A program made the position numbers and the translations under genes. Of a stretch of DNA of 64,000 bases, positions 1-64,000 are shown piece by piece. Origin of the DNA: a virus. The notes under the pieces are model-generated. The model was not told the DNA's origin, did no database searches, and saw only the letters and a list, made by a program, of their open reading frames with translations. Within the stretch, counting starts at the first letter, position 1, and the number at the start of each line of letters is the position of its first letter. The DNA is taken from positions 46,787 through 110,786 of IMG/VR virus record IMGVR_UViG_3300047284_000228. The stretch is one strand, 5' to 3'.

Positions 1-2868
1 TCCGGTAGTGTAGGATGTTCCTGCATTGGAGAAAAATAATTTTTGAATTCCTGTTGTATTATCTACGAGAGCTTGATAGACATCTGCTTCGTAGTATCTG
101 TTTGTTATTTTTGCTGTTATAGGTGATTCGGAGATATTGTATCCTTCAGATACCGCTCCGAAGTCACCGTAGGAACAGTTTCCGTTAGTTCCACGAATTT
201 TTCCGCCATTAGTGGCCAAATAACCAATATGGTTATAATATGTAAACACAGAAACACATTCTGTTTTTCCGGTACCGTTAGCCCATACTCCAATACCATC
301 GCTGATAACCTGGGTAAAGTCGTTAGAAACCATAGTTTGATTTCCGCCACTATGAATATCACCGTCGATCTTGAATCCGATACATCCCGTACCAAAGTTA
401 GTAACGTTTTGTACGTACGGCGATTTAGTACCTACCCATGCAGTTGTATCTGCTGGACCGTATCCTGGATCAAGACTAACGAATGCTCCGGCTGAAGGTC
501 GTTGTGTTCCATAGATATTTGCCGAACCAAGTGTGCCTTCTAATCCCATAAGGGTTAGATTTCTTAAACCAGATCCGTCTCTCATTAAAAACATATTGCT
601 TTCTTTGTTTCTTGAATATGTTGATCCGTTAATAAAGAAAGTCGATGTTTCTATGGTCTTGTAATTACCGGGATAGATTAGATCATATGCGATAGAATTA
701 AGTATTGTAGATATATCCTGCTCTAGTCTAGCGGGCAAAGCAGTCTGTGTTGAATCTAAATAATTAGCTTCTAAATATAGTAATGTTTCGTTTAATATAA
801 ATTCGTGATTATTTTCAATCTGATCATAGGCAGCTAGTTTATCTAGATTCGTTGTAACTGTATTAGTGCCTGTGATAGCAACGTTTAAGAAATTATCTAC
901 TCTATTTCTAAAAATTTCTAACAGAGTTCCTAGAGTGTTAACTTCGGATATCGTAGCCGATGTGCCGCTGAAGTCTTGTGCTATATCACCGTACAGATCA
1001 ACATTCGGAAATCCTAAAATTTCTTGTCCGACTGTTAGTTCTCGAACTACTCTAGATAATAGAGATTCTAATCTATTAGCAGCCGCGAGTATTAATGTGA
1101 TATACGATTCATCAAATAAAGTATTGACTGGTTTAACTGTTGTTGATCTGAGTTCGTCACCTACTATGGCAACAAAAGCAGGTATACGAATAGGCAGTAC
1201 TTCTTCATAATCGCCTGTTCTTACAAATATAGTAGCATACCCTGTCACTTGTTCACAGGCATAACGTATTGTTTTCCACGGATTTTCGGGAGATGTACCT
1301 GCGCTAGGTATATCTTCACCAAAGTTTGCAACAAAATAAACCTTTTCTGTATTTTGTAATAATTGCCAACTGTTTTCGTTACTGACTGCTGTGAGGACTT
1401 TTCCTTGCGAACCAACAGGCAATGCTTTATACCCAATAGTGCTACCATCTTCTGTGGCTCCGTAGGTTCTAATATCACCAATATTTTTTAATCTATTGAT
1501 CCTGTTGCCGTCGGTAATTTTTGCCCAGTATCTTCCTTCTAGTGTAGAACCCATTTCGCCGTCGTCATCAGGACGATTTCCTGGATCGGAAATGTGTTTA
1601 TCTTTGCATCGATAAGAACTAGAAACCCATACGACCGTATCTCCGGCCATATAGGTAACACCTTCGGTCCATACTCCTCTCCAATTAATTCCGGGAATTA
1701 TAAGATCCCAATATGTGGAATTAGTAGTACTACCGTCATCAAAAAAATCTGGATCTTGGGCTATGTTGTCTAAAATACAAGCATAAAGATTACCGCCTCG
1801 TCTTACTACATCGCCCAGTTCGTAATTAGTAAATGAATTCCAGGATCCTTGTATCTTGGAACCTTGAAACAATAATTGCCAAGTTGAAGTCGAAGTGCTG
1901 GGAGTTAGATTTGAATGTAAGAATGTGTTATAATATAAATTACCGCCGTAAGAAACAACATCTCCTGGCTGATATAATGTCGTAGAATTCCAGACCACAT
2001 CATATTCTTGTCCGGGAATATACATGTCAAAGTATATGGTAGATATAACCGATCCAGAAATATGAAAAGTATTGTTCTTATAAAGATAAGATCCATATTT
2101 TACAATGTCACCTATTTTATAGATAGTTAATGTAGTCCAGTTTCCTTTGTAGTCAATTCCTTCGTTGACCACTGACCACTTGGCCTGATCTGCAGGTAAT
2201 CCCAGTTCGACTACACTTGTAGAAGTATGGGCTATATCACAGTTGTATACATAGCCGCCGTATTTTACTAGATCATTTGCTTTATATCTAAAATTTGTAG
2301 TCCAGTTACCTTTCCAATCTTCTGCTATTGATACCTCGTTCCAAAATCCTATGTTTGATTCTAGTCCCTGAGAAATATCTCCTGCAGATTCATGGCTGGT
2401 ATTACATCTATAGATCTTTCCGCCGTATCTTACAACATCGCCGATTTTATAATAGGTTTCTGTCTGCCAATTTATTTTCCACTCTTGAGAATTTAATAAA
2501 ACCGTCCAATTAACGGACTGATCTGGAAATCCGGTTTCGTCTTCAGCAGATGTATGATCATTGGTACATACATATATTACACCGCCAAGTTTTACGATAT
2601 CACCGATTTTATAATAAGTTTCTGCGGTCCATTCGCCTAACCAGCTAGTTCCGTCTGCCATTAACTCCCACTTTGGTTCTAAGGCGGGAGGAATATCTGA
2701 ATTATAAAATTCTAGATCATAATAAAAATCAGGATTAGCAACGTGTGTTGCTAGACAGTTGTAGACCTTACCTCCGAAGCTGATAACATCGTCTGGGTTA
2801 TAACGTCCGTAGGCTGTCCACTCGCCTTTCCATGTATGTTTGAATCTACTTAATTTAAAATCTGCCAT
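1..2868 (-). CDS. Large virion structural/fibre protein with N-terminal tandem CBM5/12 (ChtBD3)-like repeats; partial, runs off the window start
   Basis: Missing from the ORF track, presumably because there is no stop in the window. ATG at 2868 gives MADFKLSRFKHTWKGEW..., followed by ~7-8 repeats of W-x4-Y-x2-GD-x-V-x-YGG-x2-Y-x-C. Only about the N-terminal half was translated by hand. Confidence 0.75.
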   Translation of the reverse strand, partial: MADFKLSRFKHTWKGEWTAYGRYNPDDVISFGGKVYNCLATHVANPDFYYDLEFYNSDIPPALEPKWELMADGTSWLGEWTAETYYKIGDIVKLGGVIYVCTNDHTSAEDETGFPDQSVNWTVLLNSQEWKINWQTETYYKIGDVVRYGGKIYRCNTSHESAGDISQGLESNIGFWNEVSIAEDWKGNWTTNFRYKANDLVKYGGYVYNCDIAHTSTSVVELGLPADQAKWSVVNEGIDYKGNWTTLTIYKIGDIVKYGSYLYKNNTFHISGSVISTIYFDMYIPGQEYDVVWNSTTLYQPGDVVSYGGNLYYNTFLHSNLTPSTSTSTWQLLFQGSKIQGSWNSFTNYELGDVVRRGGNLYACILDNIAQDPDFFDDGSTTNSTYWDLIIPGINWRGVWTEGVTYMAGDTVVWVSSSYRCKDKHISDPGNRPDDDGEMGSTLEGRYWAKITDGNRINRLKNIGDIRTYGATEDGSTIGYKALPVGSQGKVLTAVSNENSWQLLQNTEKVYFVANFGEDIPSAGTSPENPWKTIRYACEQVTGYATIFVRTGDYEEVLPIRIPAFVAIVGDELRSTTVKPVNTLFDESYITLILAAANRLESLLSRVVRELTVGQEILGFPNVDLYGDIAQDFSGTSATISEVNTLGTLLEIFRNRVDNFLNVAITGTNTVTTNLDKLAAYDQIENNHEFILNETLLYLEANYLDSTQTALPARLEQDISTILNSIAYDLIYPGNYKTIETSTFFINGSTYSRNKESNMFLMRDGSGLRNLTLMGLEGTLGSANIYGTQRPSAGAFVSLDPGYGPADTTAWVGTKSPYVQNVTNFGTGCIGFKIDGDIHSGGNQTMVSNDFTQVISDGIGVWANGTGKTECVSVFTYYNHIGYLATNGGKIRGTNGNCSYGDFGAVSEGYNISESPITAKITNRYYEADVYQALVDNTTGIQKLFFSNAGTSYTTG

Positions 2869-2871
2869 TTA

Positions 2872-3240
2872 TTAATCCTCTGATGCTCCAGAATCGTAAG
2901 TGTATCCGTTGTTTATTCTAGCTACTAATTGTCCTTCGTTATCTATATAGTAAAATATAGCTCTGTCGTCCCAACGATATTGTTGATATTTTAAGTTTTC
3001 GAATACAGTATTATGATTTACATCAATTCCTTCATAGAAATCAACTCCAGTTTCGAGATCATTATAATTACCCGCTTCATCCCCTGGACGATTTAGTTCA
3101 ATAGCATCGTTGCTTTTTAATTGATCATTTCTTTGTAAAAATAAACTTCCGTTTTCATTTTTTCTTAGACCATAGAAAAATCTAGGAGTATCTCCTAATC
3201 TTGTGTACGGATCATTGCCTAGTACATAATTATTATTCAT
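2872..3240 (-). CDS. Hypothetical phage structural-module protein
   Basis: 122-aa ORF with GGAG SD, tightly packed in the operon. Confidence 0.7.
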   Translation of the reverse strand: MNNNYVLGNDPYTRLGDTPRFFYGLRKNENGSLFLQRNDQLKSNDAIELNRPGDEAGNYNDLETGVDFYEGIDVNHNTVFENLKYQQYRWDDRAIFYYIDNEGQLVARINNGYTYDSGASED

Positions 3241-3250
3241 TTGTAACTCC

Positions 3251-3583
3251 TTAGCTTATTTCTACGTAACTTACAACCACATCGATGCTGTCTGCGGTAT
3301 CGCTGACTATTCTTAGGCCTGAAGTTTCTGGCAGGATTAATTTTTCGCCGTTGGTGATGATTTTTACCGCAGAATTAGGAGCTACTGTTAATCCTTTGAC
3401 ATAATATGCCTGTTCGCTATCTTCGCTGATTACATAAACATCTACATTTACTGTATCATAATCAGTGACATTAGCAATGTTACAGCCAATTACTGTTGAT
3501 CTAAATCCTACAGGTGTCTGTACTACATCTACCGGTGTTGTTCCTATATTTTTATTAACTGCGTGTTTGAATGTTGTAGGCAT
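3251..3583 (-). CDS. Small beta-rich virion protein (paralog of 6405..6773)
   Basis: 110 aa; shares V/I-K-x-LTV-(A)P and K/R-LI/IV-L...LR/IR pattern with 6405..6773. Confidence 0.7.
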   Translation of the reverse strand: MPTTFKHAVNKNIGTTPVDVVQTPVGFRSTVIGCNIANVTDYDTVNVDVYVISEDSEQAYYVKGLTVAPNSAVKIITNGEKLILPETSGLRIVSDTADSIDVVVSYVEIS

Positions 3584-3586
3584 TTT

Positions 3587-4639
3587 TTATCCTAGTGTTA
3601 ATGCAAATCGTATTGCGATGTCTGTGGCGGCGGTTTCTGATACCGCACCAATCGTACCGGCCGGACTAGCCCAAGCAGTGCCGTCCCAAATTTCTAAGGC
3701 TTTTGAATCTGTATTGTATCTGGTCATACCTTCTACTGCATAAGCAGTAGGTCTGTCCCCTGCTGTACCTTTTGGAGGAACAAAAGCGTTAGTACCGGAG
3801 ATAACAAAGTAGCCTGTACCAGATTGGTCAAGCTGTGTAATAGATCCGCTGACTGTGTTTGTGATCAGATTGTTTCTAATCGCAAAATTTCCTAATCTCA
3901 CAGATCCTGCACCATTGCCTTCTAAAATTAGATCCTGTCCAGTAGTAGTGTTAATGCGGTTATCTATGAGTTGTAGATTACCGATGTTAAATTCTGTAAG
4001 ACTTAGGTTAGTAGCGAACAGATTAGTAGAATAAATATTTCTCCATCTGTTACTAGGGCTACCTATATCGTAGGTATTGTCTGTTTCAGGAATAAGGTTA
4101 CTGTTTAGGCTAGCATTGATAGTAACGGTGTCGGCGATACTATCGCCTATGATCAAATTTCCGCCTATGGTAATATTACCCGTGGCATTGATATTGCCTG
4201 TTACACTTAGATTTCCTGTAATATCAGTAGGTGCTTGTATATCCACAATACCTGTACCATTAGGTCTAAGTTCTAGATTAGAATTAGAAACTATAGTAGC
4301 GATCGTGTTTCCTGAAATTTCTATATCGTTTACGATCAGTCTAGAATGATAGATCGTAGCCTCGCCGCCGGAAGCAGTAAATGTTATTGAGGGAAGATCG
4401 CTGGAAATTGTATTGCCGGTTATAGTAAGATTACCTATGTCAAATTGATTGGTAACTTCAAGGTCTGTGACTCTTGTGGATCCAGCAACATCTAATGTGT
4501 ATTGAGGAGAAGAAGTTTTCACTCCAATGCGCGAATTCGTAACGTCCAGATAGAGAAGGTCGGTCTCAAAGGCTAGGTCCACACCATCTCTGATGAGATT
4601 GGCCTTTAAGAGCGGACCGGAAATTCGACCAATAGCCAT
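3587..4639 (-). CDS. Fibre-like virion structural protein (paralog of 4789..5898)
   Basis: IGRISGPxLxxNLxRxGVDLxF N-terminus; Gly/Asn/Thr beta repeats; YDIGSPSxRW motif; PxGT..RP..G.TRYN..E.WDG.W motif; AGGAG SD. Confidence 0.7.
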   Translation of the reverse strand: MAIGRISGPLLKANLIRDGVDLAFETDLLYLDVTNSRIGVKTSSPQYTLDVAGSTRVTDLEVTNQFDIGNLTITGNTISSDLPSITFTASGGEATIYHSRLIVNDIEISGNTIATIVSNSNLELRPNGTGIVDIQAPTDITGNLSVTGNINATGNITIGGNLIIGDSIADTVTINASLNSNLIPETDNTYDIGSPSNRWRNIYSTNLFATNLSLTEFNIGNLQLIDNRINTTTGQDLILEGNGAGSVRLGNFAIRNNLITNTVSGSITQLDQSGTGYFVISGTNAFVPPKGTAGDRPTAYAVEGMTRYNTDSKALEIWDGTAWASPAGTIGAVSETAATDIAIRFALTLG

Positions 4640-4654
4640 GCGCTCTCCTAAATA

Positions 4655-4764
4655 CCCCGTGTTTCACGGTTAACCAATTTTGGATTTCTCCGCAGCCGCT
4701 TCGACGGCTCTTTGCTGGTTTACCACAGTTTAATCACGCAGAAATTGGTCATTTGCTGCGATTA
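4655..4764 (-). ncRNA. Putative structured cis-regulatory 5' leader RNA with pseudoknot
   Basis: Five hairpins including a GAAA tetraloop, plus a 9-bp loop-to-3' pairing GACCAAUUU/AAAUUGGUU. Lies between a TAAATA motif and the SD. Confidence 0.55.
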
Positions 4765-4768
4765 GTAG

Positions 4769-4774
4769 TATTTA
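4769..4774 (-). promoter_or_regulatory. Late promoter motif TAAATA
   Basis: Core of the T4 late promoter TATAAATA, in intergenic position. Confidence 0.6.
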
Positions 4775-4788
4775 GTCAGATTGGGGAA

Positions 4789-5898
4789 TTAACCAAAGAT
4801 GAGGGTGTAAACGTGGCCAAGTTCTTCCATAACCGCAGGAGTTACCACAGTACCACCGCCAGTAGCCACTTGCCAGATTGTACCGTCAAAACATTCTAGA
4901 TAACCTAGTTCGTTGTTCCAACGTGTTTCACCTACTTCAACGCCCAGTCTTTGAGAATTATTTCCCACAGGAATACGCATGGCGCCGGTATCGTTGATCA
5001 CTAGATAGCCCGTACCGGTATGCGAGATAGTCACGGGAGAATTTAGTAGATTCGTTATAGTGCCTTGATTGATAGAAATATTTTCTATAATGACTGTACC
5101 AGTATCTGGTAGCAGATACAGATCATCATTGCTCTGCAGGGCTTCTATCCTGTTTGCGCTATAGTTTGCTTGATCGCCTACGATTAAATTAGTGATAGTG
5201 GGATTTTGAGATCCGTTCAAGTCAACGATATAAGTATCATTCCATCTGTGGCTAGGAGATCCGATGTCATACTGATCGTCCGATCCAGGAACTATACTTT
5301 GTGTAAAATCTGGAGCAATGGTCACAGTATCTATAGGACTATCTCCGATTATAAGCTGCCCATTTAACTGCACAGTTTCTGTAGACTGTATATTTCCAGT
5401 AACTGCTAGGTTGCCTAGGATAGCTGTATCTCTTTGAAACACAACTCGTCCAGTGCCGCTGGCATTAAGCACTATATCTTCATTAAGCACAGCACCAGAA
5501 ATCCTATTGCCGTCTATGTTGATAGAAGGAGTTTCTGCACGACCAAGTTCAACATAAGCATCTACTCCTACGGGCACGATGTTAATAGGACCTACGGTTG
5601 AAGTTATAGATCCATTTGAATTAAATCTTATGTTGTCGAATGTAGCCAAAGTTCCCGAAGCTAACAAGTCTCCGGTAATTTTTCCATCACCTGTGATATC
5701 TAGAGTAAAATTTGGGGGATTAGCGTTAATTCCGATGCGTCTATTAGTTACATCGAGATATAATAGATCGTCGTCGAGCGCAGCATTTCTAAATGTAAGA
5801 TCTACCCCGTTCCTCAGAAGATTCTGAGTCAGCATAGGTCCACTGATTCTACCTATAGAATATCCTGGCGGAGTCGATGGTCCTGGCGCTGCTGGCAT
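4789..5898 (-). CDS. Fibre-like virion structural protein (paralog of 3587..4639)
   Basis: Same N-terminal IGRISGP..LLYLDVTN.RIG block, YDIGSPSHRW motif and C-terminal ETRWN..LECFDG.W; AGGAG SD. Confidence 0.7.
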   Translation of the reverse strand: MPAAPGPSTPPGYSIGRISGPMLTQNLLRNGVDLTFRNAALDDDLLYLDVTNRRIGINANPPNFTLDITGDGKITGDLLASGTLATFDNIRFNSNGSITSTVGPINIVPVGVDAYVELGRAETPSINIDGNRISGAVLNEDIVLNASGTGRVVFQRDTAILGNLAVTGNIQSTETVQLNGQLIIGDSPIDTVTIAPDFTQSIVPGSDDQYDIGSPSHRWNDTYIVDLNGSQNPTITNLIVGDQANYSANRIEALQSNDDLYLLPDTGTVIIENISINQGTITNLLNSPVTISHTGTGYLVINDTGAMRIPVGNNSQRLGVEVGETRWNNELGYLECFDGTIWQVATGGGTVVTPAVMEELGHVYTLIFG

Positions 5899-5907
5899 AC
5901 TATCTCC

Positions 5908-6408
5908 TTAGTTGGCAAATCCGTAATAGATAGTAATATCTTTAGCTAACGGCACCGGACTTGTAAAAACTATATAGGTATTTCCTGATCCTAGATAATT
6001 GTCAACAAGGTTAAAGTTAGTATCTGATATTTGAAAAACGTTTTCTACAAATACCAAAATATTGTTTTCTGAACTAGGTATTTGGCTTAGGGGACCAAAT
6101 GTTGTTTCTATGCCGTCTGCACCGGTAAGTGTTTGTTTTGTTATTGTAGTTGCGCCCGGTGCTCTTACCACTTCCCAAACTCCATCGATATATGCTTCGA
6201 TAGAATTCGTTGTAGTATTGTATCGAATAAAACCGTTAGCGCCGTTGGGATTTCTTACGCCGCTGAGCTGCGGGCGTTCTGCAGTAGTACCTTTAGGCAA
6301 TCTTAGTCCGCCTGTTAGGTCCATTACTGCCCTACCATAATGATTAGTAAACAGCGTATTGTCGCTGGGACTATATTTGCTGATAGTTTTTTGCTTTAAG
6401 AATCTCAT
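5908..6408 (-). CDS. Virion structural protein
   Basis: LPKGTTAERP..GFIRYN..EAYIDG.W fibre motif followed by an Ig-like GxDGxxTxF..V.VENVFQ domain. Confidence 0.7.
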   Translation of the reverse strand: MRFLKQKTISKYSPSDNTLFTNHYGRAVMDLTGGLRLPKGTTAERPQLSGVRNPNGANGFIRYNTTTNSIEAYIDGVWEVVRAPGATTITKQTLTGADGIETTFGPLSQIPSSENNILVFVENVFQISDTNFNLVDNYLGSGNTYIVFTSPVPLAKDITIYYGFAN

Positions 6409-6773
6409 ACTGGTAACGAACTCACTGTGATGCTCAATAGATTAGCTGCGCTGGCTGTAGCACGGATCTGATCTCCGGAGCTAAGAACGATTCTTTCGTC
6501 GCTGAAAAATACCGTTTCACCTGCGGGTACCGTAAGATTTTTTACTATGGTATTTGTATCTGTACTAACTCCTCCGCTGACCACTAGATTAAGTGTCAAG
6601 TTCGCAGAGTTTACAGTTTCGTCTGTTAGGTTTGGAGTTCCTGTATTACAGACTATAATCGATGTTACAGCATTGGTTTGACCAGTTACGCCAGGACCAA
6701 TGGCTGCTCCTGTAGTTGTACTAGTATACACTAATGTATCACCTGTGGTAGTTAATCTTGTGCTGTATATCAT
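6405..6773 (-). CDS. Small beta-rich virion protein (paralog of 3251..3583)
   Basis: 122 aa; ATGA overlap with the next gene; shared motif. Confidence 0.7.
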   Translation of the reverse strand: MIYSTRLTTTGDTLVYTSTTTGAAIGPGVTGQTNAVTSIIVCNTGTPNLTDETVNSANLTLNLVVSGGVSTDTNTIVKNLTVPAGETVFFSDERIVLSSGDQIRATASAANLLSITVSSLPV

Positions 6774-6782
6774 GTTTTTCTC

Positions 6783-7769
6783 TTAAAATATCATACTAAA
6801 AACCAAAGCCTTGCTTTTGCTAATAAGTTCATCTGTTTTAGTTGTGTTAACAAAATAAAGACCAGTAGTTCCTACTCCTGCGGTATTTCCATACAGTAGA
6901 CTGCCTCCACTGACTGATGCAGGTGTAGTTCCTAGATTGTTCATTTGTAGAGCATAGGTAATTTCTACCTTGCCCGTGCCGTTAGTTTCAAATTTAATGT
7001 TAGCGTTGGTATTTCTTGTTTGTATTACCGCAGCATCCGGAATCAACGGATTAAAAGGTGTTGGATCTTCTGTGTACAGAGTCAATCCACCAAACTGCAC
7101 CCTGTTGCTAAAAAATTCTGTGACGATATTATTTTCAACTACTACAGCTACTTGGCTTTCTAGTGGTTGAACAGCATATGGTCCGATAGGAAATAATCCA
7201 GTGGCAGGATTGTTTGAATCAAAGGCTGCTACTCTGGTATTATCTCGGACGATCTGGAATGTTGGATTAGTCTGAATCGCTGTGTCAACATATCTTTTGT
7301 TAGGTATATCATCGTCATCAGTGACATTCAATTCATAATTTAGTGTGCCTGCGACTTTGACTACACCTGTGCCTGTGCCGATTAGTGTTAGGTCGCCTGC
7401 GTCTGTGTCTGCATTGGTCAGGATTTCTTTGACTCTTAATCTACTGCTATTATAACCTGCGCCTTGTTTGAAATTCCAAGTATCATCGTCTTCGTCCCAA
7501 ACAAGCAGAACATCTTCTTCAGTACCTCGATCAACTTGGATGCCGGAATAACGAAGAGTTACCCCGGCTCCAGTTTCACCATCATTAACAATAATGATGT
7601 TATCTTTAATCGCTAGATTTTCGGCAGAGATAATAGTAGTATCGCCTTCTACTACTAGATTTCCAGTAACGATTGTTCTACCAACACCAGGTCCGGTGTC
7701 TAATTTAATATCAGCACCTTCGCTGGTTTTGATGTTGTAATCGCCGTTAACTTGGAAAAACTGTCCCAT
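6783..7769 (-). CDS. Fibre-like virion structural protein
   Basis: GNLxVxGxTT..IxDNII.VN.GE.G.G..SGI.VDRG fibre motif and DIPNKRYVD motif. Confidence 0.7.
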   Translation of the reverse strand: MGQFFQVNGDYNIKTSEGADIKLDTGPGVGRTIVTGNLVVEGDTTIISAENLAIKDNIIIVNDGETGAGVTLRYSGIQVDRGTEEDVLLVWDEDDDTWNFKQGAGYNSSRLRVKEILTNADTDAGDLTLIGTGTGVVKVAGTLNYELNVTDDDDIPNKRYVDTAIQTNPTFQIVRDNTRVAAFDSNNPATGLFPIGPYAVQPLESQVAVVVENNIVTEFFSNRVQFGGLTLYTEDPTPFNPLIPDAAVIQTRNTNANIKFETNGTGKVEITYALQMNNLGTTPASVSGGSLLYGNTAGVGTTGLYFVNTTKTDELISKSKALVFSMIF

Positions 7770-7783
7770 GCCTACTTCCTAGA

Positions 7784-8302
7784 TTAGATAGCTGTTAAAA
7801 TTAACAAAGTTTGAGATGAGTCGTCGCTCAATGACCACTTGTAACGATTTCCGTTAAAATCAGTGGCTGTTCTAAAATTAATCTTTCTTAAAGTTACAGG
7901 ATTACCAGTAGAATTAATTCCTACTAGTGTAGCTTCACCGTTGTTTGCAGGATCGGAGTTTGTGCCTTGTACTAACTTAGCAGTTACTACAGTGTTAACA
8001 ACACCTGTGCCTGATCCGCCAACTGCGGTAGCTGTGAATACTCTACCATTGACAGCATTGTGTAGTGCGCCTGCTGCGGTAAAATCTGAGTCGCCTACAG
8101 ATTCGATCACATATTGACTACCAACTACTAGGCTTCCGTCGGCGACGTTTGTGCCATCGTCGGCACATTTAAATCTACGAGCACTTACTTGATTAACAAT
8201 GTAACCCTCATAGACTGTACCACCGGTTTTAAATCTGATAGGAATCTTTGCTGGGGATCCGCCTGTGATTCCAAAATATCTCTTACTTAACTTATTTGCC
8301 AT
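7784..8302 (-). CDS. Putative virion structural protein (possible head decoration)
   Basis: Own TAAATA motif, strong AAGGAG SD, located just downstream of the capsid gene; Gly/Thr-rich. Confidence 0.6.
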   Translation of the reverse strand: MANKLSKRYFGITGGSPAKIPIRFKTGGTVYEGYIVNQVSARRFKCADDGTNVADGSLVVGSQYVIESVGDSDFTAAGALHNAVNGRVFTATAVGGSGTGVVNTVVTAKLVQGTNSDPANNGEATLVGINSTGNPVTLRKINFRTATDFNGNRYKWSLSDDSSQTLLILTAI

Positions 8303-8372
8303 TTGTTTTCTCCTTTAGAGTGACGTTCTAGGTCTCGCTCAGTGGCAAAACTGCGCAATCATCTAGATACTT

Positions 8373-8378
8373 TATTTA
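8373..8378 (-). promoter_or_regulatory. Late promoter motif (GA)TAAATA
   Basis: Motif upstream of the 172-aa gene. Confidence 0.6.
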
Positions 8379-8645
8379 TCAGCGGCTGAGCATAGCCATC
8401 AGTTCCAATTTACTTACTGTAGCCAGCACTCTATTAATTTCGTCTATTTCCGATTGTGCTCGTTCTAGATGAATGGTATGATGTGTACGCCTATACTCTA
8501 CTAGATGCTTACTGTAGTTAGTGATATGATTTTCAACGATGTTTTCTATTTGTTTTACATCGTGTGTGAACATTGGAAATCGGCGGCGCCAAATATTAAA
8601 TTGTTCTCTTAGTTTAGAAAAATCGTTATGCGTTTCGATCTGCAT
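8379..8645 (-). CDS. Hypothetical helical protein (start revised to ATG 8645)
   Basis: The track start at 8666 lies inside the terminator; ATG 8645 follows TAAATA at 8651-8656. Confidence 0.65.
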   Translation of the reverse strand: MQIETHNDFSKLREQFNIWRRRFPMFTHDVKQIENIVENHITNYSKHLVEYRRTHHTIHLERAQSEIDEINRVLATVSKLELMAMLSR

Positions 8646-8650
8646 ACCGA

Positions 8651-8656
8651 TATTTA
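8651..8656 (-). promoter_or_regulatory. Late promoter motif TAAATA (probably leaderless transcript)
   Basis: 5 nt upstream of the ATG, no SD. Confidence 0.55.
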
Positions 8657-8660
8657 AGCC

Positions 8661-8688
8661 AAACAAAAAGGCTCCGAAGAGCCTTTTT
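8661..8688 (-). terminator. Rho-independent terminator after the major capsid gene
   Basis: AAAAAGGCTC-TTCG-GAGCCTTTTTGTTT: cUUCGg hairpin plus U tract. Confidence 0.9.
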
Positions 8689-8716
8689 GAAACACTTGAA
8701 AAGTGTGTACCTTTGA

Positions 8717-9889
8717 TTAGGTGAATGATGCGTTAGCGATTGTCACACGACCTAGGTAGTCAGCTGCGTTACCTAGAGATGATGCTGTGTTTGTCAACTC
8801 AACATATCCGTAACGTGTCATAAAGCTAACTACTGGCTCAAATGTGCTAGGATCTAGAACAACACCGCTGCTCATCAATGGAATGTATGGGCAGTAGAAT
8901 GCTGCTGCATCAGATTCGCTAGAACCTTTGTAGCCAACTAGAACTGTGTCATCATCAGCGTAGGTGTTGACATAGATCTTCATCGCGCTGTTCAATGTAC
9001 CAACAAACTTGGTGTTTGTAGGTGCTTCGAATGTGCCTTCTGTTGTTCTTGCGAACGCAGAAGTTGTAGCACTCTGAAGAATTGTCAATGCTGTTGGGCT
9101 AACAACTGCCCAATTACCAGCACCACGGCGTGTACGCTGAGCGATTGTGTTAGCAACGCGGTTGATAGCAACTGCTAGAGCTGCATGCTCGTCACCAACG
9201 AATGTAGCTGTACCGCTAACTGCTGCTTGGTCAAAAGCCACTGTGTTACCTGCACCAGAAGCTAGGGTAGCTAGGCTACGTAGAACTTCTTGGTCGATTT
9301 CAGCAGTGATCTCTTGTGCTAGAGCAGCCATGATTTCTGCTTCGATGTCAATGCCTTGTTGGGCTTGTGCATCTTGAGCAGCTTCAAATGTCCAGCGAGC
9401 TGACAACTTACGTGTCTTAGCTTCAACTGTTTGCTTCAAGATTTGAATGCTTAGTCTGTTACCAGCAACACCTTCTTTGGCAGCTGTCGCATCAGCTTTA
9501 CCATTAGCGTTACCAGAATAGCCTTCAGCGATCTTGAATGGGCTTAGTGCCTCTTCACCTGCACTAGCGGATCCGCCTGCAGAGCCTGTGAAAGCATCTG
9601 AATAGCGAACACGTAGAGTGTGAATTTGGCCAACTGGGCCTGTCATTGGTTGTACACCAACTAGTTCATTAGCAATGACTGTTGGCATTACACGTCTGAT
9701 CACAGGTAGGATCACACGATTTAGGGTTGCAACGTTACCGGCGGAAGTAGCACCAGCAGTGGCAGACTCTGCCAAATACTTGCGAGTATTTTCTAGAGTT
9801 GTTGCCATAACTGTACGCTTGTTACCTTGTAGGCCTTCTAATAGTGCCTCTTTAGTCTCCGACCAGCGTGACTCGAGTAGTTGTGACAT
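8717..9889 (-). CDS. gp23: Major capsid protein, T4 gp23-like
   Basis: VIRRVMPTVIANELVGVQPMTGPVGQI, KTRKLSARWTFEAAQD, FYCPYIPL and SFMTRYG are gp23 hallmarks. Confidence 0.97.
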   Translation of the reverse strand: MSQLLESRWSETKEALLEGLQGNKRTVMATTLENTRKYLAESATAGATSAGNVATLNRVILPVIRRVMPTVIANELVGVQPMTGPVGQIHTLRVRYSDAFTGSAGGSASAGEEALSPFKIAEGYSGNANGKADATAAKEGVAGNRLSIQILKQTVEAKTRKLSARWTFEAAQDAQAQQGIDIEAEIMAALAQEITAEIDQEVLRSLATLASGAGNTVAFDQAAVSGTATFVGDEHAALAVAINRVANTIAQRTRRGAGNWAVVSPTALTILQSATTSAFARTTEGTFEAPTNTKFVGTLNSAMKIYVNTYADDDTVLVGYKGSSESDAAAFYCPYIPLMSSGVVLDPSTFEPVVSFMTRYGYVELTNTASSLGNAADYLGRVTIANASFT

Positions 9890-9900
9890 TATAGTTCTCC

Positions 9901-10989
9901 TTAAACTTTTAGTCCCGCAAGCCTGCGGATGTCAAATATTTCAGCGGTTTTTTCTTCGCTGATAGGTTGTGCCTGCTTATCGCCTGTGATTTCTTTTGCC
10001 TCTGTGAGTGCTTTCTTTGCCGGTGCTCCACCATCCATGACGGCTGGTAAGTACTTGTCGAAAGCGCCGCGTAGTTTGTCAGTTTGAACGGATTCTAGTA
10101 ATTCTTTCATTACTGTACGCTTGTCGCCGGATAGTGGCCCTAGCAATTCGCTCATAACTTCCTTGCGAGCGGCTGTATCTTTGGCAATGCGTAATTCTTG
10201 TTCACGACTTTCAACTAATTTTTGTGTTTCTGCAACAACTTTGGCTGCTTCTTCTAATTCTGCTTCTTTGGCAGCTACTGCTTTTAACAGTTTAGCTGTT
10301 TCAGATTTTTCATTGAGATGACTTGCAGCATATTCGCTGGCGAAGCTTTCAAAAATCCTACGACCAAAATCATTTTTGCGAGCAGCATCAATGTCCTCGC
10401 GTAGCTGTGTCATTTCAGACTTCAGGCCCTTAGACACTGTTTCTTCAATGATTTTTGCTGAACGGGAGATAAAATCTTTCTTGATTTCTTCAAACTTAGC
10501 CTTGCTTTCGCGAACCAAACGAACTTTGGTTTCGGCTAGGTCTTTCTTGTCTGCGTGGAACTCTGCGATTTCCTTCGCTAGAGAATCTACGATGAAAGAT
10601 TCTAATTTTGTAACATTGCTGGCCACTGACTTACGATCATCGTGAAGTTCGCTGAGTTCTTTATGTAGATTTTTCATAACAAAAGATTCTAATACCTTAG
10701 AATCTTGAGATATCTTTTCTGCATAACGAGCTCTTGCATCAATAAGACTCTGACGATCTTCAGCTAGTTCTGATAGTTCTGCCTGTAGACGGTCTGCAAG
10801 CATTCCTTCTACAGCGTCAATCATAGCTGACTTGTCATGTTCGTATTTCTGCGCAAATTCTTCACGTAACTGAGCCGTAACTTGGTCACGATTTTCTTGG
10901 ATTCTAGCTTGCCAAGCGGATTCAATTTCCGATTTAATTTCTTCGGAAATCACATTGTTCTCAAACAGTTGTTTTACGATATCTAGCAT
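9901..10989 (-). CDS. gp22: Prohead core scaffolding protein, gp22-like
   Basis: Coiled-coil, Glu/Lys-rich; between protease and capsid genes; several L-x-E sites. Confidence 0.8.
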   Translation of the reverse strand: MLDIVKQLFENNVISEEIKSEIESAWQARIQENRDQVTAQLREEFAQKYEHDKSAMIDAVEGMLADRLQAELSELAEDRQSLIDARARYAEKISQDSKVLESFVMKNLHKELSELHDDRKSVASNVTKLESFIVDSLAKEIAEFHADKKDLAETKVRLVRESKAKFEEIKKDFISRSAKIIEETVSKGLKSEMTQLREDIDAARKNDFGRRIFESFASEYAASHLNEKSETAKLLKAVAAKEAELEEAAKVVAETQKLVESREQELRIAKDTAARKEVMSELLGPLSGDKRTVMKELLESVQTDKLRGAFDKYLPAVMDGGAPAKKALTEAKEITGDKQAQPISEEKTAEIFDIRRLAGLKV

Positions 10990-11006
10990 GTGATTCTCCT
11001 ACTTGG

Positions 11007-11636
11007 TTATTTGAGCCCTCTGATGATTTTCACCAGATTCTCTGCTAAGTATTTCTGAGCCTTTGGATCGCCTTGAACTTCTTGTGCTATTTTAAATGCC
11101 TGATATCCACCTGTGTTATTCATAAGGTGTTCATAAACTGGGGTTGGGTATGCTCCCGGGGCGGAAGGTTGCGCTACAATGTCAACTGTGATAATTTCAA
11201 AACCTTGAACATTGCCACCTGAATCCACTTCACCGGAACCTCTACTACTTACACCCAACTTAACTCCCGACGTGAGCATAGTTTCAATTAACTTGCCCAT
11301 AGGTGTCGGGAGGATTTTAAGTTTTCCGTAGCCGTTAGGACCATCCATCCACATCTTGGTAATCATGTGTGAAACACGATCAAGATTGATTTTTAAATCC
11401 TGCGGGTGATCAACTTCTCCTAGAACGGAGTATCCGCCAGCGATCTGTTCATTGAGCGTTTTGACAGCCCTGCCAATTTCTTGAGAAGAATAAACACGCT
11501 GGTTCTGATTACGGATATCTCCTTGGATGCAGATACCGTTCAGATGCAGCGATTTTTTATCGCCTTCACCTTCGCTCTCTAATACAATCTTGGCCTGGTC
11601 GAAACTCAAATGTTCTGATAGGTAGTTTTTCACCAT
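11007..11636 (-). CDS. gp21: Prohead maturation protease, gp21-like (S77/S80)
   Basis: NQNQRVY, LGEVDHP, GVSSRGSG and DIVAQPSAPGAYP motifs. Confidence 0.95.
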   Translation of the reverse strand: MVKNYLSEHLSFDQAKIVLESEGEGDKKSLHLNGICIQGDIRNQNQRVYSSQEIGRAVKTLNEQIAGGYSVLGEVDHPQDLKINLDRVSHMITKMWMDGPNGYGKLKILPTPMGKLIETMLTSGVKLGVSSRGSGEVDSGGNVQGFEIITVDIVAQPSAPGAYPTPVYEHLMNNTGGYQAFKIAQEVQGDPKAQKYLAENLVKIIRGLK

Positions 11637-11645
11637 TAAGTCCTA

Positions 11646-12563
11646 TTATCTACGACCACGGAAAAGACTTGCGGTATCGGTCTTGCCTGCACTACCGCCT
11701 GCTCCAGAAAACTTGCCTTCGGCTTCGCCTTTCTTTTCAGCGCCATGGCCTGGCTCTTTCTTAGAGAAAGCACTGCCTGCTTTGCCGCCTGGAACATTGA
11801 TATTACCTGCGTTATCTTCTTTTGGGGTTCCTTTTAGCAATCCAGAACCTTTTAATTGTCCTTGGTTAGCTAGAACACCTGCTTCTTCTTTGCTGCCTAG
11901 AATGTTTGCTGCGGTACCGCCCATGTCGTTCTTACCAGCTACGATGCTCTTAGCATTTAGGCTTGGTTTGTCACCTTGTGCGCCAGTTCCTACTAGAGAA
12001 CCTTCGCCTGCGCCTTTCTTTTCGGCGCCATGACCGCCTGCAACTTTTTCTACGTATTCACGAACTGTTTCTAAGTCCATGTCGTCTTTCATTTCTTCTT
12101 CGCCGCCCATGTCGTCGCCCATGTCGCCGCCTTTGAGTTCATCAAACTTAGCTTGTAGTTCGTCAACGATAGCGTCTAAGTCTTGGAAAAGTTCTTCTTC
12201 AGACTTTTCACCTTCTTCGCCTTCTTCTTCGTCTCCCATGTCTAGTTCACTTTCTAGATCATCGGTTGGGTCGCCGCCCATTTCATCATCGGCTTCAATA
12301 GCGATATCATCGAAACCTTCTTCCATATCTTCGTCGTCTTCGCTTTCAGATGCTTCGTCGACTTTTTCGTCTTCAGCTTCTTCGTCTTCAGCTGCTTCAT
12401 CAACTTCTTCGTCCTCTTCGTCGGACATTTCTGCTTCGATCAAACCTTCGTAGATTTCGCGTGATTTTGCAACTACATATTCGTGGAATAATTCTTCTGC
12501 TTTGGCCTGATTATCGTTAACCAGGTTCTCGAGCATTTGCTCAAGTAATGATTTATCTGCCAT
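11646..12563 (-). CDS. Highly acidic prohead core protein (gp67-like role)
   Basis: Asp/Glu-rich N-half and Gly/Lys-rich C-half; located between portal and protease; AAGGAG SD. Confidence 0.65.
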   Translation of the reverse strand: MADKSLLEQMLENLVNDNQAKAEELFHEYVVAKSREIYEGLIEAEMSDEEDEEVDEAAEDEEAEDEKVDEASESEDDEDMEEGFDDIAIEADDEMGGDPTDDLESELDMGDEEEGEEGEKSEEELFQDLDAIVDELQAKFDELKGGDMGDDMGGEEEMKDDMDLETVREYVEKVAGGHGAEKKGAGEGSLVGTGAQGDKPSLNAKSIVAGKNDMGGTAANILGSKEEAGVLANQGQLKGSGLLKGTPKEDNAGNINVPGGKAGSAFSKKEPGHGAEKKGEAEGKFSGAGGSAGKTDTASLFRGRR

Positions 12564-12598
12564 GTTGTATTCTCCTTCAAGATGGTTAGGCTGTGAGT

Positions 12599-12604
12599 TA
12601 TTTA
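12599..12604 (-). promoter_or_regulatory. Late promoter motif TAAATA driving the core/protease/scaffold/capsid operon
   Basis: Intergenic TAAATA upstream of 12563. Confidence 0.65.
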
Positions 12605-12626
12605 CTACACTTTTATTAAAAAGGTG

Positions 12627-13295
12627 TTAAATGGTACTTTTTTGAAGATTTTCCGTTTTGTAAATACAACCCGGATAAATTTTTTCAAAATCTTCATAGT
12701 TCATGTGTTTGAGATTTCTATGATGAGGTCCTAGCTGATCAGGAATAAATGCATCTCCCTGTATGACCCGTACAAAATTAATATTCTTATGATCTCGTAT
12801 GGTTCTTTCTGTTTGTGTCAGCCAGTTTCCGTGAAATGTTGCAGGATCTGTGCTTTTTTTATAGTTAAAAGTATTGGCGTATACATTGTTAAATCTGCCG
12901 TTGATCCCTGCATAATCAAAGCCAAATATATAAATTTCGCGGTGCCCGTGGTCGCAAGCCAAGGAAAGAGCGGTAGGACCCGAACTCCATCCTTTATGTG
13001 GATTAAAGAAGTTTACATGGTGCTTGGTAGACACACCTTTGTTAGGATTTGTCCAAACTGAACAACGTTTATGATAGCCGCTGGCTATGATTTCGTTGAC
13101 CATTTTCACGTCTACAGCTATCAAATAGTGGGGCTCAAACTCTCTATACATGGCATTACATGCATAGACAGTACCTTTGTCTAGGAGATTTTTGTGATTT
13201 AACTGTAGTCTACTAGTGCCGTTACCTAGTACGAATGCGGTGTTATTCGGCTGTTTGCTGTGCTTCAACTGGAGTTCCGTACATTTGTTTAACAA
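12627..13295 (-). CDS. MptE/Maf (DUF115)-like Rossmann-fold protein, putative glycosyltransferase; start uncertain
   Basis: AFVLGNGTSR, VYACNA, LIAVD, WSSGPTA and IYIFGFDY motifs typical of the Maf/sialyltransferase-like fold. Confidence 0.65.
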   Translation of the reverse strand: MLNKCTELQLKHSKQPNNTAFVLGNGTSRLQLNHKNLLDKGTVYACNAMYREFEPHYLIAVDVKMVNEIIASGYHKRCSVWTNPNKGVSTKHHVNFFNPHKGWSSGPTALSLACDHGHREIYIFGFDYAGINGRFNNVYANTFNYKKSTDPATFHGNWLTQTERTIRDHKNINFVRVIQGDAFIPDQLGPHHRNLKHMNYEDFEKIYPGCIYKTENLQKSTI

Positions 13296-13491
13296 ATTCC
13301 AGCTCTGAATCTCGCTCGTATTCGTGGGCTTCGCTTTGCATTCTCAGTTGATTTATTTGTCTAAGTGTTAGACGAATCTTTCTTGTATCGCTTTTTTCAA
13401 TCACAGATTTGTCCTTGCTGTTGTCGTAGCGACGATCCACAGCAAAATCATTGTTGTTGTCATTGAAATAAAGGAATTCAAGTAGAAGCAT
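13243..13491 (-). CDS. Small conserved-looking head-module protein
   Basis: DTRKIRLTLRQINQLR..VKQMYG; directly downstream of the portal gene; TAAATA 4 nt upstream. Confidence 0.7.
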   Translation of the reverse strand: MLLLEFLYFNDNNNDFAVDRRYDNSKDKSVIEKSDTRKIRLTLRQINQLRMQSEAHEYERDSELEFVKQMYGTPVEAQQTAE

Positions 13492-13495
13492 AGTG

Positions 13496-13501
13496 TATTT
13501 A
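13496..13501 (-). promoter_or_regulatory. Late promoter motif TAAATA
   Basis: 4 nt before ATG 13491. Confidence 0.55.
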
Positions 13502-15202
13502 TTATTGTGCGGGTTCTTGAGCCGGAGCTGCCTCGGCGCCTGCTTCTGCGCCTGCTTCTGGCGCTTCTACTGGTGCTTCGGCGGTTTGTGTAGCAGCTTC
13601 TGCACCTAGTCCTGCAGGACTTACGCCAATACTTCTCATTTGGCTAGCTGCATCTAAAGAAGGCTTAAGATTTGAACCGTTCTCTTCTCTCCAGAGGCGT
13701 TCGTTTTCTTTGATTTCTTCTTCAGTTAGACCTAGGAATCGTTTTAGAGCGAATCGTTTGCTGAGGTGTGCGATTTCTTGCAGTTGTGCAAAGGTAGCTG
13801 CCCTAGCTGTATCTAGTTCTGATTGTCTGTATGCTGCAAAATTCTGTGGAGGATTAAACTTTAATTCAAACAAACTAAAATCTATATTAATACCGTTGTT
13901 GTTCAACCAAAGTTTAAATTCTTGATCAAAAGTTTCTACGATCATCGACTGTAGTCGCTCACAGTACTTGTTAAAACGTAACTCTTGTATGTAGGCAGTA
14001 CCTACTTTGCCATCTGATACAGTATTAGCCTGTTCATCTATGGCTGTAGGAAGATATGAAGCAGGTATGCGCAAAGCCCTAAACAATTTGTTAGTAAAAT
14101 AACGAAGATCTGTAATTTCTCCAAGATTCGTACCTCCGGGTAAGGTTTCTACTTTACTGCCACGGCCTTCTGCTGTCTGCGGAAAGAAGTAATCTTCTGA
14201 AACGCTTAATGGATTATAACTAGCATCAACCATGTTTTGGCCGCCGCCGGTCGAGCTAGGAATTCTACGTTGATGGATTTCATTTTTAACACGCTCGACA
14301 AATGCCATGGCCATGTGCGCAGGCATGTTACCTACGTCAACATAGAAAATCCTACGTTCTGGAGCACGTTGAATACGATAGATAATGATAGCATCTTCAA
14401 GTAGTTCTTTCTGCTTGTAGACCTTGAACACTGATTCTAGCAACGAATTACCAAAAGGATAGTTGTTGTCTAGGCCCTCTGAAAGACTGATATGCACGAT
14501 ATTTTTTGCATCTACGGCTATTTCGTTAGTGCCGTTTTGGAATCTCGTTCCTGGTGGTCGTGCAGCATCACCGACCATACCGCGACCAAATCCACCGCCT
14601 GTGGTATATGAGCTAGTTCCGCTAGGTGCAGTGTTTGTGGTGTTATGAGGTGTTGTGGCTATAAGGTCTTTGAAATTAAAGTTGATATCTTTGATCACAT
14701 ACTGCTCAGGAACCTTACCTTCCGATTCATTAACGATAATTTTAGTCACTTTTGAAGCATCTACGAACAACCACTTCATAGTCTGCGGATCTTTGACAAA
14801 GAAACAATCGCCATACTTGAATGCATTTCTAACTATGCGGAATATTCTAGTTTCGAACTGCTGTTGTTTACTCCACTTCTGTAGACTTTCTTTTAGAAGT
14901 TTAGTTTCAGTGGATGTTGGTTGTCCTCTGAAAAATAAATGGAACGCTGTGCTATTTTCTTTGTCTTTCTGTGTGCAGAATTCGGTTAAGATATCTAGGG
15001 CAGCATTGACTTCCGAGTCCATGTCCATAGTATCGTACTGCATATAACGCTCAACACGATTTGGTGCGCCGGCATATACATCGGGCAAGAAACTTGAATA
15101 ATTAGCTCGAGCCGGTCCTGGACGTCCTCCGTTACCTACAGGACTATAGGAAGATTTTTGGTTATCTAAATTAACAGGAGTAAAATATTTTTTCCAAGAC
15201 AT
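13502..15202 (-). CDS. gp20: Portal vertex protein, T4 gp20-like
   Basis: LEDAIIIYRIQRAPERRIFYVDVGNMP, EDYFFPQTAEGRGSKVETLPGG and YFTNKLFRALRIP motifs. Confidence 0.97.
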   Translation of the reverse strand: MSWKKYFTPVNLDNQKSSYSPVGNGGRPGPARANYSSFLPDVYAGAPNRVERYMQYDTMDMDSEVNAALDILTEFCTQKDKENSTAFHLFFRGQPTSTETKLLKESLQKWSKQQQFETRIFRIVRNAFKYGDCFFVKDPQTMKWLFVDASKVTKIIVNESEGKVPEQYVIKDINFNFKDLIATTPHNTTNTAPSGTSSYTTGGGFGRGMVGDAARPPGTRFQNGTNEIAVDAKNIVHISLSEGLDNNYPFGNSLLESVFKVYKQKELLEDAIIIYRIQRAPERRIFYVDVGNMPAHMAMAFVERVKNEIHQRRIPSSTGGGQNMVDASYNPLSVSEDYFFPQTAEGRGSKVETLPGGTNLGEITDLRYFTNKLFRALRIPASYLPTAIDEQANTVSDGKVGTAYIQELRFNKYCERLQSMIVETFDQEFKLWLNNNGINIDFSLFELKFNPPQNFAAYRQSELDTARAATFAQLQEIAHLSKRFALKRFLGLTEEEIKENERLWREENGSNLKPSLDAASQMRSIGVSPAGLGAEAATQTAEAPVEAPEAGAEAGAEAAPAQEPAQ

Positions 15203-15215
15203 TAATTAATTTCCC

Positions 15216-18200
15216 TTAAGCAGCACTATAAAGGTCACCGCTTTGAGCTATGTTTCGTTGAACAGATAGTTGGCGTTCGTTAACTTCATTGACACGACGT
15301 GTTAAAGAAATCAAAGTATCCATCTTAGTATTTAACGCAGATAGCAGTCCCGCAGGGGTATCTTGGCTTCCAACCGTGCCTGTTCCTGGTACTGCTTTTC
15401 CTTCACGTCTAATCCTTTCCTGTTCAGCTGCCACTGTATCTGCTGGTTTATTTTGGGCTAGAGCTGTTTGTGTGGTAGTAGCAGCCGGTGTAGTTGTTGT
15501 TGCCGGTGTTCTAACTTGAGCCAATGCCTGCGATGCATCCGGAGCCACAGGAGCTCCTGCTATGCCTGCCATTTGAGTAGAAAACTTATCAACTTTGGCA
15601 GAAATTTCTGCACCGATGGCTCCTTTCTTTCTAATGTCTCCACCTGCGATCTGACTTGTAGCTAATAGATTAGCCTGCTCTTGGGTCATGTTAGCGGTGT
15701 TTATACCTAGCTTGCTGGCCATACTAGTTTGGCCTTTTTTCATATACCAAGCCGATACCTGTGCTGCAACTTCTGGATTGTTGACTAGATCTGGATTCTG
15801 TACCAATCTATCGTCACCATAGATAGCTTTTGATGCCGCAGCATAATTGTTTTTGCCTGTGAGTTGAATAAAACCTCGTCCGCGGAATTTGAAGCCATCT
15901 CCGGGCTCAGTGTTGCCCATTTGTTGGCCTAGTTTAGTACCGGCACCATACATCATTTCGCCCATCTTTGATGGATCTTTTTTGATTGCATCTAGTTCTG
16001 CATCGGTTTTTCCTGCGGCTCTCGAACCAAAAATCTTTCTGATACGATCATTAGAGGTACCGCCATAATTCATGTTCTCAGAAATACTCTTGCCGCCAGT
16101 TTCCTTCATAACGTTGCCCAATGTAGCAGCGATATATTTTGGATCTGTGATGCCTTGTTTAATTAGGGCAGCTTTGACCAATTCCATGTTTTTCTTTTGG
16201 TCTTGGTTTACAGGCGGTGGTGCAGTAGATGTGCCAGTTACGGGCGCAGTAGTTGTAGTTCCTGGCTGCTGTTGTTGTTGTGCTTGACCTTCCATTCTCT
16301 TCTTCATGCTGTCAAACATTTTTTGAGGAGAACTAAAATCAATAGGTGGTGGAGCAGCAGCGGCAGCGGCTGCATTGGCTTCGTTCGCACTAGCGGCACT
16401 TGCTCCAGCTTTAGCTTCTTGTGCTTTTTGTTCAGTTAATTTTTTACTGGCTTCAAGCTCTTTTTCTTTTTGTTCTTTGAGAGCTTTTTCTTGTTTATAT
16501 TTGTCACCAGCTTCTTTTCTACGTTGATCTCTAGCTTTTTCTTTTTCGTCTAATTCAGTCTGCTCTTCTTTGATTCGATCTCGCATGGCTTTGATAGTAT
16601 CACCGCCGCCAAAAAACTTAGCAACTTTTTCTGCTATAGCTAACCATATATCTGTATAGAACAGTGCAAAGCGTTTTAGATTATCTCCTATGGCTTCAAA
16701 TACATCACTGAACGACCATCCTGCTTCTTTGACCTTATCTGAAATCCATTGGAATCCTTTATACAGAGCCCAACCTGCTGCGACCAATGCTAGTATAGGC
16801 AGAGCTACTGCCAGTGCTGCACCCGCCATTGCTGCTAATGGAGCTAGTGAAGCTGTAACTCCTAGAGTTTGCAGTGCTTGGACAACGTTATGTGCAAATA
16901 TAGCTGCTTTTAATATAGCAAATAGAGCTATCAATGGTGTTGCTACTAGCACGATCGTTTCAAAATTACGTGCCATCCACTGGAATGCTGGTACAACATA
17001 ACTTATTGTAAAATCCGTAAGCATGGTAAATGCCTGCATCATCGTATCAAGTAGACCGCTAGTGGCTAAGAATTTTGTAAACGTGTTACTAGTCTGGGCG
17101 ATCTTTTCTTGATATTCTTTTAATTTCGCAGGATCTAAACCTTCAGCCTGTAATTGTTTTTCTTTAGCAGCTCTTTCTGCGGCAGCTTTTTGTTGTTCTG
17201 CCTGTACCTGGCCTAGAGTTTTTTGATTAGCTGCGGCATCCATAGCACCTACATAGAAACGCTTACTGGCTTCGTCCCCATATAGCGCCATGTTTTCTGC
17301 TACGCCAGATTTGGTAAAATTAGTTACTTCTTGTTTATAAGCTGCATTGATCCTTGCTGCTTGATCTGCTCCCATCTTACCCGTGGTACGGATCTGTTGG
17401 TTCAACTGCATCATATTACGGGCAGATTCTGGTAAGAAAGCCAGAGCTTTCTTACCTGCTTCAGATGTTGCTGTACCTGTAGCAATAATTTCTTTCATGC
17501 CTTCCTGATGTTCAGCAGGTATACTGTCCATTAGGTTCTGCAAGTTTCGTTGACTGTCAGCGTCTAACTTGCTCATGATGTTTCTAAACTGAGAGTCTTT
17601 TAATCTTGCTTCTCTTTCTTTTTCTAGATCTGCACGATTCTTACCGGTGAGCTTAGTAAGTGCATCTAAGTCTTGTAGGTACGCTCCGGTCTGTGCTACC
17701 AGTTGAGAATTACTCATCCCTTGTAGTTTACCTGTAGCGGCCAGCTGAGCAGAATACTTGGCGAATCCTTCATTAATCTGCTCTGTACTATAACCCATCC
17801 TAGCTAGATCATTGCCCAGCGGTGAGTTCTTGATGGTTTTTCCTAGCTGTGCTAATCTCTTAGCACCTTCTTCCGATGTACCACCTAGCAGAGCCAGCTG
17901 TTGGCCATTCCTAGCGATGATCCCAGAGAATTGTTCAAATGTTAGACCTGCTGCGGTAGCAGAATCTATCATTGTAACAATGCTGCCACCAAAGTTCGCA
18001 CCTACGCTGGCACTTTGTTGAAAGGCCTTGTAGGTTTTTTCTGCTGCGCCAGCTACCGCACCAAACACTCCTGCTAGCACACCCCCGACTATAGGGATAT
18101 TGTTCATGGTCTGTGCAGCAGCACTCATGCTGTTGCCAGTATTGGCTAATGCAGACATGAGATTTGTCATGCCTAGAGCAACACCAGATACTGCCGAACC

Positions 18201-18560
18201 TAGAGTAGCTAGGCTGCTCATTGTCTGCTGCATCTGCTTCAGTTCTTTAGCAGAAAACAGACCTTTCTTTTTCTCGTGTTCTAGAGCTTTTTTCTTTTCT
18301 TCAGTTTCGTCGCGTTGAGCTTTTTGTAACGCCTCGGATTCTTCTTTTTGTTTTTTACTGGCTTTGGCTAGTCTTTCTAATTCTTTTTCTAGCTCTTTGA
18401 GAGTCTTTGGATCCATTCCGCCGGCGCCGGCCTTGCCTTGCTTGGCCATGGCCGCAGTTTGCGCCAGCATAGCAGCCAAAATCTGCTTGAGCGTGATTTC
18501 AGTTGCTGCATTATTGAGCTGTATTGGTTGCCCGCCGAGATCGCCAGTTACGTCTGCCAT
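15216..18560 (-). CDS. Tape measure protein with C-terminal GH19 (chitinase/lysozyme-like) domain
   Basis: 1114 aa, Ala/Gln-rich helical, hydrophobic segments mid-protein; ENMNY..GDGFKFRGRGFIQLTGKNNY..NPDLV GH19 signature. Confidence 0.85.
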   Translation of the reverse strand: MADVTGDLGGQPIQLNNAATEITLKQILAAMLAQTAAMAKQGKAGAGGMDPKTLKELEKELERLAKASKKQKEESEALQKAQRDETEEKKKALEHEKKKGLFSAKELKQMQQTMSSLATLGSAVSGVALGMTNLMSALANTGNSMSAAAQTMNNIPIVGGVLAGVFGAVAGAAEKTYKAFQQSASVGANFGGSIVTMIDSATAAGLTFEQFSGIIARNGQQLALLGGTSEEGAKRLAQLGKTIKNSPLGNDLARMGYSTEQINEGFAKYSAQLAATGKLQGMSNSQLVAQTGAYLQDLDALTKLTGKNRADLEKEREARLKDSQFRNIMSKLDADSQRNLQNLMDSIPAEHQEGMKEIIATGTATSEAGKKALAFLPESARNMMQLNQQIRTTGKMGADQAARINAAYKQEVTNFTKSGVAENMALYGDEASKRFYVGAMDAAANQKTLGQVQAEQQKAAAERAAKEKQLQAEGLDPAKLKEYQEKIAQTSNTFTKFLATSGLLDTMMQAFTMLTDFTISYVVPAFQWMARNFETIVLVATPLIALFAILKAAIFAHNVVQALQTLGVTASLAPLAAMAGAALAVALPILALVAAGWALYKGFQWISDKVKEAGWSFSDVFEAIGDNLKRFALFYTDIWLAIAEKVAKFFGGGDTIKAMRDRIKEEQTELDEKEKARDQRRKEAGDKYKQEKALKEQKEKELEASKKLTEQKAQEAKAGASAASANEANAAAAAAAPPPIDFSSPQKMFDSMKKRMEGQAQQQQQPGTTTTAPVTGTSTAPPPVNQDQKKNMELVKAALIKQGITDPKYIAATLGNVMKETGGKSISENMNYGGTSNDRIRKIFGSRAAGKTDAELDAIKKDPSKMGEMMYGAGTKLGQQMGNTEPGDGFKFRGRGFIQLTGKNNYAAASKAIYGDDRLVQNPDLVNNPEVAAQVSAWYMKKGQTSMASKLGINTANMTQEQANLLATSQIAGGDIRKKGAIGAEISAKVDKFSTQMAGIAGAPVAPDASQALAQVRTPATTTTPAATTTQTALAQNKPADTVAAEQERIRREGKAVPGTGTVGSQDTPAGLLSALNTKMDTLISLTRRVNEVNERQLSVQRNIAQSGDLYSAA

Positions 18561-18586
18561 TTAGTAAAATCCATGAAAACTGCGCA

Positions 18587-18617
18587 TATAAATATATGAG
18601 TAGATAAATTATTTATC
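18587..18617. promoter_or_regulatory. Late promoter pair: TATAAATA (+, 18587-18594) and GATAAATA (-, 18610-18617)
   Basis: Exact T4 late consensus upstream of 18629; a variant on the - strand upstream of the tape measure gene. Confidence 0.65.
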
Positions 18618-18628
18618 GGGGAAAAAAT

Positions 18629-19495
18629 ATGATGGACCAATCCAATCAGCAAGTAAAGAGGGTGTCTAATCCTCTAGCAAATTATTTTAGACAACCAAAG
18701 TTATATATGAGATTACCTAGCCAGGGGAACTTTTATCCGCCTGGTTCTTTAGATGTGAGTCAAAACGAAGAATACGCTGTGTATGCCATGACAGCCAAAG
18801 ATGAGTTGATGTTTAAAACTCCCGATGCTCTCATGAACGGTCAATCTACTGTAGAAGTTATCAAGAGCTGTATTCCAGCGATCAAAGAACCTTGGCTCAT
18901 GCCCAGCATCGATCTAGATGCATGTCTTATCGCTATTAGGATCGCTACCTACGGCGAAAGCATGGAAATTAGCAGTACCTGTCCTAGCTGTAGTCATTAT
19001 AATGATTATCAACTGAATCTTCTCGGTTATCTTGAAGAAACTTATAAGTTTAGATATGCTTCTGAATTATCTGTAGGTCCGCTGACTATCCATTTAAGAC
19101 CCTACAGCTACAAAGAAATTACCAAGACTGCTATCAAAACTCTAGAACAACAAAAAATCTTCGAAGTGGTTAATGATCCTAACATGAGTGACGAAGAAAA
19201 AATTGAACGATTTGGAGAAAGTTTTGTCAAGTTAACTGAACTTACTGTTGATGTAGTAGCAGGCTGTATCACACGAATCTCCACACCGGATGGTGATGTG
19301 ACTGATCAACAGATCATTTTAGACTTTATGGAAAATGCAGACAGTACTGTGTTTAACACGGTCAATGATCATATCAGAGATATGAAAGAACTTATGGAAC
19401 TCAAAGCGCAGGATGTTGAATGCGCAGAATGCAAACATCACTGGACTGTGACTGTAAGTATGGATCAGACAAATTTTTTCGCCAAAGGGTCTTAA
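18629..19495 (+). CDS. Baseplate hub/tail assembly chaperone (T4 gp26-like, gpG-type)
   Basis: LPSQG..MTAKDEL..IDLDACLIAIRIATYG; two CxxC motifs; adjacent to the tape measure gene. Confidence 0.75.
   Translation: MMDQSNQQVKRVSNPLANYFRQPKLYMRLPSQGNFYPPGSLDVSQNEEYAVYAMTAKDELMFKTPDALMNGQSTVEVIKSCIPAIKEPWLMPSIDLDACLIAIRIATYGESMEISSTCPSCSHYNDYQLNLLGYLEETYKFRYASELSVGPLTIHLRPYSYKEITKTAIKTLEQQKIFEVVNDPNMSDEEKIERFGESFVKLTELTVDVVAGCITRISTPDGDVTDQQIILDFMENADSTVFNTVNDHIRDMKELMELKAQDVECAECKHHWTVTVSMDQTNFFAKGS
19471..19480 (+). other. Predicted -1 ribosomal frameshift slippery site (A AAT TTT TTC)
   Basis: X XXY YYZ heptamer in frame, just before the stop; the -1 frame is open to 19707. Confidence 0.7.
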
Positions 19496-19707
19496 CACTG
19501 CCTCAGTCTGAGATCCTTGAATTTGTAAAACAAATAGAAAAAGAGGCGCTGTCTATCAAAAAAGATCTTCTCAAGATCTGTTGGTATATGCGAGGTATGA
19601 GCTATTCTGATGCTATGATGCTCAGCTATGAAGAAAGAAACATCATAGGCGAGATCATCAAAGACAATCTTGAAACTACTAAGAAAACAGGTTTACCTTT
19701 CTTTTAA
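19477..19707 (+). CDS. Tail assembly chaperone C-terminal (gpT/gp51-like) segment, probably made as a frameshift fusion
   Basis: WYMRGMSYSDAMMLSYEER motif; -1 frame relative to the upstream ORF; no convincing SD/start of its own. Confidence 0.65.
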   Translation, partial: FRQRVLTLPQSEILEFVKQIEKEALSIKKDLLKICWYMRGMSYSDAMMLSYEERNIIGEIIKDNLETTKKTGLPFF

Positions 19708-20687
19708 CTTCTTCTGAACAGACTAAAGTTTTCAGTTAGACTAGCTTTGGTTCTAACAATGCTGTCAGAAGTTGGTCCCATAATTCTTGCGCGATCTGCA
19801 TCGATTTCGGCCTGACTAGGACCTGCTGGTTTCTTGGCAGGTTTTCTTTTATTTGGCTTGGGCTCTGCTGCCGCAGGTGCTGTCGTAGGTTTAGCAGCTG
19901 GTGCTGCATTTGGATTACCTGGTTTAGCAGTATTAGTTTTACTTACCGGAGCATTTGCCATCGTGTTAGGTTGTTCTGCTCCCCCTTTGGCTAACTGTCC
20001 GACCATTTGTCCCATTGCACTTGCACCAGCATCGGCCGCTGGTGCTGCTGCAGGTTTGGCTGCTGGCTTCTTAGCAGCGGGTCTTTCCATGGCTGCTTTA
20101 ACTTTTGGATCAGCCTGGAGCATGGTTACGATTTCTTTTTTCTGTTCAGGTGCCAATGACGACACTGCTTTTTGTGCCTGAGCATATGCTGTATCAGATT
20201 TAGGTTCGTCTAAAGTTGGTTCTACTCTGCCGGCAGCAGCATCAGCGCCGCCTGCGGCTGCTGTGGTTAGTTTACCAAATGTGCTCTTAGGTGCAGCTTT
20301 GGTAGCTTTTGGTGCAGATGCTGTTCCAGTATCGGCTGCAGGTGCTGCACTACCTCCCCCAGCAGCTGGTGCTGCTCCACTACTGCTACTACCACCGGTT
20401 GCGGCTGTCTTAGTAGTACCTCCGCTTTGAGCTGTATTGCCCGTATCTGCGGCTGTGTCTGCTTCATCATCGTCACCGGCTGCGGCCACGGTAGATTTGC
20501 CTCCACGATAGCCTTTCATAAAAGCTGATCCTAGTCCGGCAACACCGCCGGCCACAGATCCCACCGCCTTGGCAGCAGTTCCTGCAACCTTGCCTACACC
20601 TTGACCAATCTTGTTAAGGATAGGGCCTTCCTGTAACACTGACAGTTCTTGTTGTTGGCTTTCGTTTAATAGTTCATTGATTTTCAT
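19704..20687 (-). CDS. Ala/Pro/Gly-rich probable internal head protein
   Basis: MKINELLNE N-terminus; LNE/LQE/LTE gp21-type sites; low-complexity body. Confidence 0.55.
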   Translation of the reverse strand: MKINELLNESQQQELSVLQEGPILNKIGQGVGKVAGTAAKAVGSVAGGVAGLGSAFMKGYRGGKSTVAAAGDDDEADTAADTGNTAQSGGTTKTAATGGSSSSGAAPAAGGGSAAPAADTGTASAPKATKAAPKSTFGKLTTAAAGGADAAAGRVEPTLDEPKSDTAYAQAQKAVSSLAPEQKKEIVTMLQADPKVKAAMERPAAKKPAAKPAAAPAADAGASAMGQMVGQLAKGGAEQPNTMANAPVSKTNTAKPGNPNAAPAAKPTTAPAAAEPKPNKRKPAKKPAGPSQAEIDADRARIMGPTSDSIVRTKASLTENFSLFRRS

Positions 20688-22207
20688 TTGATGTCCTCTG
20701 CGGCCTGCGGTAACAGTCTTTCTCTGTCTGCGGCGATTTCTGCTGATTGTTTCATACCTTTGGCGCCACCTAATAGGTATTTTAACAATCTTGCCTTGCG
20801 GTCCACAGGTAATTTTGCTACCAGTTGTTTTACTGTTTCTAGATCTGCTAGAGCCTTGCCTGAGCCGGGTGCTGGTAGTTTCATTGAAGCATAGACACTC
20901 TTGATCATTTCAGTGTCAATGTTTTGTTTGGCAAGAAAATCTGCTAGCTGATCCGAATCTGTAGGACTGCCTGCTTTCTGCCAAGCAGAATTTAGTTTGT
21001 CTGCTGTGATTTTTGTGGTTAGATTTCCTGCTTTCTTAGAAACCCAGTTAGCTGCACCTTTAACCATGTCCATGGGACCTTCGTTGAGCTGTTCTGCAGC
21101 AATCCTATTGAATACCAAATATACTTGCCCTTCACTGAGAGGTCTAGATTGTAGGTAAACACTCTCTTTCTTTTCTTTGCCGCCAGCGACACCAGCAGCA
21201 GCCACAGCACCCTGAGACACTGCCTGTAGTCCTTCTTTGGCTGCTTTGATAAAATTAAGCAGCGAATCATTTTTAATAAGTTCTTGTCTACTGATTTCTA
21301 GGGCACTTGCGATTTCTTGTTTATATTCTGCGCTGTTGATGATCTTGGCTACATTTTCTAACTGCTCAAAACCTTCGTTGGCAGCGTCACCGCCCATCCT
21401 TAATAGGGTTTCTGCTGATCTCACAGCACTGGCCATTTCAGGATCTACGATAATATCGATGCCCTGTATTTCTCGTGTCCACTCCATGCCTGGAGCAGTG
21501 ATTGTTTTAGTAGCACCAAACGATACCTGTTCAAATCCTGCATTCTCAGGACCAAATGGAAGAGATTTAATCCTAATACCTTCAGCGAATTCGCCCAGCA
21601 TTTCAAATGCCTTGCCGGATAGATAACCAAATACTGCGGTCTTAACACCTTTACCAATGGCTGTGGAAAGTTTTTCGCCCTTGAGCAGTTCTACAGAACC
21701 TCTCAGTACTTGACCAGCGATAGCGCCACCGACAGGTCCACCTGCCAACGAAGCGATGGCTGTTAATACACCGACAATGGCCGCAGTTTTTCCGGGATTG
21801 GCCTTGGCCCATTCTCCCATACCTGCGACTTTCTGTGATAGATCAGGAAACTTCTTGCTGATAGTGGCCTTGAGATCTTCAAACTTTTGATCAAAAGCCT
21901 TAACTGGTGTGGTGTCCTGTAACCACTTACCGATGTTATTGATGATCGCATCTGCTTTCTTGGCAACATCAACTCCTTTGCCTAATAGAGTCCTGTTTCC
22001 TCCAGCATCAGTGGCTGCTTTTTCCACACCACCAAATATGCCCTGTATCTGTTGAGGTGTTAGACTAGCTTCGATTAAAGGCTGTAGTTCTTTAACAATC
22101 CCCTCGACAATCTTACGTTGTTGTTGATCAAGACCTTGACAAGACTCCACTAGTACTCTACGAGACTCCGTCAGATGATTTTCAACAAGGATATTATTAA
22201 TTTTCAT
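20684..22207 (-). CDS. Probable internal head/ejected protein with glycine-zipper hydrophobic segment
   Basis: MKINNILVE N-terminus; multiple L-x-E sites; AAIVGVLTAIASLAGGPVGGAIAG segment; TAAATA upstream. Confidence 0.55.
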   Translation of the reverse strand: MKINNILVENHLTESRRVLVESCQGLDQQQRKIVEGIVKELQPLIEASLTPQQIQGIFGGVEKAATDAGGNRTLLGKGVDVAKKADAIINNIGKWLQDTTPVKAFDQKFEDLKATISKKFPDLSQKVAGMGEWAKANPGKTAAIVGVLTAIASLAGGPVGGAIAGQVLRGSVELLKGEKLSTAIGKGVKTAVFGYLSGKAFEMLGEFAEGIRIKSLPFGPENAGFEQVSFGATKTITAPGMEWTREIQGIDIIVDPEMASAVRSAETLLRMGGDAANEGFEQLENVAKIINSAEYKQEIASALEISRQELIKNDSLLNFIKAAKEGLQAVSQGAVAAAGVAGGKEKKESVYLQSRPLSEGQVYLVFNRIAAEQLNEGPMDMVKGAANWVSKKAGNLTTKITADKLNSAWQKAGSPTDSDQLADFLAKQNIDTEMIKSVYASMKLPAPGSGKALADLETVKQLVAKLPVDRKARLLKYLLGGAKGMKQSAEIAADRERLLPQAAEDIK

Positions 22208-22227
22208 GGTTTGAATCCAATATTGTT

Positions 22228-22237
22228 TATTTATTTA
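22228..22237 (-). promoter_or_regulatory. Tandem late promoter motif TAAATAAATA
   Basis: Upstream of ATG 22207. Confidence 0.55.
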
Positions 22238-22239
22238 AG

Positions 22240-22688
22240 AAACGAGCTTGCGCTCGTTTTGCGTTTTCGCTTACGCTCAACGCAATTTTTTCTTTCTTAG
22301 GATTTTTTCCGCGAAGCGGAAAGTTTAGCATTATCCAGATTTTAATGGTCACACTTAGCCCAGCTAAGGGCCAAGAGTACATTATCCGAGTTCGGCAAGT
22401 CACACAGCGTTATGGCATTACAGAGGCGGTTGTCCGGTACCTCGAGCCACGTCTTTACACAACGGCGGCCTACAACAATACGCTATCACTGCTGTAGACG
22501 TGCAGGTTTTCCCTGCTCTTTTTGCCTTTTTATCCTATTCAAACAACCAAATCGCAGGGCTTACAAGCGATCTTCATCCCGAAGGGTAGTGGTTGAGCAC
22601 CTTAGCGGCAAGGTTTTCCGTCCCTGTGACCACGATTGACCAGGTATAGAGCGCACGAATTTGGGCCTGCGCTAGCCAAAAACCGCTG
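22240..22688 (-). ncRNA. Putative large structured non-coding RNA (or RNA-primed origin) downstream of the GIY-YIG gene
   Basis: Largest intergenic gap in the window; GC-richer than the flanks; more than 10 helices by eye, with G.U pairs, GNRA and UUCG loops that favour the - strand. Confidence 0.6.
22329..22405. repeat. Bipartite direct repeat CATTATCC-N11-GTCACAC x2 (51-bp period)
   Basis: Copies at 22329-22354 and 22380-22405. Confidence 0.85.
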
Positions 22689-23123
22689 TTATTTTGCCTT
22701 TTTATGTTCTTCGAGGCGCTGTCTAAGTATGTTTGATCCGCCGACTCTGACGTTTATAATGCCATTATAATAGTCATCTGTTTCTAAAACTCTGCGTTCA
22801 AACTGCTCTCTAGCCTCTAGATATGACATTTCTGCCTTGGATTTGCAAAGGTAAAGTATTTCTCTTGTGAAGTTTTCCGGACCTAATGCTTGGACGTCTG
22901 CTTGTAGCCTATCAGAAGAACCCCAGTAATCGCGCCAATCGCTTTCAACTACTGATCTTCTTTTAAGTTTTTTGCCTTTGAGAGGTGGTTTTGTGCGCTT
23001 AAACTGTGCTAGTTTTTTGCCTATGTATTTCTGTCCGGTGGTGAGATTTGTAATAAGATAAACAAAGCCAATATAGCCTTCGGGTATTTCTTCTACGGGT
23101 TGATTTTGATATGTCCACAGCAC
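22689..23123 (-). CDS. Stand-alone GIY-YIG endonuclease (Seg-like catalytic domain)
   Basis: GFVYLITN..KYIGKK, YWGSS, FTREIL, LEA.E..YYN motifs; GTG start; no C-terminal DNA-binding module. Confidence 0.85.
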   Translation of the reverse strand: MLWTYQNQPVEEIPEGYIGFVYLITNLTTGQKYIGKKLAQFKRTKPPLKGKKLKRRSVVESDWRDYWGSSDRLQADVQALGPENFTREILYLCKSKAEMSYLEAREQFERRVLETDDYYNGIINVRVGGSNILRQRLEEHKKAK

Positions 23124-23354
23124 TCATTTAGTTACCTTGGGGGGTCTGCCTAGCATGCCTTTTCTGGATTTCTTACGTTGCTTTCTTTTTTCTTGTATTT
23201 CTACTCGCCTTTTTGATGCCTCGTTACGTATTTCTGATAGCCAATACCTAGCTTTGATGCCTGCCTCATCTGAATTTCTGTACTCAAAACGATCTTGCCA
23301 TTTAAAATACTGCTGAAATGCTTCGATCATTTTATCATGACTTTCAGTGGTCAA
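23124..23354 (-). CDS. Small basic protein resembling the histone H1-like Hc1 family
   Basis: F...N..AG.KAR..LSEI....K.RR.EIQE pattern; Lys/Arg tail with GRPPK. Confidence 0.55.
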   Translation of the reverse strand: MTTESHDKMIEAFQQYFKWQDRFEYRNSDEAGIKARYWLSEIRNEASKRRVEIQEKRKQRKKSRKGMLGRPPKVTK

Positions 23355-25129
23355 TCTAATATCTCCACATCGTTACTGTAACTGGTAAATCCGTTTTCTT
23401 TGATGACCTTTAATACATGATTTACTCGATTTGTCAGGTCGTCTCGATGGCTGATCAAGAAAACATTCTTATCACGTTCTCTAGTCATCCTCTTGAGTAC
23501 AGCGATACTTGATTCGACACCACTGGCGTCCATGCCCGAGTCTACTAGTTCGTCGATAAACAGTAGATTGATGCTGGTATATAAATTTTCCCATACATCT
23601 CTAAATGCCCAGCTTAGACTTAGGATTAATCTATTACGTTCACCTCGACTCAGATTATCGAAATCTAGGTCTTGTCCTAGTTGTGTAATGGTCACAGTTA
23701 GATCATTCTGGAATTCTACGATATGGGGTAGTCCGATCTTGTCTAGATAATAGGTTAGACGCTGATTTAAAAATGCTAGATTCTGGTCAATGATGCGCTT
23801 ACGGACAAAACTATCTTTGTTGGTCAACAATTTATGCAGGAATTCTTGATGATCTTTAACTCTAGTCAATTCGTTGACAGAATTCCAGTCGATTTCTTGT
23901 ACGGCAGTTTTGCGTAGCTCGTCGATCTGTTCACCGTAGGGATTAGATTCTGCTTCTTTGATACTAAGGTCTCTTTCTAGACTTTCTAGAGTGTTCTTAT
24001 GATTCAGTGCTTCCTCTAGGCTGTTATAAATCACAGTAGGACATGCACCGAGATCTCCCAGCAGTCCGAGAGCTTCGTTGAGTGTAGCTAGTTCTGTTTC
24101 ATATTCTTTGATCAAAGCTAGACTATCTTCGACTTGTTTGGATTTAGCAGTGACCATATCTTCATGTTTATGATCGTGTATGTCCTGACCGCAGGCATGG
24201 CACTTATGTTCAGCTAATAAGACCAGTTCTTTTTCTAGCTTTTCTAGCATACGCTGTTCTTTGTCCAATGTCGATGTCTGTTTAGCGATCAATGCAGTAA
24301 GACTGTCTTTCTCTTTTTTGTTTTTTGACCAATCCGAGAGATTTTTTTGATCTAGTATTTCTTGATCGATGTCTATGTTACTGAGACGGTCTATGCTTTT
24401 TCTTAGATTTTCAAGACTTGACTCTTTTTGATCTTCCCAGATCTTCTGCTTTCTCTCTAGAGCTTCGATGCTTTGTTGTATACGATCGTTGGATGCCTTT
24501 ACAGTTTCAATCCTTGTGTTTTCGGTTGAGATAGCATCTTTGGTATGTTTGATCTGTTCTTTGAGGTTTTCTGCTTTTTCACTGAGCTGTGTGATTCCTA
24601 ATAGCTGCTCAATGATAGATCTTTGATCCGCAGCCTTCATACTAAGGAACGGTTCGGTATAAGTGTTGAGAGCAACTAAATGTTTGAACATCTCGTGGCT
24701 CATAGAAAACACTTCTTCGATGGACTTCTGTGTTTCTCTGCTGTCTCCCTGCGACTCGTCTAGGTCTTTAAGTTCCTGTTCTTCTCCGTTGATACTAAAT
24801 TTTAAAAGATTAGGTTTGCGTCCACGTTCGATGTGATACTCAACTCCGTCTTTTTCAAAGGTCACAGTGACCAACATACCTTTGCTGTTGATCTTATTGA
24901 TAAGATTATCGCGCTTGATGTTGGTTAGGGCTTGACCGTAGATAGCATAGCTCAGTCCGTTGATGATTGTAGTTTTGCCTGTTCCGTTGCGGGCGCCAGA
25001 GTCATCACCTCCTAGATCTAAATTTTCACCTAGGACCAAGGTCAACTGCCCACGGTCAAAGTCGATAGCCTGGGTTTGATTACCCACGCTCATGAAATTT
25101 CTTACAGTTAGATTCTTTATCTTGATCAT
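23351..25129 (-). CDS. gp46: Recombination endonuclease ATPase subunit (gp46/Rad50/SbcC)
   Basis: Walker A GARNGTGKTT, coiled coil with CHAC zinc hook, LSRGE signature, LFIDE Walker B, ISH motif. Confidence 0.95.
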   Translation of the reverse strand: MIKIKNLTVRNFMSVGNQTQAIDFDRGQLTLVLGENLDLGGDDSGARNGTGKTTIINGLSYAIYGQALTNIKRDNLINKINSKGMLVTVTFEKDGVEYHIERGRKPNLLKFSINGEEQELKDLDESQGDSRETQKSIEEVFSMSHEMFKHLVALNTYTEPFLSMKAADQRSIIEQLLGITQLSEKAENLKEQIKHTKDAISTENTRIETVKASNDRIQQSIEALERKQKIWEDQKESSLENLRKSIDRLSNIDIDQEILDQKNLSDWSKNKKEKDSLTALIAKQTSTLDKEQRMLEKLEKELVLLAEHKCHACGQDIHDHKHEDMVTAKSKQVEDSLALIKEYETELATLNEALGLLGDLGACPTVIYNSLEEALNHKNTLESLERDLSIKEAESNPYGEQIDELRKTAVQEIDWNSVNELTRVKDHQEFLHKLLTNKDSFVRKRIIDQNLAFLNQRLTYYLDKIGLPHIVEFQNDLTVTITQLGQDLDFDNLSRGERNRLILSLSWAFRDVWENLYTSINLLFIDELVDSGMDASGVESSIAVLKRMTRERDKNVFLISHRDDLTNRVNHVLKVIKENGFTSYSNDVEILD

Positions 25130-26136
25130 AATTCTTTGTAAATGTCTACTAATAGACCCTTGTCATAGGTATCGCTTTCGATAGCATTGATCTGATTCAG
25201 AACGATCGTGTCTACTGATTCAAATTGAATATCTATCGCTACCTGTGAAGTTTCAATTTCTACTTTTTCTGGAATCAACATCAATTCTCGCAGATTATAC
25301 TGCGGAATAAACTGCTCTTTGATGAAATTTGCTTCTTCGAAAGTGATAGGCAGATCTATGGTCACCCGACAGTGCATTTTTTCTTTGAGTAACTCGTCTG
25401 GGCGATCGATGATCTGGCTTAACTTGTATATTCTATAAACAGGCTGACCGGGCCAAGTTCGATACTCTGGCACACCACCCCATTCTAAGATCATCATGCC
25501 ACGCTCGTCGTCACCTGCGTCTGCATAATTGTGCGGAAATGCATTGCCTATATAGACGATATTAGCAGCCTGTTGTCGTTTGTGAAAGTGCCCTGTAAAC
25601 ACATAGTCTTGATTGACAAAGTGAGAACGTTGAATAGTACCGTGATCGGGCATCTGTACCATGGCATTCATGTAAAAGCTAGGTAATTCTAGATGTCCAA
25701 AGATATATCGACTTTTAATGTTAGGAATATCTTTCCATTCGTCGGCTACTAGCCAGGGCATGATAGTGACATTGCCCTGAGTAAGTGTATCTTTGATGGG
25801 AACGATGTTAGGAAACAGCCGCATAAACTCGATAGAGTTAATTTCACGTTTGTCCTTATAGAACAAGTCGTGGTTTCCTAGAATAAAATACACTTTCTCA
25901 AAATTTTGACTTAGTCTTTCTAAGTTTGACACAGTATAGTTCATAGTACTCACGTCAGTGGTACTGCGATTGTGATGCCAATCACCTAAGAAGATACAGG
26001 TTTCTGCGCCTTCTGCTCGAGCAGTTTCGCAAAACCATTTTACAAACTCTTCACAATCGATATTGTGAGTACGACTACCTGATTTCAACCCAAAGTGTAT
26101 GTCAGTAAAACAGGCTACTTTTTTGAAAAGATTCAT
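25126..26136 (-). CDS. gp47: Recombination nuclease subunit (gp47/Mre11/SbcD)
   Basis: Metallophosphoesterase motifs DIH, GDWHH, GNHD, GHLE, GHFH. Confidence 0.95.
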   Translation of the reverse strand: MNLFKKVACFTDIHFGLKSGSRTHNIDCEEFVKWFCETARAEGAETCIFLGDWHHNRSTTDVSTMNYTVSNLERLSQNFEKVYFILGNHDLFYKDKREINSIEFMRLFPNIVPIKDTLTQGNVTIMPWLVADEWKDIPNIKSRYIFGHLELPSFYMNAMVQMPDHGTIQRSHFVNQDYVFTGHFHKRQQAANIVYIGNAFPHNYADAGDDERGMMILEWGGVPEYRTWPGQPVYRIYKLSQIIDRPDELLKEKMHCRVTIDLPITFEEANFIKEQFIPQYNLRELMLIPEKVEIETSQVAIDIQFESVDTIVLNQINAIESDTYDKGLLVDIYKEL

Positions 26137-26141
26137 AATAT

Positions 26142-26170
26142 ATTATAACACTATTAATTGACTATATCAA
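26142..26170 (-). promoter_or_regulatory. Sigma70-type promoter TTGATA-N17-TATAAT with extended -10 (TG)
   Basis: -35 at 26170-26165 and -10 at 26147-26142; ATG lies 5 nt after the -10 box. Confidence 0.75.
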
Positions 26171-27006
26171 TCCCAATCACTACCATCTACAGGAGCGGTA
26201 TTCACAGCACCTGCTCCACTGCCCGAGTTTTGTCTGGTCCAACTTGGGTTCATACCATTCATTTCAAGAATGTCGTCTCGAATGTTTTGGTTGCGTTTTT
26301 CGATGTTGATAATTCGCACGAATGAATTAGTAACAGCAGCGGTATAATAAGCAAAAGGATTATCGGATTTAGATTCATCGAACTGTAAGCCTATCTGAGT
26401 TAACTGTAGAATAGCCTGTCCACGCATTTCGTCGTTGTAGGTGTAGCCTCGAACGTTGCCTCTAGTAGCATATCGTTCGCAGAGTTTTAGGAACATACGA
26501 GCTAGATTGTTGGTCATCTGACCGTGTTCTTTGTTAAACGATCCTGTGTTTAGATCTCCCTTCCAGTGGCTCTTACCTACACAGATTAGGTTATCGTTAT
26601 CATCAAACTTCCAGTGTTGGAAAGGAGGAAAGTTTACTTTATCGTGGCTGTCTGCGGTATTCTTAAGAGTTTTCTTACGACCAGGAGCCAGCGGAATATG
26701 TTCGAATGTCATGATTCTAAACACTAGATCGTGTTTGGAAATTTTCTTATAGTCTATTTCGTGTTCCTTGGCTGATGATTTTTTGCCGGTTTTTTGAGCC
26801 GCTTCGTGTGCCTGCTTACTAAGTTTAGCTGCTTTATTTCTTTTAGCTTCGGCTATGGTTCTAATATTGATCTTGGCTAGATTAGGAAGAATAATATCGT
26901 AATCAGCGTAGATCGGATCCGTAAAGGTACAGAAGGTATTTTTGCTTAGATGTATTTCTCTTAGTAAATCTTTGTTAGTTAGGTATTTTATTTTTTGTTC
27001 TGTCAT
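26167..27006 (-). CDS. gp55: Late-transcription sigma factor, gp55-like (start revised to ATG 27006)
   Basis: YLTNKDLL..I N-terminus; RGYTYNDEM, FDESKSDNPFAYYT..NSFVRII..EKR motifs; adjacent to gp47/gp46 as in T4-like phages. Confidence 0.85.
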   Translation of the reverse strand: MTEQKIKYLTNKDLLREIHLSKNTFCTFTDPIYADYDIILPNLAKINIRTIAEAKRNKAAKLSKQAHEAAQKTGKKSSAKEHEIDYKKISKHDLVFRIMTFEHIPLAPGRKKTLKNTADSHDKVNFPPFQHWKFDDNDNLICVGKSHWKGDLNTGSFNKEHGQMTNNLARMFLKLCERYATRGNVRGYTYNDEMRGQAILQLTQIGLQFDESKSDNPFAYYTAAVTNSFVRIINIEKRNQNIRDDILEMNGMNPSWTRQNSGSGAGAVNTAPVDGSDWD

Positions 27007-27055
27007 ATACTCAGTATTCTCCAATAGTTAATATAGTAGCACATTTTGTCAAGAA

Positions 27056-27061
27056 TAAATA
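27056..27061 (+). promoter_or_regulatory. Late promoter motif TAAATA for the baseplate operon
   Basis: In the divergent intergenic region upstream of 27088. Confidence 0.6.
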
Positions 27062-27087
27062 GTGTAAACTAGGAAAATTTTGTCAAA

Positions 27088-28191
27088 ATGGCGTTATCAA
27101 TCAATCCTCTGGCTAAATTAGTCAACAGCGTTTCGTCGCAAGTAGGAGCAGCAGCACAGTCTGCGCAGTCATCTCTGGCAGCAGCAGATACTTCGGCTCT
27201 TAAAGCCAACGTAGATGCCACTGTGGGAAGACTCTCGGGCGAAATCGGCAGCGGACTCAACGGAGCCACCGCAGCCGCTAATACTATGATGGGCAATGCT
27301 GCATCAGCATTAAAGGGCGTAGGAAGTCCAATACAGAGCCTAGCATCAAACGCCACAGGGGGAAGTAGTGCTTTGGGATCACTAGGCGGGGTTGCCGGAG
27401 CGGTCAGCAATGCTGGAGCTGCTATAGGTGCTAGTTTGAACAAATTAGGTTTGGCCAGTGGTGGTTTAGGTGGCGGCCTAGCTCAACTTGCCACAGGCAT
27501 ATCTTCTGCGGCTGGAATGATAAACAATCTTTTAAGTATGGCTAGAGGAAAAAACCTACCTAGTGGTGCAGAATTATTTAATCAGCAAGGTGCGTTTGTC
27601 GAAGTAAAACCGGGCACAGCCGATGACTGGAGAGTAAAACTCAATTGTAATTTTGGTTTGTTCGGCACAGCCTTTTCAAGACTGTCGGCGACCAACGGTT
27701 TTGTTTGGCCTTATCTCCCTACCATCACCGTTGCCAGTAAAGCCAATTATACCCAGATAGATCCTATACATAATCTACAACCTTTCTATGCATATAAGAA
27801 CAGTCAGATAGATGACATACAGATCAGCGGAGAGTTTTCAGTTGAAACAGAGCTAGATGCTCAGTACTGGATACAGGGCACCACCTTTTTAAGAACAGCT
27901 ACCAAGATGTTTTTTGGTCAAGGACCTAATGTAGGAAATCCTCCGATCATTTGTAATCTCACGGGCTATGGCGCTAGAGTCTTTAATTCAGTTCCGGTTA
28001 TCATAAAAAGTTTTAGCGTAGATTTCAAAGATGATGTGAATTATATCAAATGTTCTCTAGACGGTGCTAACACCTGGGTGCCGATCATGAGCACGATCTC
28101 TGTTACTGTTGCGCCTATCTATAACAGAACAAAGTTGCGTAGATTCTCTCTGAATGATTATGCTGCTGGAAAAACCGTAGGATATCTATAA
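27088..28191 (+). CDS. Baseplate/tail-tube initiator protein (gp48/gp54-like) with Gly/Ala-rich N-terminal extension
   Basis: WPYLPTI..Y..YKNS..IQISGEF..GNPP.IC.L.GYG..VPVIIKSF tube-like fold; first gene of the baseplate operon. Confidence 0.6.
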   Translation: MALSINPLAKLVNSVSSQVGAAAQSAQSSLAAADTSALKANVDATVGRLSGEIGSGLNGATAAANTMMGNAASALKGVGSPIQSLASNATGGSSALGSLGGVAGAVSNAGAAIGASLNKLGLASGGLGGGLAQLATGISSAAGMINNLLSMARGKNLPSGAELFNQQGAFVEVKPGTADDWRVKLNCNFGLFGTAFSRLSATNGFVWPYLPTITVASKANYTQIDPIHNLQPFYAYKNSQIDDIQISGEFSVETELDAQYWIQGTTFLRTATKMFFGQGPNVGNPPIICNLTGYGARVFNSVPVIIKSFSVDFKDDVNYIKCSLDGANTWVPIMSTISVTVAPIYNRTKLRRFSLNDYAAGKTVGYL

Positions 28192-28192
28192 T

Positions 28193-28492
28193 ATGGCAGT
28201 CTACAAAAAAACATCACCGTATTTTACAACCAAGCAAAATAATCTTTATCTAGAACTATTGGCTATACGACCAGTACCGGCCGAGGCAGACGATTTTCAA
28301 TACGTTATAGAGGGACAGTATAAACATAGACCAGATCTTTTAGCCTATGACTTATACGGTAATTCTAATCTGTGGTGGGTATTTGTTCAAAGGAACATGG
28401 AAGTTCTTAGAGATCCCATATATGATTTTGAACCCGGGGTTACTATATATTGTCCTAAAAAATCAAACTTAGAAAAGTTTATCGGAGTCTAA
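28193..28492 (+). CDS. gp53: Baseplate wedge protein, gp53-like (LysM-like)
   Basis: RPDLLAYDLYG...LWWVF..RN motif. Confidence 0.8.
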   Translation: MAVYKKTSPYFTTKQNNLYLELLAIRPVPAEADDFQYVIEGQYKHRPDLLAYDLYGNSNLWWVFVQRNMEVLRDPIYDFEPGVTIYCPKKSNLEKFIGV

Positions 28493-28493
28493 C

Positions 28494-30824
28494 GTGTCGA
28501 TATTCAGAGACATAGGCCAGAAAGTAGGCAATCTTTTGATGCCCTCTGGCAGACCAATACTTGACATACCTACAGTTCCAAATATTTTACAAGGTAATGC
28601 ACAGGCTATTACTGGACAGGTGTCTGCTGCTACCGCAACCATTGATCCAAAGAACATTGACAATGTTGTTCAAGATTCCGGAAAGACCCTAGCGGTAACT
28701 ACTTTTGGTCTTTACAAAACCTTGTCGGGAAAAACCACTGCTGGTTCAGGACCTCCCTATGAGAATGTATTAGAGCAATTCGCTTCCTATGTACCTTTAT
28801 GGACTCTGAGCTGCCTCGAACCAAATCAGTTTAATGATCCTACTACCTATAGAGGAAATCCGTCTGCTTTAAAAAATGTAGTATTTTCTTCTGCAGGAAG
28901 ATTTGACGAAAAGCGTGTGGCCACTGCCTACGGAACACCTGAATATTTTGTAGATAATTTTGTACTACAGGCACAGCTTGGTGGCTCAGCAAAGACGGGT
29001 AATACCAACGTTTCTAGTTTTTCTTTTGAAGTCTATGAACCTTATTCATTAGGATTATTTTTACAAAGTCTACAGGCAGCGGCCATCGGTGCCGGGTATC
29101 CGTCCTACCTTAATGATACTCCGTATCTGCTCAAACTAGAATTTTTAGGATATCAAGACAGCGGCGCTGTTTTTGGCTCTACAGAAGATCTGGCAAAATA
29201 TTTTACAATTAAAATTACCAAAGCTGAGTTCACTGTTAATGAGGGTGGCAGCAAATATAAAGTTGAAGCAGCACCTTTTCATCATCAAGGTTTCAGCGAT
29301 GTTATTAATAATATTCCTACAGATTTAAAATTAACAGGAATGAAAGTGTCTGAAGTCTTATCTTCCGGACCGCAGAGTCTTATCAATGCGTTGAATCAGT
29401 TGCAATTAGAAAACGTTAACAAAAAACAAGCAGAAATACCAGACCTATACGAAATAGTGTTTCCTATCGATGCCTCGGATAAAGTAGGATTAGACGGCGG
29501 ATTATCGACCGAAGTATTAAAAGCCATGGCAGATCCTAAAAAGCCTGTGACACAGAGGATAGCAGTCCAAGCCAGAGAAGCCGCAGCTGGAACTTTTGGC
29601 CAAGGAGTCATAGGCAGCGCCAGTATGGGATTTTCAGAGACATCTGGCGGAAACTATAATTTTAAACTTGAAGGTGACATAATAGATGAAAAGACCGGTC
29701 GTATCGTACGAGATAGGATGACCATTGATCCCAAGCAGCGAGAAATACAATTTCCTCAGGGTTCAAAGATCACCGAAATAATCAAGTACATCGTCTCGGC
29801 ATCTGAATATTGTGTAAAGAGTCTAAAAGGCGAAAATATCAAAGACGGTATGGTAGATTGGTTCCGGATAGATGTGCAAATACAGTTACTTGATTTTGAC
29901 AGGATTCGAAACGTAAAAGCAAAAAAATATGTTTATAGGGTAGTTCCTTTTAAAGTCAGCGCCACTACCTATCAGAACCCAACAGCACCGGCATCGGGGC
30001 AAGACAAACTAGAAAAAATAATTTGTAAAAGATATGACTATCTTTACACAGGTCAAAACAATGATATTTTAAGGTTTGATTTAACCTTTAATGGAATGTT
30101 CTATACGGGAATCATGCCTAGGCCGCCGCAGGAAAATGCCAATGTGGCAAATAAGGATGTGCAAAATCCCGCACCAGAACCGACGCCAACAGCGGAGATA
30201 GAAACCGGAGACGCCCCAAGTAGCTCGACTAGCCAAAACGGCTCGCCGCCGGTCAAGCCCGATCCAAATTTAAATGCTCCGTCGTTTAGTGGGGACAAGA
30301 CTGTAGAGCAGATTGTGGCAGATGCTTTTAATAAGTCTTTTGCTGCCAGCAGCGAAATGACTAGTGTAAAAATAGAAATACTAGGCGATCCTTATTTCCT
30401 TAGTGATAGCGGTATTAATTCTAACTATCTGGCCGAGTACGGACCTAATTCACAGATAACCGCTGACGGATCTATGAACTGGGAAGGCAGTCAGATATTT
30501 GTCTATATAACATGGAGAAATCCTTTAGAACCAAATCTCGGAACCACAGGGCAGGGAGGATTGTATAATTTTCCCAACGGCGGAGCAGTAACACCGTTCA
30601 GCGGAATATATCACGTAAAGAGTGTGGAAAATAAATTCAGTAACGGAACTTTTACACAAACTTTAGATCTAGCTCGCCAGGTTAATCAGGCACTTGATTA
30701 TGTTGGTCAAGAAACAGTTAATAAACAAAATCAGGTCATGTACGATACATCGAAAGTAGCACCTGAAAAAACCACACCAACAGATGATCCAGCTACACAA
30801 ACTTCAGGGAGTATGATGGCTTAA
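28494..30824 (+). CDS. Baseplate hub protein (gp27/GpD-like)
   Basis: IEILGDPYF and FSGIYHVKSVENKFSNGTFTQTL motifs; position before the spike gene; GTG start. Confidence 0.65.
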   Translation: MSIFRDIGQKVGNLLMPSGRPILDIPTVPNILQGNAQAITGQVSAATATIDPKNIDNVVQDSGKTLAVTTFGLYKTLSGKTTAGSGPPYENVLEQFASYVPLWTLSCLEPNQFNDPTTYRGNPSALKNVVFSSAGRFDEKRVATAYGTPEYFVDNFVLQAQLGGSAKTGNTNVSSFSFEVYEPYSLGLFLQSLQAAAIGAGYPSYLNDTPYLLKLEFLGYQDSGAVFGSTEDLAKYFTIKITKAEFTVNEGGSKYKVEAAPFHHQGFSDVINNIPTDLKLTGMKVSEVLSSGPQSLINALNQLQLENVNKKQAEIPDLYEIVFPIDASDKVGLDGGLSTEVLKAMADPKKPVTQRIAVQAREAAAGTFGQGVIGSASMGFSETSGGNYNFKLEGDIIDEKTGRIVRDRMTIDPKQREIQFPQGSKITEIIKYIVSASEYCVKSLKGENIKDGMVDWFRIDVQIQLLDFDRIRNVKAKKYVYRVVPFKVSATTYQNPTAPASGQDKLEKIICKRYDYLYTGQNNDILRFDLTFNGMFYTGIMPRPPQENANVANKDVQNPAPEPTPTAEIETGDAPSSSTSQNGSPPVKPDPNLNAPSFSGDKTVEQIVADAFNKSFAASSEMTSVKIEILGDPYFLSDSGINSNYLAEYGPNSQITADGSMNWEGSQIFVYITWRNPLEPNLGTTGQGGLYNFPNGGAVTPFSGIYHVKSVENKFSNGTFTQTLDLARQVNQALDYVGQETVNKQNQVMYDTSKVAPEKTTPTDDPATQTSGSMMA

Positions 30825-32272
30825 TGGCACAAGAAAAACGCAGTCCGGTAAAAGAAGACGAAGGTAAATTACCTTCGGGGATTCTACTAGCAAAAGTAGT
30901 AGGATATCTTGACCCCGCCTTTATGGGCGGGCTTGAAGTGACGCTGTTACGAGAAAACGGAAATTCGATTGGTAACTTAAATCAAACATATTCTATAAAG
31001 TATTCTTCTCCCTTCTACGGAGTTACTGCCTACGAATATCTAGGAATGAATAAACCGGACTTTCAAGACACACAAAAAAGTTACGGAATGTGGTTTCCTA
31101 CAGTAGAGATAGGAACCACAGTTTTGGTTGTGTTTGTTAACGGAAGTGCTGATTCAGGATTTTTCATAGGCTGTGTTCCTGGTAGGTTTATGAATCAAAT
31201 GATTCCTGCTATCGGAGGAACCACAGATGTTGAGCTTACCGCTGATCAAAAAAAGAAATATGACACCACGCAACCGTTGCCTGTAGGAGAGTTTAATCGT
31301 AAGGCTAACGAACAAGAAAAGAGCTTGGCCGTAGACAAGATTAAAAAGCCTGTTCATCCTGTGGCTGATAGATTTTTAGAACAAGGATTGTTAGAAGACG
31401 ATGTTAGAGGAGTGACAACATCCTCTAGTAGGAGAGGAGTACCTAACGCAGTTTTTGGTATATCGACTCCGGGACCGTTTGATAGATCGGACGGAGCTAA
31501 AAAGCAGTTTATCGGCAAACAACAGAGCAAGAGTCCTATTCCAGTACCGGTAGGCAGATTAGGCGGTACTACCATAGTAATGGATGATGGTGACGATAGG
31601 TATCAGAGAAAGAAAAAACCCTGGGAAGGCGGTGTTGAATATGCAGATACTGAAAATAAAGAAAAGGGCGATCCTGATATTCCCTACAACGAATATTTTA
31701 GAATCAGAACTAGAACAGGTCATCAGATATTATTCCATAATTCCGAAGATTTAATCTACATAGGTAATGCCAGAGGAACTGCGTGGATCGAATTAACCAG
31801 TAACGGTAAGATTGATATTTTTTCTGAGGACAGTATCAGTATACACACTGAAACAGATTTGAACATTAGAGCAGACAGAGACATAAATCTAGAAGCAGGT
31901 AGGAATGTTAATATCAAAGCAGTTTCGGGTAGTTTTCATGCCGAAGCAGGAAAAGAATACAAGATATATGCAGCCGCCGACGGAAGGCTCACAGCAGGAC
32001 TTGCAACCAGCATAGTCAGCGGAGGCGCTATATTACAGACCGCGGCTCAAATACATCTAAACGGACCTCCGGGTGTACCCGTAGTTCCTCTTTCCACCCA
32101 TGATAATATCGTTACCAGCTCTAGTGAAAAGTGGGAAGGTAAAAATCGCTACGCGGTTAAAGATCCTCTGAAAAGTATTATGAAGCGTGTTCCTATGCAC
32201 GAACCCTGGGCCCTACATGAAAATCAAGCACCGGATCTACTAACACCGGACAATACAGATAGAGAAGCATAA
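30824..32272 (+). CDS. gp5: Baseplate central spike (gp5/VgrG-like), no lysozyme domain seen
   Basis: OB-fold SYGMWFP..GT.VLV.F; RTRTGHQI; beta-helix repeats; C-terminal RVPMHEPW..HE. Confidence 0.8.
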   Translation: MAQEKRSPVKEDEGKLPSGILLAKVVGYLDPAFMGGLEVTLLRENGNSIGNLNQTYSIKYSSPFYGVTAYEYLGMNKPDFQDTQKSYGMWFPTVEIGTTVLVVFVNGSADSGFFIGCVPGRFMNQMIPAIGGTTDVELTADQKKKYDTTQPLPVGEFNRKANEQEKSLAVDKIKKPVHPVADRFLEQGLLEDDVRGVTTSSSRRGVPNAVFGISTPGPFDRSDGAKKQFIGKQQSKSPIPVPVGRLGGTTIVMDDGDDRYQRKKKPWEGGVEYADTENKEKGDPDIPYNEYFRIRTRTGHQILFHNSEDLIYIGNARGTAWIELTSNGKIDIFSEDSISIHTETDLNIRADRDINLEAGRNVNIKAVSGSFHAEAGKEYKIYAAADGRLTAGLATSIVSGGAILQTAAQIHLNGPPGVPVVPLSTHDNIVTSSSEKWEGKNRYAVKDPLKSIMKRVPMHEPWALHENQAPDLLTPDNTDREA

Positions 32273-32706
32273 TGGCAAAATTATATAATAAAAAATCAGT
32301 AGCATCTGTGAATGCATCTGTTAGTGATAGTCTAGCAGCTTTTACCTATAAGGGATTTAATTCTTCTGAGACTAAAAAAGGTTACAAGAGCTACGATATG
32401 GATTTGGTCAAACAAGACATTATAAATCATTTTTATATCCGTAAGGGAGAAAAGTTAATGAATCCGGATTTTGGTACGGTGATCTGGGATTTATTATTTG
32501 AACAATTCACTGAAGAAGTTAAAAAATTAATCACAGATAACGTTGAAGAAATAATCAACTATGATCCTAGAGTAACTGTGAATTCTGTGTTAATAGATAG
32601 CACAGACATGGGAATTAGGATAGAAGCTAACGTCACTTATCTACCGTTTAACATTAACGAAAACATGGTTTTTAACTTTGACAGAGCAAATAATATCATT
32701 AACTGA
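32272..32706 (+). CDS. gp25: Baseplate wedge protein, gp25-like
   Basis: RKGEKLMNPDFGT.IWDLLFE..YDPRV motif. Confidence 0.9.
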   Translation: MAKLYNKKSVASVNASVSDSLAAFTYKGFNSSETKKGYKSYDMDLVKQDIINHFYIRKGEKLMNPDFGTVIWDLLFEQFTEEVKKLITDNVEEIINYDPRVTVNSVLIDSTDMGIRIEANVTYLPFNINENMVFNFDRANNIIN

Positions 32707-32724
32707 GCAGTTAATTTTTACAGG

Positions 32725-32730
32725 TAAATA
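32725..32730 (+). promoter_or_regulatory. Late promoter motif TAAATA
   Basis: Upstream of the gp6-like gene. Confidence 0.6.
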
Positions 32731-32747
32731 CGTGATAGGAACAGGTT

Positions 32748-35700
32748 ATGACCACAACTTCTAGACAAAATAATTTAATTCTAAACGAGGACTGGACTAG
32801 GATATATCAGACATTTAAAAATGCTGATTTCAAATCCTACGACTTTGAAAATCTTCGTAGAGTCATCATCTCCTATTTTAGAGAAAATTATCCAGAAGAC
32901 TTTAATGATTACATAGAAAGCAGCGAATATTTGGCTCTTATAGATGCTATTGCATTTTTAGGACAGAGCCTGGCCTTCCGTATTGATCTAGCATCTAGAG
33001 AAAATTTTATCGAACTAGCAGAGCGCAAGGAAAGTGTTCTACGCCTTGCTAAGATGCTGAGCTATAATGCGAAACGAAATATCAATGCCAAGGGTCTTTT
33101 AAAATTTGATACTGTTAGTACCACAGAAAACATCTTAGACAGTAACGGTAAAAATCTATCCCAGCAGACAATTATCTGGAACGATCCAACCAATCAAAAT
33201 TGGGCCGAACAATTCGTTACTGTACTAAACGCCGCCATGGCAGACAATACAGAATTTGGTCGTAGCCAAGGTTCGGCAGTGATTGAAGGAATACAAACTG
33301 AACAATATAGGTTTAGGACTACATCGACAGATGTTCCTATTTTTACGTTCAGCAAGGTAGTGGCAGGGCGAAACATGACCTTTGAACTAGTCAGCACTAG
33401 TTTTAAAGGTAAGGAAGAAATCTACGAAGAATCACCAACTCCCGGAAATCAGCTAGGATTTGTTTATAGAAATGACGGTCGCGGAGGCACCAGTGCCAAT
33501 ACCGGATTTTATCTAATGTTCAAACAGGGTTCTCTTGAACTAGCTGATTTTTCTATAGACATTCCCGCTACTAATGAAATAGTAGCCGTGGATGCTAATA
33601 ATATCAACAATGACGACGTGTGGTTGTTTGCCCTAAGTGCTGCCGGAGTGCAGTTAGATGAATGGACCAAAGTATCGGCCTTGACAGGTAGTAACATTGC
33701 CTATAATAGTGTAACTTCCGACATAAGAAATATCTACACAGCTATCACTAAAGAAAATGACAGAGTTGATCTAGCGTTTGCTGACGGAGTATACGGTAAC
33801 TTACCTCAGGGAAATTTTAGAGTCTATTATAGAACCAGCAACGGTCTATCATATCAAATAGCACCCTCCGAACTACGAGGTATCACTATAGCTATACCGT
33901 ATGCTAACAAACAAGGTGTAAGTCATACACTAACCATAACACTGGGATTAAAATACACAGTAAGTTCCTCCGCACCTAGCGAGTCTGTTGATGCTATTAG
34001 ACAAAATGCACCGGCACAGTATTACACACAAAATAGAATGGTTACGGGAGAAGACTACAATCTAGCCCCGTTGACGGCTTCTCAAAATATTTTAAAAATT
34101 AAATCTATTAATCGAACTAGCAGTGGCATTTCTCGGAACTACGAAATAATTGATGCCAGCGGAAAGTATTCTTCTGTGAATGTTTTTGCCGATGACGGCA
34201 TCGTATACAAAGAAGAAATAGAAAGATCATTTGCTTTTAAATTCACTAACAGAATAGAAATTCTAAACTTTATCAGAAGCACCATAGAAGAAACTGTTAA
34301 CGACACTGACGTATATAATTTTTACCTTACAAAATTTGATAAGATTTTGTTTACAGATCAAAATACAATATGGAACATGGCTACCTCTGATGTGAATCTG
34401 TCCACAGGATATTTTTACAATAGTTCTGATGTTAATCTTATTTTGAAAGTAGGAACTTATACTACCAGTACATTAAAATATCTTTTGCCAGGCGCATTGA
34501 TTAAATTTGTTCCGCCTGCGGGGTTTGCCTTTAAGAGCGGCAAGATAGTCCCAGCAGACATCGGTGATCCTCAACAAAATGATAGTATATGGACCAAGGT
34601 AGTAAGAGTTACCGGAGACGGAACCAACGGCAATCTAGGAATTTTAAATTCCGGATTAGGTGCAATACAGTTTAGTGATATCGTTCCTACAGGAAGTATA
34701 GCATCCAGAATAGTACCCAAGTTTACTACAAACCTATCCTCTGCATTAGAAAATGAAATGACTAATCAGATGTTTAGTAATTTGAATTTTGGAATTAGAT
34801 ATAGTATTACAGACGGCGAATGGAAATTAATTACCGCTGCTAATTTAAATTTGCTCAGTAGTTTCAGTTTAGGTAAAGCTGGAGATTCAACTAACAATAA
34901 CCTAGACGCATCGTGGTTGATATCGTTTGTTAAAGAAGCAGATGAATATGTGATAAGAGTCAGAGGATTGGATTATATTTTCTCAAGTTTAGAGCAGAAT
35001 CGATTTTATTTTGATGCCAAGGCAAAGACCTACGACAGCAAAACAGGAAAAGTAGTCTATGATCAGATCAAGATTTTAGGGATCAATGCCGACAGTAATC
35101 TTTTACTACCACTTAAGTCTGATATACAGTTTAAGATCGATGATTCGATCAGATTTGACGACGGCTACGAAAGCACAGACTCTATCAAGATCACATTCTT
35201 TGACTCGGATGACGATGGTGTCATAGATAATCCTGATTCTTTTGAAAAAGTAGTAGGGGCCGATTTAGATTTAAAATATTTGTTTTTCCAAACGGTCGCT
35301 GATGACCTAGGCAATAAGATCAAACAGTATATTGATAATTCTGCTGGAGATATCCTAATCGTACAAAAAGAAAGTTTGGTTAATTTAACTGACCAAACAA
35401 CCTACTACGACGGTCGTCTGATTTATTTTTGGGACAACGATGAAGATCAAATCAAACGAGTTGATAGAAGTACCAATACATTGATTTTAGAACCAACTTA
35501 TTCTGCAGCCATAGGCAGAGCCAAACTCAAGTTCCAATATATTCATAACGCTATGGTAGACAGAAGAATTGATCCGAGCTCAAGTAACATCATAGATGTA
35601 TACATTCTGACTAGAAATTACGATACACAGTTTAGAAATTATCTAGCAGGAGTCGCTACAGAACCAGAAGCTCCGAATAGCGATAGTCTAAGAATTAGTT

Positions 35701-36158
35701 TTGGATCAAAGTTAAATCTTATTAAAACTGTAAGCGATGAAATAATTTATCATCCTGTAGAATATAAGGTCTTATTTGGATCTACCGCGGATGTTAAACT
35801 ACAGGCAAAGTTTAAAGTAGTTAAAAATCCAAATAAATTAATCAACGATAACGATTTAAAAGTAAGAATAATAACTGCGATTAACGAGTTTTTCGATATT
35901 AATAATTGGGACTTCGGTGATAGATTTTATATCAGTGAATTAATAACTTATGTAATTAATACTGTCAGTCCTGACATATCTAATATGATAATCGTACCTA
36001 GACAGCCAACTCAGAGTTTTGGTAGTCTATTCGAAATACAAAGTAGGGTCGATGAGATTTTCGTTAGCGGTGCTACAGTGGACGATGTAGAAATCGTTAC
36101 TGCTATTTCCGCATCCGAAATAAGAGCTCAGGCAAATTCAATAGTATCGAACACATAA
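32748..36158 (+). CDS. gp6: Baseplate wedge subunit, gp6-like
   Basis: DFENLR..YPEDFNDY.ESS, ENFIELA..SV..LAKMLSY, FADG..G.LP and QNRMVTGEDY motifs. Confidence 0.88.
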   Translation: MTTTSRQNNLILNEDWTRIYQTFKNADFKSYDFENLRRVIISYFRENYPEDFNDYIESSEYLALIDAIAFLGQSLAFRIDLASRENFIELAERKESVLRLAKMLSYNAKRNINAKGLLKFDTVSTTENILDSNGKNLSQQTIIWNDPTNQNWAEQFVTVLNAAMADNTEFGRSQGSAVIEGIQTEQYRFRTTSTDVPIFTFSKVVAGRNMTFELVSTSFKGKEEIYEESPTPGNQLGFVYRNDGRGGTSANTGFYLMFKQGSLELADFSIDIPATNEIVAVDANNINNDDVWLFALSAAGVQLDEWTKVSALTGSNIAYNSVTSDIRNIYTAITKENDRVDLAFADGVYGNLPQGNFRVYYRTSNGLSYQIAPSELRGITIAIPYANKQGVSHTLTITLGLKYTVSSSAPSESVDAIRQNAPAQYYTQNRMVTGEDYNLAPLTASQNILKIKSINRTSSGISRNYEIIDASGKYSSVNVFADDGIVYKEEIERSFAFKFTNRIEILNFIRSTIEETVNDTDVYNFYLTKFDKILFTDQNTIWNMATSDVNLSTGYFYNSSDVNLILKVGTYTTSTLKYLLPGALIKFVPPAGFAFKSGKIVPADIGDPQQNDSIWTKVVRVTGDGTNGNLGILNSGLGAIQFSDIVPTGSIASRIVPKFTTNLSSALENEMTNQMFSNLNFGIRYSITDGEWKLITAANLNLLSSFSLGKAGDSTNNNLDASWLISFVKEADEYVIRVRGLDYIFSSLEQNRFYFDAKAKTYDSKTGKVVYDQIKILGINADSNLLLPLKSDIQFKIDDSIRFDDGYESTDSIKITFFDSDDDGVIDNPDSFEKVVGADLDLKYLFFQTVADDLGNKIKQYIDNSAGDILIVQKESLVNLTDQTTYYDGRLIYFWDNDEDQIKRVDRSTNTLILEPTYSAAIGRAKLKFQYIHNAMVDRRIDPSSSNIIDVYILTRNYDTQFRNYLAGVATEPEAPNSDSLRISFGSKLNLIKTVSDEIIYHPVEYKVLFGSTADVKLQAKFKVVKNPNKLINDNDLKVRIITAINEFFDINNWDFGDRFYISELITYVINTVSPDISNMIIVPRQPTQSFGSLFEIQSRVDEIFVSGATVDDVEIVTAISASEIRAQANSIVSNT

Positions 36159-36159
36159 T

Positions 36160-39100
36160 ATGGCACAAGAATTTTTTCCAGAAAGCGGATTACCTATTAG
36201 AAGAACAGTAGAACTTCTACCTAGTATCTTTCAAACCGAAAGCAATAGTAAATTTCTATCGGCAGTATTGGATCCTTTGGTCCAGCCAGGAACATTACAG
36301 AAAACTGTGGGATATATCGGCAGAAGGTATGGCAAGACCTATGTACCTACCGACATATATCTAGATACTGACAATACTCTGCGCAGTCGATATCAGTTAG
36401 AACCTGGAGTAACTGTTAAAGAAAATAACAGAGTAACTTCCTTCTACGATTATCTAGATTTTAAAAATCAAATTAAATTTTTCGGAAATTTAGAAGAATA
36501 CGATGCTATAGTTACTAGCCAAGATCATTATACTTGGACTCCGCCGATTGACTGGGATAAGTTTGTTAACTATAGAGAATATTATTGGGTTCCTGCAGGC
36601 CCTCCTCCAGTGACCATTGCAGGACAAGCCCAGAGAATTGTCAGTACCTATAGAGTAGCTCTTGGTACAGGCAGTGTGTTTATTTTCACGCCGGACGGTA
36701 TGTCTAATAACCCAACTATTACTTTGTATAGAGGACAGACATACAAATTCCAAGTTAGTGTTCCCGGACACGGCTTTACTATCAAGACCAATGTTGACAT
36801 AGGAAGATTAACATTTGATCCTAATAGAAATTATACTCCAGGCGAGCTAGTGGTATTCGATGAAAAGTTATGGAAAGCTAAAACAAACATTTCTTCTACT
36901 GACGGAAGCACCATAGACGAAAATAGTCAGGATTGGGAATATGTCGAGGATGTTGGTATCGCCAGTCAGTTTGATTATAATACAGGAGTTACAAATAACG
37001 GTGCCGAACGAGGAACAGTTACTTTTGAAGTTCCTATGAATGCTCCCGATGTACTGTTTTATCAAAGTACCACAGATATAAACAGGGTTGGTAGATTTAT
37101 CATAGCCGATGTCGACACCAATACAAAAATAGATGTCGAAAAAGAAATTCTAGGTAAAGTAACCTATACCAGTAGTAATGATGTTACATTAACTAACGGC
37201 ATGATAATCTATTTTTCAGGAAAGGTCAGCCCTGAAAAATATTCAAATTTAGATGATAAGTGGTTAGTTGAAGGTGTAGGAAAAAAAATCACTCTTACGA
37301 AATTCACTGATTTAATCGTATCTGCTAGCCTAAGCGGCAACAACATAGACGAAATATTATTTGATAACGGTGGATTTGACACACAACCGTTTGATGATGC
37401 AACAGCATATCCTGCTAAAAAAGATTACCTTACCATTAATAGATCTAGTGTAGATTCAAATCCTTGGTCGCGATATAATAGGTGGTTTCATAGAAGTGTA
37501 TTAGATTATTCTCATACATTTAACGGTTCGAGTTTTGAAGCCACTGAAGATTCTCGTGCTAAAAGACCAATTGTAGAATTCAAAGCTAATCTACAGCTTT
37601 TTAATCATGGTGCCCTAGCTAAACAGACAGTAGACTACATCGATGATTTTACCAGTGACGTGTTTTCTACAGTAGAAGGTAGCAGCGGTTATCTTGTAGA
37701 TGGCGAAGCTTTGTTTGAAGGAGCAAGAGTATTGGTCACTGCCGATACTGATAGCCTGGCCAATAATCAAATATATGTAGTACATTTTATTACACACAAT
37801 GGTTCAAAACAGATCAATCTAAAGAAAGCCGCAGACGGCGATTCAATAATCAACGAATGTGTACTGATTAGACGAGGAGTTAAAAATTCTGGCCTAATGT
37901 ATCATTACAATGGTACTACCTGGATAAAGAGTCAAGAAAAAACAAGTTCTAATCAAGAACCGCTTTTTGACTTATTCGACGACAATGGAGTTTCTTTCTC
38001 TGATATTGACACGTATCCGGTATCGACTTTTGCTGGAACTAGAATTTTAGGTTATCAACAAGGCTCCGGGGTAGTAGATACGGAATTGGGATTTTCTCTA
38101 TCTTATCTTAACATTGAAAATGTCGGAGATATAAAGTTCAGTTACGATTTAGATTATCAAGATTTTAATTATAAAGTTTTAGATACACGATATACTAAAA
38201 AATACAAGACAGGATTTTATAAATTTAATCCTGATAATCAATACGGAAACGGTTGGATTTTATTAGACAACGAATATTCTCAACCTATAATAGATACTAC
38301 AGTTGTAGACGAGATTACTGATACGATTGTTTCAACCGCAGTAGATTGGAGTAATGTACAAGAATCTCAAATTAGAAAAATTGTATTTTATAAAAATGGA
38401 ATCAGATCTAGAGTTTCTTGGCAGCGACAAGACAACAGGTTTATTTTCGAAGAAAAATTTCAAGTCAACGATACTGTAACAATCAAGATTTTTGCCGATC
38501 TAGATCCGGCCACTGGGTATTATGAGTTGCCATTGGGTCTTGAAAAAAATCCCCTCAACGACGAAATTGAGTCTTTTACTCTGGGCCAAGCTTCGGATCA
38601 TGTGTTAACAGGTCTAGATCTAACAGATAATTTCGAAGGGTTATTCCCTGGAAAAAACAATCTAAGAGACTTAGATGATTTTCAAAATAGATGTAATAGA
38701 TTCTTAAAACATAGTAATGTTTCTCCTTTGTCTGTTCTCAGTCTATGCGACAAAGAAGTTAATATTATCAAATCTATACAATACGCTAAAAAAGCCTATA
38801 CAGATTTTAAAAATACATTTATCGACCTAGCCTATAATCTGTATTCTGATCAGGAACCGAGAGATTTTGTTGATCAGATATTAGAAGAAATCAGTAAATC
38901 TCAAAACTCATCAAGACCATTTTCTGAATCTGATATGGTAGGCAGCGGAGCTTTTACATCTATTGATTATACTGTTGAAGATACAGGAATTAAAACATTT
39001 GCTTTGTCGAGTAAGTTTGATCTAGACACACTCAGTTCTAGAGCAGTATATGTTTATCGTAATGGAGTACAGTTATTACATGGTACACAGTACGAATTTA

Positions 39101-42100
39101 ATTCTACATTTGGTTTTATTAATTTAACGATAGAGTTGGCAGAAGGCGATGAGATACAGATCAGAGAATATGTTTCTTCTTATAGTAACTATATTCCTCC
39201 AACACCAACAAAATTAGGTCTCTATAAAAAGTATACTCCTATGAAGTATCTAGACGATACATTCATATCACCTAGAGAAGTCATACAAGGACACGACGGA
39301 AGCCTTACGGCGTCGTATGGAGATTTCCGAGATGATTTATTATTAGAATTAGAATATAGAATTTATAATAATATTAAACAAAAATATGATGAAAATATTT
39401 TTGATAATGATCTAGTATTAGGCGGATATTACGGAAATTCTCTCTACGATAAACCCTCAGTTGATAGTATAGTGTCGTTGGAATTTTTAAAATGGATCGC
39501 TGATACTAATATTGATTATATCAACAATCTTTATTTTGACAGCGAAGAATCATTTACCTATACCTACTCAAATATGACAGACCCTACCGGTACTAAAAAC
39601 CTGCCCGGTTACTGGAGAGGAGTATATAAATGGTTCTATGACACAGACAGACCTCATCTGTGTCCTTGGGAAATGTTAGGTTTTTCGGAAAAACCAACAT
39701 GGTGGGAAAGTGAATATGGTCCCGCACCTTATACAAAAAATAATCTGATACTTTGGGAAGATCTACGTGACGGTATAATTCGTCATGGAAACAGAGCAGG
39801 AACATACAAAAGATATCAGCGACCGTCTCTTATAGGACATATTCCCGTAGATGGTGACGGTAACTTAGTAAGCCCTCTTAATTCTGGACTAGCAACCAAT
39901 TTTACGTTGTTTAATAATCAAGGATCGTTCGACCTTGGTAGTGTTGCCCCAGTAGAAGCAGCCTGGAGATCCAGTTCAGAATGGCCATTTGCTTATATAA
40001 TAGCCTTATGTCTGTTAAAACCTTTTGAATATATCACAGACAATTATAATAAATCTGAAATAGGTCTTAACGTTTTAGGACAGACTATTAATAAAAACAC
40101 AGGTACGTTTTCAACAATTTCAGATATTATTTTTGAAAATTCATCGACTAAGATTGTTTCTGGTCTAGTAAACTATGTTGCAGATTATCTTAAGAGTAAA
40201 ACAACTCCTATAGATGTACTCAAAGATAAGATAACACATATTGATGTAAATCTCAGTACACGACTTTCTGGTTTTGTAGATCAAAGTCAACAGAAATATC
40301 TACTAGATAGCAAAAATCCAAACTCGTCTACGAGTAATATTTTTATTCCTCAGGAAAATTACGATATAATCTTTAATGTAAGTTCTCCTATATTTTCTTT
40401 AGTATACAGTGGTGTAATCTTAGAAAAGACTACACAAGGATGGAGACTACAGGGATATGATAATAAGAATCCGTTCTTCTACTATTACGAGGCATTGACT
40501 TCTCAGTCAGATCCCATTATATCGGTTGGAGGTGTCAGCGAAAGCTTCTTAAACTGGAGCGAAGAAAAATTTTACGGCAATGGTGTTGTTGTCAAATACA
40601 ATAATAATTATTATAGAAGTTTATCGAGTCATACCAGTACTACTGTATTTGATAAAACATTATGGAAGCAACTTCCTGATCTTCCTTTAAAAAATGCTGT
40701 CCAAGCATTTAGAAGAAACAAGTTCAACAGACTGTCTCTAAGGAAAATGCCTTATGGTCGTATTATGTCTAGGATCCAAGAAGTGGTTGATTTCTTATTA
40801 GGATATCAAGAATATCTAATAAGCATCGGATTCGTATTTGATGGGTATGATGCAGCAACACAGAGCACTGCTGACTGGTTCACATCTGTAAAAGAATTCA
40901 TGTTCTGGACCAAGCATAATTGGAGCAACGGTTCACTATTAACACTGAGCCCTAGCGCAGCAAAAATAACCGCCGAAGTTTCTATAGGTGTTGCGGACAA
41001 TTTCCTAGACAGTTTCTACGATTATCAAATATTGAGAGAAGACGGAACTCCGTTGCAGCCTAATTTTATTAATGTGGCCAGAGATCATAAGCAACTAGTA
41101 TTATCCACAGTTGATACAAATGCAGGAATTTATTTTATGAGAGCAAATTTTGTTCTCAAAGAGCATGTGACTGTATTTGATGATCGAACAGTTTTCAACG
41201 ATGTTATCTACGATAAGCCGACCGGATATCGCCAGATGAGAATTAAGAGTCGAGGTTTCCGAACAGTTGATTGGGACGGTGACTATACCAGTCCAGGATT
41301 TATCTTTGATAATGTAAAAATAGAAACCTGGAGACCGTTCACTGATTACAGATTAGGCGATATTGTCGCATACAAATCTTATTATTGGGTCAGCAAACAA
41401 AATCAATTAGGCTCTGAAAATATCGATGAGACAAAGTGGTCAAAATTAGATTCTGTTCCTACTAAAGGATTAGTCTCTAACTTTGATTATAGAATTAGTC
41501 AGTTCGGTGACTACTATGAAGTTGAAGCAGACGGAGTAGGTTCAAGTCAGAGAGATCTAGCTAGACACGCTATTGGCTATCAGTCCAGAGAATATTTACA
41601 AGCTCTAGCCGAAGACGAAGTTAGTCAATTTAGAATCTATCAAGGCTTTATCAGAGAAAAAGGCACAGCTAATTCCATAGTTAAAGTGTTCGATAAGTTG
41701 AGTCGTAGCAAAGACGATAGTATCGTACTGAACGAAGAATGGGCTTTCAAGATCGGAGAGTTTGGCGGCACCGATCAAACAAAAGAAGTTGAGTTTTTAA
41801 TCACTAAAGACTCATTAGTAATTAATCCTCAGCCGGTATTGGTTGTATCATCTAAGAGCAACGTGATCGTTGATCAAAATCTTAGAATTGATCCTTCGAT
41901 GTTTACCATTAGGTCAAAAACATTTACTACTGACATTAATCCTGTTGAGTTCTATAAAGGAACTTCCCGTTCTGCCGGCTATGTACATAAATCAGATGTT
42001 GACTATGTTGCAGCGAACAGAGACGGAATTCTTGACATCGATATTTCGCAGGTCAATGACGGAGCCCATATCTGGATTACATTTGACAGATATACATGGA

Positions 42101-45100
42101 CAGTGCTGAGATATAATGAAGAGTTATCTCTTAGAATAGTAGCAGTCGAAAAAGTTGACTCGGATGTAAGAGTTACAACAAATAGATCTCATAATTTATC
42201 TGTTAATGATATTGTTGGAATTACCAAAGTTCTTAATCTCACAGGTTTTTATAAGATAAAATCTCTAACGGCAAATACATTTACGGTGACTCCCACATCG
42301 ACAGATAATCCAGAAATCGAAGATAGCACTCATGCTGTTATAGGTCTGCTAACAGAAGCAAAGTTTGATAATTATTCTAACCTAGATCCTCAATTACTAG
42401 CTATGTTACAGAACGGAGCAAGATTGTGGATCAACGATAACGGTAGCGAACAGTGGGAAGTTATTGAAAAAACTAAACAATATAAATCTTATGAACTTGA
42501 AGACTATGGTATAACTGCGCCTTTAAATCTAGGATCGACTGTTTTATACGTAGAACAAAGAAAACATGTAATTACCAGCATCCCAACATCCAACTTTGTG
42601 ATGGTCTATTCGGACCGATCAGGGATCAACGGGTCGCTGCTATTAAATCAAATTATACCTCCGGCAGACGGTTTTGACACAGCAGTGAATGATGTATTTG
42701 GTCAAGTACTAGCAGTATCTCCCGACGGACTATGGTTAGCTGTCGGCACACCTATGGCCAGTGCCGTTCCTAGTAAATTTAGAGGCGAATTAACTTCTTC
42801 TAGTTATCTTGCCGGCGATGTAGTACTACATCGAGGAAAACTCTGGGAAGCCGTTAACAATATTGATTCGGGTGACGGCAGCACTATTAATTTTACCACA
42901 GAAGACTGGCAACCCGCTACTCTGGTAGAAGCATCGGCAGTAGGACTAGGCACTGGATATGTCAACCAAGGAATGGTTTCTCTTTATAAGTTCCAAAACG
43001 GACAGTGGGAAAATCAGATCAACATTGTAAGTCCTAGACCTCGTACCTACGAACTATTTGGTAGTGATATTAAGATAGCAGTATCCGGATCGAGATATAC
43101 TATGGCTGTTTCTGCCAAAGGTTCTTTGTGTGATACACAGATTGGGCCTAGTACCGGTAAAGGAAGGGTTTACCTATACGAGTTTGATGGTGTAGAGTGG
43201 AAACATTATGAAAATTCAAATTATCTTGGCATCTACGGACCTTATGATCCAATAGTATCTCCCTACACTGAATACCCCGCCGGCAGTATAGTATGGTCAG
43301 AAGGAAGTCTATGGCAGGCCATTGCAGATAATATCTATGACGGTAGCTCGATTACTTTAAATTCTACAGATTGGATTCGACTAGACCAGATAGCCACCGA
43401 TAACTCATTACCTACAAACGTGTCATTAGATGACGACGGATCTACTCTGGCTCTTGGTCTGCTAAACGAATCTCAATTAGCTGAACTAGTCAAAGACGGA
43501 GACCAGTTCGGACATAGTCTAGCTATGTCTAGGGACGGTTCAATATTAGTGGTTGGTATACCCAACGGCGACGCACAATATTTTGCAAACTACAAAGGAA
43601 TATGGAGTCCTTACCAGCAGTATGTATCCGGTGATGTTGTTAGATACCAGGATAGTTACCATATTTTATTAGACGACAATTCTCTTGACGGATCGTCAAA
43701 TACCAGTCTCAATGAAAGACCCGACGAAGGCGAACCATGGAGCAACGTTGGCGATAGTTCAGTAACCAGCACAGGAAAGATTTTTATCTATCAGAAGAAT
43801 AGTCTAGGTGTATACGATCTTATTCAGACTATAGCCGCATCTAATCTAAACGACATTAACGACAGCACAGTCGCAGATGCAGAAATAAGCTCCGGGGATC
43901 AATTTGGATATGCAGTTGATATAGATGCATCCGGTACAACTATCGTGGTCAGTAGCCCTCTTGCAGATATCATTAAACAAAATCAGGGTGCAGTTTATGT
44001 GTTTAAGAAAACAGGTGCTGCTGAAGTACAATTTAGATTAAGTCAAAAATTACAGAGTTTTGAAAGCTATACCAATGAATATTTTGGATCAAGTGTTTCG
44101 ATCAGTGCAGCCACTGAGCGTGTGGTAGTTGGTGCAAAAAATTCTGGTTATGATCTGATCACAACATTCGATTCAGGATCCACCACATTTGATAGTAGAA
44201 GAACATCTTATAGCACTAGGTTGGGATACCCTGGACAAGTTTATGTATTTGAAAGAAAGGATCAAGGATATCTACTAGCAGAAAAATTAGAAGCTGATTT
44301 TGTTTCCTTCGAATCTTTTGGTCATGCTGTTGATTGTACCAGTTCTGTGGTCGTAGTAGGATCACCGACCTATAAGGTGGAAGATATTGAAGTGGGTATG
44401 ATTAGACTATTTAAGAAAGACCCTTCAGTCAATAGTCTTAAGATCATACGTCAACAAACTGCTCAAGTTGATCTCGATGCTATTAAAAATATAGAGATCT
44501 ATGACGATAAGAAAAATGTAAAATTAGCTGACCTAGATATAGTCGATCATTTTAAGTTAAAAACATTATCGTTGGCAGATCAAGACATTAGGTATAAGAC
44601 TGTATATGATCCTGCGATCTATATGGTAGGCGACGATACAGTAACCATAGACGAATCACAGGCATGGTTTGAAGATCAGGTAGGCGAAGTATGGTGGGAT
44701 TTAGATTCTGTAAAATTCTTAAATTACGAACAAGATGATTTAAGCTATCGAGTCGGCAATTGGAATGCTCAAGTTGAAGGCTCTAGGGTCGACGTCTATG
44801 AATGGGTGGAAACACCATTGTTACCTTCGGAGTGGAGTATATTAGCCGACACTGTAGAAGGCCTAGCTGAAGGAATTTCAGGCCAGCCAAAAAATGCAGA
44901 TGACACGGTATACAATGTAAAGATTTTAACTAATCCTTCTACAGGAAATCCTACCAATACCCTATACTATTATTGGGTAAAAAACAAAACTACCCTGCCT
45001 ACCAATGCCGACAGACGCATGTCTGTAGCATCGATTAGTTCTTATATCTCCAATCCAATAGGCACAGGTATTCCTTTCGTAGCGATTTTAGACACAGACA

Positions 45101-48100
45101 AGTTTGCATTTTATAACTTTAAATCTGTATTAAACAGCGATACTGCGAAAATCAATATTGAATTTAATCTGGCGAAGACCAATATAAATCCTGTACACAA
45201 AGAATATCAGCTATTAACAGAAGGAGTAGCAGACTCATTACCTGCAGATAGTTTAGAAAGGAAATGGCTAGACAGTCTTGTTGGCTTTGATGACGCAGGA
45301 AATACTGTACCCGATTTTAATCTATCAGAAAATCAAAGATACGGTTTAAGTTTTAGACCTAGACAAACTATGTTTGTTAACAGAGCTAAAGCCCTAAGAA
45401 TCGCCATCGATAACATTAATTCTGTTTTAGAAACCAGACCTTTTACTGATTTGATTAATTTTGTTAATCTTAACAGTACTGATCCGTTACCCAGTGAAGA
45501 ATTAAATGAATACGATATAGCCGTTGATGAATATATTGATTTAGAACAGGTCGGAACGGCTAAGATTAAGTCAGCAGAATTTAGAGCTAATATAATCAAC
45601 GGCCGGATCGATACGATTGATATTGTTGATCCGGGTTTCGGATATAGAACAGTTCCTTTCATAGAAATCGAAGGAACCGGAACCGGAGCCAAAGCCGCTG
45701 TTACTTTAGATAGTCAGGGTCGAGTAGTTTCATGCACGGTATTGATCAAAGGTAAAAAATATACCTCTGCAATAGTTAAAATCAGACCTTTTACTGTCCT
45801 GGTAAGAAATGATTCAACCGATAAAAACTTCTGGAGCTTGTACGGTTGGGACCAGTTGAGAAAAATATTCTATAGAAGAAAGTCTCAAGGTTTTAACACT
45901 AGTTTATATTGGGAATATATAGATTGGTGGACAGAAAACTTTGATGAAAAATCAAAGATATTCAAAGAAATTAATTATTTCTATGAAGAACCATCTGTGA
46001 ATATTCTAACAGGATCTTTACTAAGAGTAAAGGAATACGGTTCTGGTGGCTGGGCAGTATTACAGAAAACTGAAAAAGGTCAAGGATCGATTTTAGAAAA
46101 TTATAATTTAGTAGGTAGACAGAACGGTACAATTCGAATTAAAGAAACTCTGTATGATGCGGTCACAGCCTCTTTAGGCTACGACAATATAGGCCCTTAT
46201 GATTCTGTGTTATATGATCTTCAGCCAATCAAAGAGTTGAGATCAATTCTTAAAGCAGTTAAAGAGGATATTTTCGTTGACGATCTCAGCGTTGAGTGGA
46301 ATAAATTATTTTTCAGTTCTGTGAAATATTCCTATGCCGAACAGCAATATATTGATTGGGCTTTCAAGACCAGTTTCTTAAATGCGATTCATAATGTAGG
46401 AGATCTAGATCAACGTCCAAATTATAAAAACGACAATCTTGATCAGTTTAGAAGTTATATAGAAGAAGTTAAACCTTATAGAACTACTGTAAGAGAATAT
46501 ACATCTAGATACACAGAAAAAAATAACTACGGATCGGCTCTAACAGACTTTGATCTTCCGGCTGCATGGTCAGTTCGTGACGGAAAAATACTACCAGTAT
46601 CATCGTCTTATAATAGGTTTGACGAATATCCCTGGAAGTCATGGTTAGAGAATAACGGATTTTCTATAATTGAAATCGCAGTATCGAAACCGGGTTCGGG
46701 ATATAAAACACCTCCTAAAGTATTGATCGAAGGCAATGGAACGGGTGCTTCGGCTACTGCTTTTATTTCTAGCGGAAAAGTATCTGGCATACGAGTAGAT
46801 AATCCCGGAATTGGTTATACAAAAACTCCTACCATCTTGCTGGTAGGCGGTAATGGAACCAGTCAGGATGTCGCTAAAGCTTCTGCAATTCTAGGCAACA
46901 CCAAGATAAGGAGTTTTGATCTAGGAATCAAATTTGATAGAATAGCTAAACAAGGTTTGTATAATACGTTTACTACTTCGCAGACATTCACCGCTACTGG
47001 ATATAGTGCAGTGTTTAATCTAAATTATGCTCCTAGTATAGATAAAACTAAGATTTCTATAATTAAGAACAATCAATTAGTCTTGCCAAATGAGTATGAA
47101 ATAAATCTTTACAAGACAGATGAAGGTGGTTTTACTCTGTTAAAAGGCAAGATAAGGTTCTTTATCGCACCAGCAGCAGGCGATGTAATTGTTGTTGACT
47201 ACGAAAAGAATGACGAAATATTAGACAGCATCAACAGAATAGAAAAATACTATTCACCTACTGCTGGAATGATAGGTAAAGAAATCAATCAGTTAATGAC
47301 AGGAATTGACTACGGCGGAGTACAGATTCAAGGTACAACTTTTGACGTAACCGGCGGCTGGGATGCTCTTCCATGGTTTACTGATAACTGGGATAGTGTT
47401 GAAAGTAATTCTGATTTTTACTATGTAGCAGATGGCAGTACTACTTTCGTTGTCTTACCATATGTGCCTGAAAACAATCAACCTATTTCTATATACTTAA
47501 AACGAGTATATGAAAATAGACCAACTAGGATAGACGATCCTTATTTCTTGGAATATGATGGGTCTACGCCTCAGCCAAACGGTAGAGTAACCGTGCCCGA
47601 TACTGCATTGATACCTACATTCATTGGAGACGGATCTACAAATATTGTAGAAATACATGATTACATTAGTACTTCTCCGGGCGATACACTGATATTTAGA
47701 AAATTGGAAAGTGACGGATCAGTTACAATTACCGATGTTAATTTGTTAGATACTAGGATCAGTGGAGGATCGTTATCTGCGATCGGCGGAGCATACGTGA
47801 CTGCGGCAGGCCTAACTCCAGAAGAAATTGTCATAGATGGAGATAAGTTTGTAACACCAGAAAACACACCTGCACCAGAAGAAAATCTTCCCGGGCAGGT
47901 CTTAGATAGCCTAAGTTTCAAAGTCTTTACCATCACCAGTCCCGGTGCATCTGCGCTTCAAAACAAAGTGCTTATAGGTGACGGACAAACATTAGTCTAT
48001 GATATAGGTTTGACTATTTTTGAAGCATCGTCTGTCATGGTCTATGTTGATAAAATCAAACAAGAATATGTTGGAGATAGTTCAGTAAGTTACTCGATAA

Positions 48101-49917
48101 ACTTTATCAACAACACCATTGAATTTAATAATGCTCCGCCTGCGGGATCTATCATTGAAATTATTTCCATAGGAATCGGCGGTATTCAATTATTAGATTA
48201 TCAGGAATTTGTTGCCGACGGGACAACTAATTTATTTTTAACCAAAGCCTTGTATGAGCAGACATTTTCTATTTTAGTCACAGTAGACGGTCAAGCAGTG
48301 GATGTTGGATTTGCAAACAGCAGCGATTTTATCGAAGCAAGAGACAAAACCTTGGTACAATTTGGAACAGCGCCTGGATTTAGAAAGGTAATAAAGATCA
48401 TCTGCTTTGGTGCATCTGCAGAAACAGATTCTACCTATACTCCGTTTACTAGAGTTAATAGGCAAGCTATCTCTTATGACGGAAGTACTAGGTCATACGA
48501 ACTAGATACGTTTGTGATTTTATCTCAAGCATCTGCTGTTTCTAATATTCTTGTTGAAGTAAACGGAAGAATATTAAACGGAGTCGACAATACATATGTG
48601 GTCTACGATGGCACTAATAATAATATAGAAGTTGGTGTAGACCCAGACGAAGCTATTGGTACTATCGTTTCTGGATCTATCAAGGTTTATATTAATAACG
48701 TACTACAACGATTTGTTATTGATTATACCTACAACGGTAATCAAAATTTAATCAACGTACCGTCTACACGTCTACAAATAGGAGATGTGATCACGGTAAT
48801 TACAGACACTAGGGCAGAATATTTTATCGACAATAATAATATAGTTTTTAGTCCTTCTTTAGCGTTGACTCAGACAGATGAAATCCTAGTGACCTGGTTC
48901 AGCGAATATGCGACTATGAATCTTGTATCTGACGAATATACTGGAGGACAGATAAATTATAAATTAGCTAGACGTCCAGTAGATGTAAATTATCTTTGGG
49001 TTTATAAAAATGGATATCGTCTTACCAAAGACCGAGACTACTATCTCGATCCTGTAAGATCAGTTGTTTATTTTAACGATGTCACTATTAACGCCGATCA
49101 AATAAAAATTGTTCAATTTGGAAACATCGTCTATGAATTGCCTAGGGCATTTGAAATCTATAAGGATATGTTTAACAACTATCATTATAAGAGATATTCC
49201 AAATCAAATAATATCCTATTAGCTAAAGATCTAAGTTACTTTGATACCTCAATGGAACTAACAGACACCACCGGATTATCTATTCCTGATCAACTGAGAA
49301 ACATACCGGGCGTGATCATTATTAACAATGAGAGAATAGAGTATTTTAATATTCAAGGTAATATCATCAGTCAACTACGCAGAGGCTGCCTAGGAACAGC
49401 GATTAAAGAATCGCATGCTGCCGGAAGTTATGTGATCAATGTCGGGGCTGACGACACATTGCCATATTTAGAATCTCAAGAAAAAACAGATCTTGTCAGC
49501 GATGGTAGCAGTTTAATCATAGGACCATTGGATTTTACTCCTAGAAATTCCAACAGATCATCTTGGACACGTATTTCTATTCCCGACAACTATTATCCTT
49601 GCGATGAAATCGAAGTGTTCGTTGGCGGTCGTAGATTGAGAAAAGATTCAGTTAGTTTATATGATCAGACATTAGGAGCTACCAGTCCTACTGCAGATTT
49701 CGTCGAAGAAGCTGAGTTTTCAGTAGATGGGATCACACCGTATGTGAGATTGACAGAAAAAGTTGCTGCAGGAACTAGAATTTCTATTATTCGAAAAGTA
49801 GGAAGAGTTTGGTACGAACGAGGACAAGTAACCGCAAGCAAGGGCGTAAGTTTGTTATCTAACGACACCCCTATAGCTAAATTCATAGCAGCCAAGTCCA
49901 CAGAATTACCAGAATAA
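36160..49917 (+). CDS. Giant (4585 aa) baseplate wedge/structural protein (gp7-like position) with CBM5/12-like, FG-GAP propeller and Ig-like repeats
   Basis: Follows gp6; repeated FG.S/AV.I/VS..G..VVG.P, Y..GD.V.Y..W and GxGY..P.V.I.GxGTGA motifs. Confidence 0.7.
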   Translation: MAQEFFPESGLPIRRTVELLPSIFQTESNSKFLSAVLDPLVQPGTLQKTVGYIGRRYGKTYVPTDIYLDTDNTLRSRYQLEPGVTVKENNRVTSFYDYLDFKNQIKFFGNLEEYDAIVTSQDHYTWTPPIDWDKFVNYREYYWVPAGPPPVTIAGQAQRIVSTYRVALGTGSVFIFTPDGMSNNPTITLYRGQTYKFQVSVPGHGFTIKTNVDIGRLTFDPNRNYTPGELVVFDEKLWKAKTNISSTDGSTIDENSQDWEYVEDVGIASQFDYNTGVTNNGAERGTVTFEVPMNAPDVLFYQSTTDINRVGRFIIADVDTNTKIDVEKEILGKVTYTSSNDVTLTNGMIIYFSGKVSPEKYSNLDDKWLVEGVGKKITLTKFTDLIVSASLSGNNIDEILFDNGGFDTQPFDDATAYPAKKDYLTINRSSVDSNPWSRYNRWFHRSVLDYSHTFNGSSFEATEDSRAKRPIVEFKANLQLFNHGALAKQTVDYIDDFTSDVFSTVEGSSGYLVDGEALFEGARVLVTADTDSLANNQIYVVHFITHNGSKQINLKKAADGDSIINECVLIRRGVKNSGLMYHYNGTTWIKSQEKTSSNQEPLFDLFDDNGVSFSDIDTYPVSTFAGTRILGYQQGSGVVDTELGFSLSYLNIENVGDIKFSYDLDYQDFNYKVLDTRYTKKYKTGFYKFNPDNQYGNGWILLDNEYSQPIIDTTVVDEITDTIVSTAVDWSNVQESQIRKIVFYKNGIRSRVSWQRQDNRFIFEEKFQVNDTVTIKIFADLDPATGYYELPLGLEKNPLNDEIESFTLGQASDHVLTGLDLTDNFEGLFPGKNNLRDLDDFQNRCNRFLKHSNVSPLSVLSLCDKEVNIIKSIQYAKKAYTDFKNTFIDLAYNLYSDQEPRDFVDQILEEISKSQNSSRPFSESDMVGSGAFTSIDYTVEDTGIKTFALSSKFDLDTLSSRAVYVYRNGVQLLHGTQYEFNSTFGFINLTIELAEGDEIQIREYVSSYSNYIPPTPTKLGLYKKYTPMKYLDDTFISPREVIQGHDGSLTASYGDFRDDLLLELEYRIYNNIKQKYDENIFDNDLVLGGYYGNSLYDKPSVDSIVSLEFLKWIADTNIDYINNLYFDSEESFTYTYSNMTDPTGTKNLPGYWRGVYKWFYDTDRPHLCPWEMLGFSEKPTWWESEYGPAPYTKNNLILWEDLRDGIIRHGNRAGTYKRYQRPSLIGHIPVDGDGNLVSPLNSGLATNFTLFNNQGSFDLGSVAPVEAAWRSSSEWPFAYIIALCLLKPFEYITDNYNKSEIGLNVLGQTINKNTGTFSTISDIIFENSSTKIVSGLVNYVADYLKSKTTPIDVLKDKITHIDVNLSTRLSGFVDQSQQKYLLDSKNPNSSTSNIFIPQENYDIIFNVSSPIFSLVYSGVILEKTTQGWRLQGYDNKNPFFYYYEALTSQSDPIISVGGVSESFLNWSEEKFYGNGVVVKYNNNYYRSLSSHTSTTVFDKTLWKQLPDLPLKNAVQAFRRNKFNRLSLRKMPYGRIMSRIQEVVDFLLGYQEYLISIGFVFDGYDAATQSTADWFTSVKEFMFWTKHNWSNGSLLTLSPSAAKITAEVSIGVADNFLDSFYDYQILREDGTPLQPNFINVARDHKQLVLSTVDTNAGIYFMRANFVLKEHVTVFDDRTVFNDVIYDKPTGYRQMRIKSRGFRTVDWDGDYTSPGFIFDNVKIETWRPFTDYRLGDIVAYKSYYWVSKQNQLGSENIDETKWSKLDSVPTKGLVSNFDYRISQFGDYYEVEADGVGSSQRDLARHAIGYQSREYLQALAEDEVSQFRIYQGFIREKGTANSIVKVFDKLSRSKDDSIVLNEEWAFKIGEFGGTDQTKEVEFLITKDSLVINPQPVLVVSSKSNVIVDQNLRIDPSMFTIRSKTFTTDINPVEFYKGTSRSAGYVHKSDVDYVAANRDGILDIDISQVNDGAHIWITFDRYTWTVLRYNEELSLRIVAVEKVDSDVRVTTNRSHNLSVNDIVGITKVLNLTGFYKIKSLTANTFTVTPTSTDNPEIEDSTHAVIGLLTEAKFDNYSNLDPQLLAMLQNGARLWINDNGSEQWEVIEKTKQYKSYELEDYGITAPLNLGSTVLYVEQRKHVITSIPTSNFVMVYSDRSGINGSLLLNQIIPPADGFDTAVNDVFGQVLAVSPDGLWLAVGTPMASAVPSKFRGELTSSSYLAGDVVLHRGKLWEAVNNIDSGDGSTINFTTEDWQPATLVEASAVGLGTGYVNQGMVSLYKFQNGQWENQINIVSPRPRTYELFGSDIKIAVSGSRYTMAVSAKGSLCDTQIGPSTGKGRVYLYEFDGVEWKHYENSNYLGIYGPYDPIVSPYTEYPAGSIVWSEGSLWQAIADNIYDGSSITLNSTDWIRLDQIATDNSLPTNVSLDDDGSTLALGLLNESQLAELVKDGDQFGHSLAMSRDGSILVVGIPNGDAQYFANYKGIWSPYQQYVSGDVVRYQDSYHILLDDNSLDGSSNTSLNERPDEGEPWSNVGDSSVTSTGKIFIYQKNSLGVYDLIQTIAASNLNDINDSTVADAEISSGDQFGYAVDIDASGTTIVVSSPLADIIKQNQGAVYVFKKTGAAEVQFRLSQKLQSFESYTNEYFGSSVSISAATERVVVGAKNSGYDLITTFDSGSTTFDSRRTSYSTRLGYPGQVYVFERKDQGYLLAEKLEADFVSFESFGHAVDCTSSVVVVGSPTYKVEDIEVGMIRLFKKDPSVNSLKIIRQQTAQVDLDAIKNIEIYDDKKNVKLADLDIVDHFKLKTLSLADQDIRYKTVYDPAIYMVGDDTVTIDESQAWFEDQVGEVWWDLDSVKFLNYEQDDLSYRVGNWNAQVEGSRVDVYEWVETPLLPSEWSILADTVEGLAEGISGQPKNADDTVYNVKILTNPSTGNPTNTLYYYWVKNKTTLPTNADRRMSVASISSYISNPIGTGIPFVAILDTDKFAFYNFKSVLNSDTAKINIEFNLAKTNINPVHKEYQLLTEGVADSLPADSLERKWLDSLVGFDDAGNTVPDFNLSENQRYGLSFRPRQTMFVNRAKALRIAIDNINSVLETRPFTDLINFVNLNSTDPLPSEELNEYDIAVDEYIDLEQVGTAKIKSAEFRANIINGRIDTIDIVDPGFGYRTVPFIEIEGTGTGAKAAVTLDSQGRVVSCTVLIKGKKYTSAIVKIRPFTVLVRNDSTDKNFWSLYGWDQLRKIFYRRKSQGFNTSLYWEYIDWWTENFDEKSKIFKEINYFYEEPSVNILTGSLLRVKEYGSGGWAVLQKTEKGQGSILENYNLVGRQNGTIRIKETLYDAVTASLGYDNIGPYDSVLYDLQPIKELRSILKAVKEDIFVDDLSVEWNKLFFSSVKYSYAEQQYIDWAFKTSFLNAIHNVGDLDQRPNYKNDNLDQFRSYIEEVKPYRTTVREYTSRYTEKNNYGSALTDFDLPAAWSVRDGKILPVSSSYNRFDEYPWKSWLENNGFSIIEIAVSKPGSGYKTPPKVLIEGNGTGASATAFISSGKVSGIRVDNPGIGYTKTPTILLVGGNGTSQDVAKASAILGNTKIRSFDLGIKFDRIAKQGLYNTFTTSQTFTATGYSAVFNLNYAPSIDKTKISIIKNNQLVLPNEYEINLYKTDEGGFTLLKGKIRFFIAPAAGDVIVVDYEKNDEILDSINRIEKYYSPTAGMIGKEINQLMTGIDYGGVQIQGTTFDVTGGWDALPWFTDNWDSVESNSDFYYVADGSTTFVVLPYVPENNQPISIYLKRVYENRPTRIDDPYFLEYDGSTPQPNGRVTVPDTALIPTFIGDGSTNIVEIHDYISTSPGDTLIFRKLESDGSVTITDVNLLDTRISGGSLSAIGGAYVTAAGLTPEEIVIDGDKFVTPENTPAPEENLPGQVLDSLSFKVFTITSPGASALQNKVLIGDGQTLVYDIGLTIFEASSVMVYVDKIKQEYVGDSSVSYSINFINNTIEFNNAPPAGSIIEIISIGIGGIQLLDYQEFVADGTTNLFLTKALYEQTFSILVTVDGQAVDVGFANSSDFIEARDKTLVQFGTAPGFRKVIKIICFGASAETDSTYTPFTRVNRQAISYDGSTRSYELDTFVILSQASAVSNILVEVNGRILNGVDNTYVVYDGTNNNIEVGVDPDEAIGTIVSGSIKVYINNVLQRFVIDYTYNGNQNLINVPSTRLQIGDVITVITDTRAEYFIDNNNIVFSPSLALTQTDEILVTWFSEYATMNLVSDEYTGGQINYKLARRPVDVNYLWVYKNGYRLTKDRDYYLDPVRSVVYFNDVTINADQIKIVQFGNIVYELPRAFEIYKDMFNNYHYKRYSKSNNILLAKDLSYFDTSMELTDTTGLSIPDQLRNIPGVIIINNERIEYFNIQGNIISQLRRGCLGTAIKESHAAGSYVINVGADDTLPYLESQEKTDLVSDGSSLIIGPLDFTPRNSNRSSWTRISIPDNYYPCDEIEVFVGGRRLRKDSVSLYDQTLGATSPTADFVEEAEFSVDGITPYVRLTEKVAAGTRISIIRKVGRVWYERGQVTASKGVSLLSNDTPIAKFIAAKSTELPE

Positions 49918-49920
49918 ATA
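49915..49920 (+). promoter_or_regulatory. Late promoter motif TAAATA overlapping the stop codon
   Basis: 7 nt upstream of ATG 49928; no SD. Confidence 0.55.
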
Positions 49921-49927
49921 TACTATT

Positions 49928-50599
49928 ATGACAAAGCCAGAGACAAATATGCCCAAAATTAAAGAATCGGAACAAGCGAAAAGCACCGAAAAACGCCCTA
50001 ACGAAGTCGGAGGATTCCACTTTGAAGGGCATATTAAGATTTTCGATCCAAACACCAAAGAAGTTTTTATAGATAAACGTAATGCTATCCATTACGAAAA
50101 TATGAGTATAGCTATGGTAAACGCCTTATCTAATCAAGGACAGGGTACTATCTACGAAATGGTGTTTGGCAATGGCGGAACTACAGTAGATCCGACCGGG
50201 TTGATCACATATCTAACTCCTAACACCGTAGGAATCAACACAAGTTTATATAATCAAACTTATAATAAAATCGTTGATCAAAATGCAGACGAAAACATAG
50301 ACCCTGTTAGAAACAAAATGGAAATCCGACATATCAGCGGAGCGACCTATAGTGATATATTAATTTCTTGTATTTTAGACTACGGTGAGCCCGACGGTCA
50401 AGAAGCATTTGATAATAGTCAAACAATGAACGGAGATTTTGTTTTTGATGAACTAGGATTAAAATCTTTTAATCCTAACGGCGACGGAAAACTGCTGACA
50501 CATGTCATCTTTCATCCTGTACAGAAATCTTTAAATCGTTTAATACAAATAGATTATACGATTAGAATTCAAAGTTTAACAAGTTTTGCTGAGGTATAA
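49928..50599 (+). CDS. Baseplate/tail-fibre attachment protein
   Basis: M.FGNGG, FDELGL and LLTHVIFHPVQKS..IDYTIRI motifs; lies between wedge and fibre genes. Confidence 0.6.
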   Translation: MTKPETNMPKIKESEQAKSTEKRPNEVGGFHFEGHIKIFDPNTKEVFIDKRNAIHYENMSIAMVNALSNQGQGTIYEMVFGNGGTTVDPTGLITYLTPNTVGINTSLYNQTYNKIVDQNADENIDPVRNKMEIRHISGATYSDILISCILDYGEPDGQEAFDNSQTMNGDFVFDELGLKSFNPNGDGKLLTHVIFHPVQKSLNRLIQIDYTIRIQSLTSFAEV

Positions 50600-50601
50600 A
50601 G

Positions 50602-52677
50602 ATGCCATATATTGTAAACTTTACAGATAAAGATAATAAGTTACCGATTACGGTATATGATAACACCTCTAGTACGGATACTAGTCTTACATTTCCGGGA
50701 AGAAACGTAACAGGATACGGCCAGACTATCGCCGAAAACTTTTTAGCTGTACTAGAAAATTTCGCTAAAAGCACTCCGCCAGTAAATCCGGTTGAGGGAC
50801 AGTTGTGGTACGATTCTTCAGAAGCAGTCTCCTCGCTACAGGTGTTTGATGGCACCACTTGGAAAGCAGCATCTCAGATACAAAAAAGTGTTGTAGAACC
50901 TGCAGTGGCATCTTCCAAGGTCGGAGAATTATGGGTTGACACTACTAATCAACAGTTATATGTGTTCTCCGGAACACGATGGATTCTAGTAGGACCTAAT
51001 TTTTCCACAGGGTTAAGAAGTGGTCCTTTGGTCGAACAAATCATAGATTCTGATAATATCGCTCGAGTTGTTTTAACCTTTTACATAGAAGATATTCCAG
51101 TTATTATATTCAGTAAGGATAGTTTTACTCCTAAGGTTTCAGTAAACGGTTTCATTACTATTCGTTCTGGTATGAACTTAACCAGTAATGAAATTGGTAC
51201 AGGCGGTCTCGATACTAAAATCTGGGGAACTAATACATCTGCTGAGTCATTAACAATCAATAATGTAGAAATAGCAGCCAGTAAATTTTTACGTTCGGAT
51301 GTGGTAAACACAACCGAATTCGGTATTAACGTTAGAAATAACCAAGGTATCACTTTGGGAGTTAATGGAACTTTTAGTATTTCTAACAGTGACATAGCAG
51401 GAAAGATTTATAATTCTAGTCCCGGTTCTAGCATCGATCTTCAAATTAATAGAGATGGAATTCCAAATACCATTCTAAGAGTTTTAGAAAACACAGTTGG
51501 TATCAACGTACAGGCACCAACAGAAGCTTTAGATGTTGATGGTAATATTAAGTCTAACGGCGCTATTATTTTAACAGATACAACTGCAAGCACGAATTTT
51601 GAAAACGGAACGTTTATAACTGCTGGTGGAGCTGCTATTGCTAAAAATTTACTAGTCGGTGATGGAATCAAGGTTACCGGAGTATCCGAATTTAACAATG
51701 TTCAACCAGAATTTACTGACACACATGATTTAGGTTCAGATTTGAAAAGGTGGAAAACTGTACGTGCTAAAACTGTAATAGCTGAAACTCTTGAGGGGGT
51801 TTTATCTGGAAACATTACAGGAAACTCGGCAACATCTACTAACCTTAAATTTGTTACCACATTCAAAATGGAGGGTGACGTTACCTCTCCTAGCTTTACC
51901 TTTGATGGACAAGTAGGCGGATTAACAAAAACTTTTAATACTACGCTAACCTCTGCGCTGATTAGTTCTAAAAACGAACCTCTGCCAAATCTATCAAAAA
52001 AGAACGACTATGTGTTAGTCTACAGATCATCAGAGGGACTATTAAAACAAACTAGAAATACGTTTGTAGGAGACCTTGCAGTTCCTATTGGAGGAATATT
52101 ACCTTATGCGGGCACAGAAGCCCCCTATGGTTATCTACTCTGCGATGGTAGTGAAATTGAAAAATCGAAATTTCCAGATTTGTTTGACGTTCTAGGAACG
52201 AGATATAATACTGTATCTTTAAATGGTGTAGGAACATTTAGGTTACCTGATCTTAGAGGTAGATTTCCTCTGGGCAAGGATAACATGGATAATAACAATA
52301 CTGTTCCTAACTCATTGGGTAGCTATATTGATGCAGGCGGCGGAAACATAGACAGAGTCGCGGGTACAGCACCGGACAATCTAGGAGACAGTGGAGGACA
52401 AAGTTCGAACATCTTAACAACCAGCAACTTGCCAGAACACGAGCATAATATGAAAGGATCCACAGGACAACAATATTATGCAACACGAGTAGATAGTTCT
52501 ATTCCTAGTGATACTGGATCTTTGTCTGAAAGAGGTCCAACAACGGTTGGACAGAGTCAATATATACCTTCATCGGGGGGAGTAAAGACTTCTGCGGCGC
52601 TGGGACAAGCATTTTCGGTTATGAATCCGTTCTTAACATTGAACTACATTATTCGTTCAGGCCCACCGGCATTCTAA
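50602..52677 (+). CDS. Tail fibre protein with tail-collar domain (short-fibre-like)
   Basis: Shared fibre N-terminus; PIGGILPYAG..P.GYLLCDG..LF.VLG..Y..FRLPDLRGRF collar; LPEH.H..MNPFL.LNYII tip. Confidence 0.85.
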   Translation: MPYIVNFTDKDNKLPITVYDNTSSTDTSLTFPGRNVTGYGQTIAENFLAVLENFAKSTPPVNPVEGQLWYDSSEAVSSLQVFDGTTWKAASQIQKSVVEPAVASSKVGELWVDTTNQQLYVFSGTRWILVGPNFSTGLRSGPLVEQIIDSDNIARVVLTFYIEDIPVIIFSKDSFTPKVSVNGFITIRSGMNLTSNEIGTGGLDTKIWGTNTSAESLTINNVEIAASKFLRSDVVNTTEFGINVRNNQGITLGVNGTFSISNSDIAGKIYNSSPGSSIDLQINRDGIPNTILRVLENTVGINVQAPTEALDVDGNIKSNGAIILTDTTASTNFENGTFITAGGAAIAKNLLVGDGIKVTGVSEFNNVQPEFTDTHDLGSDLKRWKTVRAKTVIAETLEGVLSGNITGNSATSTNLKFVTTFKMEGDVTSPSFTFDGQVGGLTKTFNTTLTSALISSKNEPLPNLSKKNDYVLVYRSSEGLLKQTRNTFVGDLAVPIGGILPYAGTEAPYGYLLCDGSEIEKSKFPDLFDVLGTRYNTVSLNGVGTFRLPDLRGRFPLGKDNMDNNNTVPNSLGSYIDAGGGNIDRVAGTAPDNLGDSGGQSSNILTTSNLPEHEHNMKGSTGQQYYATRVDSSIPSDTGSLSERGPTTVGQSQYIPSSGGVKTSAALGQAFSVMNPFLTLNYIIRSGPPAF

Positions 52678-52687
52678 GGTACTTAAT

Positions 52688-54526
52688 ATGGCATATACAA
52701 TTAATAAAACAGATGGAACAATATTAGCAACGGTCGCAGACGGACAGGTCGATAATCTTTCTTCTGACATAACTCTTATAGGAAAAAACTACAGCGGGTT
52801 CGGCGAATCATTAAATGAAAATTTAATCAAGATATTAGAAAACTTTTCTAATTCGGCAGCACCGACTCACCCCATACGAGGCCAGATCTGGTTTGATACT
52901 TCTGAATTAAAACTTAAAGTGTACAACGGTAATGGTTTTGTTCCTGTAAGTTCAGCTACAATTTCTAGTTCGCAGCCGCTCACACTAGGTGTGGGAGATA
53001 TGTGGTTTAATGATGTAGATAAACAGTTATATTTCTTTGATGGTACAAATACGATCCTATTAGGCCCTGATTATTCAGCAAGTCAAGGACTTAGTGGTCT
53101 TAAGGTATCAAACATACTTGATACACTAAATCAAAACAGAGTTATTACTTTACTCTACACTAATGGAATTCTTTTAGGAATATTTTCTAAAGATACATTC
53201 ACTCCAAAATTACCTATAGAAGGATTCAGTGGAAATATACAACCAGGTTTCAATTCTGGAACACTAGCCGGTCTAAAATTTAATGTTACAGCGACTAATG
53301 CAGAACAACTAGGTAATCAGCCGGCCAGTGCTTATGTTCGAAACGATACTTCGAATATTATTAACGGACAGATTATTATTTCTTCCAATCTTGGAGTTAT
53401 CATCGGTGATGCCAACCAAGGACAGTTTCAAGTTCAAGATGGTAACTTGATCATCGCGAATATTGCTTCGAACAAGAATATGGTTCTTAACGTTAGAAGA
53501 GACGTTATTGCTGAACCTGCTTTTGAAATTGAATCTTTGCCTAGACGTGTTAACATATATGAGGATTATCCAGACAGTGAAGTCTTTATGGGGGGAAGCC
53601 TTACAGTTGACGGCGATCTAACAGTAAACGGTGATATGATCACTGTCAATACTAGCACCGTAACAATTGAAGATAAAAATTTAGTTTTAGCAAAACAGAC
53701 CGGTATAACTCCTACAGATGCGAATGCCGCAGGCGGCGGCCTTATTTTACAAGGTGCATCAAGTCATGTGATCTTATGGCACGATGTTGGACAGGCAGCA
53801 ACATCGGCTTCATCAGAAGCCTTATCTGCTGGTTATAATGATTCTCTCCCTGCACTAGCAAGTCAGGCATGGACCAGCACAGAACATTTTAACCTTGCAT
53901 CCGGTAAAGAATTTAAAATCAATGGAGTAACTGTTCTTTCTTCGACATCTTTAGGAGCAGGAATCACAAGCATTCCTGGGGTAACATCTTTTGGTCCGCA
54001 GACACAGTTTACAGTTGATAATATTTTTATGGATGGAAATACTATCCAAGTCACTGCTGCTAACACTGATCTAGTTCTTAACATAAATGGTACAGGAACG
54101 TTAAATTTAGGCAGTAAGAAAATTTCAAATGTATCGGATCCTACAACAGCACAGGACGCAGCTACAAAAGAATATGTCGATAACGTTACACAGACTAGAT
54201 CTTTGGCCTTTACTTTTGATATTTCGGACGGTATTTCGAATTCTGGAATCGCAGCATGGATAGAACAAATAGCACCTGTTGCTGAATATAGAAACGGAAC
54301 AGTAGCTAGAGTATTATGTTCATTGCTAGTAAACAATTCGACTAATTTAGAAATTAATCCGTTAACCGCAACAAGTTCTACAGAATTTGTCACTCCAACA
54401 GGAACAGCTTTCGGTTTGAATAACATCAGTTTTTCAACTGCTACCATCGCTGCTCCTAGCCTTTCTGTTTCGAGAATTGTTAAGACCTATCAAATTATCA
54501 GCGGTGCATGGACGTTTATATCATGA
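52688..54526 (+). CDS. Tail fibre protein
   Basis: Shared N-terminus (GKNY.G.GE..NEN...LENF..P..P..GQ.W.D); DPT.AQDAATK.YVD motif. Confidence 0.75.
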   Translation: MAYTINKTDGTILATVADGQVDNLSSDITLIGKNYSGFGESLNENLIKILENFSNSAAPTHPIRGQIWFDTSELKLKVYNGNGFVPVSSATISSSQPLTLGVGDMWFNDVDKQLYFFDGTNTILLGPDYSASQGLSGLKVSNILDTLNQNRVITLLYTNGILLGIFSKDTFTPKLPIEGFSGNIQPGFNSGTLAGLKFNVTATNAEQLGNQPASAYVRNDTSNIINGQIIISSNLGVIIGDANQGQFQVQDGNLIIANIASNKNMVLNVRRDVIAEPAFEIESLPRRVNIYEDYPDSEVFMGGSLTVDGDLTVNGDMITVNTSTVTIEDKNLVLAKQTGITPTDANAAGGGLILQGASSHVILWHDVGQAATSASSEALSAGYNDSLPALASQAWTSTEHFNLASGKEFKINGVTVLSSTSLGAGITSIPGVTSFGPQTQFTVDNIFMDGNTIQVTAANTDLVLNINGTGTLNLGSKKISNVSDPTTAQDAATKEYVDNVTQTRSLAFTFDISDGISNSGIAAWIEQIAPVAEYRNGTVARVLCSLLVNNSTNLEINPLTATSSTEFVTPTGTAFGLNNISFSTATIAAPSLSVSRIVKTYQIISGAWTFIS

Positions 54527-54530
54527 TTAG

Positions 54531-54536
54531 TAAATA
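54531..54536 (+). promoter_or_regulatory. Late promoter motif TAAATA
   Basis: Upstream of 54552. Confidence 0.55.
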
Positions 54537-54551
54537 TTCAAGGGGCGATGT

Positions 54552-56642
54552 ATGGCATATTTGATTAATAGGTACGACGGGACAGAACTTGTAGTCTTAG
54601 AAGACGGTACATTAGATACCACTACGAGTATTGGACTGTTAGGTAGAAACTACACAGGCTACGGTGAAGTCCAAAATGAAAATTTTCTTCATCTACTAGA
54701 AAATTTCGCCAACGGTGAGCCTCCGACACGACCGTTGTCGGGCCAGGTTTGGTATGATACCTCAAATAAAACATTAAATGTCTATGATGGAAATGTGTGG
54801 GCACCGGTTGGATCTGCTGCTTTTTCAACTACAGAACCCGAGGGCTATGATGGTAGTCTATGGTATAAGACCACAACAGATCAACTATATGTTTACGACA
54901 CTGGCGTATGGAAACTCATAGGGCCCGAAGCAGTTGAAGGATTTGGCCCAACTAAAATAAGATCTAGACAGATTTTTGATACTACTGGCATCGGCCATGC
55001 TATTTTAGAAATTATCGCAGACGATCTAACAATAGCTATTGCATCTGCGGATTCTTTTACTCCCGGTGAAATAAATTTATTGCCTGGATTCCCTACTATT
55101 ACCGGCGGGTTTAATGTAACTAATTACAGAAGTTTTATTGGTAACGTTGTAGGTAATGCAAGCTCTGCTGGTAAATTAGAGCCCGGAAGAAATATTAATG
55201 GAGTTTTCTTTAATGGAGAAAACAACATCACTATCAAAGCCAGTACTACCGCTAACCTAACAGCGGGTGAGTATCTTAATGGATCTAACTTTGATGGATC
55301 ATCTGCAACAACATGGAGTGTTGATGCTACACCTAGTAATTTAATCGGAACTGTAGTAGCCAGAGACAGTGCTGGCGATTTTTCAGCAGGTACTATAACT
55401 GCTGACCTAGTAGGTAATGTTCAAGGTGATGTTGTTAGCGCGGGTACAAGTACATTCAATACAGTTGTGGCTGCTGAATTTATAGGAGCTACCTTGACAG
55501 GTAATGCCTTTACAGCGACAAAATTAGCTACTCCTAGAAATATAAATGGTGTTGCCTTTGATGGCAGTCAAAATATCACAGTTCCGGCAGCGTCAAATAC
55601 ATTAACCGGAACATCATTGGCATCAAATGTGGTAAGTTCTGCACTGACTACACTCGGAACTTTATCTTATATCAATCTAAGCGATAGCGGATCGATTAAT
55701 GTGGGAAATCCTGGCGGAACGGCTCCTTTAAAGATTTATTTAGATTCGACAACACCCACTATAAGATCTACCACAGGCACACTTAACTTAGATCTAGGAT
55801 CTTCGGGGCCCGATATTTCATTTATCAACGCTGCTACTGCTCTGTTGCAGGGAGCAGAAAACACAGCGACTCTAGTACCAAGCGGCACCGCCGTTAATCT
55901 TGGTACAGCTTCGTCCGGATTCAACAAGGTATATGCTGCTTCTTATTACGGCACAGATCTAAGAGCGGGTTCACTTTATCCTAGTACAGGTGGTTCTACA
56001 ATAACCGCTAACGGAAATTTTGTAGTTACAGGAAACTTTACAGTACAAGGAACTACTACTACAGTATCTTCAACTGAGGTAGAGATAGTTGATAAAACCT
56101 TAACCCTTGCCTATGGATCTGCAAATAGTTCGAGCGCCAATGGTGCTGGAATATTCGTTGCTGGAGCAAATGCGTCCTTTGTTTATGCGTCTTCCGGAGA
56201 CAAATGGGTGGCTAATAAGGACATAGATGTAGGTGCTAGTAGTTTTATAGGTACAGCTACATCCGCTAGATATGCAGATTTGGCAGAAAAATACCTCTCA
56301 GATGCAGAATATGAAGCAGGTACAGTTTTAGAATTCGGCGGAGATCACGAAGTTACTCTAGCAGAGGATGAAAGTCGACGAGTAGCAGGTGTAGTTTCCA
56401 GCAATCCTGCATATCTAATGAACAGCGAATTACAGGGAAAACATGTTGTAGCGATAGCCTTACAGGGTAGAGTACCCTGTAAAGTTCGTGGTACGATTCG
56501 CAAAGGAGATATGCTAGTTAGTGGCGGCGATGGCTATGCTAGACCCGCAACAGATCCCAAAATAGGCACGATCATCGGTAAATCTTTGGAAGATTTTGAC
56601 GGTATTTCGGGTACAATCGAAGTAGTAGTAGGCAGGATTTAA
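54552..56642 (+). CDS. Tail fibre protein with C-terminal intramolecular chaperone/autoprotease (peptidase G2/S74-like)
   Basis: Shared N-terminus; A.KL..PRNINGV.F repeats; ARYADLAEKY..GVVS.NPAYLMN..ALQGRVP.KV. Confidence 0.8.
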   Translation: MAYLINRYDGTELVVLEDGTLDTTTSIGLLGRNYTGYGEVQNENFLHLLENFANGEPPTRPLSGQVWYDTSNKTLNVYDGNVWAPVGSAAFSTTEPEGYDGSLWYKTTTDQLYVYDTGVWKLIGPEAVEGFGPTKIRSRQIFDTTGIGHAILEIIADDLTIAIASADSFTPGEINLLPGFPTITGGFNVTNYRSFIGNVVGNASSAGKLEPGRNINGVFFNGENNITIKASTTANLTAGEYLNGSNFDGSSATTWSVDATPSNLIGTVVARDSAGDFSAGTITADLVGNVQGDVVSAGTSTFNTVVAAEFIGATLTGNAFTATKLATPRNINGVAFDGSQNITVPAASNTLTGTSLASNVVSSALTTLGTLSYINLSDSGSINVGNPGGTAPLKIYLDSTTPTIRSTTGTLNLDLGSSGPDISFINAATALLQGAENTATLVPSGTAVNLGTASSGFNKVYAASYYGTDLRAGSLYPSTGGSTITANGNFVVTGNFTVQGTTTTVSSTEVEIVDKTLTLAYGSANSSSANGAGIFVAGANASFVYASSGDKWVANKDIDVGASSFIGTATSARYADLAEKYLSDAEYEAGTVLEFGGDHEVTLAEDESRRVAGVVSSNPAYLMNSELQGKHVVAIALQGRVPCKVRGTIRKGDMLVSGGDGYARPATDPKIGTIIGKSLEDFDGISGTIEVVVGRI

Positions 56643-56658
56643 AAGATATTATTTCCGA

Positions 56659-56664
56659 TAAATA
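56659..56664 (+). promoter_or_regulatory. Late promoter motif (GA)TAAATA
   Basis: Upstream of 56687. Confidence 0.55.
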
Positions 56665-56686
56665 ACTATTATAATGGAGTTGATCG

Positions 56687-58441
56687 ATGGCATATCAAGT
56701 AGACAGATATAATGGAACGTTTTTAGTCTCTGTAGACGACGGAACCATTGACACCACTACTGATCTACGATTTGTAGGTAAAAACTACGCCGGATACGGT
56801 GAAGTACAGAACGAAAACTTCCTACATTTATTAGAAAATTTTTCAAATACTTCTGCCCCACCTAAGTCTATAACCGGACAGGTTTGGTACGATAGCGGCA
56901 ATAAAAAACTACGTTTCTATGATGGAACTAGATTTAGAACAGCCAGCGGCGCAGAAATAGGACCCACTGCTCCCACAGGCCTTCAAATTGGAGATATGTG
57001 GTTCGACACCAGTGCAGAGCAGTTGTACACATATAACGGCACAGAATTTATCCTTATCGGACCAGAAGCAGCTCCCGATTTAGGTGCAAGTACAGTTGCT
57101 AGCCAAGTAGTTAAGGACAATGTCGGAACTAATCACACTATTGTAAAGATATTTTCCGGCGGCGAAGTGATTGGTATAGTAAGTAAAGATGCATTTACTC
57201 TAGATAGTGGTATTAATCCTATTACTGGATTTACAGTAGTTAAAAAAGGATTTAATTTAATCAATACTAACGGTAGCACCGGTGTAACCAGCACTGATCA
57301 TTATTTCTGGGGCACAGCATCTAACTCTGCAAGGCTAGGAGGATATCTAGCCAGCGACTTTGTGAGATTAGGAGAAGTTGCGTTTGAACAAGAAATATCG
57401 TTCAACGATGCGGGTTTTACTCTAGGCGATCAAAACGATATAAGATTTAGAGTAGAAAACGGCGACGAGCCAGTCATTGAAAATCGCTTGGGCAATACTA
57501 TCTCGATGAGAATACGTGTCAGCGACAGCGATCTTAGAAATGTTGCAATTTTTACATCTACAGCGATATTACCAGGAACCACTGATTTTTTTAATATAGG
57601 TAGCAGTTCTAGCAAATATGCTAATATGTATGCAACTACCTTTATCGGTAATGTCACAGGAGATCTTACAGGTAATGTCACAGGTATACACAAAGGTAAT
57701 TTAAAAGCTGCCGATGATACAGTAGCATTTAACGCTACTACTCAGACATTCATTGGTAGCTTTACAGGAACCTTAAACGGTAACGTTATTGGATCTGTAA
57801 CAGGTACCGCATCAAATGCAACTACATTAAATAGTCTAATCGGAGAATTAGGAGCAGTTGCGACATCCATCGCACTAAGAGATACTTCTGCTAATATTAC
57901 CGCTAATAGATTTATTGGAATCGCTGATAAAGCAGATAAATTAAAGATAGATGATTCAGCAGTAGATGATTCGAGTGCATATAAATCTGCAAAGACCACA
58001 GCTTCAGCAGATACGATAGCAGCCAGAGACGGTTCAGGAAATCTAACAGCTACCCTGTTTAACGGTACAGCCACAGCAGCTAGATATGCTGACTTGGCAG
58101 AGAAGTATCTACCGGATGCGGATTATGAAATTGGAACCGTGATGGTAGTAGGCGGCGAAAAAGAAGTTACTGCTAGCTCATGGGGCGATCGTGCTATTGG
58201 TGTGATCAGTGCGAATCCTGCATTTATGATGAATAAAGATTTAGAAGGCGGTGTTTACGTGGCGTTAAAGGGTCGTGTTCCGGTCAAAGTTGTCGGAGCA
58301 GTAAAGAAAGGTCAACGACTAATAGCATCTAACAATGGTTGTGCTTCTGCGGCAGTACCGCATACTAATGATGCTTTCGCTATCGCGCTTGAAAGCAGCG
58401 ACGATACATCCGTTAAATTAATTGAAGCTGTTGTATTGTAA
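56687..58441 (+). CDS. Tail fibre protein with C-terminal intramolecular chaperone/autoprotease
   Basis: Shared N-terminus; GxxT/V triple-beta repeats; ARYADLAEKY..ALKGRVPVKV. Confidence 0.8.
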   Translation: MAYQVDRYNGTFLVSVDDGTIDTTTDLRFVGKNYAGYGEVQNENFLHLLENFSNTSAPPKSITGQVWYDSGNKKLRFYDGTRFRTASGAEIGPTAPTGLQIGDMWFDTSAEQLYTYNGTEFILIGPEAAPDLGASTVASQVVKDNVGTNHTIVKIFSGGEVIGIVSKDAFTLDSGINPITGFTVVKKGFNLINTNGSTGVTSTDHYFWGTASNSARLGGYLASDFVRLGEVAFEQEISFNDAGFTLGDQNDIRFRVENGDEPVIENRLGNTISMRIRVSDSDLRNVAIFTSTAILPGTTDFFNIGSSSSKYANMYATTFIGNVTGDLTGNVTGIHKGNLKAADDTVAFNATTQTFIGSFTGTLNGNVIGSVTGTASNATTLNSLIGELGAVATSIALRDTSANITANRFIGIADKADKLKIDDSAVDDSSAYKSAKTTASADTIAARDGSGNLTATLFNGTATAARYADLAEKYLPDADYEIGTVMVVGGEKEVTASSWGDRAIGVISANPAFMMNKDLEGGVYVALKGRVPVKVVGAVKKGQRLIASNNGCASAAVPHTNDAFAIALESSDDTSVKLIEAVVL

Positions 58442-58453
58442 CAAGGATAATAT

Positions 58454-59371
58454 ATGGCAATTGGTGATTTAATTTCTGCAACAGATTATAATTCTATTAG
58501 AACTAACATAGTTAAGGTAATGAGTTCTTCCTTTTCGGGGTCTGAAGCTAGCTACGGTTACGGTCAATCGATATTCAGTTCTGCAGTAACAGTTGGAAAT
58601 CAGATTACTAAAACTCAATGGGATCAGTTGAGATATGACATTTATAATGCTCTACTTCACCAAACAGGAACAGCCCCGACATCGATGGTTACAGTACAGA
58701 CCACAGATGTTATAAGATACGGCGCAGGAAATCCAAATACACAATATAGTTCTTTGGCGTTAACAGCTCAATCCAATAGATTTGATCTCGGTGCTGGACA
58801 ATTTGTAACATCTGCACTAGGAAGCCAATCAACGTCTTCTTCCTGGTCAAGCTCTTTGTCATGCACTGTTACTGTAACTTTTTCGGATGCTGAAAAAGCA
58901 AGAAATTTTTTCAATGCTGGCGGCAAGATTAGATTTTCTAGTTCAAGAACAGGCGGAACTTCAGTAGCTCAAAATACTGCCTGGAGTAACCTTCTGTCGT
59001 CTGCAGGTGTACAGGCTTTTGGTGCCAATACCGGTGCAGTTAACTTTTACAATCTAACATCTAGTTATCAGCAGTTTTATAGTCTATCATCTAGCAGTCC
59101 ATACAGTGCTAATAGTTGGAGGTTAGAAGCCTTGTGCAACGCAGCTAATAACTCTACTGGCACAGCTAACATCATAACTTTTCGAGTTACTTGGATAGAT
59201 AATTATACTGATCCAGGCCCTGGAGGTCCAGGAGATAGCGTTGATGGTACATTATCTTTAGCAGTAGATTCTGTTAGAGCTTATGGAGTACTACAACCTA
59301 CTGGAACAGCAGGTAGTTTCTCAGTCGACGGCCCAGCATCGACTGTTATTTCTTCAATTTCCGGCAGCTAA
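58454..59371 (+). CDS. Ser/Thr-rich virion structural protein
   Basis: GD.I.A.DYN..GYGQ..W..L..D and ARNFFNAGGKI motifs; located in the fibre operon. Confidence 0.65.
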   Translation: MAIGDLISATDYNSIRTNIVKVMSSSFSGSEASYGYGQSIFSSAVTVGNQITKTQWDQLRYDIYNALLHQTGTAPTSMVTVQTTDVIRYGAGNPNTQYSSLALTAQSNRFDLGAGQFVTSALGSQSTSSSWSSSLSCTVTVTFSDAEKARNFFNAGGKIRFSSSRTGGTSVAQNTAWSNLLSSAGVQAFGANTGAVNFYNLTSSYQQFYSLSSSSPYSANSWRLEALCNAANNSTGTANIITFRVTWIDNYTDPGPGGPGDSVDGTLSLAVDSVRAYGVLQPTGTAGSFSVDGPASTVISSISGS

Positions 59372-59397
59372 ATTTTACCCACCTATATCAACCCACA

Positions 59398-59403
59398 TAA
59401 ATA
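59398..59403 (+). promoter_or_regulatory. Late promoter motif TAAATA for the glycosyltransferase operon
   Basis: Upstream of AGGAG and ATG 59429. Confidence 0.6.
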
Positions 59404-59428
59404 ATGTGCGTATTTTATAGGAGACGGT

Positions 59429-59779
59429 ATGGACGAGCGTCTAAAAAAGGCGTTAGATTTTTCCAATTATAGACAGTCGTTGTCTATACAAAGAAAAACT
59501 CTAAAAGAAAAAATTAATGCCAAATTAACCTATGGTTGTCACGGCGGTCTATTTAAGATAGATCGATCTCTAATCGTTTTTGTTCAGATGTTGATTGATC
59601 AGAATAGAACCGAAAACGTTCCTCTGATAGATCAAAACGATAATCCTATCCTAATTCCCGATCTTCTAGAATTCAGAGACGAAATACTTGATAGATATTT
59701 TACATCTACGTACGAGTATTACGAAGAATATCAAAAAATAAAGAATAGCAGAACGGTTGAAAAATTACTAGATCTATGA
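59429..59779 (+). CDS. Hypothetical protein (possible fibre-assembly chaperone)
   Basis: 116 aa; AGGAG SD; GGLF..LIDQNDNP pattern; first gene of an overlapping operon. Confidence 0.6.
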   Translation: MDERLKKALDFSNYRQSLSIQRKTLKEKINAKLTYGCHGGLFKIDRSLIVFVQMLIDQNRTENVPLIDQNDNPILIPDLLEFRDEILDRYFTSTYEYYEEYQKIKNSRTVEKLLDL

Positions 59780-60636
59780 ATAAAGGCGTATTGATTTTCG
59801 CTCATAACAATCCGAATGTAGATTATGGTTTGATGGCAATCATAGCAGGCGGATTAGCAAAAAAAAATTTAAAAGTTCCTGTGAGTTTAGTCACTGACAA
59901 ACATACACGAGCATGGATGCAAGAGTCGGGATCATTGGTCAAAGCGGAAGAAATTTTTGATAAGATCATCGAAGTAGAAAAACCCGTAACTAAAAATTTT
60001 AGAAAACTTCACGACGGTTTCGATAGTCAAAATGTTCCTTTTGAAAACTCTAACAGATATTCGGCATGGGATCTAACTCCGTACGATAAAACTCTGTTAA
60101 TTGATTCTGATTATTTAATTTTTTCAAGCAATTTAAACGAGTACTGGGACATAGATGCTCCTATCCTTATGGGGGAGACTATAAATGATGTTACCGGTGA
60201 ACGTATGGGTATATTAGATCAGCGGGTCTCCGAAACAGGAATTCATATGTTTTGGGCTACTACGGTCATGTTTGATAAAAGCCAAGAAAGCAAATTCTTT
60301 TTTCAGTTGGTAAATTTTATCAGAGACAATTATAGATATTATGCTGATCTATTTAGGTTTGATCCTAGACAGTTCAGAAACGACATAGCATTTAGTGTAG
60401 CACGTCATATCATGAGCGGATATGAAACTGATCAAATATATTCACTACCGCCTGTGCGTTCGGTCTACGATAAAGATATTTTATTATCTGTGACAGACAG
60501 TAAACTATTACATCTTATAGACAAACCTCTTGATTGCGGCAGTTTTTGGGCCGCTGTTACCAAAGACGTTGACATACACGTTATGAATAAGCAAAGTATC
60601 ATTCGAAACAAAGAAAGACTATTGGAAATTATATGA
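59776..60636 (+). CDS. Glycosyltransferase, GT-A fold (GT8-like)
   Basis: LTPYDKTLLIDSDY (DxD) and RNDIAFSVA motifs. Confidence 0.75.
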   Translation: MNKGVLIFAHNNPNVDYGLMAIIAGGLAKKNLKVPVSLVTDKHTRAWMQESGSLVKAEEIFDKIIEVEKPVTKNFRKLHDGFDSQNVPFENSNRYSAWDLTPYDKTLLIDSDYLIFSSNLNEYWDIDAPILMGETINDVTGERMGILDQRVSETGIHMFWATTVMFDKSQESKFFFQLVNFIRDNYRYYADLFRFDPRQFRNDIAFSVARHIMSGYETDQIYSLPPVRSVYDKDILLSVTDSKLLHLIDKPLDCGSFWAAVTKDVDIHVMNKQSIIRNKERLLEII

Positions 60637-61475
60637 ACTTTGGTTATTTGATAATCGTTTCAGCCCATCAAGATATTGATTATCTAAAATGTGCTTATGC
60701 TGCGGCTTTGAGTATTAAGAATACTCAGAAAGAAGGATATGACAAAGTAGCATTGGTCATAGATGATAAATCTCATCTAGAAAAAATAAAAAGTCCTTGG
60801 GTATTTGATCATGTTATTCAGTGGGACGAACAAACTTTTTGGAATGGAAGATCTTGGATGGATCAACTGTCACCGTTCGAGCATACAGTATGTATTGATG
60901 CTGATATGATTTTTCTCAGAGATTATAGCCATTGGGTAGATTATTTTATAGAAAATTGTGAATTGTATGTCTGTAATAAGTCTTTTACCTATAGGGGTGA
61001 GATAGTTACTGATGATTTTTATAGGAAGACATTTACTGCCAACGAGTTGCCTAATTTATATTCTTTTTATACATTTTTCAAGAAAGACAGCGAGCTATCT
61101 AGAGATTTTTTTGAACTAGGAAGATATATAATTTCTAATCCTTTAGAATTTAAAAATATATTCTTAGATAAATTCAAACCTAAAATAGTAGGCACTGATG
61201 AAGCATTTGCACTAGCAGCAAAAATCTTAGATATTACCAGCGATGTGTCTTATGATTTAGACTTTCCCAAAGTAGTTCATTTGAAACCGATGGTGCAGAA
61301 CTGGCCATGGTCCGCAGATCGAGTTACAGAACATGCAGGATTCTATCTTAAGCCTAACGGTGAGTTAAAAATAGGCAATTACAATCAAACAGATCTAGTT
61401 CACTATGTTGAAAAAGATTTAGTCACTGACGAAGTAATTAGTTTGTTAGAGGAGATCGCATGGAACAAGAACTGA
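60633..61475 (+). CDS. Glycosyltransferase, GT-A fold (GT8-like), paralog of the upstream gene
   Basis: LSPFEHTVCIDADM (DxD), TDEAFALA and VHY motifs. Confidence 0.75.
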   Translation: MNFGYLIIVSAHQDIDYLKCAYAAALSIKNTQKEGYDKVALVIDDKSHLEKIKSPWVFDHVIQWDEQTFWNGRSWMDQLSPFEHTVCIDADMIFLRDYSHWVDYFIENCELYVCNKSFTYRGEIVTDDFYRKTFTANELPNLYSFYTFFKKDSELSRDFFELGRYIISNPLEFKNIFLDKFKPKIVGTDEAFALAAKILDITSDVSYDLDFPKVVHLKPMVQNWPWSADRVTEHAGFYLKPNGELKIGNYNQTDLVHYVEKDLVTDEVISLLEEIAWNKN

Positions 61476-62050
61476 TGGATTTTGATGAATGGATCAAAAT
61501 ACAGGAATCTACTCCTACCGAATATTGTGCTGTGTTCAACGACGACGGCTTTGTTGTGTCAGTTATTCCTTACAAAGGTAATATTGATTTTACAGGAAAA
61601 ACAAAAATAGACGAGGACGAAGCACAACTAATCCTATCAGGTAAAGAAAGTTTATTTTCATATCGTGTTGATGTTCCTACGAAGAAATTTTATAAGTTAA
61701 GCAAATTCGCTACACACAATCTTACCAAGATCGATGATGTTCTGCATAGGATAATTGAGAAGCAATGGTCAAACATACAAGATCCAGATGTCAGTGTGAA
61801 ATATATTGAAAAAGAAAATGAATTGATTTTTTCAATAGATCCTAAGCACACAAAATTTATCTGGTCGGGCGAAACTGAAATGATATTTTTGCTAACTGGT
61901 TACAACGATCCTAATATTCTGATGCAGATGATCAGTGTTAGAATAGGCGATCTTATTGAAAATCCTAAGCATTTTAAAATAAGTCCTACTGAAAAATTCA
62001 GTGTATATACAAGAAGAATTTTTGATAACTATGTGTTTGAGAAATTATGA
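61460..62050 (+). CDS. Hypothetical protein
   Basis: 196-aa ORF with GAGGAG SD, overlapping its neighbours. Confidence 0.65.
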   Translation: MEQELMDFDEWIKIQESTPTEYCAVFNDDGFVVSVIPYKGNIDFTGKTKIDEDEAQLILSGKESLFSYRVDVPTKKFYKLSKFATHNLTKIDDVLHRIIEKQWSNIQDPDVSVKYIEKENELIFSIDPKHTKFIWSGETEMIFLLTGYNDPNILMQMISVRIGDLIENPKHFKISPTEKFSVYTRRIFDNYVFEKL

Positions 62051-62925
62051 AAGCTGTTGAATTAGACGTATTCTTTTTAAGTTACGATGAACCAAATGCT
62101 GATCTTCATTACGCAGATCTGTGTAATAAGGTTCCTTGGGCAAAACGTATCCACGGCGTTAAAGGATCCGATGCTGCTCATAAAGCCGCAGCAGAAGCAT
62201 CGGAGACCGATTGGTTGATCACTATAGATGCAGATAACATCGTAGACAGTAAATTCTTTAATTTAGAATTAGATTTTTCTGATCCTAAGATACAGGTATA
62301 CAGTTGGCTGGGTAGAAATAAACTCAACGGTCTGTTATATGGCAACGGAGGAGTTAAGATATGGAAAAAAGATTTTATTCTTAACATGAAAACTCACGAA
62401 GCCAGCGACAGCGACCGAGCTCAAGTTGATTTTTGTTGGGAAGATGGCTATGTTCAGTTTAAAGAATGTTATAGCGAAACAGTGATCACTGGCAGTCCTT
62501 TTCAAGCATGGAGGGCAGGTTTTCGTGAGGGTGTAAAGATGACATTGCTAGATGGTGTACGTATTCCAGCAGATGAAATTAAAGAGCGTATCTGGTGGCA
62601 TAATTTACATAGATTAAAAATCTGGTCCACAGTCGGCACCCACGAAGAAAACGGTAGATACGCTGTGCTTGGTGCTCGTATGGGAACATGGATGACTAAT
62701 TGTACAGATTGGAATTATGTCGATGTTCGTGATTTTGAAATATTAAAGAACATCTACGAACAAAATGTTAATCACACATTTGTAGAAGAAGATGCGCAGG
62801 ATTTGGGAATTAAGATTAGGCAACAATTAGGAATAGATTACCCCTGGCTTGATCCCGCACAGAGCAAATACACTCTTGAATTGTATGACGAAACTATAAA
62901 ATTAGCGAATACATATCTCAAATGA
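62047..62925 (+). CDS. Glycosyltransferase, GT-A fold (GT2-like)
   Basis: FLSYDEPNA, GVKGSDAAHKAAA, LITIDADN (DxD) and YGNGGVK motifs. Confidence 0.7.
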   Translation: MKAVELDVFFLSYDEPNADLHYADLCNKVPWAKRIHGVKGSDAAHKAAAEASETDWLITIDADNIVDSKFFNLELDFSDPKIQVYSWLGRNKLNGLLYGNGGVKIWKKDFILNMKTHEASDSDRAQVDFCWEDGYVQFKECYSETVITGSPFQAWRAGFREGVKMTLLDGVRIPADEIKERIWWHNLHRLKIWSTVGTHEENGRYAVLGARMGTWMTNCTDWNYVDVRDFEILKNIYEQNVNHTFVEEDAQDLGIKIRQQLGIDYPWLDPAQSKYTLELYDETIKLANTYLK

Positions 62926-64000
62926 TTTACGACATATTTTATGTAAGCAAAAGTAAAATTAATAACAACGACTGGTTACAGTTTCGTTCAAGATTTCCTT
63001 CTGCTCAGAAAATCGAAGATGTTGATTCTTTTGAAAAAATAAAAAGAAGAGCCTTTACAAAATTCTTTTGGGTAGTATGGGACGATGTAGTCGTTGCTGA
63101 CGATTTCATTTTTGATTATAGGGTAACCGAATGGGATGAAAAGTATGTTCATGTATGGTTGAACAATCGGTCATATGACGGCATTTCACTCTGTCCTAAA
63201 GATAGTAATATATCGAAAAAAGAATTCGATCATAGATTTTTCATTGAAAAGAAAGAGATATCCGTGATCGCTTCGTATCCCAAGGTGTACGACATATTCT
63301 ATATCGATACCTATGACGAATATCAACACGCACTAGCTAATTCAACCACCGAAATGTTCTGGGGTATCTGGAAAAATATTGAGATAATCAGCGATAATAT
63401 TTTTAAAACATATTTTAGTCATCATAATAATTATGATAGAAACGAAAATCATATGTTTAAGAATTTCTGCAATGATGTTGAATCGTATGTGGGCGGTGTA
63501 GTGCTTTTTTCAAAAAATAAAAAAGTTTCTAAAAAAGAAATAGACTACAGATTTCTAATCAATAAAAAAGAATACGACCTGACAGTAAGCAGATCTAGAT
63601 ATCCTAGATATGTTATCAATACATATGACGATTATTTAAAAATAACTAACACAGAAAAGCAGCCGCTATTTTGGTGTGTGTGGCCAGATATAGAAATATT
63701 AGATAGTACAATTTTTGATTTTTATTATGATCCCTTTGACGGCGAGTTTGATTATGATAGATCAGTCAATCACATATTTAAAAATATTTGTGGTCGAGAA
63801 GAATCTTATATTAGCGGTCTCGCTTTGATGTCAACAAAGAGCATTCTGTCTCGGAAAGAATTTGATCATAGATTTTTTATTAATAAAAAAGAACACGACC
63901 GTTTGGTTAGCAAGACCAAACAATTTGACAAATTTGAAATTGAAAATTATGAAGATTATCTAAATGTGCTACAGAAATCTTCAACCGAGATGTTTTGGAT
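62922..64000 (+). CDS. Protein with tandem ~100-aa degenerate GT-A-like repeats; partial, runs off the window end
   Basis: Missing from the ORF track. ATG 62922 gives MIYDIFYVS...; the unit ..FW.VW.D....F..Y....D....H.F.N....Y..G..L..K....K+E.D.RF...KKE repeats three times and a fourth begins. Confidence 0.7.
   Translation, partial: MIYDIFYVSKSKINNNDWLQFRSRFPSAQKIEDVDSFEKIKRRAFTKFFWVVWDDVVVADDFIFDYRVTEWDEKYVHVWLNNRSYDGISLCPKDSNISKKEFDHRFFIEKKEISVIASYPKVYDIFYIDTYDEYQHALANSTTEMFWGIWKNIEIISDNIFKTYFSHHNNYDRNENHMFKNFCNDVESYVGGVVLFSKNKKVSKKEIDYRFLINKKEYDLTVSRSRYPRYVINTYDDYLKITNTEKQPLFWCVWPDIEILDSTIFDFYYDPFDGEFDYDRSVNHIFKNICGREESYISGLALMSTKSILSRKEFDHRFFINKKEHDRLVSKTKQFDKFEIENYEDYLNVLQKSSTEMFW

Follow-up and report, generated by a model that had tools for sequence, protein, structure and literature searches.

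What is encoded in the 149-nt gap (4640-4788, minus strand) that separates two paralogous fibre-like genes of a T4-like myovirus? The window, by which we mean the whole 64,000-nt stretch of DNA that was analyzed, comes from a 110-kb IMG/VR fragment estimated to be 32% complete, and it encodes a gp23 capsid protein, a gp20 portal, gp46/47-like nucleases, and tail-collar fibres. A preliminary description, made from the letters of the window alone, had drawn here a compact pseudoknotted RNA of no known family. The gap does encode a folded RNA leader, and the pseudoknotted nature of that leader stands, as there is a conserved pseudoknot with compensatory changes; the fold itself differs from the one that was drawn. 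On the basis of comparative sequence analysis and energy models, we hold with good confidence that this is a real structured leader controlling translation initiation of the downstream fibre gene. The leader, which occurs in hundreds of uncultured aquatic T4-like phages, probably serves them as a new switch or brake for making the fibre protein.

The minimum free energy of the leader folded as a single sequence is not unusual (z -1.8), thus the case for an RNA rests on the comparison with its relatives. A scan of the window with Rfam 15 (4227 models) at the gathering thresholds reports nothing at the leader, and only a Polynucleobacter-1 match at 22541-22677. A permissive scan of positions 4500-4900 reports only ATPC, at chance level (16 bits vs. 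a gathering threshold of 45, E 1.5). Neither scan assigns the leader to a known family, as the preliminary description had anticipated. The resemblance that it saw to c-di-GMP-I aptamers has no counterpart in the permissive scan, in which c-di-GMP-I, preQ1, SAM-II/V, pistol, and other ribozymes all fail to match the leader even at E <= 10. A full-text search of the literature found no description of this motif.

The controlled gene and its phages

The two genes on either side of the gap are

4789-5898, minus strand: upstream paralog, fibre-like, 369 aa
3587-4639, minus strand: controlled gene, a fibre-like virion protein of 350 aa that starts MAIGRISGPLLK

The controlled gene is the first of a tight operon, and it is followed by genes for proteins of 110 aa, 122 aa, and >956 aa. 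No terminator was found between the upstream paralog and the controlled gene. The 350-aa protein has weak PHROG matches to tail spikes and tail fibres (E 2e-6), and neither a PDB sequence match nor an NCBIfam match was found for it. Its AlphaFold2 monomer is poor (pLDDT 65.3), and a Foldseek search with this poor model returns only weak tailspike and T4 gp34 rows, with E > 0.1. The family matches of the small proteins encoded downstream include no RNA-binding family.

The phages that bear the leader are uncultured T4-like phages, both freshwater and marine, with estimated genomes of ~350 kb. The psbA gene was not found in five large leader-bearing contigs, so these are probably not cyanophages. 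Among public sequencing runs, the locus of the window was matched only in freshwater metagenome DNA runs.

Relatives, copy number, and gene linkage

Protein searches of IMG/VR using the window protein and two divergent homologues resulted in 229 loci, and altogether the leader is conserved in >250 IMG/VR phage loci. After parsing by regular expressions and alignment with MAFFT and Infernal, these provide 175 distinct leaders; distinct sequences share phylogeny, and there were fewer independent events than the counts given below would suggest.

A covariance model of the core, R1, with 51 positions, scores the leader in the window at 64.7 bits (E 4e-17), while every other match in the window stays below 9 bits. 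In the whole 110-kb record the only match besides this strong one is weak (E 0.31), and R1 matches five further contigs (162-278 kb) one time each. All loci found by protein search have one copy of the motif directly 5′ of the gene, with the sole exception of L069, the start of which is cut off. Conversely, when IMG/VR was searched with a pattern of the core at the DNA level, at least 119 contigs matched, and in 114 of the 119 matches the next gene is one with the N-terminus M[AS]xGRI[ST]GPLL (the product in the window's leader family starts MAIGRISGPLL); the other five could not be parsed.

The genes behind the leader range from 349 to >3989 aa, and apart from the leader and the N-terminal domain no part is kept, the remainder of the gene being variable (350 to ~4000 aa). 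There are also paralogs with the same N-terminus and no leader, which have instead a bare Shine-Dalgarno (SD) sequence or a short late-promoter leader; the upstream gene in the window is one example. This strict linkage, together with the existence of leaderless paralogs, indicates that the element belongs to one particular fibre gene at the head of an operon.

Outside IMG/VR, cultured phages were searched by blastn and tblastn (50,697 phage records), with no relevant match to the gene or the leader. A pattern scan of GTDB genomes was dominated by chance matches, and of the 80 loci examined only one (L215) is a true member, which is almost certainly a phage contig inside a metagenome-assembled genome.

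The predicted late promoter and the hairpin P1

The 5′ end of the leader has two features,

4769-4774, minus strand: TAAATA, a putative T4-type late-promoter -10 element
4731-4764, minus strand: P1, a 5′-terminal hairpin with stem UAAUCGCAG/CUGCG-UG-GAUUA and loop GACCAA (4750-4745)

both of which had been pointed out before, the TAAATA motif as lying just before the element (4774-4769) and the stem as UAAUCGCAG/CUGCGUGAUUA (4764-4731). TAAATA is invariant in alignments of 52 and of 149 leaders, and it agrees with the T4 late consensus TATAAATA at 6 of 8 bases (PMC3014915). It is placed 130 nt from the ATG, while other TAAATA sites in the window are mostly found 8-50 nt from an ATG; the largest other distance is 201 nt, at a doubtful start. 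The transcript is predicted, from the position of this element, to start ~7 nt after TAAATA, which is at the base of P1.

The sequence of the P1 stem varies freely and its pairs are kept. RNAalifold reports compensatory changes in all five P1 stem pairs that it predicts. A hairpin is present at this position in 70 of 72 distinct upstream sequences, with the loop GACCA in 50 of the 72; P1 is missing in L140-142.

What does the conserved loop of P1 pair with? The preliminary description had paired GACCAAUUU (4750-4742), in the P1 loop, with AAAUUGGUU (4680-4672), a 9-bp pairing enclosing three hairpins. The two segments are complementary in the window, and the pairing is not conserved. The closest relative (L001) already breaks it, across relatives 79.7% of the cells are paired compared to 77.6% in shuffles, and its core shows no compensatory change. 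In relatives, GGUU becomes GCCC, GUCC, GGCU, GGUA, or AGUU while the P1 loop stays GACCA. Other partners inside the leader do no better: a pairing of the loop ACC with a GGU of loop 3 was rejected (72.8% paired vs. 73.6% in shuffles), and so were pairings with the GGU after P4 or with L1, which are inconsistent across clades as judged by eye. Both segments of the 9-bp pairing covary with other partners, GGUU with the AACC loop of the second hairpin, and the P1 loop with codons 3-5.

A pseudoknot core with variable inserts

The first of these two covariations defines an H-type pseudoknot, with the following parts.

4672-4728, minus strand: H-type pseudoknot core, with S1 UGU/GCA and S2 AACCN/N'-N-GGUU
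U4727 G4726 U4725 with G4715 C4714 A4713, minus strand: S1, 99.7% paired
A4720 A4719 C4718 C4717 A4716 with U4677, G4675 G4674 U4673 U4672, minus strand: S2, with U4676 bulged
4682-4709, minus strand: two hairpins in loop 3 of the pseudoknot, AGCCG-UCGAAG-CGGCU (4709-4694) and GGA-GAAA-UCC (4691-4682)

When evaluated on 38 distinct cores, S2 is 100% paired with all five pairs changed on both sides, compared to 34-47% paired for shifted registers. On a larger set of 100 distinct cores, the S2 junction pair 16:67 appears as C-G (47), A-U (35), G-C (10), G.U (4), and U-A (2), with two further pairs in the marine clade. S1 also covaries in the 100 cores: pair 5:19 is U-A in 93 and A-U in 7, and pair 7:17 is U.G in 85, C-G in 11 from two clades, and U-A in 3 from a sister clade. 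The proposed test of covariation on homologous leaders separates the helices presented here, which keep their pairs by compensatory changes, from the 9-bp pairing, which fails it.

Covariation is accompanied by strong conservation of particular residues. G4724, G4710, and the A-A step before the 3′ strand of S2 (A4680, A4679) are invariant or nearly so; altogether, a few positions of the core are invariant and about a dozen more are nearly so, many of these being unpaired, and there is non-canonical covariation as well. The bulge at the S1/S2 junction varies among U, A, and C. Freshwater and marine clades, the fibre proteins of which are only 33-50% identical, share the same core, and it is kept where P1 (L140-142) or both the P1 loop and the anti-SD sequence described below (the L016 clade) have been lost.

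The three hairpins that the 9-bp pairing had enclosed are read differently in this fold. UGG-UAAA-CCA is not a hairpin, as it consists of strand S1a and strand S2a of the pseudoknot. The other two, AGCCG-UCGAAG-CGGCU and GGA-GAAA-UCC, do occur in the window as sequence, and they are lineage-specific inserts absent from most members. The insertion site in loop 3 is fixed, and each member has 0, 1, or 2 hairpins in it, the loops of which are usually of the GNRA or UUCG type; from the nucleotide after G22 up to P4, most members have 12-48 nt. The comparison across members indicates that the two hairpins of the window are variable peripheral decoration.

A short open reading frame in the leader (AUGACC...UGGUAA, 10 aa) was considered and rejected: its start codon is not conserved, and the inserts are not multiples of three.

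The P4 hairpin and the ribosome site

Between the pseudoknot and the start codon we find

4657-4669, minus strand: P4 hairpin, CCGUG-AAA-CACGG, in which stem pairs 77:89 and 78:88 swap C-G with G-C
4641-4649, minus strand: Shine-Dalgarno AGGAG and its flank AGCG, the 5′ strand of helix P5

in agreement with the earlier placement of the hairpin at 4669-4657, AGGAG at 4649-4645, and the ATG at 4639. The non-canonical pair that flanks P4 (A4670 / G4656; 76:90) covaries as A.G, U.U, G.G, and U-A, and in the marine clade the whole of P4 is replaced by GGGA-CAGGA-UCCC. The distance from the end of P4 to GGAG is 6-8 nt in 156 of 183 leaders (85%). GGAGAGC is conserved far beyond what an SD sequence requires.

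Two likenesses were considered for this region and rejected: that of the AAGGU..AACCGU hairpin to 16S helix 45, which is lost in the marine clade with the replaced P4, and a CsrA-type GGA loop, which occurs in the marine P4 only and is not a general feature.

Pairings into the coding sequence

As the P1 loop is conserved, we searched for its partner, and the search led into the coding sequence, to codons 3-5. Together with a second segment at codons 9-11, the features are

4626-4632, minus strand: UUGGUCG, codons 3-5 (AUU GGU CGA), target of the P1 loop GACCAA
4608-4614, minus strand: CGCUCUU, codons 9-11 (CCG CUC UUA), the anti-SD, 3′ strand of helix P5

In the window, the kissing pairing of 4750-4745 with 4632-4627 has 7 bp and about -8.3 kcal/mol. 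A GACC loop is found with GGUC in 130 of the 175 distinct leaders, and a compensatory GUCC loop with GGAC in 3 of the 175, in two unrelated lineages (one marine, L098/L120; one freshwater, L317 and L348) in which the Gly codon changes from GGU to GGA with the loop base. Where the loop is GGCC, GAUC, or GACU, wobble pairs with codons 3-5 are kept, and of the clades that lack a GACC-like loop a single one differs at these codons too, with GGA AGA. The 4-mer GGTC (GGUC in the RNA) is present in 166 of 175 leader genes compared to 4 of 30 leaderless paralogs.

The second pairing, helix P5, would join the SD flank GAGAGCG (4647-4641) to 4614-4608, with the AUG enclosed in a 26-nt loop. When the strands of the pseudoknot are blocked, RNAfold pairs the SD bases of the late transcript with 4608-4614 with a probability of about 0.5-0.95. 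In an alignment of 149 sequences, the four SD-proximal pairs of P5 are 87% paired, and the outer pair 155:194 is G-C in 55 and U-A in 20, a switch that accompanies a change from Pro to Gln. Little true covariation is seen in P5, as pairing with GGAG is open to any CUCU run. Support for this putative helix is mainly the conservation of synonymous sites. At codons 9-11 the entropy is 0.52 bits for Pro and 0.60 bits for the first Leu, compared to 1.7-2.5 bits at comparable sites, and these synonymous sites are frozen only in leader-bearing genes; of 169 leader genes 102 have CCGCTCTTA, and the 31 paralogs all lack it.

The L016 clade has neither the GACC loop nor the anti-SD. This clade and L140-142 are the exceptions by which we see that the lock made by the two pairings is not universal, and that the core must serve some function apart from it. 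Among the leaders, we did not find an alternative 'open' conformer whose pairing is conserved.

The preliminary description had taken the RNA for a translational control element in the leader of a fibre gene, and this is very probable in view of the pairings, described above, that join parts of the leader to the SD flank and to codons 3-5 and 9-11.

A proposed mechanism

How could such a leader work? A T4-type late promoter would start the transcript at the foot of P1. The RNA would fold into the H-type pseudoknot, followed by P4 at a set distance from the Shine-Dalgarno site. The P1 loop GACCAA would kiss UUGGUC (codons 3-5), and the SD flank GAGAGCG would pair with CGCUCUU (codons 9-11), such that the SD and the AUG would be the stem and the loop of the P5 hairpin, its loop kissed by P1. 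Comparative analysis and energy models suggest that this closed knotted fold would have to open before a 30S subunit could load. The core, because it is kept where P1 or the loop and anti-SD are lost, we infer to be a recognition module for a trans-acting factor that would set how often the lock opens. And because the same core is found across clades with 33-50% identical fibres, a universal factor is likelier than a fast-evolving phage protein; judging from this conservation, the factor would more likely be the ribosome, some other component of the host, a small metabolite, or an ion. The net effect would be the timing or dosing of fibre synthesis.

Different answers to what the core recognizes, if anything, have to be weighed. 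One that we regard as possible though not probable is a protein operator, in which a phage protein, a host protein, or the 30S platform (S1, S15-like entrapment) would bind the pseudoknot and P4; candidates are the N-terminal domain of unassembled fibre or a late regulator, following the logic of T4 gene 32 or E. coli rpsO. The T4 precedent is direct, as gp32 binds a pseudoknot in the 5′ leader of gene 32 and represses its own translation (PMC3014915). P4, at 6-8 nt from the SD, lies within the 30S footprint, and conservation of only the leader and the N-terminal domain, in a gene otherwise so variable, speaks for this answer. However, leaderless paralogs carry the same N-terminal domain, the core is more conserved than any phage protein at the locus, which goes against a co-evolving phage partner, and the small downstream proteins belong to no RNA-binding family.

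A metabolite or ion riboswitch is a more tentative and rather doubtful answer. In it, a small pseudoknot aptamer would bind a ligand that stabilizes or releases the kissing pairing and the SD:anti-SD helix. A compact H-type pseudoknot with invariant unpaired positions and non-canonical covariation is what one would expect of such an aptamer, as is a single site that tolerates peripheral GNRA/UUCG hairpins; the sequestration of the SD resembles an expression platform, the persistence of one core in freshwater and marine clades suggests a universal ligand, and no known class in Rfam matches. But the context of a virion fibre gene points to no metabolite, a conserved and mutually exclusive alternative helix was not found, there is no evident binding pocket (the bulge at the S1/S2 junction varies), and the L016 clade has the core without the platform. 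The specific form of this idea, a new phage-only riboswitch class with a ~35-nt pseudoknot aptamer that senses a universal host metabolite or ion and, by way of the kissing loop on the first codons and the anti-SD in the reading frame, decides on the synthesis of the receptor-binding fibre, seems to us rather improbable.

Does the element need a trans-acting factor at all? A constitutive element could throttle initiation to set the fibre stoichiometry; in addition or instead, it could protect the 5′ end of a very long mRNA from RNase E/RNase J, or promote processive read-through of the polymerase in the manner of HK022 put or EAR RNAs. We find this unlikely, and nevertheless, since no conserved alternative helix was found, a constitutive throttle or stabilizer remains a serious rival. 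A 5′-terminal stem at the predicted transcript start and very long downstream genes and operons (up to >12 kb) are in line with it, and T4 has many hairpins that mask the SD without a ligand, as in genes e, soc, 49, and 25 (PMC3014915). Yet a plain throttle needs no pseudoknot with unpaired bases that are invariant across divergent phages, when simple hairpins suffice for throttling in T4, and the ideas of antitermination and nuclease resistance have no specific support here.

The choice of promoter provides another quite unlikely explanation, based on one more feature of the window.

4767-4780, minus strand: UCUGACUAAAUACU, spanning the promoter and complementary to GGUAUUUAGGAGA (about 4644-4656)

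Here, in the manner of T4 gene e or I-TevI, read-through RNAs coming from the upstream paralog would pair UCUGACUAAAUAC with GUAUUUAGGAGA and be silent, and RNAs started at TAAATA would be translated. Such a duplex, of -11 to -13 kcal/mol (z -3 to -5), is present in 6 relatives that share the promoter and pre-SD sequences of the window; the predicted accessibility of the SD drops from 0.29 to 0.09 in the read-through form of the window, and read-through itself is compatible with the missing terminator between the two genes. However, 68 distinct pairs were tested and all the others lack the complement (~90% of members; mean z -0.5), and a bypass of this kind leaves the conserved pseudoknot, P4, the kissing pairing, and the anti-SD unexplained. 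The promoter strand could, according to these energy calculations, mask the SD only on read-through transcripts, as at best a lineage-specific add-on.

Small pseudoknotted ribozymes such as pistol occur in phages, and the 9-bp complementarity is there in the window, yet with that pairing contradicted by the relatives and no ribozyme family matched even at a permissive cutoff, the originally drawn fold or a self-cleaving ribozyme is very improbable.

What depends on these answers

Returning to the reading that we favor, a translational lock with a conserved core of its own, the consequences vary with what the core binds. If it binds a small molecule, riboswitches would gain a new class, and no earlier one would have gated a structural gene of the virion; and if the riboswitch reading were true, the virus would be reading the physiology of its host to tune the composition of its virion. 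With the ribosome or a protein as its partner, we would learn from it how the fibres are dosed in large phages. In any case, the leader is attached to the gene most likely to determine host recognition. The RNA is compact, about 110-175 nt, with testable pairings, and nature provides a compensatory pair in GACC/GGUC vs. GUCC/GGAC. There is also a lesson for annotation, as an RNA element that enters an open reading frame can give itself away by frozen synonymous sites among the first dozen codons.

Comparison with known systems

A riboswitch principle could be shared with several known classes. Cobalamin riboswitches use a regulatory kissing loop, and preQ1-I, SAM-II, and guanidine-III have small pseudoknot aptamers; the common principle would be a pseudoknot sensor together with a loop contact to the hairpin of the ribosome site. 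The size of the pseudoknot is comparable to those of the preQ1-I, SAM-II, and guanidine-III aptamers, with no match in sequence or to their models. Unlike for the cobalamin kissing loop, the target here is coding sequence just 3′ of the AUG. With c-di-GMP-I (GEMM-I) the leader shares only the short string GGUAAACC..GCAAAG, which here is part of S2a and S1b. The c-di-GMP-I aptamer has two arms and a tetraloop-receptor contact, whereas here there is no P2 arm, and the arrangement is a hairpin, an H-type pseudoknot, and another hairpin. The GAAA hairpin of the window, a variable insert that most members do not have, does not reproduce the GNRA tetraloop architecture of c-di-GMP-I.

The hairpins that mask the SD of T4 genes e, soc, 49, and I-TevI have in common with our leader an SD helix and a TATAAATA-type late promoter that adjoins the structure (PMC3014915). 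The gene e and I-TevI cases share one more property, a promoter-versus-SD complement, only with the subclade of the window. In gene e and I-TevI the masking 5′ strand is at or upstream of the late promoter and is missing from late transcripts; the masking strand of the leader family lies downstream, in codons 9-11, and so it is also present in late transcripts, and the choice of promoter cannot bypass the lock. The T4 SD-masking hairpins have neither a pseudoknot nor a kissing loop, and the leader family has both.

The closest known system is the gene 32 leader, with which phage family, general topology, and purpose are shared. In T4, T2, and RB69, as here, a phage of the T4 family has an H-type pseudoknot near the 5′ end of the mRNA and upstream of the ribosome site, and the purpose is translational control (PMC3014915). 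The controlled gene is different (ssb there, a fibre gene here), and there is no likeness in sequence. The gene 32 leader has an unstructured A+U-rich tract with UUAA(A) repeats before the ribosome site, where our leader has P4 and a 6-8 nt spacer; and unlike in gene 32, here two long-range pairings enter the open reading frame and a predicted late promoter drives the element. In sum, this is a structured translational leader of a phage mRNA that is a member of none of the gene 32, T4 SD-hairpin, or cobalamin types. According to a 2010 review, the gene 32 pseudoknot is possibly the sole viral pseudoknot in translational autoregulation (PMC3014915), which means that few structured leaders controlling phage late genes are well understood. 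The leader presented here would stand beside gene 32 as a second example, unrelated and much more elaborate, in hundreds of uncultured T4-like phages.

A leader variant without the platform

By platform we mean the pairing of the P1 loop (GACC) with GGUC in codons 3-5 of the fibre-like gene, together with the helix formed by the GGAGAGC flank of the Shine-Dalgarno sequence and the anti-SD in codons 9-11. We compared the leader and codons 1-12 in one clade of homologous loci (L016-L019, L024-L026 and their relatives). Three elements of the platform are lost jointly there: the GACC loop, the GGUC codons (replaced by GGA AGA), and the CCGCUCUU anti-SD (replaced by CAA AUG CUU). P1, the pseudoknot, P4 and GGAGAGC are retained. 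This clade is a natural platform-less variant of the leader, and as such it is of use in experiments.

Two pairs of positions in alignment A4 covary outside Watson-Crick rules. At columns 3/20 (window 4729/4712), A3/A20 becomes C3/U20 in all five of the changed sequences; and columns 76/90 (4670/4656), a pair that flanks P4, alternate between A.G, U.U, G.G and U-A. Both covariations suggest tertiary or non-canonical contacts.

The same leader in a bacterial bin

One locus (L215) lies in PBPT01000016.1, a contig of 335,231 bp from a marine bacterial MAG labelled Candidatus Neomarinimicrobiota. The leader motif is found at 3126-3192, and promoter, P1, pseudoknot, P4 and fibre operon are all present as in the window. 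Its 335 kb agree with the ~350-kb genome that CheckV estimates for the leader-bearing phages. The contig probably represents a phage genome that is close to complete and was either binned wrongly or binned along with its host.

Transcription signals and neighbouring genes

8664-8689, - strand: strong hairpin of 11 bp with a UUCG loop and a T-run, resembling an intrinsic terminator
4775-4788, - strand: CCAAUCUG-like block rich in pyrimidines, located after the upstream paralog's stop codon and before TAAATA
36160-49917, + strand: single ORF of 4585 aa, amid tail and baseplate genes

The hairpin directly follows the gp23 major capsid gene, and therefore downstream genes, the fibre cluster included, need promoters of their own. 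TAAATAYT occurs only 5 times in the whole 64-kb window, when 13.4 +/- 3.7 occurrences are expected from shuffles, a scarcity consistent with the avoidance of spurious late promoters. The pyrimidine-rich block is kept at homologous positions in many relatives among L001-L080. The 4585-aa ORF is one among several giant structural genes of this phage group.

A known RNA family in the window

22541-22677, - strand: Polynucleobacter-1 RNA (Rfam RF01718, 101 bits, E 1e-20)

This match falls within a gap of 480 nt, upstream of a 507-aa gene (20684-22207). It is strong and covers the full length of the family; thus, the sRNA-like Polynucleobacter-1 motif is present in this freshwater T4-like phage.

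What the first reader, a model, noticed from the sequence alone, without database searches (positions are those of the whole stretch)
22240..23354. Top candidate system: minimal GIY-YIG nuclease + ~450-nt structured RNA + Hc1-like protein at the end of an Mre11/Rad50 operon
Seen: gp47, gp46, the 76-aa basic gene and the 144-aa GIY-YIG gene abut or overlap and follow one sigma70 promoter. Right after the nuclease stop lies the largest non-coding stretch in 64 kb. On the - strand it folds by eye into many helices: AGCGCA/UGCGCU; CCUG-GUCA/UGGU-CAGG; ACCUU/AAGGU; a junction closed by CAACCA/UGGUUG (22595-22590 with 22549-22544) holding a cUUCGg hairpin and AUCGC/GCGAU; GCAGG-GAAAA-CCUGC; a 13-bp stem with four G.U pairs (22499-22468) whose loop AUAGCG can pseudoknot with CGCUGU near 22409-22404; GUGGC/GCCAU enclosing GAGG..CGG-ACAA-CCG-CCUC; and CUUGGCCC/GGGCUAAG. 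The G.U pairs work only on the - strand, which points to RNA co-oriented with the operon. Known: GIY-YIG homing enzymes normally need an appended DNA-binding domain, which is absent here, and compact nucleases with adjacent structured RNAs (IscB/HEARO, TnpB) are RNA-guided. Inference, unproven: (a) a ribonucleoprotein nuclease whose cuts are processed by gp46/47, or (b) a ColE1-RNAII/T4-like R-loop primer RNA marking a replication origin.
Basis: partly seen in the sequence, partly recalled or inferred. Interest (0 to 1): 0.85.

Follow-up and report, generated by a model that had tools for sequence, protein, structure and literature searches.

The report
Twin-box phage RNA, Polynucleobacter-1 extended
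The gene-free stretch behind a small nuclease gene of this uncultured giant T4-like phage encodes a real, roughly 450-base, multiply knotted non-coding RNA. Its first third is the catalogued orphan motif Polynucleobacter-1, and the evidence says it is not the nuclease's guide; what it does is still unknown.

Summary
Window 22240-22688 (- strand) is the largest ORF-free stretch and encodes a structured RNA. On 45 relatives, 91% of cells in 102 proposed pairs are canonical and 67 pairs show compensatory changes (0/500 shuffles reach this). Three pseudoknots covary.

The first 137 nt (22541-22677) match Rfam RF01718, Polynucleobacter-1 (101 bits, cut-off 37). Its 2010 description already noted the position behind PSSM2_218-like genes, which I show are this GIY-YIG family. 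The 3' ~300 nt have no Rfam match. They carry a near-invariant knotted core and two copies of one 7-nt word, identical in 118 of 119 RNAs across at least 12 words.

The RNA-guided-nuclease reading is not supported:
- The RNA always starts at the stop codon of whichever gene comes last: GIY-YIG 83%, an unrelated PDDEXK nuclease 5%, other genes 12%.
- One relative has its own promoter.
- Both nucleases occur without the RNA in cultured phages.
- No guide-like variable window exists.

The origin/R-loop reading is untested; GC skew gives no support.

Best reading: an operon-terminal, independent RNA gene that shows its twin words to an unknown reader.

This scan has found the same RNA family many times on other DNA, with the same conclusions.

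The parts
26142..26170 (-). sigma70-type promoter-like site upstream of gp47 (TTGATA, 17 nt, TATAAT, with TG)
   Evidence: 11 of 12 matches, the best site in 21900-27300
25126..26136 (-). gp47-like Mre11/SbcD nuclease subunit
   Evidence: Metallophos 2.4e-8; phrog_100 5.8e-60
23351..25129 (-). gp46-like Rad50/SbcC ATPase subunit
   Evidence: AAA_23 and SMC_N; phrog_77 1.8e-104
23124..23354 (-). 76-aa basic protein, Hc1-like by transitive homology
   Evidence: homolog L156:9115-9300 hits Pfam Hc1 at 2e-13; pairwise E 6e-9; the family is detectable in 63 of 114 loci
22689..23123 (-). stand-alone SegE-type GIY-YIG nuclease (144 aa) with no DNA-binding domain
   Evidence: PF19835 2.4e-36 over residues 3-123; model pLDDT 89.5; best PDB fold match is the I-TevI catalytic domain (prob 0.98, TM 0.67)
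22240..22688 (-). whole structured RNA, about 449 nt, from 1 nt after the stop codon to the terminator-like hairpin
22541..22677 (-). 5' domain = Rfam RF01718, Polynucleobacter-1 RNA
   Evidence: 101.1 bits (cut-off 37), E 1e-20, model positions 1-141
22605..22686 (-). pseudoknot PK1: leader GCGG (22686-22683) pairs with the hairpin loop CCGC (22608-22605); it lies outside the Rfam model
   Evidence: own leader-loop complementarity 4.33 nt against 3.37 +/- 0.08 with shuffled partners; GCGG/CCGC, ACGG/CCGU and CGCCAA/UUGGCG variants
22468..22516 (-). hairpin Pa (22516-22502) and long variable stem Pb (22499-22468) with the conserved loop GAUAGCGU
   Evidence: helices 11 and 12; all 12 Pb pairs changed on both sides
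22404..22486 (-). pseudoknotted core: PK2 (22486-22480 with 22410-22404), PK3 (22463-22459 with 22433-22429), Pc (22450-22446 with 22416-22412), Pd (22443-22440 with 22426-22423); invariant GGUACCGG and ACCGCC
   Evidence: helices 13-16 are 91-99.6% paired, with compensatory changes
22381..22405 (-). unit 1: GUGUGAC (22405-22399), spacer, A-CUC (22391-22388), word GGAUAAU (22387-22381)
22354..22375 (-). hairpin hp1 between the two units (8 bp)
   Evidence: helix 17, 97.7% paired
22330..22354 (-). unit 2: GUGUGAC (22354-22348), spacer, A-UCU (22340-22337), the same word GGAUAAU (22336-22330)
   Evidence: words identical in 118 of 119 distinct RNAs, with at least 12 different words
22306..22322 (-). 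hairpin hp2 with the conserved CUUCG loop
   Evidence: helix 18, 96.5% paired, 5 of 6 pairs changed on both sides
22240..22283 (-). hairpin hp3 (22283-22261, GNRA-type inner loop) and terminator-like hairpin with a GCAA loop and U-rich tail (22259-22240)
   Evidence: helices 19-22; in the terminal hairpin 7 of 8 pairs changed on both sides
22228..22234 (-). near-invariant ATAAATA, resembling the T4-type late promoter core, ahead of the next ORF (20684-22207)
   Evidence: nearly invariant columns A455-A461. That it is a late promoter rests on my knowledge of the T4 TATAAATA consensus and was not tested.

Best explanation
The stretch is an RNA gene: a full-length, roughly 450-nt member of a large phage RNA family of which only the 5' third (Polynucleobacter-1, RF01718) is catalogued.

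Shown:
- It starts within 3 nt of the stop codon of the last gene of an early-type operon (sigma70 promoter, gp47, gp46, Hc1-like protein, GIY-YIG).
- It folds into about 20 helices with three pseudoknots.
- It ends in a terminator-like hairpin, after which the next gene has its own late-promoter-like box.
- Two single-stranded copies of one 7-nt word, each in the frame GUGUGAC, 6-9 nt, A-YYY, word, hairpin, are kept identical while the word itself changes between phages.

Inferred:
- It is made as the 3' end of the operon transcript, and possibly trimmed from it.
- It works on its own as a folded scaffold or decoy that offers its twin words to a bivalent or repeated trans-acting reader.
- The GIY-YIG nuclease is a neighbour, most likely a recombination or repair enzyme that belongs with gp46/47. 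It is not the RNA's partner.
For: - Rfam match.
- Covariation on A1: 91.3% canonical cells against 76.9 +/- 0.3 in shuffles; 67 pairs and 617 cells with changes on both sides against 47.5 and 205; slid controls 36-43% paired.
- Mutual-information analysis of 114 RNAs under 93% identical recovers the same helices and three pseudoknots.
- No coding signal: the longest open stretch has a median of 50 codons against 54.5 in shuffles, and indels are not in threes.
- The stop-to-core distance is constant (median about 250 nt, range 189-354) whichever gene is upstream: GIY-YIG 92, PDDEXK_15 3, others 8. RNA-first only: 53, 3 and 8.
- L173, which lacks an upstream operon partner, has TAGACA-17-TATAAT right before its RNA.
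- Nuclease homologs occur without the RNA in Melnitz, P-SSM2, Paride and SCTP-2.
- Twin words are identical in 118 of 119 RNAs, with 12 words. Parallel covariation is seen at six or more column pairs 51 nt apart.
Against: - No transcript data, so co-transcription, processing and stability are inferred.
There is no complementary site inside the RNA or in about 1 Mb of flanks. There is no association with the Hc1-like protein or with phage tRNA sets.
- A nuclease gene sits directly upstream in about 88% of RNA-first loci, and two unrelated nuclease families fill that slot. A functional link to nucleases in general is therefore not excluded.
- The scaffold/decoy mechanism is a guess from anatomy.
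Confidence: 0.6

Rival explanations
1. Homing-type nucleases parked beside a conserved RNA gene. The GIY-YIG and PDDEXK genes would be free-standing selfish endonucleases that target the conserved DNA of the RNA gene in alleles lacking them, as T4 seg and mob genes sit beside conserved genes.
For: - Two unrelated nuclease families occupy the same slot.
- In backgrounds where gp46 is only about 60% identical, the GIY-YIG protein is either about 89% or about 55% identical to the window's, which points to lateral exchange.
- The catalytic domain is I-TevI-like.
Against: - There is no DNA-binding domain: the Pfam domain fills residues 3-123 of 144.
- A nuclease gene occupies the slot in about 88% of loci, which is not a sporadic distribution.
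- No allele with the RNA directly behind gp46 or the Hc1-like gene was seen.
- Homologs are near-universal in cyanomyophages at other loci without the RNA.
- PDDEXK_15 homologs are annotated as Holliday-junction resolvases in cultured phages.
Confidence: 0.12
2. A cis-acting 3' element of the operon mRNA. The RNA would control the stability, termination or translation of the gp47-gp46-nuclease transcript and have no life of its own.
For: - The first helix begins within 3 nt of the stop codon, so a terminating ribosome must unwind it.
- The RNA always follows the last ORF and ends in a terminator-like hairpin.
Against: - About 20 helices, three pseudoknots and some 35 invariant bases are far more than 3'-end protection needs.
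- L173 has its own promoter.
- The element is kept whatever gene precedes it.
Confidence: 0.12
3. An R-loop primer RNA marking a replication origin, in the manner of ColE1 RNAII or T4 oriF/oriG.
For: - A structured transcript is followed by an A/T-rich linker and hairpins.
- It sits next to recombination and replication genes.
- One relative has an RNase H gene between the nuclease and the RNA.
- Identical direct words would let the RNA anneal to the template in two registers (inference).
Against: - The cumulative GC-skew minimum is at about 24-27 kb, where gene orientation switches, and not at the RNA.
- The G.U pairs and compensatory changes show selection on the RNA fold along its whole length, including the 3' hairpins.
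- No match was found in 50,697 phage records that would allow a link to a mapped origin.
Confidence: 0.08
4. An RNA-guided or RNA-dependent GIY-YIG ribonucleoprotein.
For: The adjacency is tight and common, and the nuclease lacks its own DNA-binding domain.
Against: - Each part occurs without the other.
- An unrelated fold replaces the nuclease with the same RNA words.
- A 97%-identical protein sits beside an RNA only 58% identical.
- There is no unpaired hypervariable window apart from a low-complexity A-rich linker.
- The words have no complementary sites in the flanks.
- Stand-alone GIY-YIG enzymes without an extra domain are known, for example T4 endonuclease II (from my own knowledge).
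Confidence: 0.03

Closest known systems
Polynucleobacter-1 RNA motif (Rfam RF01718; Weinberg et al. 2010, Genome Biol 11:R31, PMC2864571)
   Same: Window 22541-22677 matches the full model at 101 bits. It shares the same helices, the same position downstream of PSSM2_218-like (GIY-YIG) genes and a function that is still unknown.
   Different: The catalogued motif is 141 nt. Here it is only the 5' domain of a roughly 450-nt RNA. The leader pseudoknot, the knotted core, the twin words and the terminator are not in the model. About 30% of RNAs that share the core have a different 5' domain.
Large ornate phage and prophage RNAs (GOLLD RF01998, ROOL RF03087)
   Same: Several hundred nucleotides long, many helices and pseudoknots, phage-borne, function unknown.
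   Different: No Rfam match to either at E up to 10. The architecture is different. Twin identical words are not a described feature of those families, as far as I know.
OMEGA-type RNA-guided nucleases (IscB with HEARO/omega RNA; TnpB)
   Same: A compact nuclease gene directly followed by a large structured RNA.
   Different: The nuclease fold is GIY-YIG or PDDEXK, not RuvC/HNH. There is no guide segment, protein and RNA occur apart, and there are no transposon ends.
Free-standing GIY-YIG homing endonucleases of T4 (Seg proteins) and I-TevI
   Same: The catalytic domain family (PF19835 SegE_GIY-YIG; fold nearest to the I-TevI catalytic domain) and a position between conserved phage genes.
   Different: There is no linker or DNA-binding domain, the gene is nearly always present, and homologs are near-core in cyanomyophages.
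R-loop primer RNAs (ColE1 RNAII; T4 oriF/oriG transcripts)
   Same: A long folded transcript next to an A/T-rich stretch in a replication and recombination gene neighbourhood.
   Different: No sequence or Rfam relation, no skew signal at the site, and selection acts on RNA pairing right through the 3' end.

Membership tests
Rfam RF01718 Polynucleobacter-1 | Covariance-model score at or above the curated gathering score (37 bits) | tested here: met
   101.1 bits, E 1e-20, model positions 1-141, at 22541-22677 (-)
Rfam RF01718 Polynucleobacter-1 | Consensus helices kept with compensatory changes in relatives | tested here: met
   helices 2-10: 74-100% paired, most with changes on both sides
Rfam RF01718 Polynucleobacter-1 | Genomic context: downstream of GOS11034 / PSSM2_218-like genes | tested here: met
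   Supplement text. PSSM2_218 is 42% identical (E 8e-25) to the window's GIY-YIG protein. The RNA lies 3' of that gene in 44 of 50 related contigs.
RNA-guided nuclease system (OMEGA-like) | Obligate co-occurrence of nuclease and RNA | tested here: not met
   RNA with other upstream genes; nuclease homologs without the RNA
RNA-guided nuclease system (OMEGA-like) | A variable, unpaired guide segment beside a conserved scaffold | tested here: not met
   The most variable windows are a paired stem and a low-complexity A-rich linker. The twin words have only about 12 states and no complementary sites in about 1 Mb of flanks.
RNA-guided nuclease system (OMEGA-like) | RNA-dependent, programmable cleavage | not testable with these tools
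   Needs biochemistry
Free-standing GIY-YIG homing endonuclease (Seg-like) | GIY-YIG catalytic domain | tested here: met
   PF19835 2.4e-36; invariant Y22, Y33, G35, R87, E88 and N120 in 22 homologs; fold nearest to the I-TevI catalytic domain
Free-standing GIY-YIG homing endonuclease (Seg-like) | Appended DNA-binding domain | tested here: not met
   144 aa in all; only one short helix (131-143) lies beyond the catalytic domain
Free-standing GIY-YIG homing endonuclease (Seg-like) | Sporadic presence among close relatives | tested here: not met
   Present upstream of the RNA in 53 of 64 RNA-first non-redundant loci
R-loop primer / replication origin | Initiation of DNA synthesis or a persistent RNA-DNA hybrid at the site | not testable with these tools
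   Only indirect evidence: the cumulative GC-skew minimum is at 24-27 kb, not at the RNA
Intrinsic terminator at the RNA's 3' end | G+C-rich hairpin followed by a U-run | tested here: inconclusive
   An 8-bp hairpin with covariation (helix 22) and the tail UUUCUU. The consensus scan did not list it.

The most novel reading that the evidence does not exclude
The twin words are the working part of a kind of phage riboregulator not yet described. The knotted RNA would hold two identical single-stranded 7-nt words about 51 nt apart, so that one complementary strand, or two copies of one nucleic-acid reader, must match both. That would be an identity-matching device. In logic, not in membership, it is comparable to matched take-off and landing codons, recombination-site spacers or viral transcription-regulating sequences. 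It could serve, for example, as a bivalent decoy for a host RNA or as a register-setting element for the phage's own DNA or RNA synthesis.
Probability: 0.15. Interest if true: 0.8.

Novelty: new variant of a known kind. Interest (0 to 1): 0.5.

Why it matters
- Large, multiply knotted RNAs with dozens of invariant bases usually do something specific, such as catalysis, ligand binding or assembly of a machine.
- This one is common in uncultured giant (about 345 kb) T4-like phages of fresh and salt water. In this window it belongs to the early recombination operon.
- Only a third of it is in any RNA catalogue, so the Rfam model could be extended and re-seeded.
- The strict identity of two fast-changing words is a clear, testable handle on its function.
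- The report also removes a tempting but unsupported reading, that a minimal GIY-YIG enzyme is RNA-guided.

Tried and rejected
1. Other Rfam families across 22100-22800 at E up to 10: only a spurious sub-threshold lncRNA hit.
2. A coding reading of the gap: open stretches are like shuffles, and the 58-aa ORF 22227-22403 is not kept.
3. Pairing of the words with each other, with the A-YYY prefixes, with GUGUGAC or with any other part of the RNA: the complementarity map and an alignment-free search show own words no better than control words.
4. A trans target in the flanks: own-word counts equal control-word counts in about 1 Mb, and the only recurrent antisense site is a conserved gp46 codon run that does not covary. 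The words are not enriched in the window.
5. The Hc1-like basic protein as reader: no column tracks the word class (best normalised MI 0.44, no better than the linked GIY-YIG C-terminus).
6. The 'sense codon plus stop codon' reading (GGA/AGA/GCA followed by UAA/UGA), with tRNA or gene-60-like bypass as reader: no conserved frame or start, and one relative (L119) breaks the pattern. Phage tRNA sets do not track the word; a GGA-word contig carries tRNA-Arg(UCU) and tRNA-Met.
7. CsrA-type GGA sites: a third of the RNAs have AGA or GCA instead.
8. A third partial copy (CUGUAAUG at 22423-22416): it does not covary with the words.
9. sigma70 -10 or promoter reading of the words: the spacing to GUGUGAC is 11 nt, and several words lack the key T.
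10. Homologs in cultured phages: blastn of the whole RNA against 50,697 records found nothing. Paride, SCTP-2 and Melnitz have no twin-box RNA beside their nuclease homologs.
11. Origin by GC skew: the minimum is at the strand switch.
Full report
**Setting.** The window is part of a 110,786-bp IMG/VR viral contig from an uncultured T4-like phage.
- On the - strand lie a late sigma factor gp55 homolog (26167-27024), gp47 (25126-26136), gp46 (23351-25129), a 76-aa basic ORF (23124-23354) and a 144-aa ORF (22689-23123). The 144-aa ORF is a SegE-type GIY-YIG domain and nothing else (PF19835, 2.4e-36, residues 3-123).
- The ORFs overlap by 4 nt or abut. A strong sigma70-type site lies just upstream of gp47.
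- A related contig of 345 kb is rated 99% complete, so these are giant phages.
- The best cultured relative of the nuclease is in Methylophilales phage Melnitz (65% identity).

**The observation.**
- 22208-22688 is the largest stretch of the window without a sizeable ORF.
- Its - strand folds better than shuffles (z -2.4 to -2.6) and its + strand does not.
- A scan of the whole window against Rfam gives one hit: RF01718, Polynucleobacter-1 RNA, at 22541-22677 (-), 101 bits against a cut-off of 37, over the full model. Nothing in Rfam matches the remaining 300 nt or so.
- The authors of that motif wrote that most examples lie downstream of genes of family GOS11034, possibly related to PSSM2_218 of cyanophage P-SSM2, and that no purified phage carried it.
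- PSSM2_218, annotated 'NAD synthetase', is 42% identical (E 8e-25) to the window's GIY-YIG protein.

**The RNA is larger than the catalogued motif.**
- Eighty IMG/VR loci found through the nuclease show the synteny gp47, gp46, (basic ORF), GIY-YIG, RNA. 44 of 50 of their contigs carry one RF01718 copy directly 3' of the nuclease gene.
- Aligning the whole gap of 45 relatives (57-77% identical to the window) shows conservation to the end of the gap.
- I wrote a structure of 102 pairs in 22 helices and counted it on that alignment. 91.3% of cells are canonical (shuffles 76.9 +/- 0.3). 67 pairs and 617 cells have changes on both sides (shuffles 47.5 and 205). Partners slid by 1-3 columns give 36-43% paired. 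In 0 of 500 shuffles was any measure reached.
- A second, independent set came from scanning IMG/VR for the invariant core word pair. It gave 90 RNA-bearing loci of 120 hits.
- Mutual information on 114 RNAs under 93% identical recovers the same helices.
- Three pseudoknots covary:
  - The leader right after the stop codon pairs with a hairpin loop of the 5' domain. The pairs seen are GCGG/CCGC, ACGG/CCGU and CGCCAA/UUGGCG.
- GUUGU (22463-22459) pairs with ACAAC (22433-22429).
- The RNA ends in a hairpin with a GCAA loop and a U-rich tail (22259-22240). It is followed by a near-invariant ATAAATA (22234-22228) ahead of the next ORF. I read that box as a late-promoter-like element from knowledge of T4; it was not tested.

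**Twin words.**
- Mutual information also shows columns 51 nt apart that change in parallel, not in complement.
- Each of two units reads GUGUGAC, 6-9 nt, A, then CUC (unit 1) or UCU (unit 2), then a 7-nt word, then a hairpin.
- In the window the word is GGAUAAU, at 22387-22381 and 22336-22330.
- Across loci there are at least 12 words, including AGAUAAU, GCAUAAU, GGAUGAU and AGAUGAA. The two copies are identical in 118 of 119 distinct RNAs, and the one exception differs at the last base.
- I looked for a reader and found none:
  - no complementary stretch inside the RNA;
  - no enrichment of the word or its complement in about 1 Mb of flanks or in the window;
  - no tracking by the Hc1-like protein;
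  - no tracking by phage tRNA sets, despite the suggestive 'codon plus UAA/UGA' look of the words;
  - no covariation in a third partial copy.

**Is it a nuclease-RNA system?** The adjacency is real, but it is not specific to the nuclease.
- In RNA-first, non-redundant loci with enough flank, the ORF that ends just before the RNA is GIY-YIG in 53. In 3 it is a PF24608 PDDEXK_15 nuclease (E 1e-26 to 1e-30), an unrelated fold. In 8 it is something else, such as an SGNH-like hydrolase, an amidoligase-like protein or MazG-like.
- In every class the distance from the stop codon to the invariant core is about 250 nt. The RNA therefore begins at the stop codon of whichever gene is last.
- L173, whose upstream gene is unrelated, has a good sigma70 promoter in the extra 100 nt before the RNA.
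- Conversely, nuclease homologs occur without the RNA. These are the GIY-YIG homologs of Melnitz and P-SSM2 and the PDDEXK homologs of Pseudomonas phage Paride (51% identity, annotated as a Holliday-junction resolvase) and Salicola phage SCTP-2.
- Protein and RNA are mosaic: L002 has a 97%-identical nuclease and a 58%-identical RNA with another 5' domain type.
- The core itself occurs with or without the Polynucleobacter-1 domain. RF01718 is found in 26 of 26 loci of one class and in 1 of 24 of the other.
- No unpaired hypervariable window exists that could serve as a guide.
- The nuclease model (pLDDT 89.5) is closest to the I-TevI catalytic domain and has only one extra helix. Stand-alone GIY-YIG enzymes are known (T4 endonuclease II, from my own knowledge), so the missing DNA-binding domain does not call for an RNA guide.

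**Origin reading.** The cumulative GC-skew minimum lies at about 24-27 kb, where gene orientation flips, and not at the RNA. This is weak evidence, and the idea stays open at low odds.

**Verdict.**
- The structure claim is confirmed and the 5' third is a known orphan family.
- The rest is an uncatalogued extension with a striking, unexplained twin-word feature.
- The proposed ribonucleoprotein nuclease is not supported.
- My best reading is an operon-terminal but functionally independent RNA that presents its twin words to an unknown, probably nucleic-acid, reader. The nuclease is a recombination-type neighbour.
- Earlier notes of this scan reached the same picture on many other genomes. I re-derived the main points here from this window's own data.

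Noticed in passing
L128:3963-4484, L197:8819-9385, L156:9348-9854: In some relatives a PF24608 PDDEXK_15 nuclease fills the slot directly upstream of the RNA in place of GIY-YIG. Its homologs in cultured phages are annotated as Holliday-junction resolvases. This looks like non-orthologous displacement of the last operon gene.
   Followed up: yes
L173 (RNA about 8400-8870; promoter-like site just after the 649-aa ORF ending at 8303): A divergent RNA copy follows an amidoligase-like gene and has its own TAGACA-17-TATAAT site, which suggests it can be an independent transcription unit.
   Followed up: partly
L020-L022, L030, L041-L043 and others, compared with L084-L200: In backgrounds where gp46/gp47 are only 55-62% identical to the window's, the GIY-YIG protein is either about 89% or about 55% identical. 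The nuclease gene seems to have moved between diverged phages.
   Followed up: partly
L109, just after the MazG-like ORF (about 1900-1950 in RNA orientation): Three tandem copies of an 11-nt unit (GGCACACTTAG-like) precede a divergent, partial twin-box RNA.
   Followed up: no
L107:749-1168 (-): An RNase H-like gene lies between the PDDEXK nuclease gene and the RNA, with about 390 nt of unassigned sequence before the RNA.
   Followed up: no
window 15216-18560 (-): A 1114-aa protein with a C-terminal chitinase-class-I / endolysin-like region (Glyco_hydro_19 2e-6; phrog_181 9e-29). It lies next to a baseplate-hub gene (18629-19495, +) and is probably a tail-associated lysin.
   Followed up: no
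window 20684-22207 and 19704-20687 (-): The two ORFs downstream of the RNA (507 and 327 aa) have no Pfam or PHROG match. The downstream neighbour differs between related loci.
   Followed up: partly
window 24000-27000: The cumulative GC skew has its minimum here, where gene orientation switches from - to + near 27 kb.
   Followed up: partly
G034 (contig of L067), about 265.9-272.3 kb: A cluster of about 30 tRNA genes in a related 282-kb contig. The window's own 110-kb contig has none.
   Followed up: partly
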